From: Bacteroidota bacterium
GTDB lineage: Bacteria > Bacteroidota > Bacteroidia > Chitinophagales > LD1
NCBI GenBank assembly: GCA_028288545.1
Contig: JAQBNQ010000293.1
Span: 1 to 33,930, forward strand
Direction: 5' to 3'
DNA length: 33,930 nucleotides
Below, piece after piece: positions 1 to 33,930 of the stretch (position 1 is the first letter of the stretch; each line of letters begins with the position of its first letter). The position numbers and the translations under genes are program-made. The notes below the pieces were generated by a model that saw only the letters and a program-made list of their open reading frames with translations, did not search any database and was not told the DNA's origin.

Positions 1-1839
1 GATGTATTGATAGTTTCATCCGGCGTTATTCCGCTTTCCTCATTGGCGGTTAGTACCATCCAGGCATTTTTACTGCAGGGAGGAAGAGTCTATTTGCAGG
101 GGGAATATCTTACCAGCTATACCACCAATATTGCGTTTCAACAAATTGTGAATGCGAACGGTGGTGCCTTTAGCTGGATTGGAACCACCTCCGGTACTTT
201 AGCGCCTATGAATGTGATGGGAAGTTTAAGCAACACACCTGATACCATTCCACCACTTGGTTATTTTTGGTATGGAACTAATGCCAACCCTGGGTGTAAC
301 TCGCACGTCGAATCTTTTCTTGAATATAGCGGTTCGTATTACGGATTCATTTTTTGTGTACCCACCAATAACTCAAGAATGATCACTACTTCTGACCAGG
401 ATTGGGTGCAATCGGGCACCAGTATTCCTTTAATGCAAAATATGGCTCTTAACCTGGCCAGCCCTACCTACACCTGCGTTGTAACCGGTGGCTTAAATGT
501 AAGCCTTGGTCCCGACACTTCTATTTGCAATGGACAAGCAGTAATACTTGATGGAACGGCTGCCACCGCAACCGGTTATTTATGGAGTACAGGAGAAACA
601 AGTCCTTCCATCACTACCGATACTTCCGGCACTTATTGGGTACAGGTAACTAATGGATTCTGCACTACTTCCGATACAATTGTTATTAGTGCCGGCAGCA
701 CATTTACGATTACCGCCGGTCCGGATACAACAGTTTGTGTTGGAAATGCCTTACAATTGTCGGCATCTACCGTTGGAGGGGCCACTTATAGCTGGACAGG
801 ACCTAATAACTTTAACACACAAAATCCTGTAATACCTGCTACAGCATTTAGCGACAGCGGCACCTATACCGTAATAGCAAACAACAGCGGCTGCAGCAGT
901 AACCCGGTAAATGTTCACGTATCTATTACGCCGGGACCATCGGCGCCAACAGTGTCTAATAACAGCCCGGTTTGCAGTGGAGATTCGTTACTACTTTCAG
1001 CCTCTTTTGTAGCAGGGGCTACCTATACGTGGACAGGGCCCAATAACTTTGGCCAACAAAATCCTTTGATACCAAGCGCGTCATTATCTGATAGCGGCAC
1101 TTACACCGTGGTTTTAACTATTGGCAGTTGCAGCAGCAATCCCGTAACCACACAAGTAATTATAAATCCTGCTCCCGCGCCACCAATTATCGCCGCTTCG
1201 GATACTGTTATTTGCGCCGGTGATTCATCGCAACTTTGTATTGTTGGCACCTTTGCCAGTTATAGTTGGAACAATGGTGCCGGTACCCAGTGCATTTATG
1301 CCCGTATTGCGGGCAATTATTATGCTTCGGTAACGGATGCAAATGGATGCAAAGCAGAGTCTAATCATCTTGCGCTTAATGTTAACCCTGTTCCACCGGT
1401 TTCTATAAGTGTTAATGGCGACACTTTAACCTGCTATACCCCCGGTACTTATCAATGGTATTTAAGTGGCAATCCTATTTCAGGAGCTACTTCCCCTGTT
1501 TATATTGCCCCGCAACAAGGCCTGTACACGATACTTGTAACAAGCAGTAACGGCTGCTCTGCTTTAAGCAGCCCGGTTGCGATAGGCTCTGTGGATATTG
1601 TGCCTGTTAGTGGCAACACAATATTTGAAGTTTACCCCAACCCTACATCCAATCAGTTAACTGTTCAGTTGAGCAGCGATGTACATAGTGTACAAATTGA
1701 AATGTTTGATGCTTTGGGTCAAAGAGTTAGCCAAACCCTAACTGATGGCCCTAAAACAGAGATCAATGTTTCGGAATTTGCAACCGGCATTTACTTTATA
1801 AAGATTGGGGGCAGCGTCCGGAAGTTCGTTAAACAGTAA
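1..1839 (+). CDS. Secreted cell-surface protein, 5'-truncated by the window edge, with tandem Cys-containing Ig-like modules and a T9SS type-A C-terminal sorting domain
   Basis: The frame is open from nt 1, and the first listed residues are not a signal peptide, so the N-terminus lies upstream. About five 65-80 aa modules share C..G....L.A....Y.W.GPNNF..NP.I....DSGTYTV....GCSS; the clearest pair is at nt 712-1164. The last ~73 aa (nt 1618-1836), EVYPNPTSNQLTVQL...GIYFIKIGGSVRKFVKQ, match the classic Por_Secre_tail pattern. Confidence 0.85.
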   Translation, partial: DVLIVSSGVIPLSSLAVSTIQAFLLQGGRVYLQGEYLTSYTTNIAFQQIVNANGGAFSWIGTTSGTLAPMNVMGSLSNTPDTIPPLGYFWYGTNANPGCNSHVESFLEYSGSYYGFIFCVPTNNSRMITTSDQDWVQSGTSIPLMQNMALNLASPTYTCVVTGGLNVSLGPDTSICNGQAVILDGTAATATGYLWSTGETSPSITTDTSGTYWVQVTNGFCTTSDTIVISAGSTFTITAGPDTTVCVGNALQLSASTVGGATYSWTGPNNFNTQNPVIPATAFSDSGTYTVIANNSGCSSNPVNVHVSITPGPSAPTVSNNSPVCSGDSLLLSASFVAGATYTWTGPNNFGQQNPLIPSASLSDSGTYTVVLTIGSCSSNPVTTQVIINPAPAPPIIAASDTVICAGDSSQLCIVGTFASYSWNNGAGTQCIYARIAGNYYASVTDANGCKAESNHLALNVNPVPPVSISVNGDTLTCYTPGTYQWYLSGNPISGATSPVYIAPQQGLYTILVTSSNGCSALSSPVAIGSVDIVPVSGNTIFEVYPNPTSNQLTVQLSSDVHSVQIEMFDALGQRVSQTLTDGPKTEINVSEFATGIYFIKIGGSVRKFVKQ

Positions 1840-1911
1840 CTCTCTTTTGTAACAGCCTGCCATTAGCAGGTATGTATTTTTATTATCTTCGCCCCCTCAA
1901 CATAAAACACT

Positions 1912-3051
1912 ATGAAATTCACGCTATCCGAAGAGCATTTAATGATACGCCAGGCGGCCCGCGATTTTGCACAAAATGAATGCAAGCCCGGTGTTATAGA
2001 ACGCGATACACACATGACCTGGCCCGCAGAGCAGGTAAAGCGTATGGCCGAACTTGGCTTTTTGGGCATGATGGTTTCGCCGGAATATGGTGGAGGGGGA
2101 TTAGATGCACTTAGTTATGTAATAGCGATGGAAGAAATTTCAAAAATTGACGCATCGTGCTCAGTGTTGATGAGCGTTAATAATTCTTTGGTTTGCTGGG
2201 GACTTGAAACCTTTGGCAGTGAAGAACAAAAAAGAAAATACTTAGTGCCTTTGGCTAAAGGAGAAAAAATAGGTGCCTTTTGCCTGAGTGAACCCGAAGC
2301 GGGCAGCGATGCCACCAGCCAAAGTACAACAGCCGTTGATATGGGTGACCATTACATTTTAAACGGCACTAAAAACTGGATAACCAACGGAGGCTGCGCC
2401 AGCACTTACCTTGTAATTGCACAAACACATCCCGAGAAAGGTCACAAAGGAATTAATGTGTTGATCGTTGAAAAAGGAATGCCGGGTTTCCAGGTAGCAA
2501 AGAAGGAAGATAAATTGGGCATCCGTGCCAGCGATACACATTCCCTTTTATTTAATGATGTAAAGGTACCAAAAGAGAACCGGATTGGCGAAGATGGTTT
2601 TGGTTTTAAATTTGCCATGAAGACTTTGGCCGGTGGTCGTATTGGTATCGCAGCCCAGGCTTTAGGCATTGCAGCAGGTGCTTATGAAATGGCCGCTGCT
2701 TACTCTAAACAACGCAGGGCTTTTAAAACAGAGATCATCAATCACCAGGCTGTTGCATTTAAACTAGCCGATATGGCTACCCAGATTGAAGCTGCCCGCT
2801 TATTAGTGTACAAGGCTGCTGTACTTAAAGACCAACATAAAAACTACGATATAGCCAGTGCCACTGCCAAACTTTTTGCCAGCGAAGTAGCTATGCGCAC
2901 TACTGTTGAAGCTGTGCAAATACATGGCGGCTATGGCTACGTAAAGGAATACCACGTAGAGCGACTGATGCGCGATGCTAAGATTACCCAGATATACGAA
3001 GGCACCAGCGAGGTACAGAGGATTGTGATTAGCAGGGGGATATTGGCGTAA
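1912..3051 (+). CDS. Acyl-CoA dehydrogenase (short/medium-chain, butyryl-CoA dehydrogenase-like)
   Basis: 379 aa. Acyl-CoA dehydrogenase signature 1 is present as CLSEPEAGSDATS. Signature 2 and the catalytic Glu region are present as QIHGGYGYVKEYHVERLMRDAKITQIYEGTSEVQ. Confidence 0.95.
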   Translation: MKFTLSEEHLMIRQAARDFAQNECKPGVIERDTHMTWPAEQVKRMAELGFLGMMVSPEYGGGGLDALSYVIAMEEISKIDASCSVLMSVNNSLVCWGLETFGSEEQKRKYLVPLAKGEKIGAFCLSEPEAGSDATSQSTTAVDMGDHYILNGTKNWITNGGCASTYLVIAQTHPEKGHKGINVLIVEKGMPGFQVAKKEDKLGIRASDTHSLLFNDVKVPKENRIGEDGFGFKFAMKTLAGGRIGIAAQALGIAAGAYEMAAAYSKQRRAFKTEIINHQAVAFKLADMATQIEAARLLVYKAAVLKDQHKNYDIASATAKLFASEVAMRTTVEAVQIHGGYGYVKEYHVERLMRDAKITQIYEGTSEVQRIVISRGILA

Positions 3052-3068
3052 ATAAATACAGATAGAAC

Positions 3069-3106
3069 GCCCGCCCGACTGAATGGCTTCAGTCATTCGG
3101 GCGGGC
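3069..3106 (+). terminator. GC-rich imperfect hairpin directly after the acyl-CoA dehydrogenase stop
   Basis: gcccgcccga (3069-3078) pairs with tcgggcgggc (3097-3106), with an inner ctgaa/ttcag pairing. No clean T-run follows, so terminator function is uncertain. Confidence 0.4.
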
Positions 3107-3174
3107 TGATTAATTATGATTGTTATGATAGCTGTTATGATAAATGCATAAAAGTTTTATGAGGTAGTTATAAA

Positions 3175-3216
3175 AGAGATGGTTGACGCTTTTAAGTGTC
3201 AACCATCTCTTTTTTG
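3175..3216. terminator. Strong bidirectional rho-independent terminator between convergent genes
   Basis: A perfect 13-bp stem, agagatggttgac (3175-3187) with gtcaaccatctct (3198-3210), encloses a 10-nt loop. It is followed by tttttt on the plus strand and preceded by aaaa, which is a T-run on the minus strand. It lies between the acyl-CoA dehydrogenase (+) and the 1327-aa gene (-). Confidence 0.75.
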
Positions 3217-3304
3217 GGTTAAATACTTGACGACTAAAATGATATGATCATGTGTCAATCGTGATGAACAGTAACCGACAGCTTCGGCTTAAATATTCAA
3301 CCCT

Positions 3305-6300
3305 CTATCTCGTATTATTGACAAACACCTTTTTAGTGGTTACCTGGTTATTATCTTTTACGCTTACGGTGAAGTAGGCCGCTTCGATATTACCGATCTC
3401 TTTTTGGTAAAGCATATTGCTGTTGAACTTTTCATTGCTGATCTGTTGGCCAAGTACATTGTAGATAGTTACTACAGCATCCACTTTTTGTTGTTGCCGG
3501 AAATCGACAAACACTTTATTCCCGTTACTCCAAATGCCGATTCCTTTGCTACCGGTAATGGTGTTGAAGCCCGAAGTAGATGAATTAACTTCAATAGTTT
3601 GCGAAGCTGTGGCGCTGCAATTGGATAAATTGCTGACCGTTAGTACTACGGTATATGTTCCAGGGGTAGTATAATTATAAGTCACTGTTGGGCCGTTTGC
3701 TGTTTGGCCATTACCCAGGTTCCATTGATAGCTGTTAGCATTGGGTGAAGTGGCCGAAAGCACTACGCTTTGAGATTCCTCAACAACTGTAGCGGAACTG
3801 GTAAATGAAGCTGTAACGGGTTCCGGACCATTTACCTGGAGCAATTGTGTTACCGCGTAGTTATTTGCATCTGTCAAAGTAAGCAGGTAGCTGCCCGCAG
3901 GTTCGCTAAGCGTTAAAGGGCTTGATTGATTCAGCATCCCACTGGCAGTAATATGATTACCATTGTCGGCAAGGGTGTAGTTCCAGTTAGCAATGCCGGG
4001 TTGAGTAATGTTTATTGATCCCTGCGTAGTACAACCTGCGTCGGTAATACTCATCACTGCCGGAGGCGTAAAGTGTAACACAAAGCGATCCCACGCATCT
4101 GCAGAGTCTGCCGTAAAGCTATAATCACCGTTTCGTACATCATGCATTGTGTGAAGTGCTTTATCTTCTAAATAGATATAACTGGTAGCGTCGAAAGTAT
4201 TTACTCCTGTAAAGGCAAAATTATATGTACCGGTTGCTCCTGGCTCGAAGCCCACGGACACGGTGCTTGTGTTCGCCACGTCGTGCAGGATATTTCTTGA
4301 CATCCACTGGCCATCGTTTAAACTATAAAGCGTATGTCTGTTTAAGGTGCCCGGCGATTTATTTGCGTCAAATTGCGGATCAAAGTGTTCAGTAGCAGCA
4401 GCGTTAAAAGCAACTGTAGTTTGATCCAGCAAATGAGTGTTTGTGTTTTCGGCAACGATCTTCAGTTCATTGTCATTTGCACGGAAGAAAGAATGCGGTG
4501 TCCTTACCCGGTCGCTTGCATTAAGTGTATAGTTAGCCGTACCAACCGTAGTTGTTTTATGAACGATGAACGCCTGGAACGGCGCAACAGTAGCATCTAC
4601 ACCGATTATACCGGATTGATACGTACCTGCAAACGGACCGTTTGAATGCCATACCTGTATTTGATTATCAAATCCAGCACTTGGCGTATTAATATCAAGC
4701 GTGGCCAGGTATGGATTAGATACAAGATGCCAGCCTGAAATTATGTTATGACCTTGCAGTGTAACATTGGTCCAGTTACTATTGGTCCTGTTGGCAATAG
4801 TGTAACTGGAGTTGAGATTAGCTGTTCCGCTTAAAGACAATACCCCCGCACCAACTTTAGCCACAGCATATCCTTGTCCATTCATTGCATTACCACTACT
4901 GCTTGTTTCTGCTATCCATTGAGCCGAGGTACATATTGCTCCGTGTGTTTCATCTAAAGCGAGCACCGTGCTGTACGGGGAGTTGGCCGCAACATGTGCC
5001 TCATCGCAATTGGCGGTTGGAATAATATACCCGGCGGTTCCACTGGCCCCAAACTGACTAAAGGAAGGACTATTGACAGGTGAGCCCATGAAGTGCTGGT
5101 TATAGCTGTTGATAGAAGTTCCGCCGCCGTAATAACGCTGTGCATGGATGATTCCGTTGAGAGAACCACTATAGCCGGGACTAAAATTATCTATAATAGC
5201 CACCTGGCTTACTGAAGTGCTGAGGAAGGTTAAAACTCCTCCGTTTGTAGCAAAGGTTCCGCTTTGCAAATCAAGAGAAGTAAAAACATCTACCGATGAA
5301 CCGCTTTGCATTTGTGCCCCGGCAGCATTGTTTAAACGCAATAAATTGAACTTCGTTTTTCCCGAAATAGCCTGTGCATTGCTGCCATTTAAAATCAGTG
5401 CTCCGGTACCGGTAACAATCCCATTAGTGCCGGTGCCTCCCGTCCAGTTGCCGCACACGCTCAGGTCTGCATTTAACGTTACCTGGATACCTGCGTCAAC
5501 TTGCATAGCACCGGTTTGAATATTTGAGTTCAACACAGGATTATGTGGCGTAACCGGAATAATCACATTAGCTGAACAATTGTTGGGCACCAAATTAGTA
5601 TTCCAGTTAATTGGATCATTCCAATTGGTATTGGTTCCGTTCCACACATAGTTGGTACAGTTACCTGCGGTTACATCTATCGCGTTCGAAATAAAATTTG
5701 AAGCGCCGATAGTTACCTGAACCGTATAAGTACCAATTACTAATGCAGTATAGCTGCTATCGGTAGCGCCTGTAATAGCAATACCATTTTTAAACCATTG
5801 ATAAACACAGGCCCCGCCCATGTTTACCCGCATTCTTACAGTTTGGCCGGAACAAATAACGGTTGTATCTGCAGTGGTGATAACCGGTGTTTGAAGATTA
5901 ATAAAGAAGGTATCGGGCTCATAAAGGCTCCAGTTACCAACTTCATCCTTACTGCGTATAAATAAAAAGTGCTGACCGGAGTCGAGACAGGTGGCCGTAG
6001 CAACCGAATTTACAATTACCGAATCATAACCAGCCGTAAAAGTAAATGGGGTGGCCGCTCCTACACCGGGATCAACATTTACAAAATATTCTGCGCCTAC
6101 AATTAAAGGTTTGCGATAGAATCTTCTGCCTTCATATAAACTCCAGCCACCACTATTGTTTTTGGTTCTTACAAAAAGATTATGCCAGCCGGGTTTGAGG
6201 GAGGTTGTAACAACAGACGCGTTTAAAGAAATTGAATCATAAGTTGCGGTAACCGGAATAGAATGACCCGCGCCCGCGCCAGGGTCTGTATCAACAAAGT

Positions 6301-7288
6301 ATTCGGCCGCAACAATGGTTGGTTTCACATAAAACTTTCTACCCTCATACAAACTCCATGCGCCATTATTGTTTTGGGTTCTGACAAAAAGATAATGATA
6401 CCCTGAAGCAAGTGCCGGAGAGGTAACAGTTATTGCCGAAGCAACAGAATCCAGTGATGCTGTTATTGAAATTGCGGTGGCATGGCCCACGCCGGGATCG
6501 CTGTCAATAAAATACTCCGCAGCAACGATAGAAGGTTTAATAAAAAACATCCTTCCTTCATACAAACTTGCGGTGCCACTATTGTTTATGGTGCGTACAA
6601 AAAGATAATGACGACCTGTTGAGAGGCCGGTAGTTGGTACAACCACGGAGGCCGCTATAGAATCCTCCGAAGCCGTCACAGCAACTGCCGTTCCATTACC
6701 AATTCCCGGGTCTGTGTCAATAAAATATTCAGCAGATATGATTTGGGGCTTGATGTAAAACGCTCTTCTCTCGTACATACTCCAACCTCCTGAATTATTC
6801 CTGGTTCTCACATACAGCCAATGATTACCGCTTGACAGACCGGTTGCAGAAACACTACCCGAAAAGGAAATTGAATCATAAGAAGTACTTACACTTAATG
6901 GGTGAGCATTACCAGCACCTGGATCAACATCAAAAAAGTATTCGGCAGCAACAATGGTAGGCTGTACGTATAGTCTTCTGCCTTCGTGCAGCGACCATTG
7001 GCCGTTATCTTCTCTTGTCCTTATAAAAAGATAATGGAAGCCGCAATTTAAGCCCGTTGAAGGAATGTTTGTTGAGATACTGATAGAATCAGCCGGGGAA
7101 CCAATTGTAATAGCTGTAGCAAGCCCGGTACCAGGATCGGTATCGAAAAAATATTCTGCGGCGTTGATGCTTTGCGAATAAGCAGGTTGCGTTCCGAAAA
7201 TAAAACCAAATATTATCGGAATAGCAACGAGAAGTCGCATCATCAAATGCCGGTTGGGCATTATTTTATTTGAAAATAAGGTAGTCAT
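3305..7288 (-). CDS. Giant T9SS cargo protein: signal peptide, six tandem 71-aa repeats, Ig/PKD-like modules and a type-A C-terminal sorting domain
   Basis: The ORF is 1327 aa. The signal-peptide-like MMRLLVAIPIIFGFIFGTQPAYSQ suggests the true start may be the Met at ~7243 rather than 7288. A PKD-like module is present (SYQWNLGNGQTANGPTVTYNYTTPGTYTVVLTVSN). The C-terminal ~80 aa (VVTIYNVLGQQISNEKF...AAYFTVSVKDNNQVTTKKVFV) resemble a T9SS CTD. Confidence 0.88.
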   Translation of the reverse strand: MTTLFSNKIMPNRHLMMRLLVAIPIIFGFIFGTQPAYSQSINAAEYFFDTDPGTGLATAITIGSPADSISISTNIPSTGLNCGFHYLFIRTREDNGQWSLHEGRRLYVQPTIVAAEYFFDVDPGAGNAHPLSVSTSYDSISFSGSVSATGLSSGNHWLYVRTRNNSGGWSMYERRAFYIKPQIISAEYFIDTDPGIGNGTAVAVTASEDSIAASVVVPTTGLSTGRHYLFVRTINNSGTASLYEGRMFFIKPSIVAAEYFIDSDPGVGHATAISITASLDSVASAITVTSPALASGYHYLFVRTQNNNGAWSLYEGRKFYVKPTIVAAEYFVDTDPGAGAGHSIPVTATYDSISLNASVVTTSLKPGWHNLFVRTKNNSGGWSLYEGRRFYRKPLIVGAEYFVNVDPGVGAATPFTFTAGYDSVIVNSVATATCLDSGQHFLFIRSKDEVGNWSLYEPDTFFINLQTPVITTADTTVICSGQTVRMRVNMGGACVYQWFKNGIAITGATDSSYTALVIGTYTVQVTIGASNFISNAIDVTAGNCTNYVWNGTNTNWNDPINWNTNLVPNNCSANVIIPVTPHNPVLNSNIQTGAMQVDAGIQVTLNADLSVCGNWTGGTGTNGIVTGTGALILNGSNAQAISGKTKFNLLRLNNAAGAQMQSGSSVDVFTSLDLQSGTFATNGGVLTFLSTSVSQVAIIDNFSPGYSGSLNGIIHAQRYYGGGTSINSYNQHFMGSPVNSPSFSQFGASGTAGYIIPTANCDEAHVAANSPYSTVLALDETHGAICTSAQWIAETSSSGNAMNGQGYAVAKVGAGVLSLSGTANLNSSYTIANRTNSNWTNVTLQGHNIISGWHLVSNPYLATLDINTPSAGFDNQIQVWHSNGPFAGTYQSGIIGVDATVAPFQAFIVHKTTTVGTANYTLNASDRVRTPHSFFRANDNELKIVAENTNTHLLDQTTVAFNAAATEHFDPQFDANKSPGTLNRHTLYSLNDGQWMSRNILHDVANTSTVSVGFEPGATGTYNFAFTGVNTFDATSYIYLEDKALHTMHDVRNGDYSFTADSADAWDRFVLHFTPPAVMSITDAGCTTQGSINITQPGIANWNYTLADNGNHITASGMLNQSSPLTLSEPAGSYLLTLTDANNYAVTQLLQVNGPEPVTASFTSSATVVEESQSVVLSATSPNANSYQWNLGNGQTANGPTVTYNYTTPGTYTVVLTVSNLSNCSATASQTIEVNSSTSGFNTITGSKGIGIWSNGNKVFVDFRQQQKVDAVVTIYNVLGQQISNEKFNSNMLYQKEIGNIEAAYFTVSVKDNNQVTTKKVFVNNTR
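5891..7168 (-). repeat. Six head-to-tail in-frame coding repeats of exactly 213 nt (71 aa) each
   Basis: Residues 41-466 of the 1327-aa protein. Each unit starts I(V/I/N)(A/S/G)AEYF(F/I/V)(D/N)xDPGxG and ends WS(L/M)(Y/H)E...F(Y/F)..(P/L)x. I counted all six units at 71 aa with no indels. Confidence 0.9.
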
Positions 7289-7319
7289 TTCAATTATGCT
7301 TTAGTAAGCCAACAAATAA

Positions 7320-8315
7320 TTACCTGATCTTCGATTTAAAATTCACGTTTAAGGTTCCCCCAGATATGATGGTGGGGTTGCTAATATTAAACTCCGTTAA
7401 CTGTGGATTGTGCGGCATTCCATTTTGCTCAAAATCGCCGGTACCGCCATAAGCGCCCAGGTCGGTGCCATCATTGCCCGCACTCTTGGCAGGTGAGCCC
7501 GAAAGCAGGTTAAAGTCATAGCTATAATCAAAATAAGCGCCGCCCGAAGGGAAATTGACAAATTTAGGGTCAACGTTGGTTTGATTTACTCCATTAGGAA
7601 AGTTGTTATTGCCGCACTGGTACGAAATGTTATTACTGTAGGTAGCGCTGGCACCTGTAGGATTTGCGCGGTAAAATATATTGTTATAAATATAGAAGTT
7701 GAAATCATTGCCAAACGCATTTCCGCTGTACAGGAATATATTGTTCATTATATAGTGATAGTTGCTTTGGCAATTACCAAAGTTTGAAATGGGACCGTTA
7801 AAAAGGTTGTTGCGTATTAAATGGCCGGCCTGGCTGCAAGCACCTGAAATATTGTCCCCTGTATACAAAAAAACATTGCCATCAATTAGCCATGCATTGC
7901 ATAAACTCTGATCGATAGAAATCTGGTAAGAAAGCTTACAAAGAACAATTTCAATACTGTCAATATGCTGATTCATAGTATGGATCATGTATAGGTCCAG
8001 CCCAATGATCTTTGTACCCAGCGAGCCGGTATAAAGATTAATATAGTCAACCGTTGATTTAAGTGGTGCCTGCTTTTGAGGGTTATGCCCCGTACCTATT
8101 AACACTAATCTTTTGGAGACCGAAAAGGTATTATAGTTGAACGGAGACCCATGTATCAAAATAGTATCACCATCGTTAGCTGCAGACTGAGCAGCAGCAA
8201 AAGTGGTAAACTGTCCCGGGCTGTTGGTATTATTACTTACTGTGCGGATAGCAGCATAAGTTGATACGGTGGCCAGGAAAATAAGTAAGGCGGAAAATAG
8301 AACTTTCGTTTTCAT
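7320..8315 (-). CDS. Secreted right-handed beta-helix-like protein of unknown function
   Basis: 331 aa with a signal peptide, MKTKVLFSALLIFLATVSTYAA. It has an A..DGDTILIHG motif and a periodic Asn ladder (IRNNLFNG, IMNNIFLY, IYNNIFYR, YSNNISYQ) typical of parallel beta-helix folds. Its stop lies 31 nt before the start of the giant cargo gene, on the same strand. Confidence 0.7.
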   Translation of the reverse strand: MKTKVLFSALLIFLATVSTYAAIRTVSNNTNSPGQFTTFAAAQSAANDGDTILIHGSPFNYNTFSVSKRLVLIGTGHNPQKQAPLKSTVDYINLYTGSLGTKIIGLDLYMIHTMNQHIDSIEIVLCKLSYQISIDQSLCNAWLIDGNVFLYTGDNISGACSQAGHLIRNNLFNGPISNFGNCQSNYHYIMNNIFLYSGNAFGNDFNFYIYNNIFYRANPTGASATYSNNISYQCGNNNFPNGVNQTNVDPKFVNFPSGGAYFDYSYDFNLLSGSPAKSAGNDGTDLGAYGGTGDFEQNGMPHNPQLTEFNISNPTIISGGTLNVNFKSKIR

Positions 8316-8772
8316 CGTTTTGTTTTTTGAACGTTAAGTATTATTAAGTGAGTAATATATGGGAGCATAATATACTTTGATAACCGATATAAGTCAACCC
8401 CTTAAATAAACAGGGTTGAAACGTATTTGGTAAAAAGGCAGATTAGCTCCCAATTTTTAAGTCCGATACAAAACTAGGCTCTTGAAATTTGAAAAACGCG
8501 TTTTAGTAAGAAAGTGGCACTTTTGGGCGCGGTGGGCGGATGCGGTACTTTTTAAAAGACGCCTTATAAGGATGTTGGGATTTGCAGGGGATATTGCGTA
8601 AAGCAGATTGATTTGGGCTTATCCCTTCGAGTCGTGCTATCGTTTCAAGTCCTCATTCGCAAAGCCTTATTGAGGGCTTTATGTTCCATCACTTACACGA
8701 ACATATATGAAGCCTCTTAGTCCTTTTGGCAAGCTTGATTAAATAAAAAAACCATACTTTGCCTTTGAAAAT

Positions 8773-10164
8773 ATGAAAGGTTACCAAGCAGCAAGGAAAG
8801 AACTTGATAGCAGTCTGAGGTTAAAAGCAGAAGCCGAGGATTTACTTAAGCTATTTCTCACGGCACCCAAAACTGAATTTTACTGCAGTGAAATTCAGTT
8901 TTCATTAGACTTAATGAGAAAAAGGGGGGAATTAAAAGACTGGAGTACAGATATTCTAAAGTTAGAGGGTGGTGACGCCTTCTTTTGCCTCTGGTTTGAA
9001 GAATTAAGGGCTGATTTTTCCTCCGGCTTATCCGAAAACTATAATACCCTTACTTCTTTTTTTGATACGGTCGAAAACAATTTTAGAAGGAAAAACCTCC
9101 AAGGTATCTTGCGTCCATTACTCCTTAAATTTCAGCAATGGTTAATGGTAACATTAAATCAAGACCATGGATGTGACTTCTGTGACTATGCTCTGCAGAT
9201 TAAGAGAGATGACCCAGGTAGAAGCGCCTATAACTTCGCTCGAAATTTTGGAAGAGCGTTACAATTTTTGAATATTTCACCGGAGAGGTTATACCTTATA
9301 ATATCACACCTTAAAGAAGAAATCTATACTGGCGGGAATACCGATGATCATGACATAAAAGAAGGCATTAAAGACTTGGCTAAATCACAACCCAAACAAG
9401 GGGAGGAACTTCTTATATATTTTAGCTCAGTTAAAGCCGGTGACTATGAATCCTTAGTATTTGCGGGCCTTATTGAAAATGGAGGGAGCCATTATCTAGA
9501 TAAAAGTTCAACTAAATACCTACAAAACGACCATCGTACCCTCGCCAATGCACTTTCTTGTCTAAGAATCCTTGACAACGATTTAGTTAGAGGCATTTTC
9601 GCAATAATTGACACCCTCAACCTAAGAGAACCAGATGTTGCTAAATATATCCCGCATATTTATCACAATATTATAGAAGCCAATTCTATAACAGATGAAT
9701 TGAAATCAATAGCATTTCAATCACTTATCGGCTTATGGAGTCTTTCAAAAGATATAAAGCCTAATATACTTTATCAATTAAATTTCATTAGAGATTTCAA
9801 GGAACTAAAATGCTCCTTTCTAATTAAGGCTTTTCAGGATCCTGATATTGAGATAAGTTCAATTAACGGAATGTTCGGTATCGCAGAAGTTGCTACTCCT
9901 GATTTTTTCTATCAGTTAATTGAGGTAATCGCTTATAGGATGAAACTGGGATTCGATACTAGCGCTATCGAAGATATCTTGTATGAATTGATTCAACAGG
10001 ATGAGGGGAAGTTCTCAGAAACTTTAATACGCTTGATGATTCATGACAATGGCTTTGTCCGTTATGCAGGTAGCAGGTTATACACGCATCAACATTCGGG
10101 CGTAAAAAGTTCCTTTTTAAGTATGACATTTTGCAACTTACAGAAGTGGATCAACTTAAATTAA
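8773..10164 (+). CDS. Hypothetical cytoplasmic all-helical protein (island ORF A)
   Basis: 463 aa with an ATG start. There is no signal peptide and no TM segment. The sequence is rich in Leu/Glu/Lys/Ile helical stretches, and I recognise no catalytic motif. Codon usage is AT-rich, unlike the flanks. Confidence 0.75.
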   Translation: MKGYQAARKELDSSLRLKAEAEDLLKLFLTAPKTEFYCSEIQFSLDLMRKRGELKDWSTDILKLEGGDAFFCLWFEELRADFSSGLSENYNTLTSFFDTVENNFRRKNLQGILRPLLLKFQQWLMVTLNQDHGCDFCDYALQIKRDDPGRSAYNFARNFGRALQFLNISPERLYLIISHLKEEIYTGGNTDDHDIKEGIKDLAKSQPKQGEELLIYFSSVKAGDYESLVFAGLIENGGSHYLDKSSTKYLQNDHRTLANALSCLRILDNDLVRGIFAIIDTLNLREPDVAKYIPHIYHNIIEANSITDELKSIAFQSLIGLWSLSKDIKPNILYQLNFIRDFKELKCSFLIKAFQDPDIEISSINGMFGIAEVATPDFFYQLIEVIAYRMKLGFDTSAIEDILYELIQQDEGKFSETLIRLMIHDNGFVRYAGSRLYTHQHSGVKSSFLSMTFCNLQKWINLN

Positions 10165-10748
10165 TTATAGCTGCGCTTACCGAAATGAATCAGCCGGCTG
10201 ATACTTTGCCAAACATTTTGAAATTATTAGATTCAAATTCAGACAAGGTAGTTGCTTATTTGATCCAGAGACTAAAAGAAATGATTGAATCGTTCTTTGA
10301 TAGCGTTTATAAGGAAATGGAAGCAGCCTATGTGCACAAAATCTTCAAAAATAACACCGCGATTAAAAAAGTTAAATCGTACCACGAAGAATTTATTAAA
10401 CATATCGAGCAGAAAGAAGCACTAAATGAATTGAATGCTTGGCAAAATGAGCACACCTTGGTGAGGTACTATACGGAACTTTATCAAAGAAAACAAAATC
10501 GTGTTATTGGGGATGCAATGAATAAAGGTTCCTCCTTTTTGCAACATAGCAATTCCGTAACCTTAGCTAAAAGTGGGGGCTGGAAAATGGAAGGTCGGGA
10601 TGAAATAACACAGCTAAACAACATTAGTAGTTCTTCACTTTTTCCAAGAACTTATTTTATAAAACCGGAATACTTTAATCAAAGTGTTACAAGTAAGTAC
10701 TTAGTTAATTGGGCGCAAATTTTCAAATGGGAGCAAATTCAATTATAG
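10131..10748 (+). CDS. Hypothetical helical protein (island ORF B), possibly the frameshifted C-terminal part of ORF A
   Basis: The ORF-track start at 10131 is TTG and overlaps ORF A by 34 nt. The first in-frame ATG is at 10185 (MNQPADT...), 20 nt after the ORF A stop. The frame is open back to 10074. No motif recognised. Confidence 0.55.
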   Translation: MQLTEVDQLKLIIAALTEMNQPADTLPNILKLLDSNSDKVVAYLIQRLKEMIESFFDSVYKEMEAAYVHKIFKNNTAIKKVKSYHEEFIKHIEQKEALNELNAWQNEHTLVRYYTELYQRKQNRVIGDAMNKGSSFLQHSNSVTLAKSGGWKMEGRDEITQLNNISSSSLFPRTYFIKPEYFNQSVTSKYLVNWAQIFKWEQIQL

Positions 10749-12442
10749 TCAAAGAGTATCTTGAAAGTTTAAAAGAAGATAAGGAACTTGATTATTTGTT
10801 CCCCCTTCTCCTTTCCTTAATGGGCTTTGAGGTTATTACCACCGCAAAAGAATCGAAGGGGCAATCTCAATACGGGAAAGATGTAGTTGCCATCGGGAAA
10901 GATGAAAATGGAAAGACATGGAGGTATTATTTTCAAATAAAGGCAGGAGACGCAAAAGATATTAATGACAGAACATTTAATGATGAAAATGGGATAAGAT
11001 CATCCCTACTTCAAGCTAAGGATACTCTTTTAATTGATTCCACTCGCGTTGACTTTTCCTCTTTACCAATAAAGATAATCCTAGTACACCCCGGAATTCT
11101 AAAAGAAAACTTCCGTCCAGTATTTGAAGGATTTATTAAACAAAATTTCAAAGAGGATGAATTTGAACATTGGAACATATACAAATTGATCTCATTATTC
11201 GAGGAGTATTTATTCAATGAATGTCTTTTAATTGATAACGAGTCCTACAAACTCTTTAAAAAGTTACTGGTTTTATTGGACGCACCCGGGAGCGATTTTA
11301 AAGATATCCATTTACTTCTTGATCATCTTATAAAAAATCATGCCGCTCTTTCCGGTAGAAAATTTCAGAAGTTCTTTGCAAGTTTCCATTTGATCGCAGC
11401 AGTAATATTACAGTTTTCAAAAGAAGCTAATAATTTACACGCTGCACGAGAATGTTTAACCGTATTGTTATTAAAAGTCTGGGCATGGATATTAAGATCG
11501 AAATTAGAGACAGATAAATTTGCGTTAGGAGAGTTTCGAAAACTGCTCAAAATACACTACGATTGCCTTGATCTTTATTTTCACAAGACCTTTTCTATAG
11601 CGGTGTCAAAAAATGGTCTCTTCGCTGAACGTGCTGGTATGTATGAAACCATTGGCTATCCCGTTCGGAGTTTCGAATACCTCAGTTACCTCCTTTATTA
11701 TTTTCACGCAATGCCATATTCATTTGACTTCGAAAGCGCTGTTCCTGGCTTGGATATACCAAAACTTAGAAACACTCAAAAAGAAGCACTAATTTCTCTA
11801 ATATCTTCTAATGATGGTTGTTCAAGACCGCTGATTGACTACCATTCCATTCCAATAGTTATTTTATTTCTATTCTTTGCAGAGGAAGAAATACTAGAAA
11901 CGCATTTAGCGTTTATTGCAAACTACTTAATAAATGTTCTAGATAATATTCTTCTAGTCAAATCAGTAGCTAAAAGGTATCCCATGCTAGGAACCAATCT
12001 AAAAATCCTTGCTGAATATAGCGTCGAAGAAAAAAAGCCAAATGAATATCTTGACAAAACCAGCATTCTTATTCCTACCGTATTTGAACTTATAAGCGTT
12101 ATAAACCACGAGTATGTATATGGTCGTTATAAAAACAAGTTTGATAAAGAGCTAAGTTTACAGATTCCACACCCACTTAAAGGAATGGATTTTGAACAAA
12201 AGATATTTGACGGCTATGCAGATAACGCGTACTATGTTGAAGCATTTGTAGAAGGTTTCCCTGCAACATTAAAGGAGTATCGCGATAAGCTTATAAACTC
12301 AAAAGCAGATCAAATCGCATTTAGAACAGATGCAGCGGGTTTCCCCTTTCTACGTTTATTGGCACATCTTTATTATAAAAACGAGCTTACTCCTTTTGAA
12401 TGGCGGAAATGGTTGAAAAATTCAGGTAGTGCGAATACTTAA
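10727..12442 (+). CDS. Mrr-like PD-(D/E)xK nuclease domain fused to a ~420-aa helical domain of unknown function (island ORF C)
   Basis: The N-terminus aligns by eye to the Mrr_cat restriction-endonuclease core. The elements are helix ELDYLFPLLLSLMGFEV, strand YGKDVVAIG (Asp codon 10880-10882), strand WRYYFQIKAG (Q-x-K, Lys codon 10940-10942), then IKIILVHPG. I prefer the ATG at 10727 over the TTG at 10709 used by the ORF track. The gene overlaps ORF B by 22 nt. Confidence 0.8.
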   Translation: MGANSIIVKEYLESLKEDKELDYLFPLLLSLMGFEVITTAKESKGQSQYGKDVVAIGKDENGKTWRYYFQIKAGDAKDINDRTFNDENGIRSSLLQAKDTLLIDSTRVDFSSLPIKIILVHPGILKENFRPVFEGFIKQNFKEDEFEHWNIYKLISLFEEYLFNECLLIDNESYKLFKKLLVLLDAPGSDFKDIHLLLDHLIKNHAALSGRKFQKFFASFHLIAAVILQFSKEANNLHAARECLTVLLLKVWAWILRSKLETDKFALGEFRKLLKIHYDCLDLYFHKTFSIAVSKNGLFAERAGMYETIGYPVRSFEYLSYLLYYFHAMPYSFDFESAVPGLDIPKLRNTQKEALISLISSNDGCSRPLIDYHSIPIVILFLFFAEEEILETHLAFIANYLINVLDNILLVKSVAKRYPMLGTNLKILAEYSVEEKKPNEYLDKTSILIPTVFELISVINHEYVYGRYKNKFDKELSLQIPHPLKGMDFEQKIFDGYADNAYYVEAFVEGFPATLKEYRDKLINSKADQIAFRTDAAGFPFLRLLAHLYYKNELTPFEWRKWLKNSGSANT

Positions 12443-12538
12443 TTCATATACTCTAACTATGTCCTCCAACGTAAGAACAGGCTAAAATTTGATCCACTTC
12501 CTTATTCCATTGATTGTATCAATAGAACGAACCTGACC

Positions 12539-12952
12539 ATGCCAAACTTCACACACAACTTTTGCGACCCTTTAAAACCCGATGTAATTGAGCTTGGACC
12601 CATAGCGCCTGACAAAATAGTTGGGTTGTTCAATTCCTTTCCTTTTGATGAGCATTTAAAGAAAATGAATGCTGCGAAAAAAGAAGAAATTTGTTATTCC
12701 CCTTCGCTGGCCTTTGAAAATGTACAGACAAAGAGTGGGATATGTATCTCTGTTTTGGGAGAAACTGCGGTAACAGAATATATGATTTTTTACAAGCGCC
12801 CGCGCAATAAAAAATCTTTCTTCGGCCTTGTTGAAAAACTTGTCCCCGATTATTGCACTGACATTACGGTTGAAGAAAAAGAAAAGGCAGTTGCAGCACT
12901 GGAAGCTTTGATAAAAGGTGATACCGATTATTTGGAGAACGCCATTAAGTAA
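12539..12952 (+). CDS. Small hypothetical protein with an acidic C-terminal helix (island ORF D)
   Basis: 137 aa with an ATG start, on the same strand and with the same AT-rich composition as ORFs A-C, 96 nt downstream of ORF C. No signal peptide and no recognised motif. The C-terminus reads EEKEKAVAALEALIKGDTDYLENAIK. Confidence 0.65.
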   Translation: MPNFTHNFCDPLKPDVIELGPIAPDKIVGLFNSFPFDEHLKKMNAAKKEEICYSPSLAFENVQTKSGICISVLGETAVTEYMIFYKRPRNKKSFFGLVEKLVPDYCTDITVEEKEKAVAALEALIKGDTDYLENAIK

Positions 12953-13022
12953 TATTAAAGCTAAACTGCTATTATCTTTTTTGTCAGTACATTTTTTGCC
13001 GCATACCTCCTTGAAATGGGTA

Positions 13023-13045
13023 TTTCTACTTAGAAAATACACTTT
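13023..13045. repeat. Copy 1 of a ~23-nt palindrome-containing motif (tttcta-ct-tagaaaatacacttt)
   Basis: The inverted half-sites tttcta and tagaaa are separated by 2 nt and followed by a(ta)cacttt. It matches copy 2 at 13128-13150 apart from two 2-nt indels and one substitution in the spacer. Confidence 0.6.
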
Positions 13046-13127
13046 AATTTAAAACAAATATGTACGTCTGCAACAAAATGAAAACCAATTCATTGCATTT
13101 TTTATTCAATATGTGCGTTTCTATTTG

Positions 13128-13150
13128 TTTCTATTAATAGAAAACACTTT
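13128..13150. repeat. Copy 2 of the motif (tttcta-ttaa-tagaaaacacttt), containing a perfect 16-nt palindrome
   Basis: tttctattaatagaaa (13128-13143) is its own reverse complement. An extra direct half-site, gtttctatt, sits at 13117-13125, immediately upstream of gtttctatt at 13127-13135. Confidence 0.6.
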
Positions 13151-13178
13151 TTGGTCAAAACAACACAACAGGCATAAA

Positions 13179-13213
13179 AAAACCTCCGCCTAATTTGATC
13201 AGATGGAGGTTTT
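13179..13213 (-). terminator. Rho-independent terminator of the superoxide dismutase gene
   Basis: aaaacctcc (13179-13187) pairs perfectly with ggaggtttt (13205-13213) around a 17-nt loop. On the minus strand the stem runs straight into a T-tract (the plus-strand A-run 13176-13182, part of which lies inside the stem). It lies 31 nt past the sod stop. Confidence 0.7.
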
Positions 13214-13243
13214 ATATCCCTTTTGCAAGATTAAAAGGAGGAC

Positions 13244-13849
13244 TTACTTCGCCGCTGCCAGGTTGGTATTTACTTCTTCCCAATTAATTACATTGTAAAA
13301 AGCGCCGATGTAATCAGGTCTGCGGTTTTGATAGTTGAGGTAGTAAGCATGTTCCCACACATCAAGTCCCAATATTGGAGTGCCTTTAACCTCAGCAACA
13401 TCCATTAGCGGATTATCCTGGTTAGGAGTTGAAGCAATGACCAGTTTTCCGCCACTTGCAATAAGCCATGCCCAGCCTGAACCAAAACGGGTAGTAGCTG
13501 CTTTTGTAAATTCCTCTTTAAACTTATCGTAACTACCGAAAGAACTGTTGATAGCCTCAGCAACTTTGCCGGATGGAGCGCCACCAGCGTTTGGGGCCAT
13601 TATTTTCCAAAAGAAAGAATGGTTCCAGTGCCCGCCTCCGTTATTACGAACAGCCGGTGCAAGTTTTGAGATGTTAGCCAGTATCTCTTCAAGCGATTTG
13701 TTTTCCCACTCGGTACCTGCCACTGCGTTATTTAGATTAGTAACATAAGCCTGGTGATGTTTGTCGTGGTGAATTTCCATTGTCTTTGCGTCAATATGCG
13801 GTTCAAGCGCATTAAACGCATAAGGTAGTGCTGGTAATGTAAATGCCAT
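13244..13849 (-). CDS. sodA: Fe/Mn-family superoxide dismutase
   Basis: 201 aa. The motifs [10 protein letters not shown] and DVWEHAYYL (the metal-ligand D-x-W-E-H signature) are present. Fe versus Mn specificity cannot be told from the sequence. Confidence 0.95.
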
Positions 13850-13956
13850 AGTATTTAGGTTTTAGATTTAAAAATGATGTATTAGAAACAGAGAACGAAT
13901 GTAAAAAGTTTTAAGAAGTTGTGGGGTTCGGCTACGCTCACCCTGACGAGCCATTA

Positions 13957-14400
13957 TCAACCATTTCTCTTCTCTCTAAAAAATTCGGTTAACAGACTGC
14001 CGCATTCGTTTTCCATTATGCCAATGGTTAGCTCCGTTTTTGGGTGTAGTACCTTATTGCTGGTAAGGCTATAGCCGGCTTTAAGGTCGCGGGCTCCGTA
14101 TACCAGGCGCGATATGCGGGCCCATTTTAAGGCGGCAGCGCACATCAGGCAGGGTTCCAGGGTTACGTACAGGGTACATTCCTCCAAAAACTTGCTGCCA
14201 AGATAATTGGAAGCGGCAGTTATGGCTATCATTTCGGCGTGGGCCGTAACGTCTTTCAGTCTTTCGGTTTGGTTATAGCCTTTGCCTATAATGCGGTTAT
14301 TGCATATTACAATGGCCCCCACCGGCACTTCATCCTCTTCATAAGCGTAAACAGCTTCTTTCAAAGCCATTTTCATATAATATTCGTCGGTAAAAAGCAT
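13957..14400 (-). CDS. tadA: tRNA-specific adenosine deaminase
   Basis: 147 aa. The CMP/dCMP-type zinc-binding motifs HAEMIAI and PCLMCAAAL are present, and the size is typical of TadA. Confidence 0.9.
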   Translation of the reverse strand: MLFTDEYYMKMALKEAVYAYEEDEVPVGAIVICNNRIIGKGYNQTERLKDVTAHAEMIAITAASNYLGSKFLEECTLYVTLEPCLMCAAALKWARISRLVYGARDLKAGYSLTSNKVLHPKTELTIGIMENECGSLLTEFFREKRNG

Positions 14401-14402
14401 CG

Positions 14403-15335
14403 CTATTTTTTTCTCAAAATAAATAAATACCCACCCAATGCGGGCAACACAAGATTAATTAACCACACTAACATTACCGAGCAAAGCACGGCAATATTAT
14501 TATCCGTAAAACCTTTAAAAACAAGTAAGGCTATTCCTCCCCTAACACTTATATCCAGCAAAGGCATCATAGGCGAAACAGTTTGCGCCAGCAAAAAAAT
14601 AATGGCATGTACCCACAGCAGCAAAAGCCCTATAAAACCACCACTGATTCCAAAGAAAACCAGGAGCACCACGTACTGCAATGAATAAACCAGGAAGCGA
14701 ATGCCCGACAGCAACAGCACCGCCGATTGGGTACCTATTGCCGGCAAATCTTTATGTTCAATAACAAGGCCATACTTTCTAAGAAAAGACACAGAGGTAA
14801 TAAGCTTGTTCAACAAATCAAATCTAAAATACAGGAACAGGTAAATAGTTGCTGCCCCTAAAACAAGTCCAAACAAAAAGGGAACATCCCTCCAAAAATA
14901 CACCACCGGTATACCAATAAGCAGTGAGGCCGCCGTTTGCGCAAGTCCGCCAATGCTACTGAGATAAAAAACTTTTGCCTTATTGTCATCGTCCAAAAAC
15001 ATGGCCCGGCCAACAAACTCTCCGCTCCTGCCGGGCGTTACAAAACCGATGGTAATGCCGGCAACGATAGATTTTATGAGGTTGCTGAAAGAAGCTTTGG
15101 TCTTTAGAAGCATCCGCCATTTAATAGCTTCAAGCCCCCAATTAACAGGCATCATTAATATCGCCAGTATCAACAGCCAGGCTCTTTCCGGTTTTAAATT
15201 CAGCAGAAAATAACTGTATTGCGTTTTAAAGTCGTTCTTAATGAAAAGCTGATTCGCAATGAACCAGGTCATCAGGATAAACAGAATCAGCTTAAGCACT
15301 AAAAGGATCGGACGTTTCAATTTTAGTTTTATCAA
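14403..15335 (-). CDS. Polytopic inner-membrane protein, UPF0104 / lysylphosphatidylglycerol-synthase-TM-like (flippase-like) family
   Basis: 310 aa with about 8 hydrophobic segments. Its stop is 2 nt from the tadA start, so the two are probably co-transcribed. The family call rests on general resemblance only. Confidence 0.65.
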   Translation of the reverse strand: MIKLKLKRPILLVLKLILFILMTWFIANQLFIKNDFKTQYSYFLLNLKPERAWLLILAILMMPVNWGLEAIKWRMLLKTKASFSNLIKSIVAGITIGFVTPGRSGEFVGRAMFLDDDNKAKVFYLSSIGGLAQTAASLLIGIPVVYFWRDVPFLFGLVLGAATIYLFLYFRFDLLNKLITSVSFLRKYGLVIEHKDLPAIGTQSAVLLLSGIRFLVYSLQYVVLLVFFGISGGFIGLLLLWVHAIIFLLAQTVSPMMPLLDISVRGGIALLVFKGFTDNNIAVLCSVMLVWLINLVLPALGGYLFILRKK

Positions 15336-15403
15336 AGCGAATCTAAGGTCTTTTACAAACGGAAGGGTGGTAGAAAATAATTCCTTCTATATTAGAACAA
15401 GTT

Positions 15404-15961
15404 TTGAGCGACAAAAAAAATATCATACTGGGTATCGACCCCGGAACTATTGTTCTGGGCTATGGCGTTATTGAGATAGAAAAGCAGCAGATCAAGCTTA
15501 TCAGTATGGGTGTTGTTCAGCTTTCAAAATATGAAGATCATCTTGAAAGATTGAAGATAATTTATGAGAAGGTACAAGGACTGATTGAAAATTACCATCC
15601 CTCCTACTGCGCCATTGAAGCCCCGTTTTTTGGTAAAAATGTTCAAAGTATGTTGAAGTTAGGGAGGGCGCAAGGAGTAGCAATCGCCTCAGCCCTTACA
15701 AGCAATGTGGAAGTATTTGAATATTCACCAAAAAAAATAAAGCAGTCTGTAACCGGTAATGGCAATGCCAGTAAAGAACAAGTGGCCTCCATGCTTCAGC
15801 GCCTTTGCAAATTTGAACTGCAACCCAAATTTTTAGATGCTACAGACGGACTTGCCGCAGCAGTGTGCCATCATTTCCAAAATAAAATTCCAACAGCCGC
15901 CGGAAAAAAACATACGGGCTGGACAGACTTTGTCAAACAAAATCCAAAACGGGTAAAGTGA
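15404..15961 (+). CDS. ruvC: Crossover junction endodeoxyribonuclease RuvC
   Basis: 185 aa. It contains ILGIDPGT..GYGVIE (first catalytic Asp), AIEAPFF (Glu) and DATDGLAAAVCH. The start codon is TTG at 15404. Confidence 0.92.
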   Translation: MSDKKNIILGIDPGTIVLGYGVIEIEKQQIKLISMGVVQLSKYEDHLERLKIIYEKVQGLIENYHPSYCAIEAPFFGKNVQSMLKLGRAQGVAIASALTSNVEVFEYSPKKIKQSVTGNGNASKEQVASMLQRLCKFELQPKFLDATDGLAAAVCHHFQNKIPTAAGKKHTGWTDFVKQNPKRVK

Positions 15962-16014
15962 TTTTTCTTCGGAACTTGAACAGAGATTGTTTCCAACTGA
16001 TGGGGAAATCCTGC

Positions 16015-16407
16015 TTAAAGTTTTCTTCTTATTGCATCCGAAATTTTCTCAAGTTCTTCTTTCTCCAATTTTAACTTGGGACGACCAAAGTCTATGTCCT
16101 TAACGGAATTAAGTGGAATCAAATGAATATGTGCGTGGGGAACTTCCAGACCTATTACAACAACCCCAACCCGTGTACACGGAACGGCCTGGTCAATAGC
16201 ACGGGCCACTTTTTTAGCAAATACAGTTAAGCCCGCGAGTAAGGTATCGTCCATGTCAAAAAGATAATCCACTTCCTTTTTGGGAACCACCAGGGTATGA
16301 CCTTTTGCCAAAGGGGCGATATCTAAAAAGGCAAAATAATTTTCATCCTCCGCTATTTTGTAAGAGGGTATCTCGCCATTAATGATCCTGGTAAATATGC
16401 TGGCCAT
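16015..16407 (-). CDS. HIT-family (histidine triad) nucleotide hydrolase
   Basis: 130 aa. The histidine triad is present as HAHIHLIP, and the N-terminus reads IFTRIINGEIPSYKI. Confidence 0.9.
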   Translation of the reverse strand: MASIFTRIINGEIPSYKIAEDENYFAFLDIAPLAKGHTLVVPKKEVDYLFDMDDTLLAGLTVFAKKVARAIDQAVPCTRVGVVVIGLEVPHAHIHLIPLNSVKDIDFGRPKLKLEKEELEKISDAIRRKL

Positions 16408-16419
16408 ATTTTTACAGGA

Positions 16420-16893
16420 CTAAAGGTTAATCTTCAGTATTTCAAATTCGATTTCGCCGCCCGGGGTTATCGCTTTAACTTTATCGCCCACGGTTTTACC
16501 CAGCAGCACTTTGCCAATAGGGGATGTAACAGATAACTTGTTCTCCTTAAGATTTGCTTCAGCCTCGCTAACCAGGGTGAAGGTCATTTTTTTGTTAACC
16601 TTTTTATTCAACACCTCAAGGGTTGAAAGAATATTAGCCTTTGAGGTATCCAGCTTGCTTTCGTCCATTATGCGGGCGTTGGCAAGTTTGGTTTCCATAT
16701 CAGCTATCCTTGCTTCAAGGTGGCCTTGTTCTTCCTTAGCGGCATGATATTCGGCATTTTCGCTCAGGTCACCTTTCTCACGGGCTTCGCCAATGGCTTT
16801 GGCAATTTCCTTCCTTCTTACTGTTCTCAAATACTTCACCTCTTCCTGAAGTTTTTCCAAACCTTCTTTGGTCATGTAAAATATGTCGGACAT
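16420..16893 (-). CDS. greA: Transcription elongation factor GreA
   Basis: 157 aa. The GreA signature [16 protein letters not shown] is present, and the C-terminal domain contains [14 protein letters not shown]. Confidence 0.95.
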
Positions 16894-16941
16894 TTTATCG
16901 GATTTTTAGGTTAAACAGTTCTGGCATGTTCAACAATGGTT

Positions 16942-16976
16942 AAAAAGGAAAGACGCCCCTGTAACAGGGACGTCTT
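16942..16976 (-). terminator. Rho-independent terminator closing the three-gene outer-membrane operon
   Basis: aagacgcccctg (16950-16961) pairs 11/12 with cagggacgtctt (16965-16976) around a 3-nt loop. On the minus strand the stem is followed by tccttttt. It lies 28 nt past the stop of the PorV-like gene. Confidence 0.7.
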
Positions 16977-17003
16977 AACGTTGCTATAATGCAAAAGTAA
17001 TAA

Positions 17004-18077
17004 TTACAAGTTAAAGCGCAAGCCTATGCTATGCGTTCCTGCAAAAGGCTGGGTTGCGCGGAATGAATAATCTACAGCCATACGTGGGCCACCTTCTTTA
17101 AACGGTATATCAACTGTTAAACCAGCGGCTAAACCTGTGTAAGCATCTAACCTGGTAGCGGTGCTAAACTGTCCTTTTTCAAAACGGTAAGCGGCCCTAA
17201 GCATAAACATTTCTTTAAAGCCAAACTCCAATCCTACACCATAATAATCGTAACCAAAGGCATTTGAGGTAAAGTTAGCTAAAGCGGTTAAGCGAAAATC
17301 CTGCTTAAATATTTTCGGCTTTAACTCTTTCTTTTTTCCCATCCAAAAATCATAAGCAGCACCAATATTCAATTCGGTAGGCAACTCAAACTTATTCACC
17401 TTATTCTCTACTGTTAAAGTATAGGTTGAACTTGAAATAATGCTTGTTCCGGTTGAAAGCGCATCGCCTTTAAATATCATCGGTGTACCTGCGTTGCGTA
17501 AAGAAACCCCAAAGTGGATATTATCTTTTGGTCCGGTTACATACTGCAAACCCGCGTCAATGCAAAAGCCAAAGGCGTTAAGGTTACCAATGTTCTCTTC
17601 AATTAAACGAAAAGTAACACCACCCGAAATACTGTTGGAAAATTTACGTGCATAAGATAAACCAATGTTGATGAATGTTGGCTTGTAAGTACCAATCCCA
17701 CCTTCAGGGTTTTGAGTAGTTGTTCTTTCAATTTCGCCAAGGTTAAGCGCCTGGATACTTAAGGCGACCGCATTGGTTTCTTTAAAACTTTGCACCACAC
17801 CGGCATGAATAACACCCACACCCGAACCCTGTAGCCACAAAGTATAAGCAGCTTCTATTTCAGTTTTAGGTGTAAAGGCAATACCGGCCACATTGATCCT
17901 TTCGGACTCAATGCCCTGTACATTTGCCGAGTTCATACTCCAAAGACCTGACGAGCGGCCCCAGCCATTCATCACCAGTTCATACGCACCTGCTTCTCCT
18001 CTACGGTCAGGGTTACCGGCAAAAACACTGCTTCCGGCAAAAGTAACTAAGGTCAATACTATTAGAATTCTATTCAT
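17004..18077 (-). CDS. PorV/PorQ-family-like outer-membrane beta-barrel
   Basis: 357 aa with signal peptide MNRILIVLTLVTFAGSSVFA. The N-terminal block GAYELVMNGWGRSSGLWSMNSANVQGIESERINVAGIAF resembles, from memory, the PorV block G.PFLL...DARA.GLGD.GVA.....NPA..AF. Alternating beta-strand patterns run throughout, and the C-terminus is IGLRFNL. The family call is by eye only. Confidence 0.55.
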   Translation of the reverse strand: MNRILIVLTLVTFAGSSVFAGNPDRRGEAGAYELVMNGWGRSSGLWSMNSANVQGIESERINVAGIAFTPKTEIEAAYTLWLQGSGVGVIHAGVVQSFKETNAVALSIQALNLGEIERTTTQNPEGGIGTYKPTFINIGLSYARKFSNSISGGVTFRLIEENIGNLNAFGFCIDAGLQYVTGPKDNIHFGVSLRNAGTPMIFKGDALSTGTSIISSSTYTLTVENKVNKFELPTELNIGAAYDFWMGKKKELKPKIFKQDFRLTALANFTSNAFGYDYYGVGLEFGFKEMFMLRAAYRFEKGQFSTATRLDAYTGLAAGLTVDIPFKEGGPRMAVDYSFRATQPFAGTHSIGLRFNL

Positions 18078-18096
18078 AATCTTGCTTTATGTCGTT

Positions 18097-21000
18097 TTAG
18101 TAGTTCGATGTATCAGCTGGTCTAACGGTTCCAAACCATTTCAAAGTTCTTTGGCCAAGGCCTGGTGCTTCAATATGGAAAAGATAAATGCCGCTGGCAA
18201 TTGGAATTCCCTTATCGTTTTTCATATCCCAGTCAACGGTGCTCTCAACATTTACAGATTGTATATCGGTACCATCACTGATCTCCACCTTTTTATTGGT
18301 AGCAGGGTCCACACCGATAGAACGGTTAAGTACGCGGATGATAGTTCCATCCAATGAATAAATGGTAATAGTACAATTGTTAGGCAGGTTGGTTACCTTA
18401 ACCGTGCTGGTGTTTGCATCCGGCTCGTAAGCAGAATATGCCAGGTATGGATTGGGTACAATACGTATCAGGTCAAGTGCACTCTTTGCAACAGTAACGT
18501 TGTTTTCGGTTGCGCCCAGGCCTTTGGTACTAAACATATAACGTGGCAGCGAATCAACACCCGGTGATGGATCAACAGCTAACATGCGGGTGTATGGTTT
18601 ATCAACTCTAAGCCTAACGGTTACTTCAGCAGGTGGAATATACGCGACATTACTCGCATCGGTGCCAAAGGTATAGCCAGGGGTCAGAACAGGGATACAG
18701 GTCCACATCAGGTCACGATAAACAGGATATTGAGATTTCGCAAGGTGCTCCTGCACAGTAGTAATACTATCATAACCGGATAGCAAAACATGTTGCGCAG
18801 AATCGCCACCATCATATTTAGTATCCCAAACGTAAATGAAGTGTTTTCCACCAAAGTAAGGTATCTGCGGTATTGTAGCCGAAGGATAAATAACGGGGTC
18901 GTAAACATCCTGGGTAGGATTCCATAACATATCCGCGCCGTTCTGATCCGGTACTTCTGAAGCTTCACCGAAACCGATATTTAAACGCTCACCGGTTTCA
19001 ACATTAACTGCATAACCGGGGAACCATGAACGGCCAATATCACTAGGGTCTGTTACCAGGTAATCCTTAGTTACCGGATTATTCCAGTTTTTGGAGTACG
19101 ACATTCTTATCTGCCCCTTCAACGCTCCGTCGCCGGCTACCGGGTTACTGTTGGAACTGCTTCGTGGGAAAATATCATTACCAAGCGTAGCACGTTCGTC
19201 CTCACCCGTTTCAAAAACCACGCAGCGCGTCCATTTGCTCTTATCAGGAGTAATTACAATATCAACACTGGCAACTTTATCAAGCGTATTTTGGGGTGGA
19301 GCATATAAAAACGAATTCTTGCCGCCGTATTGTAACCACTTAAATCCCGGACCGTAAACATAAGGAGGCGCAGGCGCCACGGCATCCCTGTGTGAGTAAT
19401 TGGCAGTTAAGCAATACGGAGCCCATGTTCCATTCAATATATTATCGAAAATATGATTGGGGTCATCAAACAGGCCATGAGGGTAAGTTGGCGGGTTACC
19501 CGGGCCAACCCAATACCAGTTGTCGTCAAATACAGTTGCAAAAGCCCTGCTGCTTGACTGGCTACCCGGATCATAATCCTGTATACCTGAACGGATCCAG
19601 TTGGTAACAGTATTGGTTCCCTGATCCTGCACAAACGAAAGCCATGGTTGGGTAGGATTTTGATAGGTAATACTTGACTTGGTAACATCCGTTCCATAAA
19701 TAAACCGCGGTGGCGAGTTTGGATCAATGTAACCAGCTGGCAAAGTGTCAACCGGTGCCGGGGTACCTAGTTTTATAGAGAATCCGTAATCATTCCTGTT
19801 ACTGTCAACTATTTGTTGCTGATATGGTCTGTCAAGGTGCCTTTCGCTGGCTATTACCACGTTGTTGGTAACATCAGTTAACTTCCAGTAAGTTCTGCTA
19901 TCCAAAGGTAAATACGCTGTGTCAGTTGCACCGCTATCTACCAAAAACTGCAGCACAAAATCAGCTTCCTTTAAGTTAACCGGATCGGTGATCTGGAAAC
20001 CAATAGGATCAAGACCTTTCACATAAGTCAAAGTATCTTTAAAAGCTGTAAAGCCCGAATTGAGAATATCATTGATAGTTTCGGGCGTAAGGTCAAGATT
20101 ATTACCACCGTTACCCTGTCCTTCAATACGCACTACATTCACGCCATCGCCCCATTGAGAATGCAGGATGGTTCCAACATTCCGAGGATCCGGAATATGC
20201 GGCACCGCATCATACACTTTAAAGTTGTTACGGCCTTGCAAATACTCAATCAACTGGCCTTTTGCCTGTGGATTTTCCTGGTCGTAATGTTGAAAGTCAT
20301 TATAAGCATAAGCCACGGCCGTGTAGTAATAGGTCATGTGGTTAATCAAGCGGTTATCCTTACCGGTTGCAAAAAGATCGGTGGTTACCTTAAACGAATT
20401 AGTGATTCCGGCATCGGCACCGTCCACTTCTAATGTTGGTATGAACAGGTTAAGCGTAGGATCTTTAATAAAGTTGATCAGTTTGGTTATTCCGTTTTTA
20501 ACATCGCACTGGGCAACTAATAGTGCCTTTGTAGGATCTTCCAAATCACTCGCCGAAACGTTAGGACTTTTTAGCTGGTACAATTTGTACCCTTCAAAAG
20601 TATAGGTTGAATCGCCATGGCCTGCAAGTATTTCATGTACTGATTCTTCCGTCTTTCCATCCACCTGTTTGTAGCCTTCACCAATGTTGTTGGATATAGG
20701 AGAAATATTAAGCAGGTTAATGATCAGTTGATTATCCAATTCGCGAATTTGTAAAGTTGGAGCATCCGGACCATCCAATAATTTAAAACAAGTATTGAAC
20801 AAGGCCTGGGCTTCATCATCGGCAGGACCAATGGTGGTATTAAAGTCAGGACATAATCCCACGCCGTTTGTACCTGTTGGACGAACAAAAACCACCCCTA
20901 CTGTAACAAACTGCGAAACACCCGTTGTTAGTGTAAATGGTCCTGAAGACTGAACAAATCTTCTGTCATCGGCAGGTAACATGCTTGAAACGCTGCACTC

Positions 21001-22344
21001 ACTCCAGGCAGCACCATCGCTTGGGTTACCAGGGAAAATGTACTTAGTGGGAGTTGTACCACCGTAGCCGGTATTGCCCGCTGTAAACGGTGTACCATCG
21101 TTCCAGAAACCAGTTTGGTAGTTCCTGTACTGCGGAGCCGTTAAGGGGTCACTTTTTGCAAAAGCAGCTCCGTTAGTAAAATATACAAATGATGACATGC
21201 CTAACTGAGCACCACTGTCGCTCAAAGGTCCCTCAAAAAAGTCAACACCCACTATCGGTAATTGAGCCAGGTAACCGTGTTCGTTTACACAATCGTTATC
21301 AGGTGATGAACCATTATAACACACACCAAGACTTCTTGAAGTATCGCAACCCACGCGGTCGTTAAATGCACAACCCAGATCCGGATCCACCCATTGCGAA
21401 ATATAGGTTTGAAATAATTTATTAGCCGATTTGTTGACGATCTCATAATTATAGAAAGTCATGTTATTAATCTCATCAGTTGTTTGAAATGCAAACGCCA
21501 GAGAGTTTACCTGTACCCCAATACTTTGTCCGTTTGATTCGGTATGGATATTACCTACATCATTAAAAACCCAGAAAACCATTTGATCGGCATAAGCCTG
21601 CGATTCACCGTTGCGGCATGGAATAACGGGATAGTCACCTTTCAAAGGATCGTATACACCATCGTGGTTCACATCTTTAAAAGGAGCCAGGTTATCAGTA
21701 ACATTATAAGTTTGGCCAATAAGCGTTGGGTCGCCGGCAAGATATTGATTGCCTTTAGCCGGCCATGCCAATACATCTTTAGGGATATCAGCCAAAGTTA
21801 CGCCGGTTGGATTTTGCAAATAAGCAGACTGTGCTTTTGCAATGTCAGCACCATAAACGTTAAAGTGACGATCGTATTCACTACAGGTTGAGGGGCTAAT
21901 GTTTCCACTGGCATCCAATGGTCCTGGCCAGTAATCGTTACCCGAAGCGCGGTAACGCTGTGCTGCACATTTCAGGTTACCACCCGCATCAAGACCGGAT
22001 ATCCATATTGCACCGGCAAAAATTGCACATAAAGGATGCGTTCCATCACCTTTAGGCACCTCATACTTCGGTTCGCTGAAATTCCACCATGTGTCACCAC
22101 CGGCAAGCAAACGGGCACGTACGTTATTAATATCTATATCAAACTGGGCCGTTGACGCAACACAATTTCCCGCATCAGTTTTAAATGAAATGTGCGAATT
22201 GGTTCGGGTAGGCTTATTGACATCCTCCTTTGCGTTGGCCACAACACTTGCCAGTAAAAGGCACAGGCAAAGCGTAATGTTTAATGAAATCGTTTTCATG
22301 GTTTTCATTTTAATTCCTTTAGTATTTTCTCTTAGGTTCTTCAC
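18097..22344 (-). CDS. Large secreted protein of unknown function with a C-terminal T9SS-CTD-like / FlgD-Ig-like beta-sandwich
   Basis: The ORF is 1415 aa. The signal peptide MKTISLNITLCLCLLLASVVANA suggests a start at ~22299-22308. The tail (nt 18100-18474) reads IVPNPY...CTITIYSLDGTIIRVL...DWDMKNDKGIPIASGIYLFHIEAPG...LKWFGTV. I saw no C25-peptidase (PorU-type) motifs. Confidence 0.8.
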   Translation of the reverse strand: MKNLRENTKGIKMKTMKTISLNITLCLCLLLASVVANAKEDVNKPTRTNSHISFKTDAGNCVASTAQFDIDINNVRARLLAGGDTWWNFSEPKYEVPKGDGTHPLCAIFAGAIWISGLDAGGNLKCAAQRYRASGNDYWPGPLDASGNISPSTCSEYDRHFNVYGADIAKAQSAYLQNPTGVTLADIPKDVLAWPAKGNQYLAGDPTLIGQTYNVTDNLAPFKDVNHDGVYDPLKGDYPVIPCRNGESQAYADQMVFWVFNDVGNIHTESNGQSIGVQVNSLAFAFQTTDEINNMTFYNYEIVNKSANKLFQTYISQWVDPDLGCAFNDRVGCDTSRSLGVCYNGSSPDNDCVNEHGYLAQLPIVGVDFFEGPLSDSGAQLGMSSFVYFTNGAAFAKSDPLTAPQYRNYQTGFWNDGTPFTAGNTGYGGTTPTKYIFPGNPSDGAAWSECSVSSMLPADDRRFVQSSGPFTLTTGVSQFVTVGVVFVRPTGTNGVGLCPDFNTTIGPADDEAQALFNTCFKLLDGPDAPTLQIRELDNQLIINLLNISPISNNIGEGYKQVDGKTEESVHEILAGHGDSTYTFEGYKLYQLKSPNVSASDLEDPTKALLVAQCDVKNGITKLINFIKDPTLNLFIPTLEVDGADAGITNSFKVTTDLFATGKDNRLINHMTYYYTAVAYAYNDFQHYDQENPQAKGQLIEYLQGRNNFKVYDAVPHIPDPRNVGTILHSQWGDGVNVVRIEGQGNGGNNLDLTPETINDILNSGFTAFKDTLTYVKGLDPIGFQITDPVNLKEADFVLQFLVDSGATDTAYLPLDSRTYWKLTDVTNNVVIASERHLDRPYQQQIVDSNRNDYGFSIKLGTPAPVDTLPAGYIDPNSPPRFIYGTDVTKSSITYQNPTQPWLSFVQDQGTNTVTNWIRSGIQDYDPGSQSSSRAFATVFDDNWYWVGPGNPPTYPHGLFDDPNHIFDNILNGTWAPYCLTANYSHRDAVAPAPPYVYGPGFKWLQYGGKNSFLYAPPQNTLDKVASVDIVITPDKSKWTRCVVFETGEDERATLGNDIFPRSSSNSNPVAGDGALKGQIRMSYSKNWNNPVTKDYLVTDPSDIGRSWFPGYAVNVETGERLNIGFGEASEVPDQNGADMLWNPTQDVYDPVIYPSATIPQIPYFGGKHFIYVWDTKYDGGDSAQHVLLSGYDSITTVQEHLAKSQYPVYRDLMWTCIPVLTPGYTFGTDASNVAYIPPAEVTVRLRVDKPYTRMLAVDPSPGVDSLPRYMFSTKGLGATENNVTVAKSALDLIRIVPNPYLAYSAYEPDANTSTVKVTNLPNNCTITIYSLDGTIIRVLNRSIGVDPATNKKVEISDGTDIQSVNVESTVDWDMKNDKGIPIASGIYLFHIEAPGLGQRTLKWFGTVRPADTSNY

Positions 22345-22365
22345 TTCAACTACTGTTTTAATATT

Positions 22366-25300
22366 TTAGAAACTGAATACTGCACCCAAATAAATACGGC
22401 GCGGTAAACTGTAATTACCTGGTCTGTTTATGTAAGCAGCGTACTGATCTTTATATGCCTGTGGGTTAATAGCTCCCTGTATTTGTGGTAAGCTGGACGG
22501 GTCATTAATATAACCATCGGAGTTAGGCACACCGGTGTAACGGTAAACCGCCACCACGTTTTGAGTGTTCAACAGGTTTTGTATTTGCAGGTATATTTCA
22601 AGATCAAGCCTGCGCTTGTTGTCAACCTTGTCGTTCTTTTTGCCCACCATAAATGAGAAGTCTTTCCAAACTCTCATGTTCACCCTAAAGTACCATGGCA
22701 ATCTTGAACCGTTGATAGAACCTTTTGTAACAGGTTTGCTGGCCTGGCCTTGTAAGCCTTCAGGTGTTGCACCGGTCTGTTCTGTATAAGGTGTTCCTGA
22801 TCTTCCGGTAAGTTGCAAACTGACACCTGCGTCAGCCAATATCTGCCTGTTCTTAATAGTAGGTCCGTTGTAATCGCTGCCCGAGCCGTAGCTATAGCTT
22901 AAGTTCAGGTTAACCATATGGCGCGAATCGTAATTTAAAGGGTTAATGGTACGGAAGTTTGGATTGTTTGATGTTACCAAACTTAACTGCGTTGTAGGAT
23001 CGGAACCGGTACCATCTGCAAACTGCATGGTGTAGTTAGCCTTTAACGTAAAGTTAGCAGTACGGCGCATATCAAAATCCAATGTAAATCCTTTGGTTGT
23101 ACCAAAGTCAACGTTGCCATAAGTCAGGTAATCTTTAGGATACGAGTTGACGATCTTAACTACCTGTATCTGGTCTCTGAATTCGCGGTAGAAAGCGGAG
23201 ATGGTGAAGGCGGCGGAGTTACTTACTCTTTGCTTAAAGCCTAATTCATAGTCAATAGTTTTTTGTGGCTTCAGGTTAGGGTTATTAAGGATGCCGCCAA
23301 TATTGTCAACAAAGAACAGGTATTGAGTAGGGTCCATTGCAACCTGTGCAGATGGTGGTCTTTGCGCTAAGATGTCGTAGTGAGCAAAGAACAAAGCACG
23401 GTCGGTAAGGTTAAATGAAAACTGCAAACGAGGCATTACAATCAACTGCGGTTTGTACGATTCAAAAGTTCCGCTTGGATCAAAGTTATCGGGCTTCTTA
23501 ACGTCCTCATTCGGGTTTTTCAGGTAAGGCTGGATAACACCAGTGCTTGAAAGTTTAGCAACGGCAGTACCGCTTGGTAATTCGTTACCGTATTTATCAT
23601 ACCATGTTCCACCGTTACGGTAACCTGCGATTGACTGCGGTGATTTGCTATTGTCAACATACACAGCAAAATTATCCCCGATATCAGAAGGGTGAGTAAC
23701 GTTAGTTGATCCGAGAGCAGTTACTTCTCCCTTAGTATAAATAGGATACAGAGAGTACGGATCCTTCAATACAGATTGGTTAGCATCAAACCTATCGAAA
23801 CGGACTCCTACGTTAAACGTAAGGTCTTTAAAATAGAACCTGTCGGAAATATAAGCGGCTGTATAAATTGGTCTGAAAGCCGGAATAGCGCGTATCAGGT
23901 TTCCATCAGCATCTTTTTTTGTAAAGAAGTCATTAAATGAAGGCTGATTCTTTAATACGTTGCCATAAATATCATACCCTTTGTAGAATACGATTTTGGA
24001 ACCATCCTTATTCAGGTCATCCGGTGCAAACATTTTGATATTCATTTGGGTTGGGCTCAATTCGTCAACATTCAAAAAGTCTGTTCCGCCAACTGCAAGT
24101 CCTAAAGACTTTCTCAAATTCTTATCAAAGGTACTTTGCAAGGTAGGGTCGGCACTTCTGTTAAATAAAATGGTATCAGTGCTTACAAAAGCAGGTCTGT
24201 TAGGATCGTTCCATGCGTAGTTTGATCCGTTAATTCTGAAGATAGGATTGTTCCTGTCAACATTAGTAAACTGAAGGTTGGTGATATCGCGGGCACGTTG
24301 CCAGATACTCAGTGGGCTTACCTGGTAAGATCTTTCAATTCTTTGTTCATATTCCACACCAAACTCAAACGAGTGCTTGTTACGACTTGGCGCACCTGGT
24401 TTTAAGATATCAAAAGCACCTTCTAAACGAACACGGTATTGGTCGTTATTGCTGGTGTTACCATAACCGTTAAAGGTACGGCCGGTATTAAACCAAATGT
24501 TATTTACAATGTTTGAACGCTGTCCGTTAACCAAAGCCTGGTTTTGCTGAATCTGGTTAATGTTAGATGTGAAGTTTGTATTGTTATCGCCATACACCTC
24601 ATAAGTTCCGTTGGCATCAGGCGTAGCACCAAGCAACTCATAATATTGTTGCGTAAACCTTGTACTTGTGGGGTTGATATTTCCCGGGGTAAAGGCAATA
24701 GCTGTATCCTGGTATCCCTGTTGTTTAAAGCCTGTGTAAATTTTGTTACCAATAAGGAAGGTATCAAAACTGAATACCGGAGATTTCTTTACATTGAATT
24801 TTCCGATGTAACCATACTCAAACGGATTGAATCCGTTGTTCTCGTTCTCAAATTTTACAGAGTACTTTTCGTAATCTGCCTGTATAGAGTAGTAAGCATT
24901 TTGGAATGCAGAAGCTTTTCTCTTTTTACCTGCTTTCTCATCTTCTTCAGACTGCTTGCTTTGAATGTTGTGCGTAAAACGTCCGTACACTCTCCAATCC
25001 AATTCATTATATAAAGGATTGTTTACCGAGTTAAATAAGGTATACTGTTCTACCCAGTCGTGGTACTTTCTGTCAGTTATTGATCCCCCAAAAGATAAAG
25101 TGAAGTTATCAGCCGGGCGAATATCCAAACGTGCATTTCCTCTAAAGTTCTGTTCAACCACATTAGGTTTAGCCTGTTGCTTGAACATATCGGCCATAGT
25201 AACATTTTCGGTAGCCAGGTTAAACCCTTGTGCAGTTTGCTTCTTTACAAGCGGAAACTGGTTCAGTGAGTCTAACTTAGCAGGGCGTACTTGCCAGATA

Positions 25301-26166
25301 CCAATAGCAGAAGGATTTGGATCTTTTTGACGCAAATATTCAAAAGCGGCGAAGAAACCGATGATGGTTTTCTTTGATTTTTTCAATTTCCAGATAGGAC
25401 CTGTAAGGTTTCCGTTTATAAGGTTATAGCCATACGCATCAAGGCCCTGAGTTGTTTGAAACTCAACACCGCCGTGGAAATCGCTGGAAGGTCCTTTTGA
25501 AGTGATGTTAACGATACCACCTGTTACGTCGCCGTATTTGGCAGGGATACCACCTGTAATTACCTGTAACTGTTCGATAGATGAAGCCGGCAAGGTTGGT
25601 ACCCCGGTTACTTTTACACCATCTACATAATATTGAGTGCCCTCGCTACGTCCTCCTTTAATATTAAGACCTCCGCCCTGATCGGACTGAAAGACACCTG
25701 CCGTGGTGGCCGCGATATCGCTGATATTTTTGGTAGACATAGTGGCAATTTCATCGGCAGTAACCGTATTTTGCGATGAGGTTTTGCCCGGATCGATAAG
25801 CGGAACGCGGTATGAAGTGATCTCCACCTCTTTCAGTTCCTTTGAAGAAACCTTCATTTTGGCGTCAATAAAAGTTGACTTGTCGGAGTTAACGATAACC
25901 CCCTGGGTTACCTGGGTAGCAAGCCCTGTGTACGAAAACTGTACATTATACTTACCCGGCGTAAGCGGTTTAATGGAGTAGTTTCCATCCAAATCGGTTT
26001 GTACACCCCTTCCGGTGCTTATACCTTTAGTATCAACTAATACAACGTTGGCAAACGGTATTCCTTCACCGTTGTCGTCAACTACCTTTCCGGAAATATC
26101 CCCGTTTTGCGCCTGTAAAGCGAAAGCCGAGATAAGAAAACTAAGCAGAGTAAGTATTTTCTTCAT
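22366..26166 (-). CDS. Oversized TonB-dependent-receptor-like outer-membrane protein (CarboxypepD_reg domain, plug and a ~1000-aa barrel)
   Basis: The signal peptide is MKKILTLLSFLISAFALQAQ from the ATG at 26166. The ORF-track start at 26223 is a TTG lying inside promoter-like boxes. The CarboxypepD_reg region is ISGKVVDDNGEGIPFANVVLVD...GKYNVQF. The plug region is LNIKGGRSEGTQYYVDGVKV...IEQLQVITGGIPAKYGDVTGGIVNITSKG. The C-terminal strand is YLGAVFSF. Confidence 0.85.
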   Translation of the reverse strand: MKKILTLLSFLISAFALQAQNGDISGKVVDDNGEGIPFANVVLVDTKGISTGRGVQTDLDGNYSIKPLTPGKYNVQFSYTGLATQVTQGVIVNSDKSTFIDAKMKVSSKELKEVEITSYRVPLIDPGKTSSQNTVTADEIATMSTKNISDIAATTAGVFQSDQGGGLNIKGGRSEGTQYYVDGVKVTGVPTLPASSIEQLQVITGGIPAKYGDVTGGIVNITSKGPSSDFHGGVEFQTTQGLDAYGYNLINGNLTGPIWKLKKSKKTIIGFFAAFEYLRQKDPNPSAIGIWQVRPAKLDSLNQFPLVKKQTAQGFNLATENVTMADMFKQQAKPNVVEQNFRGNARLDIRPADNFTLSFGGSITDRKYHDWVEQYTLFNSVNNPLYNELDWRVYGRFTHNIQSKQSEEDEKAGKKRKASAFQNAYYSIQADYEKYSVKFENENNGFNPFEYGYIGKFNVKKSPVFSFDTFLIGNKIYTGFKQQGYQDTAIAFTPGNINPTSTRFTQQYYELLGATPDANGTYEVYGDNNTNFTSNINQIQQNQALVNGQRSNIVNNIWFNTGRTFNGYGNTSNNDQYRVRLEGAFDILKPGAPSRNKHSFEFGVEYEQRIERSYQVSPLSIWQRARDITNLQFTNVDRNNPIFRINGSNYAWNDPNRPAFVSTDTILFNRSADPTLQSTFDKNLRKSLGLAVGGTDFLNVDELSPTQMNIKMFAPDDLNKDGSKIVFYKGYDIYGNVLKNQPSFNDFFTKKDADGNLIRAIPAFRPIYTAAYISDRFYFKDLTFNVGVRFDRFDANQSVLKDPYSLYPIYTKGEVTALGSTNVTHPSDIGDNFAVYVDNSKSPQSIAGYRNGGTWYDKYGNELPSGTAVAKLSSTGVIQPYLKNPNEDVKKPDNFDPSGTFESYKPQLIVMPRLQFSFNLTDRALFFAHYDILAQRPPSAQVAMDPTQYLFFVDNIGGILNNPNLKPQKTIDYELGFKQRVSNSAAFTISAFYREFRDQIQVVKIVNSYPKDYLTYGNVDFGTTKGFTLDFDMRRTANFTLKANYTMQFADGTGSDPTTQLSLVTSNNPNFRTINPLNYDSRHMVNLNLSYSYGSGSDYNGPTIKNRQILADAGVSLQLTGRSGTPYTEQTGATPEGLQGQASKPVTKGSINGSRLPWYFRVNMRVWKDFSFMVGKKNDKVDNKRRLDLEIYLQIQNLLNTQNVVAVYRYTGVPNSDGYINDPSSLPQIQGAINPQAYKDQYAAYINRPGNYSLPRRIYLGAVFSF

Positions 26167-26201
26167 ACGCAATTTATATGGGCCTTTAAACCAAAAGCGG
26201 T

Positions 26202-26228
26202 CAAAAATAGATTTTTTTGGCAAACATA
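26202..26228 (-). promoter_or_regulatory. Two matches to the Bacteroidota -7 promoter box TAnnTTTG, upstream of the outer-membrane operon
   Basis: On the minus strand these read tatttttg (26209-26202) and tatgtttg (26228-26221), with 35 and 54 nt between the box and the ATG at 26166. I found no convincing -33 TTG element. Confidence 0.35.
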
Positions 26229-26386
26229 GTTAACGAGTTGTTAAAGTCTTGGTAACCCCTGTTATTTTTATCGTCAAAACTTATCGCAAACACTTTAAAC
26301 TACGGTGTGAAGTTAAGCGCAGGGAGTAGTGAATGTCAAATAATAAATGTCATCTTTCTGTCACAAAAAAACGACAGAACGGATTA

Positions 26387-27322
26387 TTAATTATAAATAT
26401 TTCTAATCTTATAAAGGAGTACTTCTGCAATTCTTCTCTTGCTTTCATGTGTCCAACCGGCAATATGTGGGGTAAGAAAAAACTTTTTATTGGCGATAAG
26501 CTGTTCAAATACCAACTTCTCCGCCTCATTCAAATCACCGATTTTTTCATTCTCTAACACATCCAGCGCGGCGGCTATAATTTTTTCTTCAGTAACACAC
26601 TGTATAAGGTCGGTCGTGTTGAGCACCTTGCCGCGGGAAGTATTGACTAACCAAACAGGCTTTTTAAAACTACTTAAAAATTTGTAATCAATCATGTAGG
26701 AAGTTTCGGCCGTTAGGGGCAAATGAAGACTCAATACATCCGCTTCATCAAATATTTGTTGTAGCGGGGCCTGGGTAACATATTTGTCGGTAAAGCCAAC
26801 ATAGTATTTATCGTAGGCCAGTATTTTTACATCAAAACCCCGCAATAGCTTTGCAAATGCCTGCGCATTATTTCCGTAGGCAATTAAGCCAACCGTTTTT
26901 CCTGTAAGTTCATTCCCCCGGTTATCCTCCCGAAGCCATTTGTAATTGCGAACTTCAGCATCAGCTTTAGAAAGATTGTTCATCAGGTTCAGTAACATTC
27001 CTAACGCATGTTCGCCAACTGCAACCCGGTTGCCTTCGGGAGCATTAAAGGCAATTACATTCTTTTGTTTAGCACAATCCAAATCTATTACCTCCAGCCC
27101 CGAGCCGGCCCTGCAAACAAACTTTAGCTGAGTGGCATTATCCAACATTTCCTTTCCTACATATACTTTACTGTTTACCACCAGGCCTTCATAGTCCTTT
27201 ATAGAAGCAAGCACTTGTGCAGGAGTTATTTTGGGCTGGTAGTTCACGTCAAAACCATCATCTTCCAGTCCCTCAACAAGAAGAGGATGCATTTCGTCCG
27301 TTATAAGTATCTTTCTGCTCAC
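26387..27322 (-). CDS. D-isomer-specific 2-hydroxyacid dehydrogenase family protein (SerA/PdxB-like)
   Basis: 311 aa. The catalytic residues are Arg in LVNTSRG, Glu in AALDVLENE and His in TPHIAGWT. The dinucleotide-binding loop reads GLIAYGNNA. The GTG start overlaps the rsmA stop (GTGA, 4-nt overlap). Confidence 0.85.
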   Translation of the reverse strand: MSRKILITDEMHPLLVEGLEDDGFDVNYQPKITPAQVLASIKDYEGLVVNSKVYVGKEMLDNATQLKFVCRAGSGLEVIDLDCAKQKNVIAFNAPEGNRVAVGEHALGMLLNLMNNLSKADAEVRNYKWLREDNRGNELTGKTVGLIAYGNNAQAFAKLLRGFDVKILAYDKYYVGFTDKYVTQAPLQQIFDEADVLSLHLPLTAETSYMIDYKFLSSFKKPVWLVNTSRGKVLNTTDLIQCVTEEKIIAAALDVLENEKIGDLNEAEKLVFEQLIANKKFFLTPHIAGWTHESKRRIAEVLLYKIRNIYN

Positions 27323-28092
27323 GACTTTTGAATAAGATTGGTTAAATCTTCAAACTGCTGCACTGATAGCTGCTCAGGCCGCAAATTGAATACTTCATTT
27401 GTAAGAACCTCTTTTTTGTTGGTCACTTCCTTTAAACTATTTCGCATTGTTTTTCTGCGCTGGTTAAAGGCCGTTTTTACTACCCGTTTAAAAAAGTCCT
27501 CATCGCAATTCAGCGTTTTTGTCGCTCTCCTCTTTAACTGAATTACCCCCGACATTACTTTTGGCGGCGGATCAAAACTTTCGGGCGGAACATCAAAAAG
27601 GTATTGGCAATCATAATAAGCCTGGGCTAATACACTCATCACTCCATAATCTTTACTGCCCGGCTTTGCAGCTATCCTAACCGCCACTTCTTTTTGAAAC
27701 ATACCGGTCATTTGCTCCACCACATCTTTGTGGTCAATCATTTTAAAAACTATCTGCGATGAAATATTGTAAGGAAAATTACCCACCAAATGGCTCGGGT
27801 ATTGCATAAAGCTAAGATCGGTCTGCAAAAAATCTTCGTTGATTATTTTTCCCCTTAATAAAGGATAAGCCTGCTTCAAAAATTCGGCCCAGCGGTCATC
27901 CAACTCAACTACATAAAAATTACCGGGTTTGGCTTTCAGTAAATATTTGGATAAGGCCCCTTTACCGGGACCTATTTCCACCACGGTTTTAAAAGGGCTC
28001 ATATCGCCAATAGCAGCGGCAATTTTCATCAGCACGTCCTCGTCCTTCAAAAAATGCTGCCCTAATGATTTTTTTAAATGATTATCCGCCAC
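27319..28092 (-). CDS. rsmA: 16S rRNA (adenine1518/1519-N6)-dimethyltransferase
   Basis: 257 aa. It has N-terminal LGQHFL, the SAM-binding loop VVEIGPGKGALS and the GNFPYNISS motif. Confidence 0.93.
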   Translation of the reverse strand: MADNHLKKSLGQHFLKDEDVLMKIAAAIGDMSPFKTVVEIGPGKGALSKYLLKAKPGNFYVVELDDRWAEFLKQAYPLLRGKIINEDFLQTDLSFMQYPSHLVGNFPYNISSQIVFKMIDHKDVVEQMTGMFQKEVAVRIAAKPGSKDYGVMSVLAQAYYDCQYLFDVPPESFDPPPKVMSGVIQLKRRATKTLNCDEDFFKRVVKTAFNQRRKTMRNSLKEVTNKKEVLTNEVFNLRPEQLSVQQFEDLTNLIQKS

Positions 28093-28118
28093 GGCATAAA
28101 AATAAGATTAATGAAATG

Positions 28119-28149
28119 CCTACCCCACCTAACCTCCCCAAAGAGGAGG
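28119..28149. repeat. REP-like hairpin element, copy 1 (reverse orientation)
   Basis: The sequence is cctaccccacctaacctccccaaagaggagg. Its hairpin is cctcccc/aaa/gaggagg (6 of 7 bp). Its reverse complement resembles copy 2. Confidence 0.5.
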
Positions 28150-28204
28150 AATTAAAGACAAGTATATCATACTAAAATAAGCTTACAAAGTGATCTGGTA
28201 TTGG

Positions 28205-28237
28205 CTCCTCTCCTTTGGAGAGGCGGGGAAGAGGTGG
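28205..28237. repeat. REP-like hairpin element, copy 2
   Basis: The sequence is ctcctctcctttggagaggcggggaagaggtgg. It has a perfect 7-bp hairpin, cctctcc (28207-28213) / ttt / ggagagg (28217-28223), followed by a G-rich tail. Confidence 0.5.
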
Positions 28238-28278
28238 CTATTATGTTTTAACTATATTAGCCGCCCTAAACCCAGTTT

Positions 28279-29712
28279 ATGAACGTGTTACTAGCCACTT
28301 GTAAAGATTACAAACAATTTAACAACCAAATAATTCTGATTGATAATGCCACCAGGCTATCCACGCTTGGTTTATCAAAGGAAGATACAGATGCGGCCCA
28401 AAGCTTCTTTGACAATAAGGTAAATCACATTTATCAAAAAACAGCAGGTAACCAGTTGCTTAGCATTGTTAAGATTGACTCGGCCCGAGAGGAGTTTAAA
28501 ATACTGGAAGAAGCGCGTAAAGCAGGTTACACCCTCAACAAATTTTTGAATAGCCGTAAAATTACCGAAGCCTCTGTTTTTAATGCATCGCGCAAAGTTA
28601 AAGTTGGGCCCGCCTTTGTTGAAGGCTTCGCTTTGAGTAACTACCAGTTTCTTAAATACAAAACCAAAGACAAAAAGGAAAATACTTTTACAACATTACA
28701 TGTAGATTCAAAATCGGTTGATAAAAAAACTCTGGAAGAGATATCTAAACTAACTGCAGCGAATTTCTTCTCGCGCGATCTTATTAATGAACCCCTATCC
28801 TATCTTACTGCAACCCAGTTGAGTGCCGACATTAAAAAAGCAGGTACTGCCAACGGTTTTACCGTTGAAGTTTTTGATAAGAAAAAGATAGAAGCCCTGA
28901 AAATGGGTGGATTGCTGGCCGTAAATAAGGGCAGCATTGACCCACCTACCTTTACCGTTTTAGAATACAAACCAAGCCGGAAAAAGAATAAAAAGCCCAT
29001 TGTTTTAGTGGGTAAGGGAGTTGTGTATGATACGGGCGGATTGAGCTTAAAGCCTACGCCTAATAGCATGGACATGATGAAGTGCGACATGAGCGGCGCT
29101 GCAGCTGTAGCGGGAATTTTTCAGGCAGTAGCAACGCTTAAACTGCCAATTCACTTAATTGGATTGATACCTGCAACTGACAACCGCCCCGGAATGAACG
29201 CTTATGTACCTGGTGATGTGGTTGCCATGATGAGCGGCCTGAACGTTGAAATGCTGAACGCCGACGCGGAAGGAAGAATGATACTTGCCGATGCATTACA
29301 CTACGCTAAACAATACAACCCGGAATTGGTTATTGACTTTGCAACGCTTACCGGTGCCGCTGTTAGGGCTATTGGTTCAGTAGCAACTGCGTACATGGGT
29401 ACGGCCGGCAATGTTGTAAAAAGGAAACTGGAAAACAGCGCCGATAATGTTTACGAGCGTCTGATACATTTTCCGTTATGGGATGAATATGGCGACTGGA
29501 TAAAGAGCGATGTAGCGGATATAAAAAATGTAGGCCCCGGCGAAGAAGGACATATTACCGCAGGTAAATTTTTGGAACACTTTACCGATTACCCATGGCT
29601 GCACCTTGACATTGCCGGAACTGCTTACCTGATGAAGGAAGACAGCTACCGTGGTAAATACGGAACTGCAGTTGGAGTTAGAATGATCATTGATTTTTTG
29701 AAAAATTATTAA
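28279..29712 (+). CDS. pepA: Leucyl aminopeptidase, M17 family
   Basis: 477 aa. It contains VGKGVVYDTGGLSLKP and the M17 signature NADAEGRMILADAL. Confidence 0.9.
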   Translation: MNVLLATCKDYKQFNNQIILIDNATRLSTLGLSKEDTDAAQSFFDNKVNHIYQKTAGNQLLSIVKIDSAREEFKILEEARKAGYTLNKFLNSRKITEASVFNASRKVKVGPAFVEGFALSNYQFLKYKTKDKKENTFTTLHVDSKSVDKKTLEEISKLTAANFFSRDLINEPLSYLTATQLSADIKKAGTANGFTVEVFDKKKIEALKMGGLLAVNKGSIDPPTFTVLEYKPSRKKNKKPIVLVGKGVVYDTGGLSLKPTPNSMDMMKCDMSGAAAVAGIFQAVATLKLPIHLIGLIPATDNRPGMNAYVPGDVVAMMSGLNVEMLNADAEGRMILADALHYAKQYNPELVIDFATLTGAAVRAIGSVATAYMGTAGNVVKRKLENSADNVYERLIHFPLWDEYGDWIKSDVADIKNVGPGEEGHITAGKFLEHFTDYPWLHLDIAGTAYLMKEDSYRGKYGTAVGVRMIIDFLKNY

Positions 29713-29721
29713 GCCTGTATA

Positions 29722-30774
29722 ATGGAAGAAAGAAGATATAACGTAGGCATTACCATAGGCGATTATAATGGCGTGGGCCCGGAAGTAATTATTAAAACGC
29801 TGCAGGACGAACGCATTTTTCGCTTTTGTTCGGTGGTGATATATGGACAGAAGAGCATTATTTCGTTTTACGCCAAGCATTTTAAAATACAGAATTTTAA
29901 TGTGCAGGAAGTAAAGGACACAAGCACTTTGAATCCGAAGTTACCGAACATTATTAACTGCTGGACAGAACAGGCGCAAATTGAGCCGGGGCAAATGACT
30001 AATGAGGCTGGCACCCGTGCTATGCTTTGTTTAAATGAGGGCATTAAAGACCTTATTGCAGGAAATATTGATGTACTGGTAACCGGCCCGGTAAATAAAA
30101 GCACTATCAGCGTACATCAACCGGATTTTAAGGGACAGACAGAATATATATCCAAAGCGGCAGGTAATGAAAATTCAATGATGCTATTGGTTGATGACAA
30201 TCTGCGGGTTGGCCTTGTTACCAATCATCTTTCATTAAAAGATGTAGCAAGTAAAATTGACATCAACCTTATTTTAAGCAAACTGGATATTTTAAACCAA
30301 TCGCTTAAACAGGATTTTCTGATAAGCAAGCCGCGCATTGCGGTATTGGGATTAAATCCTCATGCAGGAGATAATTCTTTACTTGGTAAGGAAGAAAAAG
30401 ATATCATAGCGCCGGCAGTTAACCGTGCTAAGGAAAAAGGAATGATCGTAGTAGGTCCGTTCTCGGCTGATGGATTTTTTGGCGCTCATCACTACCGCAA
30501 GTTTGATGCGGTGCTGGCCATGTATCACGATCAGGGACTGGTGGCTTTTAAAACACTTTCGTTTGGAACAGGAGTTAACTATACCGGCGGCTTAAATATT
30601 GTCCGCACCTCGCCCGACCACGGAACAGGTTATGATATCGCCGGAAAGGATATCGCTAACGGGGACTCGCTGCGCAATGCCATTTTTACAGGATTAGACA
30701 TCGTTAAAAACCGTGAGAAGTATAAGGAAATGACCGCCCACCCTGTTGAACGGGTTACGCTGGATAAGGAATAA
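29722..30774 (+). CDS. pdxA: 4-hydroxythreonine-4-phosphate dehydrogenase
   Basis: 350 aa. It contains GDYNGVGPEV, GLNPHAGDN, AMYHDQGL and RTSPDHGT. It starts 9 nt after pepA. Confidence 0.92.
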   Translation: MEERRYNVGITIGDYNGVGPEVIIKTLQDERIFRFCSVVIYGQKSIISFYAKHFKIQNFNVQEVKDTSTLNPKLPNIINCWTEQAQIEPGQMTNEAGTRAMLCLNEGIKDLIAGNIDVLVTGPVNKSTISVHQPDFKGQTEYISKAAGNENSMMLLVDDNLRVGLVTNHLSLKDVASKIDINLILSKLDILNQSLKQDFLISKPRIAVLGLNPHAGDNSLLGKEEKDIIAPAVNRAKEKGMIVVGPFSADGFFGAHHYRKFDAVLAMYHDQGLVAFKTLSFGTGVNYTGGLNIVRTSPDHGTGYDIAGKDIANGDSLRNAIFTGLDIVKNREKYKEMTAHPVERVTLDKE

Positions 30775-31037
30775 TTAATCCAAAAACAGAGTTTCTACTT
30801 TTTGGCCAATTTGCAAGTAAAATTTTGTTATATTATATTGATAGCCAACAGCTTACCATCAAATCACGGATTTCTAAAACTACCTAAAGCAGAAACTCCT
30901 TTTCAAGCCTGATTAGGCCGAATATTGCATTCAACTGTAAACCGAAAACCGTAAAGTGGAAACAGTTGCGCTTAACCTTAATTAGCAATAAAGCTGAACA
31001 TACTTCGTTTATTTTCGCTCGCTTTTAATTAGCACCC

Positions 31038-33377
31038 ATGTACAAATACCTTTTGTTGTTATTTCTATGCCTTGCCAGTGCAACCGGCTTCGCCCAAAAA
31101 AAATACAGCATAAGCGGTACGGTTAAAGATGTGCAGAATGGCGAGGTGATGATGGGCGCCGTGGTCTATTCCTCAACCGATCCTCAAAACGGTGTAAGTG
31201 TAAATGCTTACGGCTTTTATTCGCTTACGCTATCGGCCGGTCATGATACTATTATAGCGCAGTACATTGGCTATAGCAAAAAAGTTATTGTGTTTGATCT
31301 TCGCCGCGATACTACAATCAATATCGGCATGGGCGAGGTAACTCACCAAATCAGCGAGGTAACGATTAAAGCCGATAAAGATAAAGGCAACAAAAATATT
31401 ACCTCGGCACAAATGGGCGCCGAAACCATGACGGTAAAGGACATTGAAAACATACCCGTATTTTTTGGCGAAAAGGATATTATGAAAACCCTGCAATTAT
31501 TGCCGGGAATTAAATCTGCCGGCGAAGGTAACTCGGGCTTTTATGTGCGTGGCGGTGGAGCAGATCAAAACCTGGTGTTGCTTGATGAGGCGCCGGTTTA
31601 TAATACAGGTCACTTACTTGGTTTTTTCAGCACCTTTAATTCGGATGCCATTAAGGATGTAACCATTTATAAGGGTGGAATGCCTGCGGAATACGGTGGT
31701 CGACTCGCTTCTGTGGTGGATGTAAAAATGAAAGATGGCAACGACCAGAACTATAGTGTTTCGGGAGGTATAGGACTTATTACTTCGCGCCTTACTGTTG
31801 AAGGACCTTTTAAAAAAGGTAAAGGTTCGTTTATTGCTTCGGGGCGTTTTGCATATCCGGGTTTGTTTGCCAAACTATCCAGCAATCCCACAGTAAAAAA
31901 CAGTATCCTTTATTTTTACGATGTAAATCTTAAAGCCAATTATACTTTAGGTGAGCACGACCGTATTTTTGCATCGGGTTACTTTGGCCGCGATGTTTTT
32001 AGCTTCGATAACCGCTTTGGTTTAAACTGGGGCAACATTACAGCCACCGCCCGTTGGAACCACATTTTTAACGACAAGCTTTTTTCCAACACCAGCTTTA
32101 TTTTCAACAACTACAATTATAAGATCCTGGTAGGGCAGGATACCAGCCAGGCTACTATTCTTTCGGGACTGCAGGATATTAACCTAAAGGAAGATCTTAC
32201 ATTTTATCCCAACCGCAAAAACACTTTACACTTCGGATTCAACATTATCTATCACACCTTTATTCCGGGGCAAATAACGGCTCTTAACGAGGACAACAGC
32301 CTTATTAAAAGGAACGTAGAAAGATCGCACTGCTTTGAAAATGCAGTTTACGCTTCCAACGAACAAACTATTGTGCCCTTCTTTAAGATCATATACGGTG
32401 TTCGTCTTTCAATATTCACTGCTATTGGTTCGCAAACCACTTACGGCGGATATGACAACGAAACCGGGAGCCCGACAGATTCATCCATTTACAAAAATGC
32501 TCAGCCTATTGTTAGCTATGTAAATGTTGAACCCCGTGTTTCGATGAATTTTATCATCAACGAACATAACTCCATCAAAATCTCCTATAACCGAAACAGC
32601 CAGTACCTGCACCAGTTAAGTAACACCACATCCACCAACCCTACAGATCTTTGGATACCAACAAGCAAAATCGTTAAGCCCGAAATTGCCGACCAGGTGG
32701 CGCTGGGTTACTTTGGTAACTTTTTTCATGGAGCCTTTCAGCCCTCTATCGAAACTTATTACAAGTACATGCAAAACCAGATCGACTATGCCAGCGGTGC
32801 TGACCTGATCTTAAACAAGTATGTTGAATCGCAGGTAGTACTTGGCAAAGGATGGGCCTATGGAGTGGAAGCCATGGTTAAATTCGACATTTGGAAAATT
32901 CACGGATGGGTGGGTTACGATTGGAGCCGCAGCCAGCGCAAGTTTCCGGATATTGATGGCGGCACTCCATACTATGCAAAACAAGACCGTACCCACGAGC
33001 TATCTATCGTAACTATGTACGACATCAATAAAAAATGGACCGTATCTGCAGTGTGGGTTTTCTATACGGGCAATGCTGTTACATTCCCCAGTGGAAGCTA
33101 CCAGGTAGGTTCCGTTACAGTACCATATTACTCCTCGCGCAATGGCTACCGGATGCCGGATTATCACCGCTTAGACCTTGGAGCCACAGTTCAACTAAAA
33201 AAACATAAGCGTTGGGAACACAACCTGAATATGTCTTTGTACAATGCCTATGGTCGGCGAAATGTGTACTCCATAAACTTTCAACAGGATCCAAAAAATC
33301 CTGCCAACAACCAGGCCGTGGCGCTTTCACTTTTCCGCTGGGTTCCTTCTATTACTTATAATTTCAAATTTTTATAA
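31038..33377 (+). CDS. TonB-dependent receptor with an N-terminal CarboxypepD_reg-like domain
   Basis: 779 aa with signal peptide MYKYLLLLFLCLASATGFAQ. It has ISGTVKDVQNGEVMMGAVVY and the plug sequence LLPGIKSAGEGNSGFYVRGGGADQNLVLLDEAPVYN. The terminal strand is SITYNFKFL. Confidence 0.9.
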   Translation: MYKYLLLLFLCLASATGFAQKKYSISGTVKDVQNGEVMMGAVVYSSTDPQNGVSVNAYGFYSLTLSAGHDTIIAQYIGYSKKVIVFDLRRDTTINIGMGEVTHQISEVTIKADKDKGNKNITSAQMGAETMTVKDIENIPVFFGEKDIMKTLQLLPGIKSAGEGNSGFYVRGGGADQNLVLLDEAPVYNTGHLLGFFSTFNSDAIKDVTIYKGGMPAEYGGRLASVVDVKMKDGNDQNYSVSGGIGLITSRLTVEGPFKKGKGSFIASGRFAYPGLFAKLSSNPTVKNSILYFYDVNLKANYTLGEHDRIFASGYFGRDVFSFDNRFGLNWGNITATARWNHIFNDKLFSNTSFIFNNYNYKILVGQDTSQATILSGLQDINLKEDLTFYPNRKNTLHFGFNIIYHTFIPGQITALNEDNSLIKRNVERSHCFENAVYASNEQTIVPFFKIIYGVRLSIFTAIGSQTTYGGYDNETGSPTDSSIYKNAQPIVSYVNVEPRVSMNFIINEHNSIKISYNRNSQYLHQLSNTTSTNPTDLWIPTSKIVKPEIADQVALGYFGNFFHGAFQPSIETYYKYMQNQIDYASGADLILNKYVESQVVLGKGWAYGVEAMVKFDIWKIHGWVGYDWSRSQRKFPDIDGGTPYYAKQDRTHELSIVTMYDINKKWTVSAVWVFYTGNAVTFPSGSYQVGSVTVPYYSSRNGYRMPDYHRLDLGATVQLKKHKRWEHNLNMSLYNAYGRRNVYSINFQQDPKNPANNQAVALSLFRWVPSITYNFKFL

Positions 33378-33379
33378 GT

Positions 33380-33930
33380 ATGAACAAACTCCGCTTGTTA
33401 CTGCTTATAGTTACTACAGCCGTTATCTTTTCGGCTTGTCAAAGGGTTATTAATATCGACCTTAACACGGCCAACAGCAAAGTGGTGATAGAAGCTTACA
33501 TGACGGACCAGCCCGGCGGCGATACGGTTAAGATAACCCGCACCGGCAGTTATTTTACACCCGGCAACTATCCTGCCGTTACAAATGCCACTGTTGTTAT
33601 TACGGATAATGCAGGGCTTACGGATACTCTCATACAAATAGATAGCGGCAGATACACAGCATCAGGCTTAGCGGGTATTCCAGGCAAAACTTATACTTTA
33701 AAAGTATTTACCGATGGAGTAGAATACGATGCCGTTTCGACCATGCCCGCACCGGTAGAGATTGACAGCGTAGTTCAAATATTTGACAAGGTAATTAACG
33801 CCAACGGTAGTATAGATTCAAACTATCGCATCCGTTGCATTTTTCAGGACCCTGCTGGGTTTGGGAATTTTTACCGGGCGCAACTTGTTGTAAACGGACA
33901 GTTGTATGATAGCCTTGGCAACGTTACTTT
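33380..33930 (+). CDS. DUF4249-like lipoprotein partnered with the TonB-dependent receptor, 3'-truncated by the window edge
   Basis: The ATG is 2 nt after the receptor stop codon, and the frame is open to the end of the window. It is not in the ORF track because no stop codon falls inside the window. A lipoprotein signal is present (LLLLIVTTAVIFSAC). The sequence VVIEAYMTDQPGGDTVKITRT...GKTYTLKVFTDGVEYDA resembles the family usually found after this receptor type. The family call is by resemblance only. Confidence 0.7.
   Translation, partial: MNKLRLLLLIVTTAVIFSACQRVINIDLNTANSKVVIEAYMTDQPGGDTVKITRTGSYFTPGNYPAVTNATVVITDNAGLTDTLIQIDSGRYTASGLAGIPGKTYTLKVFTDGVEYDAVSTMPAPVEIDSVVQIFDKVINANGSIDSNYRIRCIFQDPAGFGNFYRAQLVVNGQLYDSLGNVT

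Follow-up and report, generated by a model that had tools for sequence, protein, structure and literature searches.

A predicted solitary Olokun anti-phage cassette in a Bacteroidota genome, with oloA split by a one-nucleotide deletion

Four adjacent reading frames of low G+C content

A compact block of four open reading frames (ORFs) in a Bacteroidota metagenome-assembled genome (MAG) raises the question of whether it encodes a new defence system, a known one or genes that merely lie side by side. An earlier note on this DNA had favoured the first of these, an uncharacterised system with no named match. We analysed the block in the context of the window, by which we mean the whole stretch of 33,930 nucleotides (GCA_028288545.1, JAQBNQ010000293.1:1-33930).

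All four ORFs lie on the + strand: ORF A at 8773-10164 (stop codon TAA at 10162-10164), ORF B at 10131-10748 (start codon TTG, with an in-frame ATG at 10185), ORF C at 10709-12442 or, from a later start codon, 10727-12442, and ORF D at 12539-12952. ORFs A and B overlap by 34 nt (or are separated by 20 nt if B starts at the ATG at 10185), B and C overlap by 22 nt when C starts at the ATG at 10727, and 96 nt separate C from D. These values reproduce those given previously for the strand, coordinates, overlaps and gaps. The G+C content is 36.0% in 8773-12952, as compared to 42.9% in the remainder of the window, and the block is the window's lowest-G+C 4.2-kb stretch, approximately 5.7 SD below non-overlapping windows. 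The low G+C content of the block, which had been estimated from a few lines of sequence, is thus real, whereas the accompanying estimate of ~47% for the flanks was too high.

To the left, the block is flanked by proteins with T9SS C-terminal sorting domains (Por_Secre_tail) and PKD proteins, and to the right by SodA, a TadA-like deaminase, RuvC, HIT and GreA, in agreement with the earlier description of T9SS cargo on one side and sodA-tadA on the other. No 19-residue window of the block's ORFs reaches transmembrane-like hydropathy (maximum Kyte-Doolittle value 1.52), as had been claimed, and no conserved Walker A motif was found in these ORFs. Scans of ORFs A-D against Pfam, NCBIfam and PHROGs gave only noise-level matches, and scans of the window for RNA genes with Rfam and tRNA models were empty.

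ORFs A to C correspond to the Olokun system

The identification of ORFs A to C comes from PADLOC profiles, namely PDLC03925 for OloA and PDLC03926 for OloB. ORF C matches the OloB profile over positions 2-555 of 556 (E 1.5e-115, 385 bits). ORF A matches positions 17-377 of the 596 positions of the OloA profile (E 1.7e-12), and ORF B matches positions 400-584 of the same profile (E 1.4e-20). When A and B are joined by repairing the reading frame, the match is unbroken from position 17 to 584 (E 1.9e-36); the intact OloA of a relative, L001, scores 1.1e-30. Judged by these matches, ORFs A-C are a copy of the two-gene Olokun anti-phage system (oloA-oloB), which has already been described and is not a new system. 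The idea of an uncharacterised system is thus wrong: the direct matches place A-C in named families, an outcome that the earlier note had listed as refuting its proposal. The more general suggestion of a defence locus was right, as a horizontally acquired anti-phage locus in which a PD-(D/E)xK nuclease (Mrr-like, QxK) is accompanied by a sizeable helical protein of non-enzymatic nature, and in which an ATPase is missing, agrees with the assignment to Olokun.

Olokun was named as a defence system in Millman et al. 2022, Cell Host & Microbe, according to the citation of that work in PMC10121019; the name is absent from the 2022 preprint version of Millman et al. The biochemistry of a Pseudomonas homologue, PfOlokun, is presented in a preprint (bioRxiv 10.1101/2025.07.10.664194). 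There, OloA, an "adaptin-like" helical protein, and OloB form a 2:2 complex in which the paired PD-(D/E)xK domains lie side by side. The system degrades phage DNA selectively and spares host DNA, and mutants of the nuclease site lose the OloA-OloB complex. By homology, this mode of action would extend to the Olokun of the window.

The nuclease subunit, OloB

The oloB gene, encoding the Olokun nuclease subunit, occupies 10727-12442 on the + strand (571 aa from the ATG at 10727, or 577 aa from the TTG at 10709). We found 357 homologues of OloB, and these start at the equivalent of M7. Some of the distant relatives are carried on conjugative plasmids, and a search for OloB in phage genomes gave no match.

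An N-terminal PD-(D/E)xK nuclease domain is predicted at 10733-11227 (+), based on invariant residues, AF2 models and Foldseek comparisons. Its catalytic-motif codons are E48 (10850-10852), D58 (10880-10882), Q76 (10934-10936) and K78 (10940-10942), all on the + strand. D58 and K78, which had been singled out earlier as motif positions, are invariant in 35 homologues, and E48 is conserved. At position 76, 31 of the 35 sequences have E, whereas the other four, i.e., the window's protein and its three closest homologues, have Q. A Q in place of the acidic residue at this position of the motif is known in Mrr/MspJI-type enzymes. In the AF2 models (pLDDT 85.6 and 83.2), D58 opens a strand and the QxK closes the next strand, and E48, D58 and Q76-x-K78 are placed on an alpha-beta-beta-beta-alpha-beta core. 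Foldseek comparisons of the nuclease domain with the PDB rank restriction-endonuclease-fold proteins at the top, all of them weak and individually non-significant matches; MspJI (4f0p) is first (E 6e-3, TM 0.41), and HamA (8zue) is also among them.

The remainder of the protein is an all-helical domain at 11237-12406 (+), delimited by AF2 secondary structure (residues 177-566). It has no significant fold match in the PDB and no significant sequence match. The whole OloB model retrieves only generic helical repeats from the PDB with Foldseek (E>0.1), and a sequence-profile search of OloB against the PDB gave no match. By analogy with the published complex model (bioRxiv 10.1101/2025.07.10.664194), the helical domain is likely the docking surface for OloA.

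A one-nucleotide deletion in oloA

The partner gene, oloA, encodes the non-enzymatic helical subunit of Olokun and extends over 8773-10748 (+), but it is disrupted by a frameshift; once repaired, it would encode 658 aa. Analysis of frames by tblastn and three-frame translation indicates that ORF A (8773-10164, +) consists of 439 native N-terminal OloA residues followed by a 24-residue out-of-frame tail. According to tblastn and PADLOC, the 218 C-terminal residues of OloA are encoded at 10092-10748 (+) in the -1 frame, in which ORF B lies, and are 56-61% identical to intact OloA over its residues ~444-661. The -1 frame is open from 10074, and its earliest possible starts are the TTG at 10131 and the ATG at 10185. 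A match of ORF B to TOG/HEAT is weak (E 0.024) and is the single hint that the window's OloA may be an alpha-solenoid of the "adaptin-like" kind.

The frameshift can be located at 10090-10091 (+) by a DNA alignment with three relatives (L001, L004 and L006) and a protein alignment of 24 OloA homologues. At this point the window has the dinucleotide "CA" where the relatives have a Leu or Ile codon (cta, tta or ata), so that one base is missing. The homology changes frame exactly at this 1-nt gap and continues in frame B from 10092 onward. The site corresponds to residue 440 of repaired OloA, just past the motif HDNGFVRxAGSRxY and inside the C-terminal module, which is the most conserved module of OloA and is kept even in short OloA variants among the 24 aligned homologues.

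The gene is intact elsewhere. The closest relatives have single OloA ORFs of 659-662 aa, and a single-frame OloA, usually an ORF of ~640-680 aa overlapping oloB, lies directly upstream of OloB in 61 of 77 related loci, i.e., in all of those in which OloA is detectable. An oloA in two frames occurs only in the window, as against none of these 61 other loci. With few exceptions among the 77 loci, the two genes either overlap by a few to ~46 nt or are separated by a gap of a few nt; the overlap in the window is that of B and C. From these comparisons, A and B are one gene that has been split by a 1-nt deletion.

The deletion would leave a truncated OloA (ORF A) and an orphaned C-terminal piece (ORF B), and oloB would lose its coupling to the reading frame upstream, with which it overlaps in almost every relative. 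The frameshift would be expected to abolish or reduce Olokun function. Since oloA is broken in its conserved module and oloB is uncoupled, the locus most likely represents an Olokun that has recently been inactivated or crippled. Neither the halves of oloA nor oloB have additional stops or excess divergence as compared to relatives, which suggests that any inactivation is recent or that the two pieces may still work.

It is important to consider that the frameshift might be an error of sequencing or consensus building in the metagenome assembly, in which case Olokun would be intact and functional. Indel errors do occur in MAG consensus sequences, oloA and oloB carry no other lesions, and OloA-N, OloA-C and OloB of the window diverge from relatives in proportions like those seen when intact relatives are compared with one another. 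However, the sequence at the site, "catcaacat", is not a homopolymer, and the same deletion is carried by an independently built Logan contig (L078, run SRR13312996) that matches as an exact substring, although the Logan assembly probably derives from the same reads as the MAG. We consider such an error unlikely.

A real deletion might also be tolerated, if ORF A and a re-initiated ORF B still assembled with OloB as a natural "split OloA"; we regard this as quite improbable. If it were true, the conserved C-terminal module would be the core that binds OloB, with the variable N-terminal region acting as a sensor that can be separated from it.

Production of OloA in two pieces as the normal state of the system, whether by programmed -1 frameshifting or as separate A and B subunits that assemble with OloB, is highly improbable. 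Frame B is indeed -1 relative to frame A and leaves a 91-nt window of overlap, and Olokun-like loci of gut Bacteroidales use a short OloA (see below). Yet no X XXY YYZ heptamer is present in 10074-10164, and the switch of frame at the 1-nt gap fits a deletion and not a downstream slip site. Moreover, the break lies inside a conserved module and not at a domain boundary, and no other locus is split here. The lack of a slippery heptamer and the single-frame relatives led us to reject programmed frameshifting.

Limits and mobility of the cassette

DNA homology with the closest relatives is confined to 8746-12418, and only oloAB is common to them. The cassettes of relatives are found in varied neighbourhoods, some beside HNH, methylase or Eco57I genes. 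Judged from these comparisons, oloAB is a solitary, horizontally acquired cassette among housekeeping genes of the Bacteroidota MAG.

The upstream leader of oloA (8746-8772, +) contains a putative promoter and is conserved in the closest relative, since the blastn alignment to L001 starts at 8746. TACTTTG at 8755-8761 falls a single base short of TAnnTTTG, the consensus of the -7 promoter element in Bacteroidota, and L001 has the identical pattern "aaaaaacYatactttg...gaaaatATG" upstream of oloA. This leader is a putative promoter that might move together with the cassette. Matches resembling sigma-70 promoters and terminators occur at the level expected from shuffled sequence, and neither kind of match is informative for Bacteroidota.

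Direct or inverted repeats flanking the cassette are limited to short, chance-level matches, and there is no integrase or transposase in the whole window. A search for a relative's "empty site" that would mark the ends of the insertion found none, and no close relative of the MAG turned up.

ORF D is a neighbouring gene

ORF D belongs to an uncharacterised family of ~135 aa, for which an exhaustive search found 162 representative relatives. A k-mer-prefiltered search had retrieved only the query, but the exhaustive search rules out that ORF D is an orphan. In the four contexts examined, its relatives have non-defence neighbours such as sigma factors, dioxygenases and RF-1, and Olokun is absent from their surroundings. 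The earlier expectation that A, B and D would accompany homologues of ORF C was borne out for OloA (A and B together) in the 61 loci mentioned above, but for ORF D in 0 of 77, and ORF D is a singleton among ORFs downstream of OloB. With no link to A-C in any related locus, ORF D is, on the evidence of homology and gene context, an unrelated neighbour gene and not a component of Olokun.

The common strand, tight spacing and low G+C content could suggest that A, B, C and D jointly form a novel four-gene conflict system, but we give this virtually no credence: A, B and C fall into two Olokun families with A and B forming one frameshifted oloA, no third gene is found repeatedly after OloB in different lineages, and ORF D lies beyond the DNA shared with relatives' cassettes and has an intermediate G+C content (39.1%).

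Taken as a whole, the block is very probably a solitary, horizontally acquired Olokun cassette whose oloA was broken by a deletion, likely inactivating or crippling it, with the unrelated ORF D alongside.

Short OloA partners and significance

In gut Bacteroidales, OloB is found with an OloA-like partner of ~325 aa that consists only of the C-terminal module and is unrecognised by the PADLOC OloA model. Because these proteins keep only this module, the N-terminal region appears to be dispensable in some lineages, which hints at the same modularity as would a split OloA. Such loci could modestly improve the detection of Olokun and help to map the essential part of OloA.

For annotation, three "hypothetical proteins" of the MAG would be relabelled as OloA (disrupted) and OloB; one of these three, at oloAB, is JWO06_1875. 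The locus would also be a further case of a defence cassette that landed on its own between core genes and was later disabled by a point indel. Beyond annotation, its relevance is small, as the system is already known.

Comparison with known nuclease systems

OloB resembles type IV enzymes of the Mrr/MspJI type in its restriction-endonuclease fold, its D-(x)n-Q-x-K signature and the weak match to MspJI as the best PDB hit of its N-domain model. However, no Pfam family, including Mrr_cat (PF04471), matches ORF C even at E<=1, and neither an SRA nor a winged-helix domain for the reading of modifications was found in it. In contrast to Mrr-type enzymes, the nuclease domain is N-terminal, with no modified-DNA-binding domain before it, and it is fused to a helical domain of ~400 aa and paired with OloA.

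Hachiman HamAB, AbpAB and Gabija-like "nuclease-NTPase" systems share with Olokun a nuclease effector that is complexed with a larger regulatory partner, and Olokun is grouped with these two-component nuclease systems in the preprint on PfOlokun (bioRxiv 10.1101/2025.07.10.664194). The difference is that the OloA partner lacks Walker A/B and helicase motifs, and Olokun is not one of the systems for which the same preprint names a P-loop partner. The missing ATPase, previously considered an anomaly, is normal in Olokun.

As compared to described Olokun, the window's locus differs in its split oloA, in the D...QxK motif of its clade of four, instead of D...ExK, and in its solitary position outside any defence island, in a Bacteroidota MAG. 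Additionally, the preprint text places the helical domain of OloB at the N-terminus, whereas the nuclease motif is N-terminal in the window's OloB. In its other features the locus is like Olokun: oloA immediately precedes oloB on the same strand and the two genes overlap at their ends, OloA is large and helical and lacks NTPase motifs, neither a methyltransferase nor a helicase is present, and ORF C combines a full-length match to the OloB profile with a PD-(D/E)xK motif.

Assignment of the block to Olokun

Four ORFs lie on the forward strand at 8773-12952: ORF A (8773-10164, 463 aa), ORF B (10131-10748, 205 aa from a TTG, with an in-frame ATG at 10185), ORF C (10709-12442, 577 aa from the TTG at 10709; the ATG at 10727 is M7) and ORF D (12539-12952, 137 aa). 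An earlier note had read them as an uncharacterised four-gene defence block. Their positions and spacing are as it described: A and B overlap by 34 nt (or are 20 nt apart if B starts at its ATG), B and C overlap by 22 nt, and 96 nt separate C from D. As also claimed, no transmembrane-like segment occurs in any of the four proteins; they likewise lack a conserved Walker A motif.

Profile scans of ORFs A-D with Pfam, NCBIfam and PHROGs returned nothing. Among PADLOC-DB profiles, ORF C matches the whole of OloB, the Olokun nuclease (positions 2-555 of 556, E 1.5e-115). ORF A and ORF B match successive segments of OloA, its helical partner (17-377 of 596, E 1.7e-12, and 400-584 of 596, E 1.4e-20), so the pair represents adjoining pieces of a single family model. 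Olokun, a two-gene anti-phage system whose name comes from Millman et al. 2022 as cited in PMC10121019, is called routinely by PADLOC, e.g., in Flavobacterium (PMC12781566). Since ORFs A-C fall in already named families, the system is not uncharacterised.

A frame break in oloA

Each of the three closest OloB homologues (71-75% identity) has a single 659-662-aa ORF directly upstream, overlapping oloB. When these OloA proteins are compared with the window by tblastn, homology follows the frame of ORF A to about 10089 and then the -1 frame from 10092. In the DNA alignment, relatives show 'cat cta aca' or an equivalent opposite 'cat ca aca ttc ggg' in the window, which is thus one base short in a Leu/Ile codon (10090/10091). 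The repaired OloA, with this base restored, has 658 aa and matches the OloA profile in a single stretch (17-584, E 1.9e-36), as strongly as intact relatives do. OloA is detectable in 61 of 77 loci fetched through OloB; it occupies one frame in all 61 and is split in the window only. Judged from the sequence, ORFs A and B are one gene, oloA, broken by a 1-nt deletion. The break falls at residue 440 of the repaired protein, within the most conserved C-terminal module and right after the motif HDNGFVRxAGSRxY.

It is possible that the missing base reflects a read-level error. An assembler artefact is unlikely, because the same deletion is present in a separately assembled Logan contig (run SRR13312996), which matches the window exactly over its whole length (8487-10781). 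We rejected programmed frameshifting of oloA, since the overlap (10074-10164) has no canonical slippery heptamer and the homology changes frame exactly at the 1-nt gap. Our preferred reading is still a deletion in oloA. The window's identity to relatives is 42-43% in OloA before the break, 57-61% after it and 71-74% in OloB, which scales as among intact relatives; the lesion, if real, would be recent.

OloB nuclease

The proposed PD-(D/E)xK head on ORF C is upheld. An alignment of 35 OloB homologues shows no variation at D58 and K78 and almost none at E48. At position 76, 31 of the 35 have E, whereas the window and the three sequences closest to it have Q, and D...QxK is therefore a clade signature; it also occurs in Mrr/MspJI-type enzymes. 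In AF2 models of the full protein (pLDDT 85.6) and of the N-domain alone (pLDDT 83.2), D58 starts one strand and QxK ends the next. The N-domain core is alpha-beta-beta-beta-alpha-beta, followed by an all-helical domain of ~400 residues, for which structure and sequence-profile searches of the PDB gave no significant match. The top Foldseek matches of the N-domain in the PDB are restriction-endonuclease-fold proteins, all weak, the best being MspJI (E 6e-3, probability 0.96), with AF1548, EndoMS, EcoO109I, Can2, HamA, EcoT38I, MUS81 and the Rpb5 N-domain also matched.

In NCBI, ORF C is annotated as JWO06_1875 (577 aa), from the TTG at 10709. That annotation probably begins 6 codons too early, because nearly all homologues in our alignment start at the position of M7 (ATG 10727).

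ORF D

A word-indexed search with ORF D recovered the query alone and missed all relatives. With an exhaustive phmmer search, 162 representative relatives (clusters) were recovered; most have ~135 aa, and identity reaches 45%. ORF D therefore belongs to a real, uncharacterised family, which has SFCDP..P..IELG, YSPSLE.EN and FYIFY.RPK in its consensus and no model in Pfam, PADLOC or PHROG. Four contexts of the family that we examined are non-defence and all without Olokun; neighbours there include an ECF sigma factor, cupins, a dioxygenase, RF-1 and a SIS-domain protein.

An ORF D homologue occurs in 0 of the 77 Olokun loci; no third gene is found repeatedly after oloB in different lineages, and DNA homology to the closest relatives' cassettes covers 8746-12418 only, i.e., oloAB and a leader of ~27 nt that holds a shared TACTTTG. 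ORF D is therefore a neighbour of Olokun and not a component. The block is thus not a four-gene one, A and B being two frames of a single oloA.

Composition, flanks and mobility

The computed G+C content of 8773-12952 is 36.0%, in line with an earlier spot estimate of ~35%; the ~47% estimated for the flanks was too high, the remaining window having 42.9%. This is the lowest-G+C 4.2-kb stretch of the window, about 5.7 SD under non-overlapping windows. The flanks are as described: T9SS-type cargo (Por_Secre_tail and PKD proteins) on the left, and SodA, a CMP/dCMP-type deaminase, RuvC, HIT and GreA on the right. The remaining genes are housekeeping, and no integrase, transposase, tRNA or second defence gene was found elsewhere in the window.

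Two ORFs lack a Pfam match at the thresholds applied: one of 331 aa adjoining the T9SS cargo genes (7320-8315, reverse strand) and one of 1415 aa adjoining a PorV-like gene (18097-22344, reverse strand). At 13175-13215, just downstream of sodA, a G+C-rich hairpin precedes a T-run on the reverse strand (cctccatctgatcaaattaggcggagg + ttttttt), bounding the AT-rich intergenic spacer beyond ORF D on its right side. It is probably the sodA terminator; it was not among the matches of a terminator scan of the window.

In the closest relatives the cassette lies in unrelated neighbourhoods, some defence-island-like (one has HNH, DUF2779, Eco57I/N6-methylase and DNA methylase genes; L001). Conjugative plasmids of Klebsiella and Enterobacter carry distant OloB relatives (~24% identity); none were found in phages. 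The unrelated neighbourhoods, plasmid relatives and low G+C support horizontal acquisition of the cassette; no insertion scars were found flanking it.

Variant loci were also observed. Mainly in gut/rumen Bacteroidales (Prevotella, Muribaculaceae, Alistipes, Odoribacter), full-length OloB follows a much shorter partner, mostly ~320-330 aa, that ends at the OloB start, e.g., L056:5034-6005 (also L053, L055, L058-L060, L062, L063, L065, L066, L068-L070 and L072). Sampled short partners align to the conserved C-terminal module of OloA. The PADLOC OloA model did not match the one tested (L056), and loci of this kind may thus escape detection as Olokun. In a Bacteroidota MAG (L073:1706-7107), ~2.3 kb with other ORFs separates a full-length OloA ORF (1706-3709) from a shortened OloB matching only residues ~212-567; an insertion or rearrangement appears to have disrupted this Olokun locus.

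Comparison with characterised Olokun

Pseudomonas Olokun purifies as a ~278-kDa 2:2 OloA-OloB complex, in which the 'adaptin-like' OloA binds the OloB helical domain; a model of the complex sets the two PD-(D/E)xK domains next to each other. The complex breaks down DNA of T7, SECphi17 and SPO1 and introduces nicks into plasmids, but leaves E. coli genomic DNA intact; mutating the nuclease site abolishes the complex, and OloA is not among the P-loop partners named (bioRxiv 10.1101/2025.07.10.664194). By homology, the ancestral form of the window's cassette would have worked similarly, with OloA as a helical sensor or scaffold that gates OloB, a DNA endonuclease acting as a dimer. The OloA now encoded would lack its conserved C-terminal third. 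In related loci the oloB start normally overlaps oloA, which suggests translational coupling; here, ribosomes on ORF A would stop 560 nt before the oloB start. The window's Olokun is most likely inactivated or weakened.

The block is a known system and not a new one, and any PADLOC or DefenseFinder run would label it Olokun; the disrupting 1-nt deletion, the QxK variant and the solitary location are minor oddities of this locus.

What the first reader, a model, noticed from the sequence alone, without database searches (positions are those of the whole stretch)
10727..11160. Mrr_cat-like PD-(D/E)xK core with a Q-x-K variant, fused to a large unknown helical domain
The order of elements matches the Mrr/type IV restriction-endonuclease catalytic core. 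These are helix ELDYLFPLLLSLMGFEV, strand YGKDVVAIG, hairpin KDENGKT, strand WRYYFQIKAG, then IKIILVHPG. The canonical core, as I recall it, runs FE.LV..LL..GYEV...GDGGIDI.A....-....V.VQCK. As in Mrr itself, the (D/E)-x-K position is Q-x-K. The following ~420 residues (nt ~11160-12439) have no motif I recognise and could be a sensor or oligomerisation domain. A nuclease head on a long helical body with no partner NTPase is an uncommon architecture.
Basis: partly seen in the sequence, partly recalled or inferred. Interest (0 to 1): 0.65.

Follow-up and report, generated by a model that had tools for sequence, protein, structure and literature searches.

The report
Olokun defence nuclease OloB, Q-x-K variant
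The flagged gene is OloB, the nuclease subunit of the already described two-gene anti-phage system Olokun. Its head is a divergent Mrr-type restriction-endonuclease domain, and its partner gene OloA lies directly upstream, broken here by a one-base frameshift.

Summary

The PD-(D/E)xK / Mrr-like reading is supported, mostly by indirect evidence:
- The AlphaFold2 model has the alpha-beta-beta-beta-alpha-beta order, with D52 before beta2 and Q70-x-K72 on beta3.
- Foldseek hits viral "Mrr domain / restriction endonuclease" models at E 2.4e-4 to 9e-3.
- A few homologues touch Pfam Mrr_cat, one at the gathering score.
- D52 is kept in 223 of 223 homologues and K72 in 222 of 223.

The protein is not an orphan of unusual architecture. 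It matches the PADLOC OloB profile full length (E 1.5e-115). OloA lies immediately upstream and overlaps it by 22 nt, as in about 60 related Bacteroidota loci.

Published work (bioRxiv 10.1101/2025.07.10.664194) describes OloB as a PD-(D/E)xK nuclease that forms a 2:2 complex with adaptin-like OloA and degrades some phage DNAs.

Two local points:
- Q-x-K occurs in the window and its four nearest relatives among the 120 best homologues, where the consensus is E-x-K. The position is variable across the wider family.
- The window's OloA is split by a missing base at 10089/10090, so this copy may be inactive.

Verdict: a new member of a known kind, of low to moderate interest.

The parts
8773..10164 (+). 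OloA, N-terminal part. This is frame 1; the homologous reading ends at about 10089, and the ORF then runs out of frame to a stop at 10162-10164.
   Evidence: PADLOC OloA PDLC03925 E 1.7e-12, residues 60-438 against profile 17-377/596. It is 43% identical to residues 1-452 of the intact 662-aa OloA of L001. No Pfam hit and no Walker A motif.
10089..10090 (+). Frameshift site in OloA: one base is missing relative to the two nearest relatives.
   Evidence: DNA alignment reads window CGCAT-CAACATTC against L001 CACACTTAACTTTC and L004 CGCATATAACGTTC. The protein reading switches from ...SRLYTH (frame 1) to TFGRKKFLFKYD... (frame 2). The site is not in a homopolymer run.
10092..10748 (+). OloA, C-terminal part. 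This is frame 2, open from 10074; the first possible start is TTG 10131 and the stop is TAG 10746-10748.
   Evidence: PADLOC OloA E 1.4e-20, residues 2-184 against profile 400-584/596. It is 61% identical to residues 445-662 of L001 OloA.
10727..12442 (+). OloB, the nuclease subunit of Olokun (571 aa from ATG 10727). It overlaps the end of OloA by 22 nt.
   Evidence: PADLOC OloB PDLC03926 E 1.5e-115, residues 11-570 against profile 2-555/556. 357 homologues of ~565 aa, mostly Bacteroidota. AF2 model pLDDT 86.3, pTM 0.81.
10727..11236 (+). N-terminal Mrr-like PD-(D/E)xK nuclease domain (residues 1-170). Elements: alpha1 21-31, beta1 35-38, beta2 53-58, beta3 64-71, alpha2 90-99, beta4 115-120, alpha3 127-140, beta5 146-149.
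   Evidence: AF2 domain model pLDDT 85.4, pTM 0.83. Foldseek BFVD gives 5 hits at E<=1e-3; the named hits in the list are restriction endonuclease or Mrr domain proteins, most of them at E 4e-3 to 9e-3. The top PDB hits are weak but mostly PD-(D/E)xK folds.
10775..10792 (+). Invariant acidic patch E17-D18-K19-E20-L21-D22 at the N-cap of alpha1. It is a candidate source of the additional catalytic carboxylate.
   Evidence: E17 is kept in 221/223, E20 in 217/223 and D22 in 219/223 homologues (the TTG-ORF numbering used there is +6). The catalytic role is inferred, not shown.
10880..10882 (+). Asp52, the D of PD-(D/E)xK, immediately before beta2.
   Evidence: GAT. Kept in 223/223 homologues.
10934..10942 (+). 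Q70-I71-K72, the (D/E)-x-K position on beta3.
   Evidence: CAA ATA AAA. K is kept in 222/223. Position 70 is E in 115/120 of the best homologues and Q only in the window and its 4 nearest relatives. Across the wider family it is E139, V27, S18, T16, Q13, I5, L3, A2.
11237..12439 (+). C-terminal, mostly alpha-helical body (residues ~171-571), with a small beta element near residues 477-506.
   Evidence: AF2 secondary structure. Foldseek against PDB gives only non-significant alpha-solenoid/TPR-like hits, E>=0.095. No Pfam hit. The published AlphaFold3 and mass-photometry work places the OloA contact on a helical domain of OloB.

Best explanation
The finding is the N-terminal domain of OloB, the effector of the two-gene anti-phage system Olokun (OloA + OloB), sitting in a small low-GC island of a Bacteroidota chromosome.

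OloB has two parts. The head is a divergent Mrr-type PD-(D/E)xK nuclease, with D52 and K72 invariant, Q70 at the variable middle position, and an invariant E17/E20/D22 patch on alpha1. The rest is a ~400-residue helical scaffold.

By analogy with the characterised Pseudomonas system, two OloB and two OloA chains form a 2:2 complex. Adaptin-like OloA binds the helical part of OloB, and the two nuclease heads lie side by side so that they can cut both strands of invading phage DNA in a metal-dependent reaction.

What is shown here: family membership, gene order, predicted fold and the residue conservation pattern. What is inferred: catalysis by D52/K72 plus a carboxylate from alpha1, complex formation, and the DNA target.

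In this window OloA is interrupted by a one-base deletion at 10089/10090. If the sequence is correct, this copy probably makes no full-length OloA and is likely to be impaired or recently inactivated.
For: - PADLOC: OloB E 1.5e-115 over the full length. OloA is matched in two consecutive ORFs, profile positions 17-377 and 400-584.
- Gene order: in 74 related genome loci, all Bacteroidota except one Ignavibacteriales, an open frame ends within about 50 nt of the OloB start. It is usually 624-738 codons long.
- Nearest relatives: L001 and L004 carry a single 662-aa and 659-aa OloA.
- Fold: the AF2 models are confident and give alpha1-beta1-beta2-beta3-alpha2-beta4, with D52 at the start of beta2 and Q70-x-K72 at the end of beta3.
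- Structure search: Foldseek against viral models finds Mrr and restriction-endonuclease proteins at E 2.4e-4 to 9e-3, probability 0.77-1.0, TM about 0.5 at best.
- Pfam: Mrr_cat is hit by some homologues. P0228 scores 21.6 bits against a cutoff of 21 (E 2.5e-4), and others score E 0.002-0.02.
- Conservation: D52 223/223, K72 222/223.
- Literature: OloB is described as a PD-(D/E)xK nuclease. PfOlokun forms a 2:2 OloA-OloB complex of ~278 kDa, degrades T7, a phage printed 'SEC 17' in the held text, and SPO1 genomic DNA, nicks plasmid DNA, and loses the complex when the OloB active site is mutated (bioRxiv 10.1101/2025.07.10.664194).
- Frameshift: shown by the three-way DNA alignment.
- Assembly quality: other long ORFs of the window (1415, 1327 and 1285 aa) are intact, so the assembly is not indel-ridden.
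Against: - The window protein itself gives no Pfam hit.
- No PDB structure matches at E<=1e-3, by fold or by sequence.
- hhalign of the OloB N-terminal profile against the single E. coli Mrr sequence is not significant.
- Only 2 of 85 distant and 3 of 33 close homologues touch Mrr_cat.
- I could not read model coordinates, so the active-site geometry is untested.
[quoted passage not shown] That wording fits awkwardly with a nuclease at the N-terminus, and I could not see the figure.
- Defence and nuclease activity have been shown only for distant proteobacterial Olokun systems, not for this Bacteroidota clade or for a Q-x-K member.
- The frameshift could be an assembly error. The contig is the only one that carries this protein.
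Confidence: 0.85

Rival explanations
1. Stand-alone type IV (Mrr-like) restriction enzyme. The helical body would be its own sensor or oligomerisation domain, acting without any partner protein.
For: The nuclease head is Mrr-like. No NTPase is encoded nearby, and OloA has no Walker A motif and no Pfam domain. In this window the upstream partner is broken while OloB remains intact.
Against: An OloA-type gene abuts or overlaps OloB in essentially every related locus with enough upstream sequence. PADLOC recognises both genes. The purified system is an OloA-OloB complex. In the best 150 library matches the N-terminal domain appears only in the ~565-aa OloB architecture or in fragments of it.
Confidence: 0.07
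2. Catalytically dead OloB. The E-to-Q change at the (D/E)-x-K position inactivates the nuclease, so this clade's OloB would be a pseudo-enzyme or a decaying gene.
For: E is the consensus in 115 of the 120 best homologues. The Q clade also changes neighbouring conserved residues: G73 to A, N122 to P, and D88 to N in 4 of the 5 (ATG numbering). E-to-Q substitutions are a standard way of inactivating PD-(D/E)xK enzymes (general knowledge). OloA is also damaged in this window.
Against: Q is kept in all five clade members, which are only 71-78% identical, have full-length ORFs and show dN 0.14-0.22 with saturated dS. That pattern indicates purifying selection. Family-wide the position is E, V, S, T, Q, I, L or A while D52 and K72 stay invariant, so it is not an obligatory carboxylate in OloB. 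E. coli Mrr, an active enzyme, has Q-A-K. The OloB homologues that score best against Mrr_cat are Q-x-K types.
Confidence: 0.12
3. The OloA frameshift is an assembly or sequencing artefact, and the window carries a fully intact, ordinary Olokun operon.
For: Only one base is missing and there are no other stops. Divergence of both OloA halves relative to OloB is the same as in an intact pair: dN ratios 2.8 and 1.6 against 2.75 and 1.7. There is therefore no sign of decay.
Against: The site is not a homopolymer. All other long ORFs in the 34-kb window are uninterrupted. A second locus, L013, also has a split OloA at a different place, so real disruptions do occur. The question cannot be settled without reads.
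Confidence: 0.35

Closest known systems
Olokun anti-phage system, OloB subunit (Millman et al. 2022 as cited in PMC10121019; PADLOC PDLC03926; biochemistry of Pseudomonas 'PfOlokun' in bioRxiv 10.1101/2025.07.10.664194)
   Same: Full-length collinear match to the OloB profile (E 1.5e-115). The size is the same (~565 aa), the OloA-OloB gene order is the same with overlapping ends, and there is a PD-(D/E)xK nuclease plus a helical body.
   Different: This is a Bacteroidota lineage, with only ~20-35% identity to the distant representatives in A4. It has Q instead of the subfamily's E at the (D/E)-x-K position. OloA is frameshifted in this copy. No experiment exists for this clade.
Mrr / Pfam Mrr_cat (PF04471) type IV restriction endonuclease catalytic domain
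   Same: The order of elements is the same, and the D...Q-x-K signature is as in E. coli Mrr (GIDGV...VQAKR). The Foldseek hits that carry a name are mostly Mrr-domain or restriction-endonuclease proteins. A few OloB homologues reach or approach the Mrr_cat threshold.
   Different: The window protein does not hit Mrr_cat at all. There is no winged-helix DNA-binding N-domain as in Mrr. The nuclease is N-terminal and fused to a 400-aa helical scaffold. It works with a partner protein rather than alone. Nothing indicates dependence on modified DNA.
Other defence nucleases with PD-(D/E)xK heads on regulatory partners (Hachiman HamA, MspJI, Avs3, Can2)
   Same: They appear among the weak fold matches and share the general logic of a nuclease held in check by, or assembled on, a larger scaffold.
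   Different: All matches are E>=0.02 with TM<0.45. Their partners are helicases, NTPases or sensor domains, whereas OloA has no NTPase motif.

Membership tests
Olokun OloB (PADLOC PDLC03926) | Full-length significant match to the OloB profile | tested here: met
   E 1.5e-115, 385 bits, residues 11-570 against profile 2-555/556
Olokun system | OloA gene immediately upstream on the same strand | tested here: met
   Two consecutive ORFs hit the OloA profile at positions 17-377 and 400-584. The OloA stop at 10748 overlaps the OloB start at 10727. The same arrangement is seen in related loci.
Olokun system | Both genes intact | tested here: not met
   OloA is split by a 1-nt deletion at 10089/10090 relative to L001 and L004. 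OloB is intact.
Olokun system | Protects against phage; OloAB complex cleaves DNA | not testable with these tools
   Known only for a distant Pseudomonas system
PD-(D/E)xK nuclease superfamily | alpha-beta-beta-beta-alpha-beta core | tested here: met
   The AF2 domain model (pLDDT 85.4) gives H21-31, E35-38, E53-58, E64-71, H90-99, E115-120. The full-length model shows the same order.
PD-(D/E)xK nuclease superfamily | Asp at the start of beta2 and x-K on beta3, conserved among homologues | tested here: met
   D52 223/223, K72 222/223.
PD-(D/E)xK nuclease superfamily | Acidic residue at the (D/E) of (D/E)-x-K | tested here: not met
   The window has Q70. Family-wide the position is E139, V27, S18, T16, Q13, I5, L3, A2. 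Q-x-K is a known functional variant, as in E. coli Mrr.
PD-(D/E)xK nuclease superfamily | Significant structural similarity to known members | tested here: inconclusive
   BFVD gives 5 hits at E<=1e-3 (one named 'Restriction endonuclease') plus Mrr-domain, Mrr-like and restriction-endonuclease hits at E 4e-3 to 9e-3; these targets are predicted, not solved, structures. The best nuclease hit in PDB is MspJI at E 0.027, TM 0.43.
PD-(D/E)xK nuclease superfamily | Active-site geometry (D, Q/E and K around a metal site) | not testable with these tools
   Model coordinates could not be read, so no superposition was done.
Pfam Mrr_cat (PF04471) | Score at or above the gathering cutoff (21 bits) | tested here: not met
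   The window protein has no hit at E<=1 over the full length or E<=10 for the N-terminal domain. Among homologues, P0228 scores 21.6 bits, others 15-19 bits; 3/33 and 2/85 members hit.
Pfam Mrr_cat (PF04471) | Profile-level similarity to E. coli Mrr | tested here: not met
   hhalign of OloB N-terminal profiles against the single Mrr sequence gives probability 0.1. This is a weak test because the template is a single sequence.
'Nuclease-NTPase' defence systems | Partner protein with NTPase/helicase motifs | tested here: not met
   OloA (the window's and L001's) has no Pfam hit and no Walker A pattern. The preprint itself calls OloA adaptin-like.

The most novel reading that the evidence does not exclude
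In OloB the classical middle carboxylate of PD-(D/E)xK may be dispensable. That position is E, Q, V, S, T or I across the family, while D52, K72 and an E17/E20/D22 patch on alpha1 are invariant. The catalytic acid may therefore have moved to alpha1. Alongside this, OloA looks modular. Its N-terminal half evolves fastest (dN 0.38-0.49 against 0.14-0.18 for OloB). That half is missing altogether from a natural ~325-aa OloA in gut Bacteroidales. It is also the part separated by the frameshift here. It could be an exchangeable phage-sensing module, with the C-terminal part as the OloB-binding core. On this reading the split OloA of the window might even retain function as two polypeptides.
Probability: 0.2. 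Interest if true: 0.45.

Novelty: new member of a known kind. Interest (0 to 1): 0.25.

Why it matters
The result turns an apparent orphan nuclease of unusual architecture into an annotated defence system. OloB/Olokun is widespread in Bacteroidota: 74 genome loci here and 381 clusters at 50% identity. It is still labelled 'hypothetical' in the source databases and has no Pfam family.

Three by-products may be useful to people working on Olokun's mechanism, which is still poorly understood:
- the residue map of the active site, with D and K invariant, the middle position free, and an invariant acidic patch on alpha1;
- the existence of a natural half-size OloA;
- a gradient of evolutionary rate along OloA.

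For this genome, the frameshift suggests the system may be non-functional.

Tried and rejected
- Pfam and NCBIfam scans of OloB, both OloA pieces, the 137-aa downstream ORF and the intact L001 OloA found nothing meaningful.
- Sequence searches against PDB with the protein, the N-terminal profile and a diverse full-length profile found nothing.
- Foldseek of the full-length model against PDB gave only non-significant alpha-solenoid hits dominated by the helical body. I therefore modelled the N-terminal domain separately.
- hhalign of OloB N-terminal profiles against the single E. coli Mrr sequence was not significant.
- dN/dS could not be computed because dS is saturated; only dN values are usable.
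- The promoter and terminator scan of the island gave no more than chance, and the sigma-70 consensus does not suit Bacteroidota anyway.
- There is no tRNA in the window to mark an integration site.
- The 137-aa ORF downstream (12539..12952) is not linked to Olokun in any of the 79 fetched loci, so I did not include it in the system.
- The bioRxiv version of Millman et al. (10.1101/2022.05.11.491447) does not mention Olokun in its text.
- My early guess that 18097..26223 encoded rpoB/rpoC was wrong. One ORF is a TonB-dependent-receptor-like protein and the other has no Pfam hit.
Full report
**1. What is there**

The window has an ORF on the + strand from TTG 10709, or more likely ATG 10727, to the stop at 12440-12442. 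Homologues start MxSNNIIV, so I count from ATG 10727. That gives D52, Q70 and K72; the ORF lister's numbering is +6.

**2. What it is**

Pfam and NCBIfam give nothing for this protein. The PADLOC library matches it end to end to OloB (PDLC03926, E 1.5e-115, residues 11-570 against profile 2-555/556). It also matches the two ORFs directly upstream to consecutive parts of OloA: 8773..10164 to profile 17-377, and 10131..10748 to profile 400-584 of 596.

Olokun is a two-gene anti-phage system. PMC10121019 attributes it to Millman et al. 2022. A 2025 preprint (10.1101/2025.07.10.664194) lists it among systems with PD-(D/E)xK nucleases and reports the following for a Pseudomonas Olokun:
- The complex is ~278 kDa, a 2:2 OloA-OloB assembly.
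- OloA is 'adaptin-like' and contacts a helical domain of OloB.
- The two nuclease domains are predicted to lie side by side.
- The complex degrades T7, a phage printed 'SEC 17' in the held text, and SPO1 genomic DNA, and it nicks plasmid DNA.
- The complex is lost when the OloB active site is mutated.

**3. Is the head really a PD-(D/E)xK / Mrr-like nuclease?**

*Fold.* AlphaFold2 with a 49-sequence alignment gives a confident full-length model (pLDDT 86.3, pTM 0.81). A separate model of residues 1-170 has pLDDT 85.4. The order of elements is alpha1 21-31, beta1 35-38, beta2 53-58, beta3 64-71, alpha2 90-99, beta4 115-120, alpha3 127-140, beta5 146-149. D52 sits directly before beta2 and Q70-x-K72 sits at the end of beta3. 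This is the canonical placement.

*Structure searches.* Foldseek of the full model against PDB is dominated by insignificant alpha-solenoid hits from the helical body. The domain model gives no PDB hit at E<=1e-3. Its top list is nevertheless mostly restriction-endonuclease-fold proteins: RPB5, MspJI (E 0.027, probability 0.90, TM 0.43), EndoMS/NucS, Avs3, EcoO109I, HamA, Can2 and MUS81. Against predicted viral structures it gives five hits at E 2.4e-4 to 7.5e-4 (probability about 1, TM about 0.5 for the best). Hits that carry names are 'Restriction endonuclease', 'Restriction endonuclease type IV Mrr domain-containing protein' and 'Mrr-like domain-containing protein'; most of these lie at E 4e-3 to 9e-3.

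*Sequence profiles.* The window protein does not hit Mrr_cat, but some homologues do:
- 3 of 33 close homologues hit it, best E 4.5e-4.
- P0228 scores 21.6 bits against a cutoff of 21 (residues 16-89 against profile 7-73/115).
- P0163, P0208 and two others score E 0.002-0.02.
- 2 of 85 distant members hit it at E<=0.01, and it is the only nuclease family that appears.

hhalign against the single E. coli Mrr sequence was not significant.

Taken together, the domain is a divergent Mrr-type PD-(D/E)xK fold. Fold prediction, a sparse sequence signal and the literature support that reading. No significant profile hit of the window protein itself supports it, and I did not check the geometry.

**4. 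The Q-x-K**

Among the 120 best homologues the motif is G-K-D...Y-F-E-x-K-G. E occupies the middle position in 115. Q occurs only in the window protein and its four nearest relatives (P0002-P0005, 71-75% identical to it). Those five also share A for G at the next-but-one position and HPG for HNG, and four of them share N for D at position 88.

With distant representatives added (223 full-length sequences), D52 is kept in 223/223 and K72 in 222/223. The middle position is E139, V27, S18, T16, Q13, I5, L3, A2. E17, E20 and D22, at the start of alpha1, are near-invariant. The middle carboxylate is therefore not obligatory in this family, and Q has arisen in more than one OloB lineage.

The Q clade is under purifying selection: full-length ORFs, dN 0.14-0.22 and saturated dS. 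I consider a dead enzyme unlikely (about 0.1). A plausible but untested reading is that an alpha1 carboxylate completes the metal site.

**5. The partner and the frameshift**

In the two nearest relatives OloA is a single ORF of 662 aa (L001) and 659 aa (L004) that overlaps the start of OloB. In the window the reading switches from ...GSRLYTH to TFGRKKFLFKYD.... A three-way DNA alignment shows one base missing at 10089/10090, outside any homopolymer.

| Segment | Identity, window vs L001 | dN, window vs L001 | dN, L001 vs L004 (both intact) |
|---|---|---|---|
| OloA N-terminal part | 43% | 0.49 | 0.38 |
| OloA C-terminal part | 61% | 0.28 | 0.24 |
| OloB | 75% | 0.18 | 0.14 |

The gradient is the same in the intact pair, so the window's OloA shows no extra decay. 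The frameshift is either recent or an assembly error. All other long ORFs in the window are intact, which argues mildly for a real mutation. OloA has no Pfam domain and no Walker A motif, so 'nuclease-NTPase' is not an apt label for this pair.

**6. Distribution and context**

The N-terminal domain finds 381 clusters (50% identity) at E<=1e-3. In the best 150 it occurs only at the N-terminus of ~550-590-aa proteins or in fragments of them.

A scan of species-representative genomes found 74 loci, all Bacteroidota apart from one Ignavibacteriales MAG. In most of them a 624-738-codon open frame ends at the OloB start. In about 17 gut Bacteroidales loci the upstream gene is only 324-335 codons and corresponds to the C-terminal half of long OloA.

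The window's operon lies in a low-GC stretch (0.35-0.37 against 0.42-0.46). That stretch sits between a 331-aa ORF without family hits and sodA, tadA and ruvC, in a chromosome with type IX secretion and TonB-receptor genes.

**7. Verdict**

The nuclease interpretation is supported at family and fold level. The 'no partner' and 'uncommon architecture' claims are refuted. The locus is a new Bacteroidota member of the known Olokun system, carrying a clade-specific Q-x-K and a possibly inactivating OloA frameshift. Interest is low to moderate.

Noticed in passing
window 10089-10090 (OloA, 8773..10748): OloA is split into a 463-aa ORF and a 205-aa ORF by a single missing base relative to the two nearest relatives. 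Neither half shows extra divergence, so this is a recent mutation or an assembly error.
   Followed up: yes
L048-L066 and L071 (e.g. L057:4034-5005): About 17 gut Bacteroidales loci (Prevotella, Muribaculaceae, Alistipes, Odoribacter and others) carry a natural half-size OloA of 324-335 codons. It aligns with residues ~335-652 of the long OloA, so the N-terminal half is absent.
   Followed up: partly
L013:2991-5002: A Draconibacterium MAG also has OloA in two ORFs (214 + 456 aa, overlapping by 4 nt), split at a different place from the window. I did not determine whether this is a frameshift or a natural two-gene form.
   Followed up: no
window 8773..10748 compared with L001 and L004: There is a rate gradient along the operon: the OloA N-terminal half evolves fastest (dN 0.38-0.49), then the OloA C-terminal part (0.24-0.28), then OloB (0.14-0.22). 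This is consistent with a fast-evolving sensing or target-contact module in OloA.
   Followed up: partly
window ~8300-13200: A low-GC island (0.35-0.37 against 0.42-0.46 in the flanks) holds the Olokun genes and the 137-aa ORF. There is no tRNA in the window, and no integrase was recognised among the ORFs I scanned. The boundaries are not defined.
   Followed up: partly
window 12539..12952 (+): A 137-aa ORF downstream of OloB has no credible family hit (only chance-level Cas7f/Csy3 matches, E 0.006-0.1). It is not found next to Olokun in any of the 79 fetched loci.
   Followed up: partly
L001:3469-5977 and 12278-17728: The nearest relative's Olokun sits in a typical defence island, with an HNH_2/ScoMcrA-like gene, DUF2779, an Eco57I/N6_Mtase-type enzyme and a DNA methylase. 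The window's copy has no such neighbours.
   Followed up: no
window 18097..22344 (-): A 1415-aa ORF has no Pfam hit at E<=1e-5. It lies next to a 1285-aa TonB-dependent-receptor-like protein and a PorV-like gene.
   Followed up: no
window 10709-10735: The upstream in-frame TTG (10709) is followed by GGCGCAAAT, which nearly repeats the GGAGCAAAT after the ATG at 10727. This is probably coincidence, but it makes automatic start calling ambiguous.
   Followed up: no
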